This document shows positions 1-50,358 of a DNA stretch of 50,358 nt, piece by piece. The stretch is from Selaginella moellendorffii (taxonomy: Eukaryota; Plantae; Lycopodiophyta), in contig NW_003314467.1 in the NCBI RefSeq assembly GCF_000143415.4, positions 11,824 through 62,181 on the forward strand, written 5' to 3'. A model generated the notes under the pieces. That model worked only from the letters and a program-made list of their open reading frames with translations. It was not told the DNA's origin and did no database searches. The position numbers were made by a program, and so were the translations under genes. Position 1 is the first letter of the stretch, and the number at the start of each line of letters is the position of its first letter.

Positions 1-104
1 TTCTTTTAAAGCAGTGATTTTTGGTACAAAGACAGTATCTAAGATGTTGTCTATCAACCTGAAGGTTTCCGAGTTCTCTGCTAGTGAAAGAAATCCAGAC
101 TGGT

Positions 105-460
105 GACTTCTATTACCCAGCATGTGTGAAGGTTGTCAATGGAAGGCAATGTGGTAAGAAGGTTACTCAAGGTTCAGAAAGTATGTGGCAATGCAACTCT
201 TGTGACACTGATTCTGGAGATATTTGGTTCAAATATGCACTACACTTGTGATTTTGGACAGCACTAGACATATATGAGTGGTTGCATTTGATGATGCTGC
301 TAATAAAATTGTAGGGATGCTTGCATGTAAGATTGTGGGATTAATCCCACAATCTTACATGCAAGCATCCCTATTTTTTTTTGCCGTAATGGATATTTGA
401 TCAAAGATGTACAATCTGAAAATTCACTGCAAGCTCGAGAGCTATAGAGAAGAATTTGAC
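105..460 (+). pseudogene. RPA1/RPA70 C-terminal OB-fold/zinc-ribbon-like fragment (probably Helitron-borne)
   Basis: Manual translation FYYPACVKVVNGRQCGKKV...WQCNSCD...FKYALHL* then, after a frameshift, VAFDDAANKIVG; matches the RPA70 DBD-C C4 zinc ribbon pattern. Contains stops and a frameshift. Confidence 0.7.
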
Positions 461-2071
461 TTCATTTATGTATATATTCATATTTTATGAGAAAATTATA
501 GTATGATATGTTGTACTCTTAGTGTAATGCATTGATTGATGTGACCATAAAGAATTCATAAACCCTAATTTTCTTCAATGAAAATACTTAATGCTAACAC
601 AAATTTAATGATTTGTTTTGCAATTTTTTTTCCTTCTATGTAAATTAATTTAAAAACTTAAAAAGATATACCTTTTGCATTTACTCTCTTGAAGAGTTAT
701 TTAAAATAATAAGGTTTTCTCCAAAAATTTTGGCATTTGAAAGATGAAGAAATAAAGAAAAAATAAATAAGAAAACTAAATAGCCAGGTAAAACTAAAAA
801 TAATGACATCTAATCAACATGAGTATATAATTGTGTATCTAAATTTCATTATATTATTTAGTGTCAGTAATGTATTAGTCAGATTCTCTAACTAATTGTA
901 GTAATACTTCAAGAATTAACAAATTCCGGCTACACTACAATTTCTTTGTGTACATTAGCTTCACTACTTTTTCATCAGTTAGTATTACAAGTTTTGGACA
1001 TTCATTTTTGATGGATTAGCAAAGGGTTTAAAGCTTATATCCTTAATACAATGCTCTGCTAAAATGTTTAGATTTTAATTATTAATATAATAATGTTATT
1101 TTATATATTTATTCTTAATATTTCTTACTAGATTGATGTACTTGTAGTGTTATATAACTAATTGAAATCAACAGTGATATGCTTTAATTAACAACAATTC
1201 CATCTAAGAAAAAACTCAATTAGCTTCTCTGCAAATCTGAAGAACACTAAACCCACTATGAAGAAAATCACTCAAAACTTTTCACCATGATTCTTTCTAT
1301 ATTTAATTCTATAGTATTATAATCTATTTATTTTATATTAATCTTATATTTTAGATCAACTTCTACAAAATATTTACATGATTTTCTTAAATATGATTAG
1401 TCCACTTAAATTATCAATATATTCTTACCTTTATAAAATATATGCATGAAAAAATTTCACAAAAGAAATCATGATGATTTGGTTGTAGCTTTGCGTTATT
1501 GGCATTCATGCATTTGCTAGTTAGCAACTATATTGACGTTCAAATGAACTGAGTGGTAAATGTAGTTAGTTATGTTCTAGACAAGATTGTTTAGTAGGGG
1601 TTGAGCGTTAGCTTTTCCTTGAAAAGTGATTTAGTCGTGGACAACGCTAACTCTACGAAAGGAAGAGTTAGTGATTGATAATGGTATGTTTGAATCCTTA
1701 TTGAATCTAAGCTGGAATATATCAATCATTAATGATTCTTCTTGTGCTTATTATTCAGTGAGTTACATCTTGCTATAAATGGATTCATAGAGGATCGATT
1801 ACATGATTACTTGTTGAGCATAACTTCGTTATGCTTAGTTTTTCGGTTCATGCAAATATACTCTTCATTAACTTTGGCATTATGAAGTTTGGTTTATAGA
1901 TGTGTTAAAGAGGATATTATGGATTGTGCTATGATTTCTTCTTTAGCATTGAAGTTGGTTCATATGTGACTCGTGATCCTCTATATTCCTTTTGATGCAG
2001 AGACATAGCAGTAGTTTCTAAAAGCCTCTATTTCATCCCAATCTGGCACTTGTTTAGGTGTTGAGTTCTTA

Positions 2072-2870
2072 TCCCTTCGAAGGCGTACCTCTGACAATCA
2101 TGTCCCTTGTATATGTATTTGAATATATACTTGACACTTTTTACAGTGGAACACACCTTGACATTTATGTGTACTCTGTATTTACTCACTCCTTAATCTT
2201 AGTTCCACAATTTGCATAGGTTATCCAGTTTAGACTATCAAGAATCAAGAACAGACCTAAAGTGTTTTCTCTTGCACAAGAGTGAGTTTAGCGTATCATT
2301 TATGGATAAGGGAAATAGCCATATATGTTCCATTTAAGTGATAAAATAACAAACTCTGGTAAGTGCTTCTCTATCATTTTCTTTTGATTTTTTCTTTGTT
2401 TTATCTATCTAAGTTTAGCAGTATGAGCTATAAAAGAAATCAGCTCAATAGGTGAGTTTCAAGAATTTTACTCTTAGCAAAGATGGTGCATTCTGTGTTG
2501 CAAAACTTGCAGAGTGTATCATTGCCACAAAACCGTTGGACCAATAACACTGCATTGCCATACTCAAAACTTAATTTAATTTTGAATTTACACTCATCCA
2601 ACTTAACATCTTTGTGAAGTATGTGTTTATCATTTTCTTCTTTAATCTCTGTTTTATAGATGGCCTTCATTGTCTTTAGTCTTTATTAGTTTATTTCCTT
2701 GTCATATTTGGTTATGCTAGATGATCAAAAAATTTCCAAATTCTGAAGATGTAACAATAATAAGTATAAATAAGTTAAGAAAGAGATGAATAGAGTAAAA
2801 AATTACTGTTTCTTCAAGCTCCTAAGTTTGAGAAAACCCCTCCTTGTAACTGTGACTCCATTCTAAAAGG
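2072..2870. repeat. Duplicated Helitron-derived segment (second copy at ~31712-32780)
   Basis: Near-identical to 31712-32780 apart from internal deletions; the first ~120 bp encode (minus) HINVKVCSTVKSVKYI.KYIYKGHD, a Helitron Rep motif. Confidence 0.85.
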
Positions 2871-3614
2871 GATAGTTAGCAATCGTTTTAAAAAAAAAAA
2901 AACACAAACATGAAAAGTAAAATATTTGTCCTTTCTTCATGCTCCCTCAGTTGATGAATAGCTTTAGTATCATTTATTGTACAAGAGTTAATGATATAGA
3001 AAATAGACCTATCTTAATCCTTATATGGAAATAAAAATGTTTTCTATTCTATGTCTTCTTCCACAATCGTACAATTGACCTCTTCTAGAATAAGAGTTCT
3101 ATCTTTGGAAGCATGCAAGAATTGATTTCAGTTCTGATGAAAATTGGGTTCTCTTTGGTTCAAGAGAATGTATATCTATAGTTCCTGGATTAACCACACT
3201 AATTTTTTTGCTGATTGTGACATTTGAATAACATATCATATATGATTCAAAAGTATGACATTCCAAGACTTTATTTGCTGCTAAATGAGTGTTTTGGGAA
3301 ATTAGTCTATTATCATCATTATTTAGAGCATTTAATGAGTCATCGATTGTATCAACATCCTTCAATGTTCAAACATTATAGATGATGTGTTTTGACTGAG
3401 CTTCAGCTTGTTCAGATTTGAATTCTAGTTTTTAAATTAATCTACACATGACAATTACATAAATCTAGTTTTGCTTGTAAAACTTTTTTGTTTATTGTAA
3501 TTTGACCATTTGAGAATTTTGTTGTTTGTTTTCATCATCCAGTAGTGATGATGTATATCTTTCAGATCTTTTATCTAAAATTTATAATTGCCTTTTTAGT
3601 GTAAAGATTGATAG

Positions 3615-4668
3615 TGTAAGCCACAAATTTTTCCTTTCTAATTTGCCAGCTTACCATGTCTACCCATCCAACACTGCTTTGACTTTTGCTAATTTCCCTC
3701 GCCAAGGTTCCTGCCTATGGTACCAACTCCTACTTGGTCCTACTTGGTTTTAGCTACTCACTGCACGAGCAATGGAGTGTTAGCCATCCGTCCACGGATT
3801 CCCAAATCTCTTTTAATCCCCTTCCTCGGGTTAGACTGGACTTAAGGTTCGGCTACACTCCCCGCAGGCACAAGCAACCAAGCACACCAAGCCTCCAGGT
3901 TCCTAACACCCCTTGGTACCATAAGACTTGATCATGGGACCCTCTAAATCCTAAGTCTTGGGTGCAACACTTGCTTTGGGACGCTGGGGCGAAACACCGT
4001 GGCCTAATAGGCCGGTATGGGTACCTCTACCCCCCCCACTTCCATCATGAAGGAAGGCCCAAGCCCCTATGAAGGGCGAGGACCAATGAGCCACATGGTA
4101 CTCAAATGGGGCACCACTCCATATGAGTCGGGAGCACTACAGTCAGTTTCCCTTTCGGGAGTGGGAGCTGCTCTTGAGCACTTCTCTGGGTGGCCCCTCC
4201 GGCACCACCCAAGCCCATGCTCACTCCCACCCAAGGCCCCTCGGCCCCAGTCTCAACCTCAAGTCAGTTTGGAAGCACCATTGGAGAGTTCCTTCAAGAC
4301 TGGTTCTTAGGCCTCACTATCCCTACTATACTTTTGAAACCCCCTGCAGCCCCCCCCCTCCCCTTGGGAGACGCACGCTTTGGGCTTTCACCCCTTGACC
4401 CATATTAGTACTCGGACTCGATCTCAAACTCGACTTCGGACTTGACCTCAGACTCGGTCTCGGACCCAATTTGGATCTCGGACTCTGTCTCGAACTCGGT
4501 CTCGAACTCGGCCTCGGACTCAATCCCGGACTCTATCAAGAACTCGGTCTCAGAGTTGGTCTTGGACTCGATCTTCGACTCGGTCCTATCGGATGAACTC
4601 TTTATCATTTTGGTCATGCTTTCGGGGATCCTTTAGCCTACGACACCTTGGCAAGTTGGTTCCTTACA
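3615..4668 (-). repeat. 3' LTR of Gypsy element 1 (1054 bp)
   Basis: Homologous to sequence starting at 9325; TG..CA ends; adjacent polypurine tract (minus GGGTGGTGGAG, ~4670-4680); contains a (GACTCG)n-like hexamer array at ~4410-4590. Confidence 0.93.
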
Positions 4669-5070
4669 ACTCCACCACCCATAGAAGAAGTTCGATGCCC
4701 ACATCAAACGTCTCTTTTTTATCCTACGACTTGTTGACCATGTCTCCGGGGGCATCCCCCCACTTAGCGGTGTGCCTAAGTTAGCCTCCCCGGCCAAGAG
4801 CCCATGACAATGGAATATAGGTGTCCCTATACTCCTTACCTCACCACGCCCTAGTATGGGGTCAGGATTTGAACCCAGCCTTACTTTACTAGGGGGTTGG
4901 GACTCGAACCTAACCTCCGTAGAATACGTCTATGGATTTGACATCCCCGCAGGGAGTCGGGCATAGCTCTCTATGCCTGGTCGACCTAGCTAACCCATGC
5001 TAATTAGCTTACCTTCGACGCGCCTTTGGGTCCCAACATATGCCATTGCTCAACTTCACAAATTGATACT

Positions 5071-5885
5071 TTAATTGAACTTTGCATAAGTACATAGAGT
5101 TCTGCCTTGCAAAAATTCCTCCACTAGATTTTGCGCGTTCGCTAGGTTCTCCTCCGGTTCCCATGTTGCTTTGCAGTGCAGAAATCCTTTCCACTTCACA
5201 TGGAACTCTCTCACCTTGCGTCTTTGTCGCTTGCTCTTGCACGCATTGAGGATGGCCTCGACTTTGTATTCCTCTTCCCCTTGGATAACCTCAGGTAAAG
5301 GTCTTACTTGGTCCTTGCGAAGCGGATCCTTAAAATACGGCTTGAGTAAGTTCACGTGGAACACGGGGTGCATCTTCCCCATCTCTCGAGGAAGTTGGAG
5401 ACAGTAAGCCACTTTACCGATTCGAGCCTCAATCTCATAAGGCCCCACGAACCTACTTAAGGAACTCAAGATCAATTCATTTACAAGAATACATGCATTT
5501 TTACCTTTGGGTCAACTTCCGGCTGATCCCACTTGGTAGCCTAAGGTTCTTGGTGTTCAGCCACACCTTCTCCCCAGCTTGGAACTCTACATCCCGGCGT
5601 TTCTAGGTTGCATACTTTGTTTACCTTTATTGAGCCCGTTCTAAGGAATCCCTCACTAGATTCCAAATGTTGAGTCTTTCCGCCATGAATGCCTCAATTG
5701 CGGGTAACTCTCCATGATACTCGGCCATGCCGAGTTCCACAGGACCTTCAATAGCTCGCCCATTGATGACTTCCCATGGACTCACCCCGATGCTCGAATG
5801 TGGTGAGTTGTTATAACACATTTCTGCAAGTCCCAAATGACTTACCCAATCAGTCTAGTCTCCTGATCCATAGCATCGCAAATAA
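5071..5885 (-). pseudogene. Integrase C-terminus (GPY/F motif) and chromodomain of element 1
   Basis: LAEMCYNNSPHSSIGVSP, RFVGPY, HPVFHVNLLKPY, EEEYKVEAIL...FHVKWKGF...ATWEPEENL; in-frame stops and a 52-bp insertion. Confidence 0.9.
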
Positions 5886-5889
5886 TCCT

Positions 5890-8435
5890 AGGGCTACCTT
5901 TTTTAGTTCCCCTTCTGGAACATACACCCTTGTTTGCTTGTAATATATGTGTCTGTTGCGTTCTGCATAGCCCGTTTTCTCTTCCGTTGGCAGCTCACCT
6001 CTCTGGTGAGCTTCCCATGCCTCTAGATTCCTTAGCAACACTTCTTGTGCTAGACCATCATTCTCGTATGCGGTCCGCACATCATCCCAAAAGGTTGCTA
6101 TTGCACTGGATATTGCCAACTTCAAGCTCGCTTTTTGACTTAGTGCATCTGCCACGATGTTGCTCTTCCCAGGCTTGTACAGAATCTCGCAATCAAACTC
6201 GGCCAAAACATTGGCCCACCAACCTTGTTTTCCCCTTAGGTCGGGTTGTGACAAGAAGTGTTTCGTTGCCACATTGTCTGTGTAAACTTTGAAGTGTCTC
6301 CCAAAATAGTGTCGCCACTCCTTGAGCGCCTTGACCACTGCAAACAATTCCTTCTCATGGGCAGGCCACTTTTGTTGAGCCTTGTCCAACTTTTTCAAGA
6401 AAAACGCTACTGGATGGTTGTCTTGCTTCAAAACTGCGCCTAACACAAAGTCTGAAGCATCCATTTTTACCTCAAAGTCCTTACCAAAGTTTGGTAATGC
6501 CAACACGGGAGCCTTCCTCAACTTCCCCTTGAGGTGGACGAATGCTGCCTTGCATTCTGCTGTCCATACCATCTTCCCTTTTCCCGTTTGGTCTGTTAAG
6601 GGCAAGGCTATTCTCATATAGTGTCTGATAAAATTTCAATAGTAGTTGCATAGCCCCAAGAATGCCTTAACTCGTGTACATTTGATGGTCGCTCCCAATC
6701 CTGGATCGCTTGGACCTTCTCAAGGTCCACCTTGAGCTCGTCCTTGCCCACCACATGCCCAAGAAACTTTACCTCTTGTTGAGCAAAGTCACATTTGCTC
6801 TCTTTAGCATATAGCTGGTGTTCCCTTAATTTCTCAAACACCTTCGTCAAGTATTTGGCATGCTCCTCTAGCATTTCACTATAGATCAGGATGTTGTCAA
6901 TATAGACGACCACAAAGTGATCCAGATAGGGTACAAAGATATGGTTCATCAACGCCGAAAACGTTGCCGGCGTATTGCATAGCCCGAAGGGCATCACTAG
7001 AAACTCGAATCTCCCATACCTCGTTTGACAGGTTGTCTTCTCGACATCTTCCTCTGCTACCCTGATCTAGTAATATCCTGACCTTAGGTCAATCCTCGAG
7101 AAGTATTTTGCATTTCCCAACCTATCGAACAGGTCCTCAATCCTTAGCAAAGGGTACTTGTTCTTCTTTGTATATTTGTTGAGCAATCGGTAGTCTATGC
7201 ACATGCGCATAGATCTATCTTTCTTTTTCACGAATAGCACCGGCACCCCATATGGCGACTTACTCAACCTAACATACCCTTTGTCCACCAACTCCTCTAT
7301 TTGGCGCTTGAGCTCCGTGAGTTCCTTTTCGTTTAAACGATAGGGGGGACGAACCACCGCCTCAGCACCCTCGACCAACTCAATCTTATGTTTTATCAAT
7401 CGTGCGGGGGGCAACCCCGCCGGTAGCTCCTCCGGCATGGTATCCTGGAATTGATCCAACACCCGCTGGATCACTAAAGGTACTTCTTCCGTTCCTGTCT
7501 TTTTGTCACTTCTCACCGAGAGTAAGCACAAAAATGCAGCCTTGGTCCCTTTAGTGAGTTGTCCTCTCGTGGACACCACATTCAGTCACGAATCTTTGGC
7601 CTTGCATTGCCCTACCTTTAGATCCTAGGCCTCCACCCTGGATCTTCTTCCTTGGGCATTCGCCAGTACCACAAGGTTCCTACCTTGTCCATGCAGGGCT
7701 ACCACAAACCGATTGAACCAATCCATCCTAAAGATCATGTCAAATCCCGCCATGTCCAACACGGTGAAATCCATGTCTACTTTCGAAGTCCCTACTTCGA
7801 CTCTCGCTTGTTGAAGTACCTCATCGATGCTTTGGCTACCTTGAACAAAACTTTATAGTCCTTGGTTCGCCTAGCCATTGCACCGTTAGTCCGGCTTGCC
7901 GGACTATGTCTACAGCCACAAAATTATTCGAAGCACCCGTGTCAATAAGGATCTTAACAAAGCTACCTTTGAGCTTCCCTCGGAGGGCTAGTAGATGTCG
8001 CGAACGACTCTCTACCAAAGTTGCTCGTGTAATGAGTAACTTTGAGCTAGGGACTAGATCACATACCTCAGTTTGGACTTCACCCGACTTAATGGCCATA
8101 TTGGCTCTGGCCTTCTTCGGGTAGGGACATTCCCTCGAAAAGTGTCCCGCTTCACTGCAGTTGTAGCATATAGTGTTTCCCACGCTGCTAAACGACTTGA
8201 CCTTTTTATCCGTGGGTTTGTCTCTTTTTGCTTGACTCCCCCACGTACTTGCTCGCTGGCCACCGGATTTGCCTTTCTGGAACCCCAAGGACTCATTCTT
8301 AGAGAAACTCTTCTTGAATTTCCCTTTGCTAAACGTTCCCCTTGGTTTGGCCCCTTTGCTAAACGTGGATCCCGACCCCGTCGTGTTCCTCTTTTGCAGG
8401 TTATCATTGAAATGCACCTTGATGGCCGCATCCAA
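5890..8435 (-). pseudogene. Zinc knuckle, aspartic protease, reverse transcriptase and RNase H of element 1 (fragmented pol)
   Basis: [39 protein letters not shown]...VVYIDNILIYS, DASDFVLGAVL, ADALS; stops and frameshifts between the ORFs. Confidence 0.93.
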
Positions 8436-8462
8436 CGCTTCTTTGTAGTTGGTCGGGTTCCA

Positions 8463-9240
8463 TCACATCACCTCACCGCGAGCCCAGGTTTGCAAGCCTG
8501 ATATAAAGGCATGGAACACATCTATATCCCCCATGTCCGTGACAAGTATCCTCTTTGCCATAAACCCATTCACATACTCCTGAATGGTTCCGGGCTGCTT
8601 CAACTTACTCAACTCGTCTCTTAGATGTAGAGTAGCATTCGGAGGAACGTAAGTCGCGCAGATCCTCGCCTTCATCATGTCCCAAGTGGCCATTGGTCCT
8701 TCGTTGGCCTCCGTCGTTCTCCACCAAGACTTGGTATTATCTGCCAAGTATGGTTTTGCACATGGGACCTTCTCCGAGTTCGGTAACTGCAACGGTCGGA
8801 AGCAGTCCTCCATATCATAAAACCAATCCTCCACCACCTTATAGTCGTTCACTCCCTTGAAGACCGGTGGGGGCTTTGGTTTGTACTTGGGAACTGTCTG
8901 AGGGACTGATTCCACTTTGGTCTGTTTGACCTTGTTTGGTTCTGTCTCAGTCCCTACCGAAGGGTCTGCACCTTCTACGCTGCCAGCATCTGCAGTCTTT
9001 CGCTTTTTCTTCCACTTTTTGTCACACTTTAGCTTGTGTATGAGAGTCTCCAGTAGGGCATTGGTCTGTGCCAATTGTCCTTCTAGAATGTCCAATCGAG
9101 CATTGGATGACCGCACCTCGCCACCAGACTCTTGTTTGGAAGTTTTCTCACTGAAGTCCTCCTCATGCAAGGATTCCTCATCCATAGCCTCTTGTTCGAC
9201 CAAAGGCTCCAGCTCTGAAGGAGGTTCTGTCTCCACCATG
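8463..9240 (-). pseudogene. gag (retrotrans_gag-like) of element 1
   Basis: PKPPPVFKG...VEDWFYDME...TKSWWR...TWDMMK...LKQPGTIQEY; the TGA at 8463 is in frame with the downstream zinc-knuckle ORF. Confidence 0.88.
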
Positions 9241-9308
9241 GTTTGTTCCACCTTGCCTTTGCCATTTCCCAGCAATCTGCCTCTATCCTTCGCTAGAACT
9301 AAGGAAAA

Positions 9309-9321
9309 GGCTCCGATACCA
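9309..9321 (-). promoter_or_regulatory. Primer-binding site (tRNA-iMet type) of element 1
   Basis: Minus strand TGGTATCGGAGCC a few nt inside the 5' LTR; canonical is TGGTATCAGAGC. Confidence 0.88.
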
Positions 9322-9324
9322 AAT

Positions 9325-11354
9325 TGTAAGCCACAAATTTTTCCTTTCCAATTTGCCATCTTACCTCGTCTACCCGTCCAACACTGCCTTGACTTTTGCT
9401 AAGTTCCCTCGCCAAGGTTCCTGCCTATGGTACCAACTCCTACTTGGTCCTACTTGGTTTCAGCTACTCACTGCATGAGCAACGGAGTGTTAGTCATCCG
9501 TCCATGGATTCCCAAATCTCTCCCAATCCCCCTCCCCAGGTTAGACTGGACTTAAGGTTTGGCTACACTCCCCACAAGCACAAGCAGTCAAGCACACCAA
9601 GCCTCCAGGTTCCTAACACCCCTTGGTACAACAAGACTTGATCATGGGATGCTCTAAATCCCAAGCCTTGGGTGCAACATTTGCTTCGGGATATCGGGGC
9701 GGAACACCGTGGCCTAACGGCCCGGTATAGGTACCTCTACCCCCCCACTTCTATCCCGAAGGGAAGGCCCAAGCCCCTAGGAAGGGTGAGGACCAATGAG
9801 CCACAAGGTACTCAAGTGGGGCACCACTCCACATGAGCTGAGAGCACCGCTGTTGGTTTCTCATTCGGGAGTGGGAGCTGCTCTTGAGCACTTCCCTGGG
9901 CAGCAAGAGGAAGTTGAGGGAAGTGCTCTTCTTCCTCAAGAGCAGAAGAGGAAGAAGCCCTCCGGCACCACCCAAGCCCATGCTCACTCCCACTCCTCGG
10001 CCCCAGTCTCAACCTCAGGTCAGTTTGGAAGCACCATTGGAGAGTTCCTTCAAGACTGGTTCCTGGACCTCACTATCCCTACTATACTTTTGGAAACCCC
10101 TGCAGGCCCCCGCCCCTAGGAGATGCACGCTTTGAGCTTTCACCCCTTAACCCGTATTAGTACTTGGACTTAGTCTTGGATTCGATCTCGGACTCGATCT
10201 TGGACCCAACTTCGGACTCGGTCTTGGACTCGATCTTGGACTCGATCTCAGACTTGACTTCAAACTCGACCTTGGACTCAGTCTCGGACCCGATCTCGGA
10301 CTCGATCTCGGACCCGACTTCGGACTCGGTCTCGGACTCGATCTCGGACTCGATCTTAGACTCGACTTCAAACTTGACCTTGGACTCAGTCTCGGACCCG
10401 ATTTGGATCTCGGACTCTGTCTCGAACTCGGTCTCCGATTCGGCCTCGGACTCGATCTCAGACTCTATCTTGAACTCAGTCTCAACCAATGAGCTGCATG
10501 GTACTCAAGTGGGGCACCACTCCACATGAGCCGGGAGCACCGCAGTCGGGTTCCAAAAGTATAGTAGGGATAGTGAGGTCCAGGAACTAGTCTTGAAGGA
10601 ACTCTCCAATGGTGCTTCCAAACTGACTTGAGGTTGAGACTGGGGCCGAAGGGCCTTGGGTGGGAGTGAGCATGGGCTTGGGTGGTGCCGGAGGGGCCAC
10701 CCAGGGAAGTGGTCAAGAGCAGCTCCCACTCCTGAAAGGGAAACCGACGGTGGTGCTCCTGGCTCATGTGGAGTGGTGCCCCACTTGAGTACCTTGTGGC
10801 TCATTGGTCCTCGCCCTTCCTAGGGGCTTGGGCCTTCCCTTCGGGATGGAAGTGAGGGGGTAGAGGTACCCATACCGGGCCGTTAGGCCACAGTGTTCCG
10901 CCCCGATGTCCCAAAGCAAATGTTGCACCCAAGGGTTAGAATTTAGAGGGTCCCATGATCAAGTCTTGTTATACCAAGGGGTGTTAGGAACCTAGAGGTT
11001 TGGTGTGCTTAGCTGCTTGTGCCTGCAAGGAGTGTAGCCGAACCTTAAGTCCAGTCTAACCCGGGGAGGGGGATTGGGAGAGATTTGGGAATCTGTGGAT
11101 GGATGGCTAACGCTCCATTGCTCGTGCAGTGAGTAACTGAAACCAAGTAGGACCAAGTAGGAGCTGGTACAATAAGTGGGAACCTTGGCGAGAGGACTTA
11201 GCACAAGCCAAGGCAGTGTTGGTCGGATAGACGAGGTAAGCTGGCAAATTGGAAAGGAAAAATTTGTGGCTTACTCCGATGAACTCTTTGTCATTTTGGT
11301 CATGCTTTCGGGGATCCTTTAGCCTACGACACCTTAGCAAGTTGATTCCTTACA
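9325..11354 (-). repeat. Rearranged 5' LTR of element 1 with an internal inverted LTR segment (~10548-11274)
   Basis: Forward LTR 9325-10485 with an expanded GACTCG array (10160-10485), a short re-duplication 10485-10548, a reverse-complement copy of the LTR's first ~725 bp, then the normal LTR end 11275-11354. Confidence 0.88.
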
Positions 11355-11509
11355 GATAGTTATACCTTGGAGATCATCAAACTCCACAAATACTTTTATA
11401 TGGGCATGGAATATTTTCTTTATATATAGCCTTTCATTTATTGGTAACAAAAGTAATATTGTTGCAAATAAGAAGTTATTACAAACATTTAGAATTATAA
11501 AAAGGATTC

Positions 11510-13444
11510 TATAGTGCATCTTATCTCTCTCCCCTTAAGCCAAATGGAAAAAGGGCAATTGTTTAATGAAAGAGCCCTTAATGGCTATTTTATCCTTATT
11601 TATCCCCCAAGGTTCCAAGGATCCACAGTGACAGTATATTCAAATCTCATCCCATGATCCCATACACTACACTCACCCCCCCTTAAGAGATGTTAATGTC
11701 CTCATTGACTATTAACTAACAACCCCTACTAAGTCAAGGGGAACCAGCACCTCCATTTCCGCACTAAATTTACTAATCCTTCCATTGTGTAGATCAGCTA
11801 TTCCATGTGAGGCAACTATAAGCGACTAATTTTTCCATTCTACTTTAGTCAGTTAACCATACCTCTGACCACTAGGAGGAGTCTCACTCACAACCTCTAT
11901 AGGTCCTATTTTGGACTTAGGGACTTGCTAGCCCCCCAGAATGGCATCCATGCCACTCAACCATTGCACTTGGTCCAAGTGCTTCACGTGTCTAATCCCA
12001 TGACTGACACCCCAAAGTACCACCGACATATCAGCCCGTTACGCTAAAGCTATGCCCATTCACCTTGGTCACATCGGTGGTCTGACACCACCTATATTAC
12101 TGTCCCGTCTCTCAAAGACTGGGTCATCCGTCTATGAGTGATCATCCCAGATCCACTCCTTAGCATCCTTAGGATGCCCCCAAAATCCCTTTTTCGTTTC
12201 CTTAGTCACTATGCTAGAGGTCTGCTCCTCTTCCTTTCCACAGTCTGGGACTTTGGGGCAACATTTCAGAACACCATAGCCTTACGCAAGCCACCTGGGT
12301 ACTCTCCCAGCCTTCCGCCCTTGGGTGCTCTAGCCATGGGCTTAGAGCGAGGTTCCGTTGAGCCACGTCTGGTATCCAAGTAGGTAGTGCCACCCACACT
12401 TGGACTGGGAGCATCGGCCAGTCGATCTCCCGGGGGAACTAGAGCAGGCTCTTGAACACTTCACAAAGCTACCCCGCTTGTCGGTTCGTGTTCACTCTAG
12501 TCTTGGACTTCCTAGTGGGTAGTTCATCACCCAACACTGGGTACAGCCTTCCTGGGCCAAACTAGCCTTTTGTGGCCAAACTGGCTCCACTGCAGTCCTC
12601 CCCCTTACTATACTTTTGGAGCTCACCAAACCCCCTATGGTCTGGGAGACGAACACTTTGGGCTTTCACCCTCTCGAGCTCGAACTTGGACTTGGACTCG
12701 AACTCGGTCCCGGTCTCGGTCTCGACCTCGGACTCCATCTCGGGTCCATCTCAGACTCCATCTCAGGTCCATCTCGGACTCCATCTCAGGTCCATCTCGG
12801 ACTCCATCTCAGACTCCATCTCGGTCACTTTCACATGTCATGTGTTGGTCCTTTTGGGTCCCTTTTTGGAGCCTTGCTTATTGCTTGCTTCGTGCTTGTT
12901 CCTCGAGCACTTTGTTGGGAGTTCCACTCCCACTCTCAACCTTTCAAGTCAGAGCTTTCAGTCCAAACGTGTTACATTCGTTTGGCTTTCACTTCAGCCA
13001 CTACCATGTGGCACCCTTTCGGCTCCACTTTGAGGCCTAGGGATTTTGTGTCTCATAACAACTAGTCATCCACCTGTACTGTAGTCCCACGGTGGATACA
13101 TTCGTCCGTGGATCCTCCACACAAAAGGAAGGAACACAAGAGGAAGGACGTACGCATGGATGCCTAATACATATGATTTCAAATTTAAGGGTAGGAATAT
13201 ACCTTGCTCAAGGGTATATTATATTTTTAAGTAGCCACTAATCAATGGGAATCGAACCCGTGCCATTTGCTCCAATACCAACTATAGCGCATCTTATCTC
13301 TCTCCCCTTAAGCCAACTAGAAAAGGGGCAATTGCTTAATGAGAAAGCCCTTAGTGGCTATTTTATCCCCATTTATCCCCCAAGGTTCCAAGGATCCACG
13401 GTGACAGTATATCCAAATCTCATCCCATGATCACATGTGCTACA
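11510..13444 (-). mobile_element. Non-autonomous LTR retrotransposon (TRIM/LARD-like) with 162-bp LTRs
   Basis: Direct repeats 11510-11671 and 13283-13444; PBS-like TGGTATTGGAGC (minus, 13269-13280); PPT (CTCACCCCCCCTT on + at 11672); TSD GATTC/GGTTC (1 mismatch); no recognisable coding domain; flanks rejoin to match the uninterrupted homolog at ~48010-48030. Confidence 0.88.
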
Positions 13445-13793
13445 GGTTCTAACCAAAATCTTTTATGTATAACTTGCAAGTGGTGTTTTAGTCATTAAAG
13501 ATTAAGTGTTTTTTCAAATACTTATTTATTACATGTAGGATCCATAAAATTTTCTTCAAAAACTCCTGAACCATTAGAATTAGAAATGTTATAAAGTACT
13601 AAAATGAGTAACAAAACTTGCCAAGAACACCATATTTTTGCTTATTTGATGAATTCCATATTCTCTGGAATAACATGTCTTTTGTCCCTATGAAATCACA
13701 CAAGGCTCTGATCTCTCAAATTTCAGAAAGAATTTATCCCCGTTATGCTGTTTTGATAGTCTTGCAATGCCAGACTTAAAGCAAAAGACTGAA

Positions 13794-13817
13794 AAGCTCT
13801 ATTTCGTTAAAGTGGGA
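13794..13817 (+). repeat. Left terminal inverted repeat (24 bp)
   Basis: Exact reverse complement of 26642-26665. Confidence 0.96.
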
Positions 13818-14569
13818 ATTGTCATTATCCCACTTGTAAAATAAGGTTTCCAAACCTTTATATAGTATATAAATATAACAAAATTCAATTGCATTGAGGC
13901 ACATGCCATTTTATTTTAAACAAGGAATGTCTACTCAATCACTTCTCCTCCCCCTGCCACTGCTTCACCTCTCTCTTCTCTTTGTCATCGTCGTCCAATT
14001 TCTTTCCATCCTTTTAATATTGGCTCAGTTGCTCCGAGTCTAGGTGGAGCCCAAGTCCCCATTCAATCTTTACTTTCCCTTTATTAATAAAACAACTTCG
14101 TAGACTTCCAATAACATGCTGTAACACTTCTAGTATAATGCAAATCCTCTCAAAGAATTGTCTTTTAATATTAATACAATGGCATGGAACCCCATGCCAT
14201 AATAAGTTACATTTTTAAATAAATACATGCCATCTCAGACTGTTATTTTTTGCCTCCAACGCCTATACAATAATCTTGGAATTTCATCACTCTCCACACT
14301 ATCAGGATTTAAACCCAATAGTAATGCCATCTCTTCTCTAATACGTCCACGCTCATGTTCAGTGGTCGAAGAATCCATCCGGTTGAGCAGATTATGGAGA
14401 TGCGGATAGTGCTTGGCTAGACAATATACATGCCATAAATGATGACTGGTGTCTGTCCGATCAAATGGCTTCTGATATACCGTTCCATCTGCCATTTGGT
14501 TGATTTCTGCAGCCACCTCCTGGACTGGCCGGTTCTCTATCACCATCGCTCCAAGCCGTTTTGCAAGGT

Positions 14570-15097
14570 CCCCCAGAACATACGGTTTCTTCTCCCTAGT
14601 TTCCATACTGCAAGAGATGGGGTGCACTGCATATGTGTGCGTGTTCGCTGCAGTTTTAATCGGCGAGTCATCGATGATGAGGATTTCACTTGAGCTAGCA
14701 GTCCGGTTCATCACTACAGCCTCTGGCTTGACGAAGATGGGCTTGCTACCCCTCACATGGACCATAGTCAAGCAATCCTCCTGCGTTAGGAGAAAGTCAA
14801 ATGGTAATATTACTCACGTCTGATCGTGCATCATCTGTAGCAACGTTAATGCATTGTGGCGCATCATGGATGTCCAAACTCCCAATTGCAAATTGAACCC
14901 GACCCTCTGTTTTAAGTGTCGCATGGTCATTATTAGATCCCGCAGTTTCTCCCGTGTGATTAATGTGAATCTGTCTCTTTTGACCAACTTGCGACCGCAG
15001 GCTTTGGAGGGTGCAATGACATTCGAGGACGAGCCACGCTCATGGGAGAAAAGGACACCGTTCAGATCAAAAACGATACAGTACCTTCGCCGTGACT
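14570..15097 (-). other. FCP1/NIF-like HAD-superfamily phosphatase domain
   Basis: CIVFDLNGVL, LGVWTSMMRHN, FDFLLTQEDC (read through the TGA at 14814), PIFVKP, ILIIDDSPIKTAAN...VHP. Confidence 0.8.
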
Positions 15098-17129
15098 CTG
15101 AAATGAAATGCGTCAGCATAAAAAATGGTACAAGTCAATTTTACCATCTACAATATTAGCGAATGTTGCTCCCGATGGTCGTTGAGAGGGTTTTGGTCGA
15201 GGAAACGTGAAGGGCGGAAATACTCTCCTCTGCAATGTGGGGTCAATCGCATCTGATGGCGTGTGGGCACATGCCATTTCAGCTGTAGACTCTGGTACAA
15301 CTGGCTCAACAGTGGCATGGGGTGGTTTCGATGGCGTGTGATCACACGCCATTTCAGCTGGTGCCTCCGTTGGCAAAGTGGACATGACCGAACAGGCAGC
15401 AGGGGCGGTGTAGGGAGGTTCCAACGGCGCGTAGTCAGACGATTGGGCACACGTTGAGTCCGTTGGAAATGAGGATACGACCGGCTCGGCGGCTGGGGCG
15501 GCCTCATGTGGGTCCAATGGCGCCTGGTCACCGTCAGTTGGATACGTGGACAAGATTGACTCAGTGGTATGGGCAGCATCAAGTGGAGCGTGGTCAGCTT
15601 GCTTGGCGTTGATATGGATAGTAGCCTCCACCAGCTCTGATGACTCTTGCAGCCAAGTAGAGTCCACTGGCGGATCCATATGCATGTCCAAATATCTCCC
15701 TTCGATTGAGATGGTATCCTCCCGTGCTACTAAAAACAAACTCATTATCACATTGAATCGACTATACTGTATTTACTATCAACTGCTATTGAGGAACTAG
15801 GACCGATATCACTTGGGCGCACTGCTGATTCTGAAGGATTGGACATACGTTTCGACCCTTGCTTGGCACTATCCTTCCTCGACACTAAAGGCTAGAGTTT
15901 GTAAATTCAACTGAATAATCTCTACTTACCATTTGCTCTGCGACCTACATGGACAATGTTAGAAATGGTAAAAGGTTAGGAATGGATGTACTATTATTTA
16001 CCTGATGGTTTGTCTTGTATGACCTTCCTCCGCTGCTCTTTGGCCACCTCAGGCTGGCCATCGTCGTCATCATCGTCGTCGTCGTTATTGTGATCGTCAC
16101 CATTGTGAGGACCATCCAAGTCCTCTTCGTCCTCCTCTTCTTTGTCCTCCTCTTCGTCCTTCTGCTCTTCCTGCTCATTATCTTTCTCTGGCTCCTCATC
16201 CCCCTCCTGCATTTCTTCCATAGGCTGCTCAGGCTGGATGGCTTGTTCTTCCAGGACCATCTTGGGAAAATCATCTGGCCGAGTCTCCATCTCAAAATAC
16301 AAGACATCCATAGCCTGTTTTAGTGCGTGACCTAGGACCGTATCCTCACCCGACTGTCTTAACATGGTTTCTGCACGTTCTTGCACCCTTCGAAGATGAC
16401 AAGATGAGAAAAATGTGGCCCTGACTTGAAAAGCTTCCCTCATCCATTGTACCTCTCCATTGAGATTGGGGAAGGGGAGTCCGCCATAGGAATCTGAGTC
16501 ATGAGGTGGTGACTGCCTGCTTTCACTCAGCCCTTGATCTGCAATGAATGGCATGAGCACACACGCCATAACCGCGAGACATTACCTATCATCTTTTCGT
16601 TGCCCTTCTTCCTTTTCGAATCAAACGCCTCTGATCTCGACGACTGTCCAACGTGCTTTCGCTTTTTATGACCACTGTCAATTTGAGCTTGGCTGGTGCT
16701 TGCCTGTTTTGCCTTTGAAGAAGTTTCTCCTGCAAGGAATGGCATGAGACCACACGCCATTGCAAATATAATTTGTACCTCCTTTTTTCCTATTGCTTGT
16801 CTGTTTGTCCTTCTTCGATGTGCCACCAGTGCGCTTTTCAGTCCTCGTGTCTGAATATTCACAACGATCTATAATCAAAATGGCGTGAGGCCTCACGTGA
16901 CCTTACCTTGTGCAGGTTGTGAGCTCGGCCCAACATGGGTATCTTCAACAGTAGCTGTTAACGCCGTTTTAGCATCTGGGGGTGGCCACGCTCCTGCATA
17001 CAGAGCTTGTGAGATAACATTTAAACTTAAAGTGTGTACTCACCAGGTTCGCAGAGAAGATACTGTTTTTCTTTGGCAACTGTAATTATATGCTCCATTG
17101 AAGTCACCTCTTCAATGGAGTTTGTCACC

Positions 17130-17700
17130 GCAACACACGGGACACCCTTGAGTAGTGCGGCTCGAAAGAATAGTCCGCCGCAGTTGTACTCGACAACGCA
17201 TTTGCCCTTGGAGTCGGAAGCATGTGACCCACCCGCTATTGCGTTGAAGACCCAGCTGAGCATTTCCCATGTTGCACCTGGAGCTTTCTTTGGATTCGAA
17301 AGCTCCATAGCCGTCTTCAGTTCCTCAGGCACGGGTAAATTGACCTCCCTCAGATCAATTCGATTGGCCTTGTCGAACGAAGCTGGGAAGTCACTCCAGT
17401 CCCACTCTGCTGCAGGACCAATAACAAGGGCGAGTGTGAAGATGCGGACATTCGTCGGTATCTTCTTCTTAGCCATTATCCCATGGATCTCCCGCATCTC
17501 CTTGCCTTTCAACCGAGCCTTCACCTCGTTCAAGGCCTTCTAGAACTTGTGATAGGATTCGGAGTCGTAGATCATATAGTGGACTGAAGATTCCACCTCC
17601 GCAAGTCCCACCATTAAGTCAATGATGGAGCTGACTTCGTCTGCATGAGTGATCTCCTCGTTTGTGAAGTCCATCACACAAAAGATGTTCTTGACCTGCT
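17130..17700 (-). other. Degenerate beta-class DNA amino-methyltransferase-like Rossmann domain
   Basis: IFCVMDFT (motif IV position, DPPY lost) ... NPKKAP...EMLSWVF ... GKCVVEYNCGGLFFRAALLKGVPCVAV (cf. GD.VLDPFCGSG.T..AA...GR..IG). Confidence 0.45.
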
Positions 17701-18299
17701 CATCTCCGCGGGAAACGATGCTCCTCCACCTTTGATCCTCATCCGAATTCAAGTATACCCGGTAAGGTTCTCGATAGGCCTCTGCTGCGGGGTCGAGCTA
17801 TTTCTGAAGCCGGCGGTCGACATCAATCTTAATGAAATTTGGATACTGATCCAACTTCTCAGCTTTACTTTTCGTGGCATCCCGCAGCAGATCGATGAAC
17901 TTGGGGGCCCCCTTCACGTACTCGTCGATGTCTTCATTTGACAACTCCAGCGCTTCCATCATCTCTTGCGTGGTGTCGATGCTCACCCTCTCCACGGCCA
18001 CTTGCTCGAAGATCCAATCCTTCAATAGCGCACGAGCTCTCAGAGTCATGCGCAAGTCCTCGTATGTCACAATATGGCCGGGAGTCATTCTGGTCTTGTT
18101 GAAGACTACCTCACCACGTAGAAGAGCATTAGCCACTGTCAGAAGGTCGTCGTCGTCTAGAGACCGCGAGAAACGCAAGGCGTTGAGCTTCAAATCATTG
18201 GGCTTCCGGCCGTCCTCCACACCCATTGAGTTTAGCAACTCCCCGTCATGGTACCTCCTCAGCACATCTACCCATTTGTCAAAAACAACTTTTGTCGCG

Positions 18300-18935
18300 A
18301 GTAGAATGTTATGGATGCTGAGTGTGTCATTGACCCCCAGTGTTTTCGAGAGAAGACTCGAGAATTCCTGCAATGGAAATGGCGTGAGGCCACATGCTAT
18401 GCCACATGCAACGAGGCTTACCTGCCAGGCGCTAGTTGCTAGTGCACGTCCTTGTCCTGGTTTTTGTGGCTTCTTCAGTTGAACCCAGAGCTTCCGTGTT
18501 CGTGCCAATGTCTCGTGCAGACCCGATTTGTAGCACGTTTCTTGCTTGACATTCTGCGCGTGGGAGATGTATATGATAGATCGGAGGGGCGAGTTGCCTT
18601 TTATCAGGCGGACAACTCTTGTCTTGAAGACTTTCTTCACCTCCTCGCCCACCATAATATCCACAACTATCTCTTGCATCGCCAAGCTAGAATGCTGCCC
18701 GGAGACGGCATAGAACCGGATGTTCTGATCGTCCAACACCTTCCTATTGATCAAGTTTGGAAACCTCGTCTCGCCCTTCATTGTTCGGTAGTAGGGGATC
18801 ACGTCTGCGATGTCGGGTGTTACTGGACTTGCCAGCATCTTCTGCTTCAGTTTCTCCACCCACTCATCAGATACTAGCCTGTGGTTGTATTTGCTTTGGA
18901 TGTCGATACGGCTCACGTCGATTGTATATACTTTG
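18300..18935 (-). other. ParB/Sulfiredoxin-like domain followed by a putative helix-turn-helix
   Basis: TIDVSRIDIQSKYNHR-LVSDEWVEKLKQKM...FYAVSGQHSSLA...ISHAQNVKQE...LHETLARTRKL parallels ParB I.I..I....YQPR..DE..L..L..SI...Y.II.G.RR..A...ALIEN.QRE...IEEA..Y..L; EFSSLLSKTLGV...SIHNILL sits where the ParB HTH lies. By eye only. Confidence 0.65.
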
Positions 18936-19959
18936 TTCGAATAGTAACAAGTACTATTATCTACGACGATTTTTGCTGCCTCTTCTTGCTCTTTCTGCTC
19001 TTTGCGGCTCTTCTTTTTGGTGGGTGTAGTGTTTGAACCCGAGGCAATGGCATCACTGAGTAGCTTCTTTTTTGGACTAGGAGAGTCGGACGTCGGCTTG
19101 AGCTTGACCACCCTTTTCTGCTTTGAGGTAGTTTCCAAATCGACCCCCTTCCCCTTTGTTTCGCGAATTGGAGTCACTCTCAACGGCTCAATGTTGGAAT
19201 ATAGTTTTTGAACATCGCCGTAGGTGAGGTCCGTAGATTCCATGTGATATTCATAGACCCGCAGCGTCTTTGAAATTGTGGGCCTCCTGGACAACCTCTC
19301 CCTAGCTCCCTCTAGGAATTCCTCATAGCCGCTGCCCCCCTCCGGAAAGCCGCTAGGATGTGCAAGGTGGATCTTGAAGGCAGACGCTGTCTCTACCACA
19401 AGTGCCAGTCCATATTCTTGCATGGAACTGCATGGAGTGTCTGTCACTTGGATGAGGATCCCCATGCATTCTTTTCTCCCACCATCTGTGTTGTACAGCC
19501 TCAGATCCTCGCCTTCCATCCCGAAAGTCCAACTGGTGAGCTCCTCCCCCTTCTCTGCATCCACATTGACAGTGGCTGGAAGAAGAACGCAATTCCTCGC
19601 CTGTTCAGAAATGCACAACAATTAGAGCTGATAGATGAAAAGCTAGTAGTTGGAAATAACGTGAGGCCACACGCCATTCACCACTGCATCAGATGTCTTG
19701 AGGCTGCATCCTAAGATGGCGTGAGGCTACACGCCATCTGTAACCGGACTGCACTCGAGAGCCCAATCGGTGCATGCCAATGTTGCTACTGAATGGCATG
19801 TGGCCTCATGCCATTTTCTACTTGGCCTAAAAGACTTACCATTTGAAGCCGAATGGAGGCGTGACAACCGGACTCGCTGGCGAATGTGCACTGTGTGTGC
19901 AGCGGATCGTAGCAGCAAGGCTACTCTGCCACTTACAGTTGGAGAGTGGCGCTGAAATC

Positions 19960-22090
19960 TCCCGGGACGCCAAGTGGGCTGCGTGTGGGTGGCGGAGTGG
20001 GCGGCGGAGTTGGCGGCGAAGTTACAAACTGGGTGTGTCTTGAAGTGGACGCCAATGCACACGAGCGCGATGCGAGCGCGAGTGTGATGCAAGCGCGAGT
20101 GGACGCCGATGCACACGAGAAACCTGTAGAGAAGTGGGAGCGCAATGCGAGCGCGAGTGTGCGAGCGCGAGTATGAAGCAAAATGCAAAACCTAACCTCA
20201 CACGCGCGAAATGTCACGACGGTTGGTAATCCTGCCACGTCATCATTTCTCGGACTTGGGCGCCACCATTAATTTCTGGATCGGCGCGCGCATGCGTGAA
20301 ATCCAAAAGAAATCCGCAACGTCATCATTTCTTGGACTGCATGCACGCGGAATCCAAAAGAAAGATCATGATTGGGATATCATTTAATACCCTCGCTATA
20401 TTTATACCATACATGATTGGATATTCCAAAGCATCTTGTATTTCCAAAAATGCCAGATGTTCAGCTAAATAAATTATCAGAGGATTTGATGTGACGTTCA
20501 AGCATGTGGGCTCATGCAATTTTGATCCCAAAAAATGCACCAAAAAATGCTCGGCGTCATCTGGCGTTATCTCTTGAATGGCGTGGGGCCGCATGCCATT
20601 TTCAGGAGCACATAGGAGTATATTCGTAGAATATTCTGACACGCGCGAGATTGTTTTGAGTTTCCTGGAGATCCAACCGTTAGATCGCAACTAGATTTTA
20701 CAGAATGGTATACAATGTCCTTCTTGATGACCCTGCAAAGAAGCATCTCGATCGGACACCACATGAGACCACACGAGCCTTACAATGTTTCAGGGGCATT
20801 TGCCATAGATCCGACCGTTATTTTGCTCCAAGATTCTACAGTTTGGTGTGCATTGACCTTTCCATCGACACTGCAAAGGGACATCACAATCAGATGCGGG
20901 ATCACAAGAAACCAACTTCACTAACTCTGGTTTCACCAAGATCTACGTAAGGAGTTATGAAATGAAAGGACCCTCTTTATTGAAATGTGTTTATGGTCCT
21001 AGGGGCATTGTGACATATCAAAAGATTTTGCATCAAGTTCTGTATTTGCATGTTTATCAAGCTACTGAATTGCTAAACCCTAAACCCTAAACCCTAACCC
21101 TAAACATGTGGCAAATGCTGCGTGAAGAAAGATGCCCTTTCTGGGCAAATGCTGTAAGAGGCAGATTCCGAGCAGATGTATCTCAGGCCAGCGAAGGGGA
21201 CAAACGAAAGCTATCTATAAACATGACGGGATGCAAATAGATTACTAGGCTGGTCCTGCGAAAATCAAAAACCATAATTGAAAACATTGAAAATGCAAAA
21301 AGAAAGGTTTATAATATTTTTGAATTTTAAGCAACCAAATGAATGTAAGTAGGGCATGTGTTTGTAAGTTTAAAAATGCCTCAACCACTTAAATTCCCAA
21401 GTAAATAAAGCTGTTTCTATTTTTGGTACAGGTAAACTTTATAGCGTGTGGGCTCATGCAATTTTGAACCCAAAAATGCACCAAAAAATGCTCGACTAGC
21501 ATTATTCTTTGAATGGCGTGTGGCCTTATATTGCCATAAATGGACGTACACACACAGCATAATTATTCCTTTACACGGCGAATAATCTTGGCGCGGATCG
21601 CTGACATGGCATGGCAAAGTTCAAATCACTGACATGGCACAGCTGGATCGAGGCAAGGACATGATGTGACAAAGTTCAACCTCCGACAGCAAAGTCTAGA
21701 AGCTACTCAGTTTGAAATTTGTCAGAGGAATCATAAGATCTGGTTTGTCAGAGGATTTGATGTGACGTTCAAGCATGTGTTATTTTTGAATTCTCGAACT
21801 CATTCCTAGGTCTATCATTTTTGTGCGCCGTGTTCTTGGTTCCGCTGAGCGCAGTGAGCGTTGCTTGTGTAAGCGGCGTTGTGAGCTGTGGTTTATGCGT
21901 CTACAAGCGGTTGCGGCATTGCGAGCGCCATTGCGAGCGGCAGTTTATGCGAGTGGCAGTTTGTGCGAGCGGCGCTACGAGCAGTTGCGGTGTTGCGAGC
22001 GGCGCTACGAGTAGTTGCGGTGTTGCGAGCGGCACTGTCTTTGGTGTGGCTACCGCTTCCTCTTGATATTCGGCACTTGTGCTTCCTGGT
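19960..22090. promoter_or_regulatory. Divergent promoter/5'UTR region of the DNA transposon with short GC-rich tandem repeats and duplicated blocks
   Basis: GCGAGCGCGAGT repeats (20040-20175); ~30-bp GTTGCGAGCGGC-containing repeats (21905-22035); blocks of 20477-20600 repeated at 21441-21530 and 21748-21779; lies between two oppositely oriented genes. Confidence 0.6.
21073..21105 (+). repeat. Short plant telomere-type (CCCTAAA)n tract / telo-box cluster
   Basis: CTAAACCCTAAACCCTAAACCCTAACCCTAAAC. Confidence 0.85.
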
Positions 22091-22390
22091 ATGTTCACCA
22101 TTGAATGGTTTAGGACCACATTTAGAAATGGCATGAGGCCACATGCCATCTTGGGCCCTTGCAATTTCATGGCTAGCGTATTGTCATGTATGTTTTTACT
22201 TGCCTGCAGCTGTGTGTATATCAAGATGGCATGAGGCCTCATGCCAATTTTGTGAATGCGAAATTTCACGTGGGTGTCAATAGCATGTTTGAATAATGGC
22301 ATGTGGCCTCATGCTATTTGGTATGTTATGATTTAGGCCATTCTCCCATCATTTTTTGTATGGTCTTAACTTCTTTTCTGCACTTTCAGA

Positions 22391-25300
22391 ATGGCCTTCA
22401 GGGTTGGGGAAAAGGTTTACATTTTGAATGGTGGGAAGAGAGTTGCAAAAAGGACCCTTGTGTCTATGGATCGGAACTTTGTTATACACTGTCAAAGGCT
22501 TGGGGAAGGCAATGCTGCTGTATCAGTAGAGAATGTCTTCGATGGGAATGTGGTCGCTATTGAACGAGGAGAGATGGTCGTCGGGGTAAATGTTGTTGTT
22601 GCCTTGAAAAATCTGCAGAAGAAAGTAGATGTTGGGGACAACACAAGTGCGACGCATGTTCCCTCCGTGGATCTTAAGAACCGTGCTACATGGATTCAGG
22701 CAAAGGTGTTTCTAAACAACCCCGAGGGGGAGGTGGTAGCTGAGGGCTTAGCCACAGTTGTCGATCCAAGAGATGCGGTTGCTAATCAAGAATTGGGCTG
22801 GGATGATATTGGAGTTGCGATTTTAGAGGTTGTTGACACAGAAGAAAATAGTCTAACTATTGGAAGCATTGTGCGGTGGAAATTGAGGCATTTAGTGTTT
22901 GAGAATGTGAAGGATTCACAATCAAACACCACTACAACTGATGACAGAACATCTCTTCATGGGAAAAGAAAGTACACCTTCCTACAGCGCAGCCAAAGGG
23001 ATCTGAGCAACGAACCGAAAAGGCAGAAAATGGCGATGGAGGTTCGAATGGTCTCGACAGTTGCTTGTTGCAAGAGGAGGTGTTGTCAACATGCTGATTG
23101 GGATGCTATTGAAGAGGAGAGAGCAAGATACAAGACATTGTCCTGGAAGGCAGCTCGCAATTTTGTGTATGAGGCATTACGGTCATTTGTTGATGCTTCA
23201 GAACATCAGGTGGGGGGCATGGTCTTCCAGAGGGGTTTGGTCTGCATGAAGGCATGGAGAATCATTTATGGAGTCCCTCGAACCACATTCTACAGAATCA
23301 AAACTGAGTTCGAGGAACAAAGGGTTCAACAGGCAGTCCATGGGAACGACGGTACGCACAAAACCAGGGGTCATGTTGTATATGGAGAGGCAATCTTCAA
23401 GAGGTTTGTCGAGACATGTAGCGAGCAGCAACCACATAAAACCCGCCTCTTGGAAGATGGAACACGAGACACCCAACGAGTTCTACCTTCCATGTATACC
23501 AAGGGGGCCATATTGGAAGATGTGAATCGGGAACTCCAGAGTAATGGCTACAGGAAGCTGAGCCAATCTAGATTTAGTAGATTGTGGAGCAACAGGTTCA
23601 GGGATGTGAGTATAGGAAAGTACTCCAGCTTTTCAAAGTGTGACGAGTGCACTGCTATCAAAATGGCTTTGTCGAAGAATTCTTGCAGCGCTCAAGAGCG
23701 AGAGACGTTGGTTAGAATGCGGCTCAACCACAACATCGAGCAGAGAAGCTGCAGGACTGCATATTATCATAACAGGATTCTCTCCATGGAGAGACCTGAC
23801 TCTTACCTCTGCATCATCCACGACAAAATGGACCAGAAAAAGACGTGCTTACCTCGACTCAATCCTGCTCCCAAGGCAATCTCTTCATCGATGCAGCTGC
23901 CTGTGTCTCTGTTTGGCATAATCGCTCATGGGCATGGTGCCCAGAACTATGGGAACTTCTTTGTACCTCTATGGGGTGGCGGGGGTGCAAACATGATGAT
24001 TGCGTCCCTAGCAAAACACTTAAGGTCTCTGCAAAGTGCGCAGACTGAGCTGAACGGCCAACCCTTGCATAAGGCCCTTGTCGATCGAACCCCATACAGG
24101 GTTCAGCTGGAGGAGGAGCAAAGGCTTGCAGTATCGCGTGGGGCCCCATGCCATCCCAGTGAATATGTTGGCCGTCAGATTGTAGGGTTATCACGTGAGG
24201 CCTCATGCCATTCCGACGAGGCTGGTCGCCCGGTGAATGCACAGCCTCATCCAAATGAAGCAGAATCTCAAGGAAGTTCTTGCGGCCGATGTGGCCTTCC
24301 ACCCCATCTTCTGCTCCAAACAGACAATGCTGGCAGTGAGAACAAAAACATGTACGTCTTCGCGTACTTGGCGATGCTTGTTGCCAAAGGCATATTTGAA
24401 ACGGTTACACTTGGCTTTCTCATGGTTGGGCACACTCATGAAGACGTCGATGCCATGTTCAGTCACCTGGCAGAGTCCCTCCAGCGATCCAATGTCCTCA
24501 CCCTCCCACAACTCTACGATGAATTCCAAAATTGCATCAAAGGCACTGTTGAAGCTGCACTTGTGACAGAGGTTCCAGACTTTAAGGGGTTTGTAAGAGG
24601 CTACATCAGGGACGGATCCGAAACGCTGATTGGCCACTCCAAGCCTCTTCAGTTTCATTTCAGCATGCGTGACGGTGCTCTAGTGATGAGGTACAAGATG
24701 AGAGAATGGGACACAGTGTGGCTCCCAGTGGATGGCATTGAACTCTTCAAGAGAGATCCCATAACTGGGGAACCTATGATTCCTCAGGGTTCCCCACAGC
24801 CGATGCACCCGGATGGACTCAAAGACCAGGAAAGTATAGTGGCCGGGATTAGACAGCATATTGCCTTCTGGAAGAGGGGGTTGGTGTTTGGTATAGAATC
24901 CTATTTTAAGAGGTGCAAGCCTTTGCTCAAATACTGGGAGAAGATTATATTTGCTATCCAAAATGGGCCGGTTGTATATGAAGAATTGGAAGAGTCCTTT
25001 TGGCCAGAACCCAGAGCACCAGATAGTAGCGGAACAATGTCCTCTGGAAATGCAGTGACAGATAATGATGTTGAGGATCACTATTGTGGGCCGAGGAACA
25101 AGAAGCCGGATTCAGCATTCAATCCAGTACAGGTCTGCAAAGGAATGGTCGTGCTTGTCAGACCCAGTAATAAAAAACAAATGATATGGGTGGGGCACTG
25201 CATCACTGATGCAGAGGAGGACGCGGAAACTAACTCCTTCAATGTAACTGTGGAGTGGTTCAAGCCAAGTTCCGGATATACGAAGGATTGCCTAGAAAAG

Positions 25301-25532
25301 AGATGGGTGCTGAATCCAAGGGATCCCAGCATGAGCATATCGGTGGATAATGTTGTGCATGGTTGGATGCGGAAGCAGAGTGCCACCATCACCTTGCCAG
25401 ACCATGCAAGAGATGCAGCAAGAGCATTCATAACCCGAGTTCAAGGTGAGATTCATTAATATTCCTTTAGTAAGTTTCTAATGTATTTTATTTCAAGGTG
25501 AACAATCCGAATCTGAATCAGAGGAGGCTTGA
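22391..25532 (+). CDS. Putative DDE/D transposase (Sola-like/DUF7869-type), ~1,030 aa, apparently intact
   Basis: 1022-aa ORF with CCKRRCC, VCMKAWRIIYGV, HGN, FSKCDEC, IIHDKMDQ, LLQTDNAGSENKN, FLMVGHTHEDVDAMFS; two N-terminal Tnp1/EnSpm-like (DUF8039-like) repeats; C-terminal BAH/Tudor-like beta domain; likely intron 25446-25497 and last exon GEQSESESEEA* to 25532; lies between TIRs. Confidence 0.85.
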
Positions 25533-25747
25533 TATAGTGTGTGAGGTAAAACAAAGATGATGTGACATATGCATTTACCAATCACACGTGCATAAATCTA
25601 ATAATATGGCATGTGGCCCATATTAATGGCACATAAACCCATATTGTGGGCTTACGTGCTTTATGTACCATCATTCCCTTGCAGTGTGTGTGTTGGTTTC
25701 CTTTTATAACACAACGAACTCCATATTTTAGGGTGAAGAGCGTTCTC

Positions 25748-25988
25748 ATGGCAAGCACAAAATCTGTAAGTGAGGTAGAAAAGGAGACGGAGAAGGAGAT
25801 AGGTGAAGATGTAGAATATATAAGTCTTCNNNNNNNNNNNNNNNNNNNNNNNNNNNNNNNNNNNNNNNNNNNNNNNNNNNNNNNNNNNNNNNNNNNNNNN
25901 NNNNNNNNNNNNNNNNNNNNNNNNNNNNNNNNNNNNACAACTGACCCGGAGAAGGATGATAGTACCACTGAGAGTACCAAAAAGGAGG
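25748..25988 (+). other. Short acidic exon-like sequence interrupted by an assembly gap (possible third gene of the transposon)
   Basis: MASTKSVSEVEKETEKEIGEDVEYISL...TTDPEKDDSTTESTKKE followed by a GT donor and a palindrome-containing intron-like stretch. Confidence 0.3.
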
Positions 25989-26641
25989 TGTCCACTAGCG
26001 CTTAGGCTTATAATGGCGTGTGCCCTCATGCCATTTACTTGATCACCAAATACCTTTTTCCCTTTGCACTAGTATATCTTAATACCGGTCTGAGAAATAG
26101 AATGGCATGTGCCCTCAGGCCTTTTACTAAATCACCTTTGAAAGAAATGCAAGCCTCTATGTCGTAAAAAAAAGGTACTAGAGAAATTCCTTAATAATAT
26201 GAATGTTATTTAGTTTCATGAAAATACACTAAGGGTCAAATGAGTTAAATGACTTCTCCAGACTAGCAATGCCTCTTGCTACACCTTCACAATTAGATTC
26301 GTTAGAAAAAGATAACATTGAATAATATCTAAATGTTCTCACCATTAAGTTATATGTCTAGCTAATAGGAATGACGTTCATCTTGGAAAGCTCACCACAC
26401 GCTCAATGAACAAACAAATAGTGTGTGCGCGCATGCCATCGCTCTTCTTTAGCTTCAGATTCGGCTTGTTCACCTTGACAATGAGATTTATTATACAACC
26501 AGATGGACTCAGTCTGGACACAAAGTCACCGCGCTAGTCACCATGCCCCAGATATGTCTAGCCCCTGGACAAAAAACATATAATTTCACGTCATTTTCAA
26601 ATACTTGAAAATTTGTACCTAGTCCCATTTTACTGAATAAA

Positions 26642-26665
26642 TCCCACTTTAACGAAATAGAGCTT
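26642..26665 (-). repeat. Right terminal inverted repeat (24 bp)
   Basis: TCCCACTTTAACGAAATAGAGCTT followed by the TSD TGAA. Confidence 0.96.
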
Positions 26666-29600
26666 TGAATTGAAAAGAAGATATTTGTGAAACTTTGAAT
26701 TAGAGCATTTAATAATTATATTGTCCTCTCCATATTTATAGCTATTTACTGTGCCTAAATCCTAGAAATAAGTTTAAGATTATAATATTAAATCGATATA
26801 ATATAACAAGTGTAATAATCAAACTATATCTTGCTCATAGTTGATGAAAACATTTAAGTGTTTAATATAAAGTACTGTATCTCTATAAAATATTATTAAT
26901 CTTATAAATATAATATAATATATTATTTATTTATATATTAGTTTATTAATATTTGATAAAATTTACTTATTAATTATTTTAATTTGTTTATTCATTGTTA
27001 TAGATGAATTGAAAAGTTTTTTTAAAAAATTTTTAGCTACCTTTATAAGTTGATTTCTTTATGAACATTAAATCCTTGTACATCTATATGTTATGTAACC
27101 ATAAAAATCCTAAGATGTACTCTTCCCAAAATATGCAAAAATCTCAATGATAAAGAAAAATATTTAACCTACATTTATATGCTTTCAAGTCTTGTAAATG
27201 AGTTTTCAAAATACATGGCATTGCTTAATAAATTACAATGTTCAATCTTCTTGTTTTGAAGAATAATTTTGAAGTTCTTTGGCAGATAGAAGTACAAATC
27301 TGAAGCATATATCTGCAAATTCATGCGGATGAGTGTAAATCAGAAGAATGCACATTCTTGCATACCCTCAGAGATGTTCTGTAAAGGGAAAAATGTTTTG
27401 CATTGGGGTATTTTTTTGCTATTTCACTTGAAATTTAAAATATGGCACAGAATCTAAAATAGAGCAGGGACATGACTCCTAATTTGGATGTTCTTGAAGG
27501 TAGTCAACAAAATAAATCATCAATGATATAAAATGTATGTGAGAATCAAATTCAAAATCCAGTTCCAAATCTCTCTGAAAATCCTTGACATTACACTTTT
27601 ATACACTACATCACATTAGTAAACACACTACTTTTGTCAGTAGTATATCTGGATTGATAAACCGATGTTACATGGATTGTTGTTCAAGAAAAATGGAATT
27701 TGGTGGAATAGGAGTTCTTTTACAGATGCTTGTTCAAGTTCCTGGAAAGCAAAAGAAATGGTTATTTCAGCTCTAGACATAATAAAAAAAGCCTTGTATC
27801 GTTTGTGGCTTTCAGTACAGAATCAGGAACTGAAAATAAAAAGTGGCATGAAACTGTTTTTTGTCAAGAGTCTTTGAATTCATGTATTTAAATTAACTGC
27901 TTGATAGAGTACTCATGTATTTATGTGTGCAGATGAAGATCAAAAGCTTGAAAATGAACGTTATCTATTTAGAGTACACTATATATCTAAAACTTATCTC
28001 ATACCAGATTATGTCTACTACGAAACACTGGTTTAGTTTGTCATCTTAACCTGTGCTAAGCATCACATTCTATGAGATTTTTTATTGCATTGAAAACTGT
28101 TTGCTAAACATTCAATTAAGTTTACTGGAACACTGCTTGATTCTTATTATAATGAGGCTTATAACATTAACTTTGGCCAATCCTTCTAAACAATAGACTA
28201 TGGCCGGTTTAGTAAAAGGGTGATAAAACGTGTGTGGTTGTAAAACTTAGTTCTCATGAGATTCTTACAACTTCTGATTTTCCACAATGGTATCATGTGG
28301 AGCATGGTCAGTTTCTTTGTATTGTTTTGCCAAGATGAAACTTAACCTTTGTTTCTTCAATTAGAATATGATGGGTCGCGGCTGAGTAAGAGCTCGCAAT
28401 GAGCTTACTTTTTTACTAATCCTCTTAATTGATTCTTCAACTTTTCTCTTTTAGCTTGAGCTTCCAAACACATTCACTCTACCTAAAGTTCATTTTAAGA
28501 AGATGTAACATAAGGAACAGTTCTACCCCCTCCTTATTCTTCATGAGGGACAAGGTCATTACTCGTTGAGTTTCAAGCTGATCAGTAATTGACTCCAAAT
28601 CTTGGAACAACTCGTTTTCCTTGTTTTTTCTTCCCTCAACAAGTCTGCTGTAGCCATCTGTTGATTTGATGAAATTAATATATGAGGAGACTAAAACCAT
28701 CTTCTAAAAGATTTTGATGTTTCTCTGTCATTACCATGATCTGAGAAAATTCAGATGACTTTTGAACTGCTTAAAGCCTGCCTTTTACTCTGTCAATGGT
28801 GCTTGTAAGACTTTGATTTTGGATTCGAATATGGTGTTTCTTAGATGATTCTTGTTCTAATGTCTTAGAAAAGATTCTTTTGTCCTCTTCAAAAATTTGA
28901 CAGACATCCAATTTAACAGCTAAACCTGTCCTCGAGGTGTTGTTTTGCAGCACTGGTAGTGCTCACAGCATTTGTCAACCCTGTAGTTTGTTCACACATT
29001 CTTGCATTCGAATCTCTTGCTGCCTGTGCAATTTCTGAAGCTCAATTTCACAGGCCTGTGCCTACACTTCCACATTGGAGCCACTTAGCATGCATGAAAA
29101 TAAGTTGAGTTAAACTTTGTCCAAACTATTCCTAACAGCAGCTTCGATCTTAGCAGAAGCTTCCTCTAACCATGTGTTCCTGTAGAAATCAATGAGTCAA
29201 ATGATAAACAAAAGCAACAGAGAGAATACACCTGCTTCTGAAAGTTTTCATGTTTTGCCTTTGTGCTTCGCAAATCTTCCTCAGCTTGCTTGAGCTGTAT
29301 AAATAGGAATGACATCTGTCATATGTAACGTTAAAAACAATAACCTTTAAGTGATGTTCTTGTCAGGAATTGAAGGAGCAAAATCCTTGAGGATCAACGC
29401 ATTAGTTTTGGCAGGGTTGGCAACCACCAATTCCAAATTCCAAATGCTGATACGTTTTCTATTTATATGTTACCTTCAAGTCCTTGGCAGCACACTTTTC
29501 AAGAGCAGAAGCTTGAGACTTATAGATGGAGATAGGCTATGATTGATGAGAGCAGTGAACCTCATGGCATGGTGAAATGCTAAACTACATAGGTGCTTCT

Positions 29601-29755
29601 GGAAAAATGCTTTGAAAAAACTGGTTTACCCTAAAAAATAAAAACGTTCCACTCTCAACTGTTTTTTTTTTCATGTGTCTTTATCTCCACCATTAAGCTC
29701 GAAAAGAATCTCAATTGAATATGTCGCCCTTACTCTTTTAAATATAGAAGGATGA

Positions 29756-31850
29756 CCAGTAGGGAATCCAGCTTCGTTGGGATATATAGGACATCTGTTA
29801 CATTGGTGACATGAATCCTAGAGAATTTCTTTATACACAATGTTTTTCATATAGACATTATGGTTCTGGAGCACACCTTGTCCTTCACATTATTCGATAA
29901 ACATTGTAATTTGTTTCTTTAATGTTCCCCTTGAACGTGCAACATAAAGTTGACCGTGGCCAAAAACTGGTCTTGGCAAGTAGATACCCACATTCTGTAA
30001 TGTTTGTCCCTGAGATTTGCAAATTGTTATGGAGAACGCAAGCCTTATTGGGAATTGTTGTCATTTGAGGATAAATGGCATGTCTCTGTTAGTTGGTTTT
30101 AAAGAGATTCTTGGTAGGAGGACTTTTTTTCCTTGCATACCATTATGTAGAATCTCAACTTCTATGACATTTGGTAGTGCCCTGGTTATAATTAGTTTAG
30201 TGCCATTACAGAGGCCTTTTTTTAATGTCAATGTTGCATAACAACATTACGATACATCCGATTTTTATTTGTAGCTTGTGTGGAGGCATTCCAGATGGTG
30301 TTACTGAGTTTAAGAATTCTATAGGATAGTCCAACATCTCTTCTTCCGATCATATTGGTGAGGATTTCATGCTGTTTTGGACAATTTGTGTGCGACAGGT
30401 TCTTTTTAGAACTAATGTGATGCCACTGAATTCTGTATCACAGTTTTTAATGTCATGCAAGACCCTCTTGACAGCTTTAAAAGTGTGAATGGGTACCATG
30501 CTTATTTCATCCCATATGGGCAGGTCAGCTTTTCTTATGACCTCAGCAGGTGCTGAATTCTCTCGTAGGTCCAAGATGCACGTTTCTGTGATTGTACCAG
30601 AAGCTTAAATGTTGAATAAGCCGTTCAGATAAGAAGAGTATAAGAAGAGTACTTGCTATTCTTGTCCACGTGACTGCTAAGACTTTCATGCCATAAGCAG
30701 TGACATATTTTATCAGTGTGTTAAAAAGGTATGATTTCCCCGTGCCTCCCACACCATCAACAAAGAATAATCTGCTTGTTTCTTTTTTGTTTTGTATTGC
30801 ATTTAAAACATTGTTAAATATGTGAAGCTGTTCCATGTTCAATCTGGTTTTTAGTAATTCAGCTTCATCATGTGTGCATGGCACACATCTTGTTTCAATT
30901 GTTGTTTCATTATCTCCTATAAACTCTAGATCTGGTAACTTGTAGTCGGACAGTTTCTTGCCATGTTCCTAGAGTAATATTGACATTTCATGCAATCCAT
31001 GTTACATTGCTGCTTCATAGTTGTGATTTCAGACCAAGTCTTCACACATGCCTTCTTTGAATTTATCCCATAGGTTTTTGGGATCAATGAGCTCACAAAA
31101 CAAACACATGACACTGAATAGATACCTTACTTTTGCAGGCATCTGAAATGTCAACGACTCTTCTAAAAATTTCTCCCACTCATAATCATCCTGTAAAAGT
31201 CCCATTTCTTATTCGGTAGAACAGTATGTGTCATATGCAACACCGTTTAATACCTTTAAATCACTAAAACTTGTAGCACCTTTTTCGTAGAGCAGGAACA
31301 AACGTAGGTAGAAATGTTGAGAGTCATGCGGTGATACAGTGTACATTCTATCAACCACCTTGAATGCACGTTGGCATGGTGTCCACTTTCTGTTTCTTGA
31401 ATTCCATGTATACCACTCAGGAATCTTGTGGTACAAGAGTGTCCTTGCAAATTCATCAATCTTGTTTAGTTCAAACCATCTGTCAGTTTGGTTTTATGGC
31501 TTCTTTGTAATGCAATCTCTTCCTCACCATCATTGAAATAAATATTTTCAAGGTTTTCTAGGTGGATATCCAGTCTCTCAATAGAATGTGATCTCCCATG
31601 TAAGTCATATCCATAGATCCTCCATATTCCTTCTGATGTGGAGACATAGCGGCAGTTTCTAAAAGCCTTTATTTCGTCCCAGTCTAGTACTTGTTCAGGT
31701 GTTGAGTTCTCATCCCTTCGAAGGTGTACCTCTGACAATCATGTCCCTTGTATATGTATTTGAAATATATACTTGACACTTTTTACAGTGGAACACACCT
31801 CGACATTTATGTGTGCTCTATATTTACTCACTCCTTGAGAGGAATAATGA
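29756..31850 (-). mobile_element. Helitron remnant A: Rep C-terminal region + PIF1-like helicase pseudogene with 3' terminus
   Basis: [72 protein letters not shown]; 3' end CTGG|T at 29756-29759 with hairpin at 29767-29781. Confidence 0.92.
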
Positions 31851-33841
31851 ATCTTAGTTCCACAATTTGCATAGATTATCCAGTTTAGACTATTAAGAAT
31901 CAAGAACAGACCTAAAGTATTTTCTCTTGCACAAGAGTGATTTTAGCATATCATTTATGGATAAGGGAAATAGCCATATATGTTCCATTTGAGTGATAAA
32001 GTAACAAACTCTGGTAAGTGCTTCTCTATTGTTTTCTTTTGATTTTTTCTTTGTTTTATCTATGTAAATTTAGCAGTGTGAGTTATAAAAGACACAATCT
32101 AAATCAGCTCGGTAGATGAGTTTCAAGAATTTTACTCTTAGCAAAGATGGTGCATTCTGTGTTGCAAAACTTTTTTAGAAGAATCTAATACTACCCGTAG
32201 AAATTAAAAGAAAAGTTCATTGGCATTCATACAGGTGCTAGGCCTTCTCTGTGACAACGACCAAAGCATCTCTTAGCATTAGGAAGGATATCTTTTCTGC
32301 AAATAGAAGAAATGGTTTTCACCGAATTCACATTCAGATTCAGGTTTTATTTGATCAGTGCATATCTTTGTCTGATTACACCGTGATCCATCTCTCCTTG
32401 GGACAATGCAGAGTGTATCATTGTCACAATATCTATAGAAACCGTTGGACCAATAACACTGCATTGCCATACTCAAAATTTAATTTAATTTTGAAATTTA
32501 CACTCATCCAACTTAACATCTTTGTGAAGTGTGTGTTTATCATTTTCTTCTTTAATCTCTCTTTTATAGATGGCCTTCATTGTCTTCAGTCTTTATTAGT
32601 TTATTTCCTTGTCATATTTTGTTATGCTAGATAATCAAATTTTTTCCAATTCTGAAGATGTAACAATAATAAGTATAAATAAGATAAGAAAGAGATGAAT
32701 AGAGTAAAAAATTACTGTTTCTTCAAGCTCCTAAGTTTGAAAAACCCCTACTTGTAACTGTGACTCCATTATGAAAGGGGTGTATGACTGTAATAATGGT
32801 CTTGTGCTGGATGATGTTTTTGCACAAAGAATGCTTGTTTCCGTGTCTTGTATGCTAGAAGTTGATGTTGTGTAATCCAGATACACAAAAATCAAGTGTA
32901 AGCCTTTGTTTATACAGGTTTCAATTGATTGTAATTCAGCAGAGCAATATTTCTATCTACCAAGTAGAGAAATGGGAACTATTGCAAAGCATTGTTGAAG
33001 AGTTGTAATATTTAAAAATAATGGTGCAAAAGCCAGTGCTACTTTGTCAAAGCTAAGAAATTGGTTCCCATTCAACAAAGTTTGCTACTTGGTTTTGCCT
33101 TTAAAGCAGGAGCTGGTGTGCCAAATCCAAAGCCTTCACACTCACCCGAGGAGAGGAACTATGTCGTGTGGTCTGTTGCACAGGTGGAGCTTGTCCATAC
33201 GTACATGGACTTCCTCTTCCATGGGGGCTGCTATCTGGTTCGGCTGGATGAGCTGTATTATTTGGATTTATTTAGTTTATTTTTTGAAAATTTGAAATTT
33301 GTTTTCTACCATCATTCTAATTAAATATAAGAGGACTTTAGACGGGGAATCTATTTTTTAATATTTATAAAACACGATGTTACTCCTTTTTCTCAATCTC
33401 ATTTTAATATTTGTCATGATCATTGAATAGCCCACCACTTGATAAAACTTATCATTCTGTTCAGCTGTTGAATCTGTAATAATAACAAATACAGCTCAAA
33501 AAATACAAAATCATCTAAGAGGGATTAGAGGAAGATCAAGTACATTCTTTTGGGTTTTCAGCAATTGCCATTTTTAGATGTGCCTCCGCTCTGAAATGGA
33601 AATTTAAAGTCAGTAATAGATACAATTCATACGAACTTCAGTGATAGTTCCCTCAATGTAGCTAGTTTAGGGAAGTTATGTACTGGTTGAGCATCTTTCA
33701 ATGTGGAGGTGATCTGAGTGTCTGGTTTTTTATTTGATAGAAACTCTACCATTTGTGATTTTACATTCTGGAATTCATCCGGTTTTGAGTTAGCTTATAT
33801 TTAATTTATGTTTCTCGCAAATTTACACCAAATTTACACCA

Positions 33842-34702
33842 AGTACAATCCCACGAGCACCAGCTCCCCGTATCCAGCACCTACATGCAAAATGGTGTCA
33901 GATGGAGTCTGGCACAATTTTGGCATACTGGTGGCCTAACGCGAGGAGGAGGGTACTCCACCGACTAGAGCAGCATGGAGCTTGGGCTTAGACCCAAGCC
34001 AGACACAGAACAAGGAGCAACACAGCCCAGCGGGAGCCAAACTAATGTCTCAGGTGGTCAGACATGCATTCCAACCACTATCCCTACTATACATTTGGAA
34101 CCCCCCACAGCCCCCCCCCCCCCCCTTGAGGGACACACGCTTTGGGCTTTCACCCAAAGCCTTCCTTAGTACCAGGAGTTAGTCTCTGGGACAAGTCCGA
34201 AACTTACTAAATATGGAATGGCGCTAGATTGCAACTTGGACACGGGACGAACACCATTGTGTTCATGCCAATCTCTACATTCCGTAGATATGCCAAATGA
34301 GCAAATCTAGACACTTTCCATAAATAGCACATGGGACCGAAATGAGACTAACGCAAAGGATATGATAGCGAGGGTGTTTGGCAGACACAGTAAGCTATCA
34401 TTTAGCGAATATTGAGGGACTAGTCTCAATATTGCGGGGGTTCTTGATACTAGCAAGTGCAAGTCAATGACACGAGTTTCTCAAACCGGGCCGAGTATGC
34501 TCAACAAAAAACACATAGGGTTCCTACCTTATGTTTATCCAATTTAAGTGCAAGGTCATTGACTAATTTCTCAACTAGCTCAAGTGGGAATGATAAAGGG
34601 AACCAACTGTACCGATCTTCTGCCGTCATGGTAGTAAGGAAAGAGTGCCCGTAAGGACTGGTCAACAAGTATCTTTCAATACCCGAAGTCACATTCGCGA
34701 CA
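33842..34702 (-). repeat. 3' LTR of Gypsy element 2 (missing ~60 bp at its left end)
   Basis: Aligns to 39805-40646; ends in GCGACA. Confidence 0.9.
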
Positions 34703-35301
34703 CTCTCCCCCCTTTGGGGAAGATCGACGTCCTCGTCAATGCATACCCGAGTCTAGCAAACCATCAAGGAAACAACTCCAAAAGTTAACGGAAAGCACAC
34801 TATGTGGGAAACACACCGACTTAAATGAGTTAAGAAACGACCTCTCCTCTATGTCCAAAAATGTTAAGACTCAGACACCCTCCGGCCGTCGCCGACAAGA
34901 AAATGACTAACAGAGTTAGCCACCCTTGCTACTCTGAGTACCACTCAGCTTACAAAGGAATGATACATCCCTGCCCGTAGGGACATAGGGAGAAGGCCAA
35001 CTTCCCCTGAGCAAGAAATCAACCCCGTCGGGAAGATTTAGACAATTATTATAAACTGGCAGAGTAAGTTGTTTACACAACCATGCCCCTTGTCGAAAAT
35101 AGCCATCAAGAGAGAGGCAGGGACTTGTGATCAGTCTATAATAGTTATCCCCATGGTTATGGATTGGACCCATGCACCAAAGTGCCGAAGTCAGCTTGCC
35201 AAAACTGACCCAAGTACTAACGAACGAGAGAAATGACAATTTGATTTATAGAAATATATTACTTTATTAATTGGCAAGATTTATTACAATATTTACAAAA
35301 G

Positions 35302-36366
35302 CTAATCTTTATTACGATTCTCATATTTCGTGACAAGCTCACGAGCATGGGTAAGATTTCTAAGAGGTTCCCAAGTTGATTCACAAGTCGGGTAACCTTT
35401 CCACTTAACTAAATATTCCTTGGAACGACCACCACGAGCTTTGCGAGACAAGAGAGTTGCTTCGACCTCATACTCCATGTCACCATTCACAACTTCCGGA
35501 GGGGGATGAATGTCCATAGAGCGATCCGCATCAACACGATATGGTACCAGTAAACTGACATGAAACACATCATGTACAGTGGACAACTCATCCGGAAGAT
35601 CCAACTTATAGGATACATCACCAACTTGTGCCAATACCTGATAAGGGCCAACATATCTTGGCAAGAGCTTCTGAGACATAGAACCCTTAATGTTCAAGTT
35701 TCGGGAAGATAGCCACACCTGATCTCCCACTTGATAGGATACATCCCGATGATGCTGATCCTTATCATGTCGATACCTATCCTGAGCTTTGCCCATCGCC
35801 TCAGTAGCTCTAGACCAACCTTGGCATAGCTGCTCTACATAAGTTTCAACGGCTGGGACCAACACTTCGGGCTTTGGTTTCGATACAACGATCTGTTGAG
35901 GAACCCCACGAGCATTCCCTTGCAGCATCTTCCATGGAGAACAGCCTATAGCACTGTGAAATGTGTTGTTATAACAGATTTCTGCTGTATCCAAATGCTC
36001 AACCTAGTCGTGTTGGTCCGCCGCGACATAGTACCGCAGATAATCCTCAACTTGAGCATTCACGCGTTCGGTCTGCCCATCAGTTTGAGGATGATAAGCC
36101 GTACTAAACTTCAACTTGGTACCAAACAACTAGAACAGGGTTCCCCAAAACTTCCCCGTAAACCCTGAATCTTTATCTGAGATCATTTCTTCAGGAAGAC
36201 CACAAACTCGCACTACTTCATGGAAAAAGAGCTTTGCTGCTTGTTTCGCATTTACTGTTCTCACAGTTGGAATGAAGTGTGCAATCTTTGACAACCGATC
36301 CACAACCACCATCAAAGTATCATAACCCTTAGACTTCGGCAAACAAGTGACAAAATCAAGTGTCAC
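35302..36366 (-). pseudogene. Integrase core, GPY motif and chromodomain of element 2
   Basis: TLDFVTCLP...VVDRLSK...ISDKD...; RYVGPY; VFHVSLL; EYEVEATL...YLVKWKGYP...TWEP; in-frame TAG stops. Confidence 0.92.
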
Positions 36367-36414
36367 ACTTTGAAATGGCCATGCTGGTGCTGGAATGCAC
36401 TACAACTTTCCAGC

Positions 36415-38949
36415 CTACTTCTCAATTCTGCACTTACATTGTTGGCATATAGGGCAGCAACAGACATAATCTGCTACATCACCTTCCATACCAGACCAGA
36501 AAAATCCCTTTTTCAATGAAGCTAGAGTCTTTTGCTTCCCACCATGCCCCGCTACTAGAACATCATGATGTTCCCGCAGAAATAACTGTTGAAGATCCTT
36601 AGAGGGAAGATACAATCTTTCTTGCTTATAGTATATAAGCCCATCCCGAACTGAGAAGTGAAGCTTCACATTAGTGCGACTAGCAACTTTTGCTACTTCG
36701 CTACTAGGGCTCTGCTTCAACAACCCCGCACGGCATAAGATTGCCTTCGCTAATGGATCACTTCCATACGAAGCCCGAATGTCTTCCAACCAGTCCGAAC
36801 TGATTGCCGATATTGCCCGGAATTGAGCTTGACGACTCAACGCATCCGGAACAATATTGTCTTTACCAGGTTTATATATGATTTCAATATCATATCTAGC
36901 AAGCTTCTCTTGCCAACGAGCTTGCTTCGGCGTAAGTTTAGGCTGCATAGCAAAGTAGCTTAGTGTGTTACTATCCGTATAAACCTTGGTATGTCCACCC
37001 AAGTAGTGTCTCCAGTGTTCTAGGGCCGACACTATAGCAAACATCTCTTTCTCATGCGTTGGCCATCTTCGTTGGGTCTCATCCAATTTCTTGGAATAGA
37101 ACGCAACGGGACAACCATGTCACTTTAGCGTAACACCAACCGCTTTGTCACAATCTTGTTGTAACACGGCACCAATAGCATAACCAGATGCATCACAATG
37201 CACTTCGAAGGGTTTATCAAGATCTGGGATCCTGAGAACAGGAACCGTAGTCAAGATCTCCTTCAATCGTACAAAAGCACGCTGACAAGCTGGTGTCCAA
37301 TGAAATGAAATATTACTCTTTGTCAACTCAGTCAACAGAAGAGCAATTCTTGCAAAATTGCGGACAAACTTGCGATAGTATCCTGCCAAACCGAGAAATG
37401 AACGAACATCTGATACAGTGGTCGGGACTTCCCAGGACTTCACTGCTTCCACCTTCTTTGGATCGACCTCAATCACGCCACCACCAACTATATGTCCAAG
37501 AAAGTTTACGCGCAATTGTCCAAAAGCGCATTTACTTTCCTTAGCATACAGTTTGTGTTCATGCAACTTTTGAAACACCAGCTCCAAGTGTTTCAAATGA
37601 TCCTCTAACATTTCACTAAAGACTAGAACATCGTCGATATACAGGACAACAAATGCATCCAAATAATCTCCGAATATTCTATCCATCATAGTGCTGAACG
37701 TTGCCGGAGCATTGTATAACCCGAATGGCATGACAAGGAACTCATAAGATCCGTATCAAGTCTTAAAGGCTGTCTTCTCCACATCCTGATCCGCCACCCG
37801 TATCTGATGATACCCCAAATCAAGTCGCGTAAAATACTTAGCCTTTAAGAGTTGGTCAAACAAGTCATCAATGCGAGGCAAAGGATAACTGTTCTTGACC
37901 GTGATCTTATTGAGTGCCCAATAGTCAATACACATCCTCATGGTTCCATCCTTTTTCATAACAAAAAGGACCGGCGCTCCATAAGATGACTTGCTTGGTC
38001 TGATATGACCTTTGTCAAGAAGCTCCGTGAGTTGCTTCTTGAGTTCAGCCATCTCCTTGATGTTCAACTGATATGGAGCTTTTGTAGGTGGTTTAGAACT
38101 TGGAATAACCTCAATCCGATGATCAACCTCCTGGCTAGGAGGTAGCCCTGGCGGCAAATCCTTCGGAAAGATATCCTGATTCCTCGCCAACAACTCCAAT
38201 ATCCTCTTTGGTACAGGATCAACCCTATCGCTGATTTGAACCGAGTCACCAACACCCTCAGCATCCATCACTTGAACCCAAAAAGTCTGACATCCCCTCT
38301 TAGCTACTTTTTGAGCGGCCCTCGCAGTCAGGAACTTTGCATCCCAATCCTTTGAGGAATGCTTTTGCAACTGAAAGGATACATCAGGATGTCCTTCTGA
38401 CTTCAATGTGATACGACTTTGTCTAGCACCATAAATCCCTTTTATATACTTGTTGAAGAAATCCATACCAAACACCATCTGAAAATCTGGTATCTTCAAC
38501 ACTACCAAGTCCACTCTTTCTTTCCACTTGGATATCTTTATTGGAACATCACTCACAAACTTTCTGGCTACTTGCCCACCTTCCGCAAACCGGAAGTGCA
38601 TAGGTGACATTTGCTCAGCATTTAATCCTAACAACTTAACTAAGTCTTCGGATATCACACTGTGCGTAGCTCCCGTGTCAATCATCACTCGGATTCGGTG
38701 TCCACGGACAAAGCCTACCAAATACATCAACGGATCAGTGTTTGCATTGACTGCAAGAAAAGCTTGAGGAAAGCAATGAAAGTTACTCACCTCTTCTTCC
38801 TCATAGTCTGCATTGACCAACTCGTCAACCCCTTCAGCTTCACCACCACCGTCTTCCCTCATGACATTAACGCGAGACCTTGTCTTATGCTTGTTAGGAC
38901 ATTCCAAGGACCTATGTCCCGACTCTCCACAATGGAAGCAATGACCCAC
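36415..38949 (-). pseudogene. Zinc knuckle, protease, RT, RNase H and integrase Zn-finger of element 2
   Basis: [53 protein letters not shown]...GHGG...CPICQ. Confidence 0.93.
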
Positions 38950-38985
38950 ACTACCCGTTCCACTAGGAGCAGGTTTTGTAAGTTG

Positions 38986-39720
38986 CTACTGCTTGTACCC
39001 ACCAGGAGGAGGAACAGAGGGCCTAGGACCAGAAGAAGCTGCTAGTGGTCTCCAACCACCACCACCTTTGTTTACCGTAGCTTGTGAGCCCCCAGGGCAG
39101 TACCTACTTTCCACCCTTTGTTTCCGATCACCTTGCTTATTCCCAGAATTTCTATTCTTATCTGAGTTACCAGCATGCAGTTGCTGATATTGTTCCATGA
39201 GCGAGTGACTAAAGGCAACTTGTTGTGCTGCCTCCTTACACTCCAGGTATGTCTTCGGCTTAAACTTCAAAATCTCATTGCGAGAAAATGAACTTAAACC
39301 CTCCAGAAAATAACTCTGAGCATCTTCGTCACTCATATTTGCAATCATAATGCGCTTCTGAGCAAACGCATTAACGTAATTAATAAGGTCCGCTCGCTGC
39401 TTTAACCGTCGCAGCTCCCCGCAAAGTCTTAGACCAAGATCATCTGGCAAGTATTCCTTACGGATACGAGACCGCATCTTGGTCCAACTTTTAGTCTGCC
39501 CTTTTTCAGCACACACCTGGCGCCACCAAGTTTTGGCATGATCAGTGAGAAAGGATTGCGTGCACTCAACTTTCATACGATCATCTACGTCTGCCGCTAT
39601 GAAATAGTTTTCCATATCGTAGACCCAGTCCTCCAAAACTTGATAGTCCCGCATGCCTCTGAAATTGGGTGGTTTCGGATGCTTGAACTTTGAAACTCGT
39701 GCAACCGGGGGTGGCTGTAG
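38986..39720 (-). pseudogene. gag of element 2
   Basis: PKPPNFRG...LEDWVYDMENYF...AKTWWR...; homologous to element 1 gag. Confidence 0.88.
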
Positions 39721-39745
39721 AACTTCATCGTCCTCTAATACCAAA

Positions 39746-40646
39746 TGTAGCACACCTGAATTTTGAGCTGAACTCCAAGCCCGTTGTGCCACGAACGAGG
39801 GTCCAGTACAATCCCACGAGCACCAGCTCCCTGTATCCAGCACCTACATGCAAAATGGTGTCAGATGGAGTCTGGCACAATTTTGGCATACTGGTGGCCT
39901 AACGCGAGGAGGAGGGTACTCCACCGACTAGAGCAGCATGGAGCTTGGGCTTAGACCCAAGCCGGACGCAGAACAAGGAGCGACACAGCCCAGTGGGAGC
40001 CAAACTAATGTCTCAGGTGGTCGGACATGCATTCCAACCACTATCTCTACTATACATTTGGAACCCCCATAGCCCACCCCCCTTGAGGGACACACGCTTT
40101 GGGCTTTCACCCAAAGCCTCCCTTAGTACCAAGAGTTAGTCCGAAACTTACTAAATATGGAATGGCACTAGATTGTGACTTGGACACGGGACGAACACCA
40201 TTGTGTTCAGGCTAATCTCTACATTTTGTAGATATGCCAAATGAGCAAATCTAGACACTTTCCATAAATAGCACTTGGGACCGAAATGAGACTAACACAA
40301 AGGGTATGATAGCGAGGGTGTTTGGCAGACACAGTAAGCTATCATTTAGCGAATATTGAGGGACTAGTCTCAATATCGCGGGGGTTCTTGATACTAGCAA
40401 ATGCAAGTCAATAACACGAGTTTCTCAAACCGGGCCGAGTATGCTCAGCAAGAAACACATAGGGTTCCTACCTTATGTTTATCCAATTTAAGTGCAAGGT
40501 CATTGACCAGTTTTTCAGCTAGCTCAAGTGGGAACGATAAAGGGAACCAACTGTACTGACCTCCTGCCGTCATGGCAGTAAGGAAAGAGTGCCTGTAAGG
40601 ACTGGTCAACAAGTATCTTTCAATACCCGAAGTCACATTTGCGACA
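39746..40646 (-). repeat. 5' LTR of Gypsy element 2 (901 bp)
   Basis: TGTAGC...GCGACA; adjacent PBS. Confidence 0.92.
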
Positions 40647-43600
40647 GCTTGCAATTCCTATCCATGTTACAGACAAAGTCTTTCTTCCAAGTGCTCATGA
40701 ATGTGTTATTAATGTATTGAATAGAAATGATTTTCTTGTTCCTCCTACACCATCAATAAAAAATATTTGTGGTTCATTTTTATCATCTAATGCTTTACAT
40801 ACTTTGTCAAAGACATATTGCTAGTCTTTATTCAGTAATAATTTATTTTTTTCAATATCTTGGTATTCAAACATTTCATTCTCATACGTGTTATTTCTTT
40901 CTTTATTATTTTTTGGATATGTAATACATAGTATAGTAATATCATAATCTATAAGGCATTTCCCATGTTGTTCTAGTAAAAGAGACAATTCTTGAAGTGC
41001 ATGTGCATATGCTACATTCTTATCATTGTATTTACGTATTAAATTCTCACACATATCTACTTTATATTTATTCCATAATTTTTTAGGATCATTAATCTCA
41101 CAAAAGAGACACATTATTCCAAATAAATATCTAACTTAAAAAGGCATTTGAAATGTGAGAGACTCCTCTAGACATCTATCCCATTCTTGGTCATCCTGTA
41201 ATAATCCCATCGTTTGTGCAACTTCTCAATAACTATCATATTGTATGTTTTTCCAATTACGTAAATGTTTAAAACTTGTTGCACCTTTATTATACAACAA
41301 TAATAAATGCATATAAAATCATTCACTATCTTTTGGTGGTACAGTGTACATTCTATCTATAGCTTTCCAACCTCCTTGTCTTTTTACCCATGTTTTAGTT
41401 TTTGCATTCCAAATATACCATTCTGGAATTTCTGGATATGTCAATATTTTAGCAAATTCATCTCTTTTATTCAATTCAAACCATTCAGTAAGTTTTATTC
41501 TATGACCTTTCTCTAATGCAATTTCTTCTTCACCCTCATTAAAGTAAACACTTTTCAAATTTAATAAGTGCACATCTAATCTTTCAATTGAATGTGATCT
41601 CCCATGTAAATCATATCCAAATAACCTCCACATTCCTTCAGTAGCTGATATATAACAGCAATTTTTGAATGCATTTATTTCATTCCAATCAAGAATCTCT
41701 ATCTCTATGTTTCCTTCTTTGTGAAAGTGTAGCTCTACACAATCATGACCTTTATATATGTATTTAAAAATATACTTCACACTTTTCACGGTTAAGCAAA
41801 CCTCTACATTAATATGAATTTTATATTTACTCAAAAGATACTTACTATAAGGAACAACAAACCTATTGTCAATTTCATTATTTTTAATGTAGATTTTATG
41901 ACTATCATAACGTTTTTTATACTCTGGGAATTGGCCACTAATATTTTTTTGTCTCTTCACAGTAATCTCGTGGATATCAAGATTTACATTCTCCTTTTTT
42001 GTAATATAAACTTTCAAGAAATCCAGGACCACATGGACCATGTATCATATGTCTTTTCACAAGTTCATACAATTTAGGATCACTGTTTGGGTTTGGTATT
42101 TTTACACTAACAATGTTGTCTACATCATCTATGATTTTGATTTTATTCTCATTTTTAAGAATGACAAGTAGATGACAATGTGGTAGCCCTCATTTTTGGT
42201 ACTCAATAACATACATATCTGCATTAACTTTTTCAAATATTTTTTCTTTGTATATGTCATTTATAAGATTTTGTTTTTTAGCATAGAAAACATATGCTAC
42301 CAAATCTGATCTGTCTAAAGAACTGTGTCCTGGTAATAAATTCTCAGTTATCTCTTGCCATTTTGGGTTACACGTCATTATAATAAATAAATCAGGTTTT
42401 CCATATTTTCTTACTAAGCTCATAGCATCTTGATAATTTTGATTCATATTTCTTGGTCCGCTGATAAATCCTGATGGCAAAATCACAAGTTTTCCAACAT
42501 ATCCCTTGTTGTTCTGCTCTATTAATAACAAAATCAAAAAGATCTGTATGCTTCGGCTCTTAATTCACGTTGATGATTTTTTATCCAATCGAGACAACCA
42601 CCCTCTACTTTAGTGTACATGTCAACCATATATTGTTGGAATAATTTTCCACCCATTAAAACTGAATTAAATTCAATAATCTTAAAACTATCTCTTATCA
42701 AACCACAAATAGCAAACTTGTAGCGATAATACTCTATCATTGTTATCTTAATTCTTTTTAAAGACAAACCCTTGTCTGTGTATTTTAAATCTGGTGACTA
42801 GCTTTCATTTCCATTTGAAGAAAATAGTGGATATACCATTGGATCACAACATGATGTCACAATTGATATTTCTTGCATACTTTCACCTTTTGGATGCATT
42901 GCAATACTACGATTAAATGGAGGGGGTTTGTAAACATTGCAGCAATTTCATTTGAATTTGGTGCACTATGTCTTCTTGGATCTATTGTATTTTCACCTTT
43001 AATATACATTACAATATTATGTAGTCCATTATTTATATTTGAACTTGTCATATGAAGCTCATCTTCCACATCTTTTAGCATTTTAAATGCCTTTGCATAT
43101 GGATTAATTTCTCGTAATAAAGCATCTAATTCATTCATTAGTCCTGTATCATATTTACTATTATATTTACTTTTCATTCTTTTTTCTGTAGCTTCTAGTG
43201 TGTCTAAAATATAAAGTTGAGAATATTTTGCATCATGACCTTACTTAGGATGGAAACTGCCAATTGAATGGTATACTTGTCTATGAAATTTGAAATAATA
43301 TGGTCCATTGCCAATCATTTCATCAATATTTGCCCCTATAGATGCAAATGCCAAAGCACTATTATAATTTCAAATTAATTCTTTAAATTTTCCTTGTTGA
43401 TCTGTTCCATCTAATAATTTACGAATCAGTTCAGGGAACTCAATTTGTTTTTCTATAGACACACGTTCACCATGACAGCATTGTGATTGTGTTTCTGAAG
43501 CAAAAAGAAAAGCTTTACAATTATCCATGAGTCCAATATAATCTGCTTTACATTTACCATCTATGTTGTTTTGCAAGAGTCCTAAATGTTTAGTGTTTTC

Positions 43601-43765
43601 CATGCTTTCTGTTCCATTTCCAGGATTTACTTCATTAACAGGTAGGGTGATAAATTCAGCAGCGTTTCTAGAAGTGTTTTCTATGGGTATCAATCTTGGA
43701 ATTGTTGGGGGTTCTTCAAAGGATACCAGGTTTCTCACACTTACATCCATGCTTTTATTCATATA
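40647..43765 (-). mobile_element. Helitron remnant B: Rep (HUH) pseudogene through helicase motif I, cut by the Gypsy insertion
   Basis: LREINPYAKAFK, GKLFQQYMVDMY, ILPSGFISGPRNM...YQDAM...GKPDLFIIMTCNPKW, VIEYQK*GLPHCH, HGPCG, VVPYSKYL...HINVE, FIDGVGGT.KSFL. Confidence 0.93.
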
Positions 43766-44659
43766 AGAGATGAATTCAAACTTGCTGAAATTTTTTTTAT
43801 TATACAGCCTTCATGTAAAATTAGATCATATGTTTTCCTCTTTCTTTTGCCACCCATTGATCTATAGGAGATTTTACAATCTCTTTTAGAAAATAGAAGC
43901 TTAGACAGCGTGTGCAGGCTCTAGATGGTGAAAATAAGTAAATAGACTAATAGCCAAACCACAAGAAAATAGAAGCACACTGAAACAAAGTGCTGACAGA
44001 GGCACAGCTCCTTAATATGATGCTTGGGGTCCCTATATTTTGGAGCAGAACAACACTACAAAGCAGGGGAAAACAAAGCTCAGAAAACACAGAAACAAAA
44101 TTACCTCTTGACAAATGCGTAAGGCAACCTAATTGTGCAGTCCTTTTTTCTGTGATTCGAAACAGTTTTTCTTAGCCTACATGTCTATTTAGTTACACTC
44201 TCAAAAAGCCTTTGACAGTAAAGAGTTTTACCACAGCTTTTTAAGGTTTTATTATGATTCATAACAATTCATAGATCATTGGATTGTTAGTCACTTGAGA
44301 ATTCACAGATAATTGGTTTGTGAGTTGTTTGAGGATTGCGTCGCTCAGAAATCATTGGATTGTGAGTTGTTTGTGGATTGTGGAGCTCACAGATCAATTG
44401 GGATTGTAAGTTATTTGATGTTAGATATCATGGCTAGGTTTGAGATTTGCCAGGAGACTGTTAGAGAAAGACTGAGCTGGGCAAATAGATTAGCTGAGTA
44501 TGTGCACCCTAGATGTGGCACTTTATGAGTTGTGCACCTAGAGTGATGGTCACATTGCAGGATGTGTCAAAATGTCGCTGAACAACCTGTGTATGGAAAT
44601 TACTGCAGAACGGGCTCCTAGAGGAAGTGAACTGGAGTTTCGTTGCCTGGGACATGATT

Positions 44660-44890
44660 GTGGTAGGGTGAATCTCTTTTGGCAAGATGGCCGGGAAAAA
44701 ACTCAGTATCATGCCTCTCTATGATGGCACGATGGCAAGCTCGAGCAGGCAAAGTACAAGATGCCCATGTAAATGATGTGAAACTCCATGGTGGTGGGCT
44801 TTGCTCTCTAGACAAGGACGGGAAGCTCTAGAGCTCTTCCATGCCATGGCCTTGAAATAGGAGGAGATCGCTTTCGTGAACGTGTGGCAG
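44660..44890 (+). pseudogene. Pentatricopeptide-repeat (PLS-type) gene debris
   Basis: Frameshifted pieces GKLEQAK, NSMVVGFA, QGREALELFHAMAL, EIAFVNV. Confidence 0.5.
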
Positions 44891-47663
44891 TACTTGGAAT
44901 CTGCAACCATGGCTTGAATCTTACTGCAGATCGCTTCAGCAGCATGTGTTTGCAAGGGCCGGGAAGCTGAAGGATTCCAAGGGGATGCTGGGCAAGAGGA
45001 GTGAGGGCGTGTGAGAGAGTCTGCTGGGAGCTTGTCGAATGTACTGGGATCTAAGCACTGCCTTGCAGACGGCACAGGAGTTTGGTGGTTGAAACAAGGA
45101 TCTTTTTTCATATATAATGCTTGCAAAAGGGGCAGTTAAGTTTTTGAAGTGTTTTGTAAAATTGGGAGAATGTTTTGATATATTTGAGTGTGTATTTCTT
45201 TAAAAGGAGTGGAAGCTTTAAAGACACAGCTTTTCAAAACTTGGTTTTTTTTTTCTTTCTTTCTTTCTATTCTTGTTTTCATCTCTCATTTTTCAAAACA
45301 TCTATTTGCGATTTACCTGAAAATCAAAGGCCTACATATGAATGAATGAGTGTTTTGGAAGTTAGCTGTATAATTCTCTTGTGCTATTTGACACATTCCT
45401 TGTCGCCATTCCAATGGGGCTTTTGCAAATGCAGGAGGTAAGCTGTAGATGTGTGTCTGACCTCATCTCCAGATAATGTAAATGGCAGAGAATATTTTTT
45501 TTTTATGTGTGTCTGCTCTTGGATCCAATGCTTGTGAAGGCGCTTGCGTTCTTCTTGCTCATCTGTCTCACGCTCACTGAATAATCATCCTCTGCCCCCT
45601 TAAGAACGCCTTAGCAGTCGATCCACACAACAAAACAAAGACGGCACTACAGTATACCTGTCAGGTAAAACAAGGGTGAGTCAGCTTTCATCCATCAGTT
45701 AAGCTCTTAGTGATTGAGCTGAGCTCTTGTTATCTCAATTTTGCAACAGCATAGTGAAAAAGGGAAAGGGAAAGTGTAGTACCTGAATGAAGGTGTGTCT
45801 GTCTGCTGTGTGTTTTTATTGCCTATCTCCTTTTCTTTGTTTTGTAGTTTCTCTTTCCCTTGTTGGTGGTCACCTGATTGGATCAAAGAGCTCATTTTCA
45901 TGGAGTTGTTTGGCGTGTTTGCTATTTGCTGCATGTGTGCTACAGCTGGCTGGTATATGAGAGCTGCTGGTATAACGTATTTAGCTTACTTTCCACTCAT
46001 TACAGAGCTTGTCCTAGGCGGAGCTTCAGGTCTACATTCAGGTCAACAAGTACCTAATGGCAGTGTTGAGAGCTTGTGGTTTTCACCTCCAGCTGCTTAA
46101 ATTGAGCGCACCCGAACATTTGTGATTTGTTTGTTAAAAAAAGGTACTGTGGTGGAGTCCTCCTGATCGTCCGCTTAGCCCTAGCCATCTCTACCTAGCA
46201 ACGAACTTAAATAGTTCTCATAAGTTGCTAAATTAAGCCCACCTTTTATCATATTCACTCTTCAATGTTCTTGTACCGCATCAAAGGTGTCATTATAAAC
46301 CCTGGAGGAACAGCGTTGGCTGTGATGTCAACTCCTTCGGCCTAATCAGCGAAAGAGAAAGCATTGGCGAAAGAGAAAGGTGGGAGAGATTTCAAAGCAT
46401 TAAACGAATACCTTGAATCTCATTGCCATCAAAGGTGTNNNNNNNNNNNNNNNNNNNNNNNNNNNNNNNNNNNNNNNNNNNNNNNNNNNNNNNNNNNNNN
46501 NNNNNNNNNNNNNNNNNNNNNNNNNNNNNNNNNNNNNNNNNNNNNNNNNNNNNNNNNNNNNNNNNNNNNNNNNNNNNNNNNNNNNNNNNNNNNNNNNNNN
46601 NNNNNNNNNNNNNNNNNNNNNNNNNNNNNNNNNNNNNNNNNNNNNNNNNNNNNNNNNNNNNNNNNNNNNNNNNNNNNNNNNNNNNNNNNNNNNNNNNNNN
46701 NNNNNNNNNNNNNNNNNNNNNNNNNNNNNNNNNNNNNNNNNNNNNNNNNNNNNNNNNNNNNNNNNNNNNNNNNNNNNNNNNNNNNNNNNNNNNNNNNNNN
46801 NNNNNNNNNNNNNNNNNNNNNNNNNNNNNNNNNNNNNNNNNNNNNNNNNNNNNNNNNNNNNNNNNNNNNNNNNNNNNNNNNNNNNNNNNNNNNNNNNNNN
46901 NNNNNNNNNNNNNNNNNNNNNNNNNNNNNNNNNNNNNNNNNNNNNNNNNNNNNNNNNNNNNNNNNNNNNNNNNNNNNNNNNNNNNNNNNNNNNNNNNNNN
47001 NNNNNNNNNNNNNNNNNNNNNNNNNNNNNNNNNNNNNNNNNNNNNNNNNNNNNNNNNNNNNNNNNNNNNNNNNNNNNNNNNNNNNNNNNNNNNNNNNNNN
47101 NNNNNNNNNNNNNNNNCATCACAATCAAACCACACCTTTGATCACCACCTTCATCATAGAAATGAAAATCCATGAGATGATCCAACTATAGTGGCTTGGA
47201 GTTACCTGCGTTGAGCTTAGAGATTTCAAGATCTTGGCAGCTGCCATAAGAGCGAGCAATCCACTGTCGTCATGACCAACGAGCACGACCGATGAGAATT
47301 TTAGTTGACAACAGGAAAAAATCTTTTTTTTTTCTAGACGACAGTGAATAGAACACTCACTTATGACTGGTGCTCGTGAGGATTGGGAAGACCATCTTTG
47401 TCACGGCCACCATTTTTGCACGGCCGGCTCGTCAGTCCCCAGCCAGTCCGATCAAACGCAGCAAATAGAAAATTTCAGCACAGAGAGAGAGAGAGAGGGC
47501 TCACAATCTGCCCAATCGCCCTAAAATTTTTCACTTGATTTGGATCGTCATTAAAAAATTGAAGCGTTGCCACCCCTTTGGCACTTGATCTATGCCATCT
47601 ATTTTAAGTTTTTGTATTTGAATCGTTAGATTATAAGCATAATCACAAATAATATTTTAAAAA

Positions 47664-48368
47664 CTAGCAGGAAATCCAGCTCTGCTGGAATAGATAGAAC
47701 ATCTTTTACATAGGTGACATGAATCCTAGAGAATTAGTTGTTTCTTTTCATCATCCAGTAGTGATGATATGTATCTTTCACATCTTTGTCTGAAATTCAT
47801 AATTGTCATTTTAGTGTAGAGATTGATAGTTATACCTTGGAGATCATCAATATCCACAAATACTTTTTATGACAATGGAACATTGTCTGTGTATATACCC
47901 TTTCTTTTATTGGTAACAAAAGTAATATAAGCAGATGGTCCCTCATATCCCATATTGTTGCAATTATTATCACTGTATAGGAAGCTATTACAGAAATTTA
48001 AAATTATAAAAAGAATTCTAATCAAAATCTTTTATGTATAACTTGCAAGAGGTGTTCTAGTCATTAAAGATTAAGTGTTCTTTCAAATACTTATTTATTA
48101 CGTGTGGGATCTACAAAATTTGCTTCTAAAACTCCTAAACCATCAGAATTAAAAATGTTAGAAAGTACTAAAATAAGTAACAAAACTTTGCCAGAACACC
48201 ATATTTTTGCTTATTTGATGAATTCCATATTCGCCAGAATAACATATCTTTTATCCCCTACCAATCACACCAGAATCTTAATCTCTCAAATTTTAGAAAT
48301 AATCATCCCCTATATGCTATTTTCATAGTCCTGAAGTGCCAAACTTGAAGCACAATACTGAATTGAAA
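47664..48368 (-). mobile_element. Non-autonomous Helitron, 3' part (runs into gap)
   Basis: CTAG|T terminus at 47664-47667 with hairpin TCCAGC-TCT-GCTGGA (47675-47689); first ~70 bp homologous to the Helitron A end; remainder homologous to 3512-3614 + 11355-11509 + 13445-13793. Confidence 0.85.
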
Positions 48369-48858
48369 NNNNNNNNNNNNNNNNNNNNNNNNNNNNNNNN
48401 NNNNNNNNNNNNNNNNNNNNNNNNNNNNNNNNNNNNNNNNNNNNNNNNNNNNNNNNNNNNNNNNNNNNNNNNNNNNNNNNNNNNNNNNNNNNNNNNNNNN
48501 NNNNNNNNNNNNNNNNNNNNNNNNNNNNNNNNNNNNNNNNNNNNNNNNNNNNNNNNNNNNNNNNNNNNNNNNNNNNNNNNNNNNNNNNNNNNNNNNNNNN
48601 NNNNNNNNNNNNNNNNNNNNNNNNNNNNNNNNNNNNNNNNNNNNNNNNNNNNNNNNNNNNNNNNNNNNNNNNNNNNNNNNNNNNNNNNNNNNNNNNNNNN
48701 NNNNNNNNNNNNNNNNNNNNNNNNNNNNNNNNNNNNNNNNNGCATGTATGGAATGAGAACTTTAGGAGTTTAGACCATATTGGTGAGGATTACCTGTTCT
48801 TAAAAGAGCTTGCCACACACAAACCATTCAAAATAGTGTCAAATCCTCACCAATATGG

Positions 48859-48884
48859 TAAACCCTAAACCCTAAACCCTAAAC
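48859..48884 (+). repeat. Short (CCCTAAA)n telomere-type tract
   Basis: TAAACCCTAAACCCTAAACCCTAAAC. Confidence 0.85.
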
Positions 48885-50166
48885 TGGCTTCACATCTTAT
48901 TATGGAAGAGGTCAGTTGTATGATTGTGGAAGAAGACATAGAATAGAAAACATTTTTTTGTCCATAAAGAGATCAAGGATGCGGTAGTGATAGGAAAGTC
49001 AAAAGGTCTCCCCTATGCACAGAAACATGAGCTCTTATATCGCAAGAGATAGCAAGAAAAAAAAATTTAATTACCATTCACATATTTCATAGAAGATAGG
49101 ATGTTTGCTTTTGTTGAGAGCCTCACTCACCGGGTTTTGTGGTGGTGTTGCTCCATTCCTGAGATGCAAACTTTGTTTGCGTACTGAGCATGAGAAGGCC
49201 GATTTTTCTTGTGAAAAGAATTGTCTTACTTGAAATAGTTGACTCCCTATACAAGAAGAAATAACTCAATTGACACATTGAAATGGAACAAAATCAGCAT
49301 GTTTACTGTACCTGTGTTTTGAAACTCGTGGCCCTTTAAAGCCACTCAGTGGCATTGACAAGTCATTCTCCTGGAAAACATCTACAGATGATAAGCTATT
49401 CATTGGAAAAAAGAACTCTCTACCTTCCAGCAATTTTGACCAGATCACTACCTGTACTTTTGAGATCCACATTGAGCAGATCATCCAACCATGTGGGCTG
49501 GGAAGTATGTGAATAGCTGACAGACATCACTAAAGACATATAGCCATGGTAAAGTTCTCTTAGCTCTTCTTTTTTTTTCCCTTCTATGACCAGTTTTGCT
49601 TGCAGTATAGAGTTGCTAGTGGATGCCAACAATTTGTGGGCATCCCAGAAGCTGGAACGGTGAGATCAACGGTTGGCTTTGCATAAATTTCTCAAGCTTC
49701 TCTCTTTCAGATCCCGATATGCTCCAAGTAGGGAATGGTTGAATGTCCTTGGCTGAGTATTGTTCACATTGCAGCATGTATATCATAAAGGTTTTGAGTG
49801 GATAGAAATAAAAGATTGTAAATTATCAGAATCAGCTCATTTAATATTTAATTATAACTATTTAATTTATTAATTATTAATTCAATAATAATATTAATAA
49901 AATAATTAATGAATTAAAAATGTTTGTAAACAGCTGATTTACAATCTACTCCAAAAGGTTATGAGTGGTTTGACACAGTGGGGTGAAGCAGATCCAGAAG
50001 GAGCTCATAGAAATCCACTAGAGAATTGCTTTGCCAGTCCAAAGGCCAATAATTTCTATGAGTGGGTCTCCACAATCGTTAGTCCATCGATTAGACTTCT
50101 TAGCTCAATTCTCAACTTTGAAGAAATTCTTCTTCTTCTCATAGGATCCCTTTTATAAGGTCAACA

Positions 50167-50193
50167 CTAGCTGGGATCCCAGCTCCGCTGGGA
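50167..50193 (-). mobile_element. Third Helitron-type 3' terminus (element extends beyond the window)
   Basis: CTAG at 50167-50170 with A on its + left side, and hairpin TCCCAGC-TCC-GCTGGGA (50177-50193), similar to the other two ends. Confidence 0.65.
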
Positions 50194-50358
50194 GAAGGAC
50201 AAAATATTTTGGGCACATTAAATTTTCAAGCATTTTAGCATCAAGAGTAAGCATTTTAAAACAATCCGTTGAAAGTTATAGCTGTAAACTCTAGAAAGCA
50301 AGGTTTTGTAATTAATCAAAGCTGGCTTCATTTATTCTGCAAGTCTTGTACTTGAAAG

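What the first reader, a model, noticed from the sequence alone, without database searches (positions are those of the whole stretch)
13794..26665. Plant DNA transposon pairing a ParB-like protein with ~24 parS-like palindromes: candidate self-recognition system
Seen: a TIR/TSD-bounded element with a transposase, a divergent gene containing a ParB/Srx-like domain followed by an HTH-like segment, and ~24 copies of one 22-bp palindrome spread from end to end of the element and not noticed in the other ~37 kb. Established: bacterial ParB dimers bind palindromic parS sites via an HTH and spread as CTP-dependent clamps; Arabidopsis VANDAL transposons encode VANC proteins that bind short motifs accumulated in their own non-coding DNA to counter silencing. 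Inference: the accessory protein loads on these palindromes and delivers its other domains (MTase-like, phosphatase) to the element, for anti-silencing, synapsis of distant ends, or handling of excised DNA. I do not know of a described ParB/parS-like module in a eukaryotic cut-and-paste transposon.
Basis: partly seen in the sequence, partly recalled or inferred. Interest (0 to 1): 0.92.

Follow-up and report, generated by a model that had tools for sequence, protein, structure and literature searches.

The report
Sola1 transposon with private palindrome sites
A 12.9-kb plant cut-and-paste transposon carries its transposase, a second gene with a bacterial ParB-type domain, and about 24 copies of a private 22-bp palindrome. 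Related elements in other plants each have their own palindrome, which fits a self-recognition system that has been proposed for algal transposons but never tested.

Summary
The element spans 13794-26665 and has 27-nt terminal inverted repeats (TIRs) and a 4-bp target-site duplication (TSD), TGAA. It holds a DUF7869 (Sola1-type) transposase and a divergent accessory gene of 1579 codons. It also holds 21 clear and 3 degenerate copies of ATGGCRTG-N6-CAYGCCAT. None lies in the other 37 kb (0.04 expected).

The accessory protein has a true ParB/Srx fold (Z 11.4 to ParB). It lacks the GERR CTP motif, and no HTH could be shown.

The new result is that all 9 related plant loci fetched that carry the transposase or a ParB-domain gene hold their own palindrome, in 6-53 copies. 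The motifs are mutually exclusive. They survive where flanking non-coding DNA no longer aligns, and between subfamilies they change on both arms together. This points to a dimeric, element-encoded reader.

The transposase is a serious rival.

This copy is defective, with two in-frame stops, and it was silent in the RNA-seq sampled.

The idea is not new. ParB-like accessory genes are published for an Ectocarpus Sola1 element, and with inverted-repeat arrays for red-algal Plavaka elements. The scan also noted this family 34 times elsewhere in this genome.

The assembly gap at 25830-25936 lies after the transposase stop codon and was not tested with reads.

The parts
13790..13793 (.). left copy of the target-site duplication, TGAA
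   Evidence: The same 4 bases flank the right end at 26666-26669.
13794..13820 (+). left terminal inverted repeat (AAGCTCTATTTCGTTAAAGTGGGAATT)
   Evidence: pair I1, 96% complementary. One search finds only two copies in the window. It resembles the published insect Sola1 TIR ...TTTATTTTGAAAGTGG (PMC3845634).
26639..26665 (-). right terminal inverted repeat
26666..26669 (.). right copy of the target-site duplication, TGAA
14235..19842 (-). Accessory gene: 10 exons, 9 inferred introns, 1579 codons. Domain order: N-terminal region, ParB/Srx domain, helical domain, degenerate MTase-like region, acidic tract, Pro-rich linker, NIF-like region.
   Evidence: One spliced frame with GT..AG introns and only two stops. 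No RNA support: depth 0 in three RNA-seq runs.
18536..18934 (-). ParB/Srx-fold domain (model residues 40-172)
   Evidence: AF2 model mac92df5f3a80. VIA-align Z 11.4, rmsd 2.3 A over 95 residues to the M. xanthus ParB N-terminal domain. The top 36 Foldseek PDB hits are all ParB/Srx-fold proteins (ParB, Noc, PadC, KorB, Srx, SbnI).
18689..18703 (-). SGQHS motif (G, Q and H invariant, S117 nearly so), at the strand-to-helix turn where ParB has GERR and DndB-type proteins have DGQHR
   Evidence: Alignment A2: G118, Q119 and H120 are invariant in 16 sequences. Secondary structure.
17801..18367 (-). conserved all-helical domain after the ParB exon, fold unknown
   Evidence: Homologous to Selaginella P0064 and others. 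Model pLDDT 82. No fold match.
17798..17800 (-). in-frame TAG stop (codon 584)
   Evidence: A contig from another copy reads G at 17800, giving CAG.
17540..17542 (-). in-frame TAG stop (codon 670)
17044..17539 (-). degenerate MTase-like region (motif VVEYNCGG... where PF01555 has its SAM-binding motif)
   Evidence: No Pfam hit in this copy. The relative L003 matches PF01555 at 2e-4 at the equivalent place in the gene. BLASTP between the two is not significant.
14235..15097 (-). NIF/FCP1-like (HAD) region. Motif I reads FDLNG (second Asp replaced by Asn). The IIDDSP motif is present.
   Evidence: translation. BLASTP to the NIF-bearing product of L007, 9e-4. PF03031 in L007 (1.3e-7) and in L010. 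No Pfam or PDB hit for the window exons alone.
19843..22390 (.). divergent promoter and 5'-UTR region between the two genes, with 10 palindrome copies
22391..25459 (+). transposase ORF, 1022 aa, DUF7869 (Sola1-type DDE)
   Evidence: Pfam 1.5e-42. 62 homologues, including the liverwort Riccia sorocarpa. Conserved IIHDKMD, LQxDN and GHTHEDxD motifs.
25830..25936 (.). assembly gap (N), in the 3' non-coding part
   Evidence: Not tested with reads.
13888..13909 (.). palindrome copy, 95 nt from the left end
14179..14200 (.). palindrome copy, 3' of the accessory gene
15256..15277 (.). palindrome copy, in frame in the Pro-rich linker of the accessory coding sequence
15331..15352 (.). palindrome copy, in frame in the same linker
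16548..16569 (.). palindrome copy inside a 47-nt intron
16739..16760 (.). palindrome copy inside a 49-nt intron
16880..16901 (.). palindrome copy inside a 38-nt intron
18379..18400 (.). palindrome copy inside the 54-nt intron that follows the ParB exon; the intron position is conserved in homologues
19656..19814 (.). three palindrome copies (19656, 19716, 19793) in the 239-nt first intron of the accessory gene
20499..20599 (.). one degenerate copy (20499) and one perfect copy (20578), intergenic
21441..21537 (.). one copy (21441) and one copy broken by a 3-nt insertion (21513), intergenic
22128..22317 (.). three copies (22128, 22226, 22296) in the 5'-UTR and intron region of the transposase gene
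24133..24211 (.). two copies (24133, 24190), in frame in the variable linker between the first and second catalytic Asp regions of the transposase
25606..25623 (.). half-site remnant
26013..26439 (.). three copies (26013, 26102, 26418) in the right subterminal region

Best explanation
This is a defective, silent copy of a multi-copy Sola1-superfamily DNA transposon of a land plant. The family encodes two divergently transcribed genes. One is a DUF7869 DDE transposase. The other is a large accessory protein built from a ParB/Srx-fold domain, a conserved helical domain, a decayed N6/N4-MTase-like region, an acidic tract and a NIF/FCP1-like phosphatase domain.

The 22-bp palindromes are cis-acting binding sites for a dimeric, element-encoded protein, most likely the ParB-like accessory protein. 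They are kept in almost every stretch that tolerates them: promoter, UTRs, introns and two disordered coding linkers. Binding would mark the whole element as 'self' and bring the effector domains to its chromatin or to the polymerase transcribing it. The likely purpose is to regulate expression or counter silencing, in the manner of VANC in VANDAL elements.

What is shown: the parts, the fold, the exclusivity of the motif, its avoidance of coding DNA, its family-specific turnover and its conservation in unalignable DNA. What is inferred: who binds, and what binding does.
For: 1. The motif is private and far above chance: 20 hits against 0.04 expected, none outside the element.
2. It avoids coding DNA (P = 1e-4), and the 4 coding copies lie in frame in low-complexity linkers.
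3. The ParB/Srx fold has Z 11.4.
4. Nine related plant loci each have their own palindrome in 6-53 copies, with about 0 expected from shuffles and almost no cross-matches between families. Controls have none: the Selaginella host-like locus L002 and the rest of the window.
5. L004 and L013 share nearly the same motif in many copies. Their coding DNA is only 68% identical and their non-coding DNA gives no blastn match. This indicates purifying selection on the motif.
6. Between subfamilies the motif changes on both arms together: TATCGTCG..CGACGATA versus TATCGGCG..CGCCGATA, and GTTA..TAAC versus GGTA..TACC. This is expected for a dimeric reader.
7. The two closest ParB domains from different loci (L001 and L003, 43% identical) share the inner core TCGAGA-N3-TCTCGA.
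8. Palindromes sit close to the 3' end of the ParB exon in the window, L001, L003, L009 and L010, and about 58 nt after the last aligned ParB residue in L006. The nearest copy overlaps the last 30 nt of the ParB reading frame in L003 and lies up to 158 nt downstream in L009.
9. Published work reports inverted-repeat arrays next to a ParB-like accessory gene in a different transposase superfamily, Plavaka (10.1101/2025.02.11.637652). It also reports a ParB+MTase gene opposite the transposase in Ectocarpus Sola1 (PMC12477816).
Against: - No binding data exist.
- No HTH or other known DNA-reading fold was found after the ParB domain.
- The GERR arginine patch of CTP-clamp ParBs is replaced by SGQHS.
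- ParB and the transposase are inherited together, so co-variation cannot separate them.
- An amphioxus DUF7869 element (L011) has arrays of a 12-bp palindrome in its ~330-bp TIRs and no detectable ParB gene.
- The second element in L013 has its own palindrome variant but no detectable accessory gene in the 6 kb upstream.
- The transposase N-terminus gives weak Transposase_23 (TNP1/En-Spm) matches.
- This copy has two stops and no RNA-seq signal.
Confidence: 0.5

Rival explanations
1. The palindromes are binding sites of the transposase itself, read by its N-terminal domains. They would serve end recognition or synapsis and autoregulation of the divergent promoters, like TnpA motifs in En/Spm. 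The ParB-like protein would then have another role.
For: - The amphioxus DUF7869 element L011 carries TTCCTGCAGGAA arrays confined to its long TIRs, and no ParB-like ORF was found.
- Element B in L013 has a private variant motif but no detectable accessory gene.
- The N-terminus of plant homologues matches Pfam Transposase_23 (24 bits in P0004).
- Transposases can act as sequence-specific transcriptional activators (10.64898/2026.08.24.746577).
- Five copies lie within 650 nt of the element ends.
Against: - The palindrome is unrelated to the TIR sequence.
- Most copies are internal, in introns and the promoter, not subterminal.
- Red-algal arrays go with a ParB-like gene in another transposase superfamily (10.1101/2025.02.11.637652).
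- The absence of ParB in L011 and in L013 element B rests on a profile built from distant plant sequences.
Confidence: 0.22
2. The palindromes are ordinary cis-regulatory elements read by a host dimeric transcription factor. Each transposon lineage would have recruited and multiplied them to drive its divergent promoters.
For: The densest cluster lies in the 2.5-kb region between the two genes. Relatives have tandem arrays upstream of the genes.
Against: - Each lineage has a different motif, even within one species (Riccia L005 and L010, Calypogeia L001 and L006). This would need a different host factor each time.
- Copies also lie deep in gene bodies, in 3' regions and in frame in coding linkers.
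- None occurs in the other 37 kb of the window.
Confidence: 0.1
3. The palindromes act as RNA or DNA hairpins, for example in intron definition, as small-RNA precursors, or as cruciforms.
For: Five of nine introns of the accessory gene carry one, and four very short introns are about half filled by it. Changes on both arms between subfamilies would also preserve pairing.
Against: - Within the family the two CpG positions decay independently: counts G..C 4, G..T 8, A..C 2, A..T 6, Fisher p = 1.0.
- Many copies and whole tandem arrays in relatives lie in DNA between the genes.
- Four introns have no palindrome.
- The intron after the ParB exon is conserved in homologues that carry different palindromes.
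Confidence: 0.06
4. The palindromes are a selfish or neutral by-product with no function for the element, such as mini insertions, slippage products or gene-conversion tracts.
For: Tandem arrays with 26-35-bp periods in relatives show that they multiply by local duplication.
Against: - The motif is kept in L004 and L013 while the surrounding non-coding DNA is unalignable.
- It is strictly confined to the element.
- It recurs at the same gene position (after the ParB exon) in several lineages.
- Copies in coding linkers are in frame.
Confidence: 0.07

Closest known systems
Sola1-1_Ec32 of Ectocarpus (PMC12477816)
   Same: A Sola1-type transposase with a large accessory gene on the opposite strand that combines a ParB-like domain with an N4C/N6A DNA-methylase domain. 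The authors propose that it binds and modifies its own element.
   Different: - It is from a brown alga and is 21.5 kb.
- No palindromic sites are reported.
- No NIF phosphatase domain is reported.
- In the element here the MTase part is decayed, and there is an element-wide private palindrome.
Plavaka PAG3 of Bostrychia and other red algae (10.1101/2025.02.11.637652; Petroll et al. 2025)
   Same: A ParB-like accessory protein sits next to arrays of inverted repeats inside a giant DNA transposon. Self-binding is proposed but untested.
   Different: - The transposase superfamily differs (Plavaka/CACTA-like).
- The effector is a 2OG oxygenase.
- The repeats form tandem arrays beside the gene, not copies spread through introns, UTRs and coding linkers.
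- The ParB assignment there was weak (HHpred E 0.29); here the fold match is Z 11.4.
VANDAL21/VANC anti-silencing system of Arabidopsis (PMC5735166, PMC10398659)
   Same: An element-encoded protein recognises short motifs that accumulate in the non-coding DNA of its own family. The motifs differ between related families.
   Different: - VANC is not homologous to the accessory protein; Pfam found nothing VANC-like.
- The VANDAL elements are MULEs.
- As I recall, VANC motifs are short and non-palindromic.
- The VANC function is shown by experiment; here it is only inferred.
Bacterial ParB/parS, Noc/NBS and KorB/OB
   Same: The N-terminal domain has the same ParB/Srx fold. There are several palindromic sites of 16-24 bp, suited to a dimer.
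   Different: - The position of the GERR CTP-binding motif reads SGQHS.
- No HTH was recognised.
- There is no ParA partner.
- The host is eukaryotic and nuclear.
- The protein is fused to MTase-like and NIF-like domains.
DndB/DGQHR clade of the ParB/Srx superfamily
   Same: A G-Q-H core at the motif position. A 'DGQHR domain-containing protein' is among the AlphaFold DB cluster matches.
   Different: Only a fold-level and motif-level resemblance. No significant sequence match was found.
En/Spm TnpA and its subterminal 12-bp motifs
   Same: An element-encoded DNA-binding regulator with many sites in the element, including its promoter.
   Different: As I recall, TnpA motifs are subterminal and non-palindromic. 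Here the sites are palindromic and occur across the whole element.

Membership tests
Sola1 superfamily DNA transposon | Sola1-type DDE transposase | tested here: inconclusive
   Pfam DUF7869 at 1.5e-42. No reference Sola1 protein was available to compare. The link rests on the Ectocarpus Sola1 architecture (PMC12477816), on TIR and TSD likeness, and on a review that lists a Sola1 element in the moss Physcomitrella (PMC9033089).
Sola1 superfamily DNA transposon | 4-bp target-site duplication, hallmark AWWT | tested here: inconclusive
   A 4-bp TSD is present (TGAA on both sides), but its sequence does not fit AWWT (PMC3845634). Only one insertion was examined.
Sola1 superfamily DNA transposon | TIR resembling known Sola1 termini | tested here: met
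   ...CTATTTCGTTAAAGTGG here, against ...GTTTATTTTGAAAGTGG in insect Sola1 MITEs (PMC3845634). Compared by eye, not statistically.
ParB/Srx superfamily | ParB/Srx fold of the N-terminal domain | tested here: met
   VIA-align Z 11.4, 95 residues, rmsd 2.3 A to M. xanthus ParB. 27 chains reach Z >= 8, all of them ParB-, Noc-, KorB-, PadC- or serine-kinase-type.
CTP-dependent ParB clamps (ParB, Noc, KorB) | GERRxR arginine patch for CTP binding | tested here: not met
   The motif at the strand-to-helix turn reads SGQHS, with G, Q and H invariant in 16 family members and S117 nearly so.
CTP-dependent ParB clamps (ParB, Noc, KorB) | helix-turn-helix DNA-binding domain after the N-terminal domain | tested here: inconclusive
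   The helical domain model (pLDDT 82) has no match: Foldseek E > 1, best VIA Z 5.0. The exon junction splits the region between my two models.
ParABS partition system | ParA ATPase partner | tested here: not met
   The element holds only two genes. No ParA-like family appeared in the Pfam scans of its ORFs.
ParB/parS-like site recognition | specific binding of the protein to the palindrome | not testable with these tools
   Needs EMSA, DAP-seq or ChIP.
N6/N4 DNA methyltransferase (PF01555) | Pfam match with catalytic and SAM-binding motifs | tested here: not met
   No hit in the window copy at E <= 0.1. The relative L003 scores 21.8 bits, below the cut-off of 26.7.
NIF/FCP1-like HAD phosphatase (PF03031) | DxDx(T/V) motif I and the family profile | tested here: inconclusive
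   The window reads FDLNG, with the second Asp replaced by Asn, and keeps IIDDSP. There is no Pfam hit on single exons. Relatives match PF03031: L007 at 31.9 bits against a cut-off of 21.8, and L010.
VANC-type anti-silencing system | family-specific motifs accumulated in the element's non-coding DNA | tested here: met
VANC-type anti-silencing system | loss of DNA methylation and reactivation of cognate copies when the protein is expressed | not testable with these tools
   Needs methylome and expression experiments.

The most novel reading that the evidence does not exclude
Land-plant Sola1 transposons carry a self-recognition system derived from a prokaryotic ParB-MTase module. The ParB-like accessory protein would bind, as a dimer, a private palindrome that co-evolves with it. 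It would coat the whole element through sites kept in promoter, introns and even coding linkers. It would then deliver a CTD-phosphatase-like domain, and formerly a DNA methylase, to control the element's own transcription or silencing. This would be an independent analogue of VANC that is shared, with swapped effectors, by brown-algal, red-algal, plant and probably animal transposons.
Probability: 0.4. Interest if true: 0.8.

Novelty: new variant of a known kind. Interest (0 to 1): 0.6.

Why it matters
Only one transposon system, VANC in VANDAL elements, is known by experiment to recognise and reprogramme its own copies. ParB-like accessory genes in algal transposons have been proposed to do the same, but without defined sites.

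This work defines at least nine protein-and-site pairs from several plant lineages. The candidate sites are exact and mutually exclusive. They are conserved where the neighbouring DNA is not, and their two arms change together.

That makes the hypothesis directly testable, by DAP-seq or EMSA with swapped pairs. If it holds, it would give a set of orthogonal, compact DNA-binding modules. It would also show how transposons reuse a bacterial partition and modification module inside eukaryotic chromatin.

Tried and rejected
Searches that found nothing useful:
- A word-indexed protein search with the 607-aa ORF found nothing. A profile search with A2 added little.
- Pfam found no family for any accessory piece of the window, nor for 10 homologues, nor for A2 members at E <= 10.
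- phmmer and a profile search against PDB sequences found nothing meaningful.
- Fold searches of the post-ParB helical domain gave no match.
- ESM Atlas on the transposase N-terminus gave noise.
- BLASTP between the accessory N-terminus and the transposase N-terminus showed no similarity.

Ideas rejected:
- Introner-like or intron-creating insertion. The intron after the ParB exon is at a conserved position in homologues that carry different palindromes, and four introns lack a palindrome.
The R/Y differences are independent CpG decay on the two arms, Fisher p = 1.0.

Tests that were uninformative:
- RNA-seq gave no reads on the gene, so the splice model has no RNA support.
- The 'RNA?' run X1 behaves like unspliced or genomic contigs of other copies.
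- Conservation between genomic copies had no power. The X1 contigs show only about 30 listed differences over the stretch they cover, and the Riccia copies L005b and L010 are near-identical.

Not done:
- The gap at 25830-25936 could not be tested.

Full report
**1. What is there**

The window holds a transposon at 13794-26665.
- Its ends are 27-nt inverted repeats. The repeat pair is 28 nt and 96% complementary, and the core occurs nowhere else in the window.
- The ends are flanked by the same four bases, TGAA, at 13790-13793 and 26666-26669.
- The element lies between Ty3/gypsy retrotransposon remains at about 4-13 kb and 34-40 kb.
- It contains two divergent genes separated by about 2.5 kb.

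**2. The palindrome**

- ATGGCRTG-N6-CAYGCCAT matches 20 times at up to 2 mismatches, against 0.04 expected. Every match lies between 13888 and 26439.
- At up to 3 mismatches there are 21 matches, still all inside the element.
- Three decayed copies bring the total to about 24.
- The consensus is a perfect 22-24-mer, AATGGCGTGAGG/CCTCACGCCATT.
- The R/Y variation is CpG decay. The two arms vary independently (G..C 4, G..T 8, A..C 2, A..T 6, Fisher p = 1.0).

**3. The genes**

The transposase:
- The plus-strand ORF 22391-25459 (1022 aa) matches Pfam DUF7869 at 1.5e-42.
- It has 62 homologues. Most are unnamed assemblies; two are from the liverwort Riccia sorocarpa.
- Two palindromes (24133, 24190) lie in frame in a linker of variable length between the catalytic regions.

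The accessory gene, on the minus strand:
- I built a splice model from GT..AG sites. It has 10 exons and 9 introns (239, 54, 50, 38, 49, 47, 272, 47 and 72 nt).
- It gives one frame of 1579 codons, with only two internal stops at 17798-17800 and 17540-17542.
- Five of the nine introns hold seven palindromes. Two more palindromes lie in frame in a Pro-rich linker.
- Overall 4 of 21 palindromes are in coding DNA, although 61% of the element is coding (binomial P = 1e-4).
- The model has no RNA support. Three RNA-seq runs gave zero depth over the gene.
- Contigs from another run are unspliced and differ by about 1%. They include a G at 17800 that turns the first stop into CAG.
- So other, possibly intact, copies exist. 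The scan's own notes list 34 findings of this family elsewhere in the genome.

**4. The ParB claim**

- The exhaustive HMMER search found 20 weak relatives of the accessory protein, E 2e-9 to 8e-4. They include proteins of Selaginella moellendorffii and the liverwort Calypogeia fissa.
- Their alignment has G, Q and H of an SGQHS motif invariant. Many predicted proteins stop exactly where the window's exon ends, so that intron position is conserved.
- An AlphaFold2 model built on this alignment has pLDDT 80.
- The top 36 Foldseek PDB hits are all ParB/Srx-fold proteins: ParB, Noc, PadC, KorB, sulfiredoxin and SbnI.
- VIA-align gives Z 11.4 and rmsd 2.3 A over 95 residues to the N-terminal domain of M. 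xanthus ParB.
- AlphaFold DB clusters add many uncharacterised eukaryotic proteins, one 'DNA methylase N-4/N-6 domain-containing protein' and one 'DGQHR domain-containing protein'.

The fold claim therefore holds. Two parts of the ParB analogy do not:
- The position that holds the GERR CTP-binding motif in ParB reads SGQHS.
- The conserved helical domain in the next exon (model pLDDT 82) matches no solved fold. No HTH is demonstrated.

The other domains are supported through relatives only:
- PF01555 in L003, at 2e-4 and below the curated cut-off.
- PF03031 (NIF) in L007, at 1.3e-7 and above the cut-off, and also in L010.
- In the window the NIF-like part keeps IIDDSP, but motif I reads FDLNG.

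**5. The comparative result**

I fetched genomic loci for homologues of either gene and scanned them for multi-copy palindromes. Each plant locus has its own.

| Locus | Source | Motif | Copies |
|---|---|---|---|
| L001 | Calypogeia | GCCTCGAGA-N3-TCTCGAGGC | 14 |
| L003 | unnamed assembly | GGATCGAGA-N3-TCTCGATCC | 53 |
| L004 | unnamed assembly | GTTATCGTCG-N3-CGACGATAAC | 16 |
| L005 | Riccia | ATGTTGGCACG-N2-CGTGCCAACAT | 14 |
| L005 | Riccia | CTTCGGGACGCGTCCCGAAG | 18 |
| L006 | Calypogeia | AACCTCGCGAT-N-ATCGCGAGGTT | 6 |
| L009 | unnamed assembly | CACAACGC-N-GCGTTGTG | 27 |
| L010 | Riccia | CTTCGGGACGCGTCCCGAAG | 37 |
| L013 | unnamed assembly | two variants (see below) | 12 and 19 |

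- Shuffles give about zero hits.
- The motif-by-locus matrix is essentially diagonal. The only off-diagonal families are the related pair L004/L013, and L005/L010, which share the Riccia motif.
- Controls have none: the Selaginella host-like locus L002 and the 37 kb of the window outside the element.
- L007 shows only three weak copies at the edge of its contig.
- Where both genes lie within reach they are divergent, as here (L003, L005, L006, L010, L013).
- In the window, L001, L003, L009 and L010, palindromes sit close to the 3' end of the ParB exon: the nearest copy overlaps the last 30 nt of the reading frame in L003 and lies up to 158 nt downstream in L009. In L006 one sits about 58 nt after the last aligned ParB residue.

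Three observations argue for function:
- **Conservation.** L004 and L013 have coding DNA only 68% identical and no alignable non-coding DNA. Both still keep many copies of almost the same motif.
- **Concerted change.** Between subfamilies the motif changes on both arms together. Examples are TATCGTCG..CGACGATA against TATCGGCG..CGCCGATA in two neighbouring elements of L013, and GTTA..TAAC against GGTA..TACC between L004 and L013.
- **Co-variation.** The two closest ParB domains from different loci (L001 and L003, 43% identical) share the inner core TCGAGA-N3-TCTCGA. ParB domains at about 25-30% identity go with unrelated motifs.

**6. Who reads the sites**

The data point to a dimeric, element-encoded reader, but they cannot say which one. 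The two genes travel together, so co-variation does not separate them.

For the ParB-like protein:
- ParB-family proteins typically bind palindromes as dimers.
- The sites are not related to the TIR.
- The sites are spread over the whole element rather than confined to its ends.
- Independent literature reports inverted-repeat arrays next to a ParB-like accessory gene in a different transposase superfamily (10.1101/2025.02.11.637652).

For the transposase:
- An amphioxus DUF7869 element has arrays of a 12-bp palindrome confined to its ~330-bp TIRs, and no ParB-like ORF was found.
- Element B of L013 has its own motif but no detectable accessory gene upstream.
- The transposase N-terminus gives weak Transposase_23 hits.
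- A recent preprint shows that transposases can be sequence-specific transcriptional activators (10.64898/2026.08.24.746577).

I put the ParB-like protein at about 0.5 and the transposase at about 0.2. Less likely are a host factor, RNA or DNA hairpins, and a neutral by-product. Section 5 and the independent decay of the two arms argue against these.

**7. What is known already**

- A ParB-type HTH fused to Dam-like methylases was described in chlorophytes and chytrids (PMC4738411).
- The Ectocarpus TE study describes Sola1-1_Ec32, with a 1104-aa ParB+MTase gene on the strand opposite the transposase. It suggests a class of accessory proteins that bind and modify their own element (PMC12477816).
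- The Bostrychia genome paper reports tandem inverted-repeat arrays beside the ParB-like PAG3 gene of Plavaka elements and makes the same proposal (10.1101/2025.02.11.637652).
- The experimentally proven analogue is VANC (PMC5735166).
- The published insect Sola1 TIR (...TTTATTTTGAAAGTGG) and 4-bp TSD (PMC3845634) resemble those of this element, and a Sola1 element is listed for the moss Physcomitrella (PMC9033089).

What this analysis adds:
- a firm fold assignment;
- a land-plant Sola1 version with a NIF-like effector and a decayed methylase;
- element-wide placement of the sites in introns, UTRs and coding linkers;
- a set of at least nine family-specific motifs with evolutionary signs of constraint.

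**8. The gap**

The N run at 25830-25936 lies 370 nt after the transposase stop codon. Homologues end where the window ORF ends, so no gene model crosses it. The ORF that seems to span it is an artefact of translating N. Continuity was not tested with reads. The element length and the palindrome count are therefore lower-confidence in that stretch.

**9. Verdict**

The feature is real and is well above chance. The ParB fold is confirmed, and the pairing with private palindromes is general across the family. The mechanism is plausible but unproven, and the concept was published recently for algae. I class it as a new variant of a known kind, with interest 0.6.

Noticed in passing
window 4000-13000 and 34000-40000: Ty3/gypsy LTR-retrotransposon remains on both sides of the element, with gag, protease, RT and RNase H Pfam matches.
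   Followed up: partly
window 21075-21105: A short run of plant-type telomere repeat (CCCTAAA) lies inside the region between the two genes. About 100-nt direct repeats at 20474-20600 and 21436-21530/21745-21779 flank a ~0.9-kb segment. This may be a nested insertion or a duplication.
   Followed up: no
window 20040-20180 and 21900-22040: GC-rich tandem repeats (GCGAGCG units) sit just upstream of each of the two divergent genes, giving a mirror-like layout.
   Followed up: no
window 19900-19939: Hundreds of RNA-seq reads match only this 40-nt stretch and run on into unrelated sequence on both sides. It is therefore a short similarity to some abundant transcript, not expression of the element.
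   Followed up: no
L002 9983-11425 (Selaginella moellendorffii, P0064): A host-like gene among ordinary genes (ArfGap, VQ) is homologous to the helical domain after the ParB domain, and it matched the window's MTase-like exon weakly in one tblastn run (E 6e-4). It lacks the ParB fold and has no palindromes nearby. It may be a domesticated derivative of the accessory gene.
   Followed up: partly
L013 1163-5727 and 14597-17893: Two neighbouring related elements differ in their palindrome by one position, changed on both arms (TCGTCG..CGACGA against TCGGCG..CGCCGA). Their transposases are 36% identical.
   Followed up: partly
L011 4326-4660 and 21840-22179 (Branchiostoma): A ~17.8-kb element with a DUF7869 gene has ~330-bp terminal inverted repeats packed with the 12-bp palindrome TTCCTGCAGGAA. 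No ParB-like ORF was detected.
   Followed up: partly
window 18422-19600 (accessory protein, ESM Atlas): The best feature-based Atlas neighbour is a fungal DUF3723 cluster (score 0.93, 157 shared features). This hints that DUF3723 proteins may belong to the same ParB/Srx-like group. It is a lead only.
   Followed up: no
window 14746-19839 (introns of the accessory gene): Seven of the nine inferred introns are only 38-72 nt long, which is very short for a land plant. They are inferred from frame continuity alone.
   Followed up: partly

Follow-up and report, generated by a model that had tools for sequence, protein, structure and literature searches.

A 22-bp palindrome recurs throughout a large DNA transposon in the window (the whole 50,358-nt stretch of Selaginella moellendorffii DNA that was analysed), and distantly related transposase genes are accompanied by arrays of differently spelled palindromes of nearly always the same length. 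We give a slightly better than even chance, judging from sequence, that these palindromes are dyad sites for a dimeric protein encoded by the element, most likely the transposase, and serve in self-recognition.

The transposon (Table 1) was bounded by terminal inverted repeats (TIRs) of about 28 nt, with arms 96% complementary, and by 4-bp target site duplications (TSDs). Its right end, nt 26665, was also the end of homology for two independent copies, L001 and L091, and the flank of L001 past the shared terminus was AAAG, differing from the TGAA of the window. The element family was highly repeated in a DNA run of the organism. L001 was a deletion derivative whose right end had been reduced to 134 bp containing no palindrome. 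The Logan contig L091, with 98.5-99.7% identity to nt 24405-26665, had exactly 107 nt in place of the assembly gap, containing no palindrome and a small ORF open throughout, so that the two sides of the gap are very probably continuous; the palindrome finding is unaffected by the gap.

Searching the whole window with the pattern ATGGCRTG-N6-CAYGCCAT yielded 20 matches at up to two mismatches (0.04 expected) and 21 at up to three (0.58 expected), which ranged over nt 13888-26439 and were all within the transposon; the other 37 kb of the window had none. Together with at least three further degenerate copies (nt 20497, about 21501-21537, and 25606), these make the figure of about 24 copies given by the sequence-only reading a fair one, and L091 retains four palindromes lost from the window copy. 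The consensus was A-ATGGCGTG-W-GGCC-W-CACGCCAT-T, 24 bp including the flanking A/T, with a core of 22 bp. The preference for introns and non-coding DNA proposed in the same reading was borne out: ten copies were in introns (GT-AG, predicted from frame restoration alone), two were intergenic and five were in 3' or subterminal regions, as against four of 21 in-frame in ORFs in an element about 62% coding (binomial P ~7e-5). These four were confined to the disordered, hypervariable linker of the transposase and the Pro/Thr-rich linker of the second gene. Only five of the 21 lay within about 650 bp of an element end.

Table 1. Features of the transposon and positions of the palindrome copies (window coordinates)
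Feature	Position	Strand	Remarks
Whole DNA transposon	13794-26665	.	12,872 bp; contains all palindromes; from TIR and copy homology
Left TSD, TGAA	13790-13793	.	same 4 bases follow right end
Right TSD, TGAA	26666-26669	.	read from sequence
Left TIR	13794-13820	+	AAGCTCTATTTCGTTAAAGTGGGAATT
Right TIR	26639-26665	-	pairs with left TIR; L001 and L091 end here too
Assembly gap	25830-25936	.	107 N
Transposase main ORF, DUF7869, putative DDE	22391-25459	+	1022 aa
Putative 5' leader intron, transposase	22088-22389	+	palindromes 22128, 22226, 22296
Second gene, multi-exon	14238-19842	-	from frame analysis and fold matches
Predicted leader intron, second gene	19601-19839	-	239 nt, directly after ATG; palindromes 19656, 19716, 19793
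Predicted intron	18368-18421	-	54 nt; palindrome 18379; position after W-Q common to homologues
Predicted intron	16869-16906	-	38 nt; palindrome 16880
Predicted intron	16730-16778	-	49 nt; palindrome 16739
Predicted intron	16539-16585	-	47 nt; palindrome 16548
Palindrome	13888-13909		left subterminal, 94 bp from end; 2 mismatches
Palindrome	14179-14200		3' region, second gene
Palindrome	15256-15277		in-frame, Pro/Thr-rich linker of second gene; AEMACAHTPS
Palindrome	15331-15352		in-frame, Pro/Thr-rich linker of second gene; AEMACDHTPS
Palindrome	16548-16569		predicted intron 16539-16585
Palindrome	16739-16760		predicted intron 16730-16778
Palindrome	16880-16901		predicted intron 16869-16906; 3 mismatches
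Palindrome	18379-18400		predicted intron 18368-18421
Palindrome	19656-19677		predicted leader intron, second gene
Palindrome	19716-19737		predicted leader intron, second gene
Palindrome	19793-19814		predicted leader intron, second gene
Palindrome	20578-20599		intergenic; within ~95-bp duplicated unit; degenerate copy at 20497 alongside
Palindrome	21441-21462		intergenic; second ~95-bp unit; degenerate copy ~21501-21537 alongside
Palindrome	22128-22149		transposase leader (predicted intron)
Palindrome	22226-22247		transposase leader (predicted intron)
Palindrome	22296-22317		transposase leader (predicted intron)
Palindrome	24133-24154		in-frame SRGAPCH; disordered, hypervariable transposase linker
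Palindrome	24190-24211		in-frame SREASCH; disordered, hypervariable transposase linker
Palindrome	26013-26034		right 3' region
Palindrome	26102-26123		right 3' region
Palindrome	26418-26439		right subterminal, 226 bp from end

The transposase ORF matched PF25273 at 1.5e-42 and had D478, D645 and E684 as invariant residues in the homologue alignment columns; Pfam, NCBIfam and PDB sequence searches returned matches to DUF7869 only, and the AFDB matches were DUF7869 proteins. Its linker, aa 551-634, was disordered in the AF2 model. The clearest helix-turn-helix (aa ~286-308, ...TSFYRYK) is highly conserved across lineages whose palindromes differ and is therefore unlikely to determine specificity, and no variable DNA-binding module was identified in the protein. 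The putative leader intron would run from a GT at nt 22088 to an AG at nt 22388-22389, one base ahead of the ATG, a layout that recurs in L005 and L020.

In the product predicted for the second gene, a ParB/Srx-fold domain (aa ~225-363) was followed in turn by a long helical stretch, an acidic linker, a Pro/Thr-rich repeat and, last, a C-terminal part. The window copy had two in-frame TAG stops, nt 17798-17800 and 17540-17542; position 17800 was G in most genomic copies, giving CAG instead of TAG. The ends of the leader intron were ATG/GTAAGT ... GAACAG, and its removal kept the frame. Intron 16539-16585 was spanned by an unspliced contig in run X20. In the homologue L089, a NIF-like ORF was located downstream.

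Palindromes of their own, differently spelled, were arrayed at 10 or more distant DUF7869 transposase loci (27-36% identity), nearly all of 22 bp and located either in the intron of the transposase ORF or outside it, upstream or downstream. They were GTTATCGTCG-NNN-CGACGATAAC in L002 and L003 (16 and 7 copies), CCTATGGCC-CTTT-GGCCATAGG in L005 (12 copies), ATTTGGCCAT/ATGGCCAAAT in L008 (4 copies), GCTCAAAC-N4-GTTTGAGC in L009 and L011, TTTACGGACG-CG-CGTCCGTAAA in L020 (10 copies), CCCACGGGTG-AA-CACCCGTGGG in L022 (10 copies), CTCACGGGCG-YR-CGCCCGTGAG in L031 (4 copies), and TTTACGAACG-NN-CGTTCGTAAA in L034 (12 copies); in the shuffled-locus control, recurrent dyads were found in 0 of 88. The transposase intron also held the lineage palindrome in L020 and L021, and in L022 it was additionally present downstream of the ORF. 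Mirrored substitutions separated the sisters L022 and L031 (genes 82% identical) as well as L020 and L034 (73-79%). Only about 10-11 of the 88 loci had arrays, and the long contigs of greater divergence, from L024 onwards, had none.

Among the copies of the element itself, mirrored positions varied independently, contrary to the symmetry-preserving variation claimed in the sequence-only reading: Watson-Crick pairs numbered 10 at positions 6/17 (9.4 expected from independent columns), 7 at 9/14 (7.2 expected), 12 at 3/20 (12.6 expected) and 13 at 11/12 (10.9 expected). The two halves decay independently, as separately read half-sites would. Nor was the centre variable as had been supposed, the GGCC at positions 10-13 being retained in 14-20 of the 21 copies and only 9/14 being nearly free. 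The spacing between arms was N6 in all 10 exact two-arm matches, although 0-20 was permitted. Information amounted to 1.6-1.9 bits at seven of the 11 half-site positions and to 0.03-0.19 bits in the flanks beyond position -1, in agreement with the statement that flanks differ between most copies; a few copies do lie in local duplications. In the CpG of the half-site, 23 half-sites had an altered inner C and one had an altered outer C, a constraint that opposes mutation pressure; the sharp borders, the fixed N6 and this 23:1 asymmetry indicate site-specific constraint. The pairing comparison suggested earlier for telling a hairpin from half-sites thus revealed no compensatory variation and nothing that favours a hairpin, and the fixed spacing with independently decaying halves leads us to lean towards a dimeric protein site. 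The earlier choice of a functional dyad over plain tandem amplification is supported by the relatives' own 22-bp palindromes, the mirrored substitutions between sisters, the fixed spacing and the position-specific constraint, and not by the argument then offered for it.

In the mechanism that we infer, as regards binding, binder and effect alike, the palindrome would serve the transposon family as its lineage-specific recognition site in cis. The two inverted half-sites, kept at constant spacing, would be read by a DNA-binding protein that the element encodes and that acts as a dimer. The candidate reader is the DUF7869 transposase, the most likely one since it is the sole protein common to all site-bearing elements: the ParB-like second gene, sought with 21 queries, had no match in 80+ DUF7869 loci, among them L002, L003 and L020, for which 5-10 kb of DNA upstream was available; this leaves the transposase as the only shared candidate binder. 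High copy density would be maintained where sequence is dispensable, that is, in introns, intergenic and 3' or subterminal DNA and disordered linkers, and may mark the element as "self". Likely uses would be in building the transposition complex at the element ends, in regulating the two divergent promoters (by auto-regulation or anti-silencing), or in both. Protein and sites would co-evolve, the spelling turning over in both halves together while length and symmetry stay constant. Against a transposase site stand the distance of most copies from the termini, unlike classical subterminal sites, the palindrome-free right end of L001, the conservation of the helix-turn-helix across lineages with different palindromes, and the occurrence of arrays in only some of the 88 loci; against the transposase as the only binder, the homologues of the ParB-like gene in L006 and L089 also bear dyads in introns or leaders.

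Those dyads belong to an unlikely alternative, in which the palindromes would be sites of the second protein, loading there to coat, bridge or regulate the element DNA, for example for self-recognition or anti-silencing, as in ParB, Noc and KorB systems. Dimers of ParB-family proteins bind short palindromes, and the modelled N-domain of the second product matched the ParB fold confidently: VIA aligned 95 residues with the ParBs of M. xanthus and C. crescentus at Z 11.5 and rmsd 2.0 Å. All top Foldseek matches were ParB, Noc, KorB, PadC or sulfiredoxin, and longer alignments with Noc, ParB and KorB extended over model residues 228-504, hinting that a helical DNA-binding part follows. In the L006 homologue, a 29-bp palindrome, GGGGGGGTCGAGAC-T-GTCTCGACCCCCCC, occupied an intron matching in position nt 18368-18421 of the window and a half-site was present in the upstream intron, while the L089 leader had degenerate dyads. 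However, Pfam ParBc did not match the second product, its helix-turn-helix part was weakly modelled, and SGQHS stood in place of GERR, the arginine-rich box II found in ParBs that bind CTP, making a CTP-dependent clamp doubtful. The site, at 22-24 bp, is also longer than parS, NBS and OB (13-16 bp). This is a minority reading because at least 10 lineages with no detectable ParB-like gene, three of them including the 5-10 kb of upstream DNA, have arrays of the same geometry beside their DUF7869 genes.

Less probable again is that the nucleic acid itself acts, as pre-mRNA hairpins that would aid splicing of the unusually short GC-rich introns or present the branch site, or as DNA cruciforms or hairpins in transposition or replication. 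Such a role is suggested by the ten copies in predicted introns and by the relatives' arrays in apparent leader introns, with AG just before ATG. In all four short introns the palindrome ended 9-11 nt ahead of the AG and a branch-site-like CTCAY was on the sense strand 15-17 nt ahead of it; two of the four formed an 8-bp hairpin better than shuffles (z ~ -2.5), but the other two did not form it, and the same gene has other short introns without a palindrome. Copies were also present in coding linkers and in intergenic DNA that is probably not transcribed, and the loop was strictly of one length, a constancy that hairpins do not require. The arms change jointly between lineages, yet within lineages pairing at variable mirrored positions was not in excess (696 observed versus 689 +/- 5 shuffled), and G-T and A-C combinations were at chance level, so that neither strand is favoured.

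About equally improbable is a selfish or neutral micro-repeat without function, spreading within the element through slippage, local duplications and gene conversion of short tracts and surviving only where harmless, which alone would explain the intron and non-coding bias, since such placement is expected from purifying selection on the genes. Duplications are indeed obvious (units of 75 bp for 15256/15331 and of 57 bp for 24133/24190, and a dispersed unit of ~95 bp whose two copies, 20497-20599 and 21441-21540, are 81% identical), the relatives' arrays are tandem and change rapidly in copy number, as between L002 and L003 at 85% identity, and the window lacks the four copies present in L091; however, the flanks of most copies are unrelated and lack direct repeats, which leaves no simple mechanism of duplication or insertion to account for them, convergence of independent lineages on a perfect 22-bp dyad is implausible without constraint, the mirrored substitutions between sisters require selection or a symmetrising mechanism, and the CpG asymmetry and sharp borders again speak for site-specific constraint.

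Among known systems, the element resembles by analogy the eukaryotic DNA transposon superfamilies Sola and Zator, in its large size, its TIRs and its putative DDE-type transposase. Sola reportedly makes 4-bp TSDs (Bao et al. 2009), which the TGAA found here would fit. Some DUF7869 clusters have been linked, by protein-language-model and structure search, to Zator's prokaryotic kin, ISAzo13; however, the TSD of Zator is 3 bp (PMC10045372) rather than 4 bp. ParB/parS, Noc/NBS and KorB/OB likewise combine many palindromic sites with a neighbouring gene for a protein of the ParB N-domain fold, but these are bacterial, whereas the present element is a eukaryotic transposon without a GERR box, with a longer site and with relatives lacking the gene. 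Short element-specific motifs repeated within a TIR-bounded element are shared with piggyBac, piggyBat, Tol2, Ac and En/Spm. Subterminal site arrays are common in cut-and-paste transposons and are assumed to aid synapsis or restrain activity, and the piggyBac ends have 19-bp palindromes to which two cysteine-rich C-terminal domains of the transposase dimer bind (PMC11707139). Dyad symmetry here would equally suit a transposase dimer, and the copies nearest to the termini are 94 and 226 bp away; in contrast to those systems, 21-25 copies are spread over all 12.9 kb and not just the last few hundred bp at the ends, some of them being in coding linkers and internal introns, and the putative binder is of the uncharacterised DUF7869 family. 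The anti-silencing VANC proteins co-evolve with the family-specific motifs that they bind, which cluster in VANDAL introns and upstream regions (PMC5735166). VANDAL is an Arabidopsis Mutator-like element (MULE) with VANC as binder and with directly oriented, non-palindromic motifs of 8-9 bp, whereas the present element has a 22-bp dyad and no VANC homologue. Both nevertheless have dense family-specific motifs in non-coding parts, that is, introns and the region upstream of the transposase, which differ between related lineages, turn over rapidly in tandem arrays and co-evolve with an element-encoded binder, putative in the present case.

All matches of the palindrome ATGGCRTG-N6-CAYGCCAT in the window fell within nt 13888-26439, inside a single DNA transposon, and none was observed in the remaining 37 kb. 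Twenty matches were found at up to two mismatches, versus 0.04 expected from shuffled sequences, and 21 at up to three mismatches, versus 0.58 expected; the palindrome recognized in the sequence-only reading was therefore real and far beyond chance. The 8-mer half-site alone occurred 35 times in the same interval and 5 times elsewhere in the window. Thus, the motif was restricted to an element that is bounded by a terminal inverted repeat (TIR) and a target-site duplication (TSD) and encodes a putative transposase. The homology of two independent, near-identical copies (loci L001 and L091 of public assemblies, 97.5% to 99.7% identity to the window copy) ended exactly at nt 26665, and the element was very abundant in the organism's DNA: 6 kb of it were covered by 28,715 pieces assembled from a single DNA run. 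Two Ty3/gypsy chromovirus copies (gag, protease, RT, RNase H, integrase, chromodomain) flanked the element in a region that was otherwise AT-rich.

Features of the element and its surroundings (window coordinates)
Feature	Position	Strand or orientation	Remarks
DNA transposon	13794-26665		
TIR	13794-13820 and 26639-26665	inverted repeat	27-28 nt
TSD TGAA	both sides of 13794-26665		4 bases
DUF7869 ORF (putative transposase)	22391-25459	+	1022 codons; PF25273, 1.5e-42
Modelled N-terminal beta-barrels of the transposase	22391-22900	+	aa 1-170
ParB-like gene (second gene)	14238-19842	-	multi-exon, introns predicted
In-frame TAG stops of the ParB-like gene	17798-17800 and 17540-17542	-	
Predicted 38-nt intron	16869-16906	-	palindrome makes up 22 nt
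Palindromes in predicted introns (10)			3 in the 239-nt intron directly after the ATG of the minus-strand gene; 3 in the putative transposase leader intron; four introns of 38-54 nt with 1 each
Palindromes in frame in ORFs (4)	24133, 24190, 15256, 15331		
Intergenic palindromes (2)	20578, 21441		
3' or subterminal palindromes (5)	13888, 14179, 26013, 26102, 26418		
Match to RNA run X30	19900-19937		38 bp
Plant-type telomere repeat CCCTAAA	21073-21105		4.9 units
GC-rich short tandem repeats (GCGAGCG-type)	19973-20172 and 21913-22033	opposite to each other	periods 12-30
Ty3/gypsy chromoviruses	4000-10800 and 35300-39850		

The L091 copy, which was 98.5% to 99.7% identical to window nt 24405-26665, had exactly 107 nt opposite the 107 N of the assembly gap, with no palindrome and with a small ORF open across, indicating that the two sides of the gap are very probably continuous. 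In addition, L091 possessed about 416 bp (1126-1552) that had been lost from the window copy near nt ~25530, carrying four more palindromes as well as repeats of a GGTGAACAAxCCGAAT module; GGC.TGAT microhomology was present at the junction. Intact copies thus carry at least 25 palindromes. L001 (1-3577) was a deletion derivative that lacked window nt 24524-26531 as well as 22400-22643, was inserted in a LINE reverse-transcriptase sequence, and started with a different palindrome, GCCATTAGTGGTACCACTAATGGC, made of outward-facing half-sites. The telomere repeat lay between the two divergent genes and resembled a telo-box cluster, and repeats of the same type were inserted at 19380/19467 in one DNA contig. 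The GC-rich tandem repeats flanked the intergenic region, and on each side the order was repeat tract, three palindromes and gene start; the two genes therefore have mirror-image 5' regions.

Folding the 42 half-sites onto each other gave 1.6-1.9 bits at half-site positions 1, 2, 4, 5, 7, 8 and 10, 0.8-0.9 bits at positions 3, 6 and 11, 0.28 bits at position 9, 0.6 bits at the flanking A/T (position -1), and 0.03-0.19 bits beyond it, a profile that describes a 24-bp dyad with sharp borders, A-ATGGCGTG-W-GGCC-W-CACGCCAT-T. The central GGCC was retained in 14-20 of 21 copies, so the centre is not free, and all ten exact two-arm matches had the N6 spacer when spacers of 0-20 were allowed. The R/Y variation corresponded to CG versus CA/TG, with the inner cytosine altered in 23 half-sites and the outer in 1; this 23:1 strand asymmetry ruled out neutral CpG decay. 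Of these two adjacent positions one is tolerant and the other constrained, which resembles a protein-binding matrix. The palindromes had no direct repeats beside them, identical flanking 2-4-mers being no commoner than chance, and an origin by insertion of mini-transposons (MITE- or introner-like) was ruled out, since flanking duplications were lacking. Flanking by TGAA, as for the TSD of the element, was also ruled out, the information being about 0 beyond position -1.

The element is ~62% coding, yet only 4 of the 21 palindromes were in ORFs (P about 7e-5), a strong deficit. Those at 24133 and 24190 read SRGAPCH and SREASCH, respectively, both in the linker between catalytic blocks one and two of the transposase, a linker of hypervariable length across the homologues that was modelled as disordered; those at 15256 and 15331 read AEMAC[AD]HTPS within a Pro/Thr-rich repeat. 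The outermost palindromes left 94 and 226 bp to the ends of the element, and only 5 of 21 fell in the ~650 bp next to either end; all others were internal.

The protein predicted for the plus-strand ORF possessed invariant D478, D645 and E684 in the blocks IIHDKMDQKKT, LQxDN..ENKN and GHTHEDxD, and is a putative DDE transposase. It had few close relatives, and its relatives were DUF7869 proteins, a family that occurs widely in plants and algae as well as in many animals; profile searches against Pfam, NCBIfam and PDB returned DUF7869 only, and no mention of the family was found in the literature searched. Foldseek against PDB matched only N-terminal beta-barrels, weakly, apart from a low-probability PIWI match. 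Two small beta-barrels were modelled within aa 1-170, with weak matches to Tudor, Agenet, BAH and KOW chromatin-reader folds, and a third at the C-terminus (aa 919-993); judging from the model, these barrels may be a chromatin-targeting module.

For the minus-strand gene, removal of six GT-AG segments (239, 54, 50, 38, 49 and 47 nt), predicted by frame logic only, gave a single frame of 1,123 codons with two TAG interruptions. The base at 17800 was G (CAG) in essentially all other genomic contigs, making this stop private to the window copy; the family thus has an intact gene, from which this copy has decayed slightly. Removal of the 38-nt intron is demanded by the frame, although this would be very short for a plant spliceosomal intron. 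Contigs of RNA run X20 on the element were unspliced or fragmentary, and no spliced reads were found in the RNA runs; X30 gave no reads on the element apart from the 38-bp unrelated match, where reads of an abundant RNA continued into unrelated sequence on both sides, probably a chance match or a captured fragment of a highly expressed RNA. Residues ~225-363 of the predicted protein were modelled as a ParB/sulfiredoxin N-domain (AF2 pLDDT 82-96); VIA gave Z 11.5 and an rmsd of 2.0 A over 95 residues with ParB (model residues 230-363), and the top 30 Foldseek matches were all of the ParB superfamily (ParB, Noc, KorB, PadC, Srx). A word-based homologue search with this protein gave no matches, and an exhaustive one yielded no more than 20 relatives, all of them weak and lacking any Pfam domain. 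The homologues had the same intron after W-Q/K. In L089 (514-5221), a locus of another organism, a ParB-like ORF, a 578-aa ORF and a NIF/FCP1-like ORF followed one another on the same strand, indicating that the three-part composition of the second gene is conserved and supporting a phosphatase-like C-terminus for its product.

At least 10 loci encoded transposases 27% to 36% identical to that of the window, and the DNA adjoining these ORFs had arrays of a different palindrome. These dyads were found by custom scripts, a short-arm repeat search missing them, and none of 88 shuffled loci had recurrent dyads. They were nearly all 22 bp, with at least 9 different spellings across lineages.

Palindromes adjoining distant DUF7869 transposase genes
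Locus	Palindrome	Copies
L002	GTTATCGTCG-NNN-CGACGATAAC (23 bp)	16, spacing ~57 bp
L003	as L002	7
L005	CCTATGGCC-CTTT-GGCCATAGG	12
L008	ATTTGGCCAT followed directly by ATGGCCAAAT	4
L009, L011	GCTCAAAC-N4-GTTTGAGC	2 and 4
L020	TTTACGGACG-CG-CGTCCGTAAA	10
L022	CCCACGGGTG-AA-CACCCGTGGG	8 upstream at 47-bp spacing, 2 downstream
L031	CTCACGGGCG-YR-CGCCCGTGAG	4
L034	TTTACGAACG-NN-CGTTCGTAAA	12

In the smaller relatives the arrays preceded the ORF, L022 having copies on the downstream side too. In L020 and L021 a copy of the lineage's own palindrome was also present inside an intron of the transposase gene. Array size shifts fast, L002 and L003 differing as they do in copy number at 85% identity. Between L022 and L031, with genes 82% identical, mirrored substitutions were observed at 2/21 and 9/14, and between L020 and L034 (73% to 79% identical) at 7/16. 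With spellings differing, geometry being the same and substitutions mirrored between lineages, it is the geometry and symmetry that are conserved, not the spelling. These palindromes support the earlier proposal of a functional dyad site. The same proposal had described the variation as symmetry-preserving, which did not hold within the element, where complementary pairs were as numerous as expected from independent columns (10 vs 9.4, 7 vs 7.2, 12 vs 12.6, and 13 vs 10.9). Within lineages the two halves likewise decay independently, 696 complementary pairs being observed versus 689 +/- 5 in within-lineage shuffles.

The reading to which we give somewhat better than an even chance is that the palindromes are sites of a dimeric protein encoded by the element, with the transposase as the likeliest reader. 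The fixed spacing, the independent decay of the two halves, the lack of a favoured strand, and the presence of copies in probably untranscribed DNA all argue for a dimeric protein site. Moreover, tblastn with 21 ParB-like queries gave no matches in more than 80 DUF7869 loci, including L002 and L003, each with 10 kb of upstream DNA, and L020, with 5.5 kb, so the transposase is the only protein common to all palindrome-bearing elements. Reading by the ParB-like protein itself is unlikely: its N-terminal domain has the ParB/Srx fold, and of the loci with homologues, L006 contains a 29-bp palindrome of yet another sequence in the W-Q/K-position intron and L089 has degenerate dyads in the leader of the gene, but gene and palindromes do not co-occur across the DUF7869 relatives, Pfam ParBc was unmatched even at E<=10, as was any ParB sequence family, and GERR of box II (GERRxRA) is replaced by SGQHS (DGQHT in P0015). 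We would put no greater weight on a more elaborate scheme, in which a eukaryotic DNA transposon of a plant-like lineage would have gained a protein of the ParB superfamily joined to other domains, among them a phosphatase part resembling NIF/FCP1, with the palindromes as its loading sites; the resulting ParB/parS-like self-recognition system, borne by the transposon, would mark the whole element, e.g. for anti-silencing or for joining copies or ends, and would have been added to an older recognition of palindromes by the transposase, common to all DUF7869 elements.

A structural role in RNA or DNA, as a hairpin, appears improbable. Some features do speak for a role in RNA: in the four short predicted introns the distance between palindrome and 3' splice site was always 9-11 nt, CTCAY occurred on the sense strand 15-17 nt before AG in all four, and two of them had a hairpin fold z of about -2.5 relative to shuffled sequences (+0.45 and -1.2 in the other two); the compensatory changes that a hairpin calls for were nevertheless missing, as pairing did not exceed that of independent columns either in the window or in the 8 further lineages compared. 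That the palindromes have no function is doubtful to a similar degree. Among the 40 best-supported genomic-copy differences listed, none fell in the 12 palindromes (up to three mismatches) of a 6-kb stretch versus ~1.8 expected, which is not significant.

These findings indicate that DUF7869 proteins sit in mobile elements with a cis-architecture that is recognizable and conserved: a 22-bp dyad, specific to the lineage, is present in arrays, which offer a practical signature for annotating such elements. At least nine candidate natural protein/site pairs are thereby available for studying the co-evolution of a transposase, or a partner protein, with its DNA site. Were the product of the ParB-fold cargo gene shown to bind the palindromes, that gene would in itself be surprising.

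As to superfamily, Sola elements have a 4-bp TSD, and the present element is similar in its TGAA, a likeness seen at a single insertion and hence thin evidence. Zator elements have 3-bp TSDs (PMC10045372), whereas no 3-bp duplication fits the termini here and a 4-bp one does; the only link of DUF7869 to ISAzo13/Zator was a hint from language-model and structure comparisons. The second protein shares the N-domain fold with ParB of the ParB/parS system but is without the conserved nucleotide-binding box II. The nearest mechanistic precedents are piggyBac, whose ends contain 19-bp palindromes to which a transposase dimer binds through two C-terminal domains, together with arrays of subterminal sites generally (PMC11707139), and VANC/VANDAL, in which family-specific motifs accumulate upstream and within introns, evolving jointly with the protein that binds them (PMC5735166). 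Unlike in piggyBac and subterminal arrays, the sites of the present element are spread over its whole body and not concentrated beside the termini. Like VANC targets, they are clustered in introns and upstream non-coding DNA of the element's own genes (in the relatives, upstream and in an intron), and the palindromes differ between related DUF7869 lineages as the arrays evolve; the motif type, transposase family and binder differ, and neither gene contains a MULE or VANC domain. The element thus provides a testable case of a transposon that places candidate recognition sites body-wide in introns and disordered protein linkers, as VANC does by other means.
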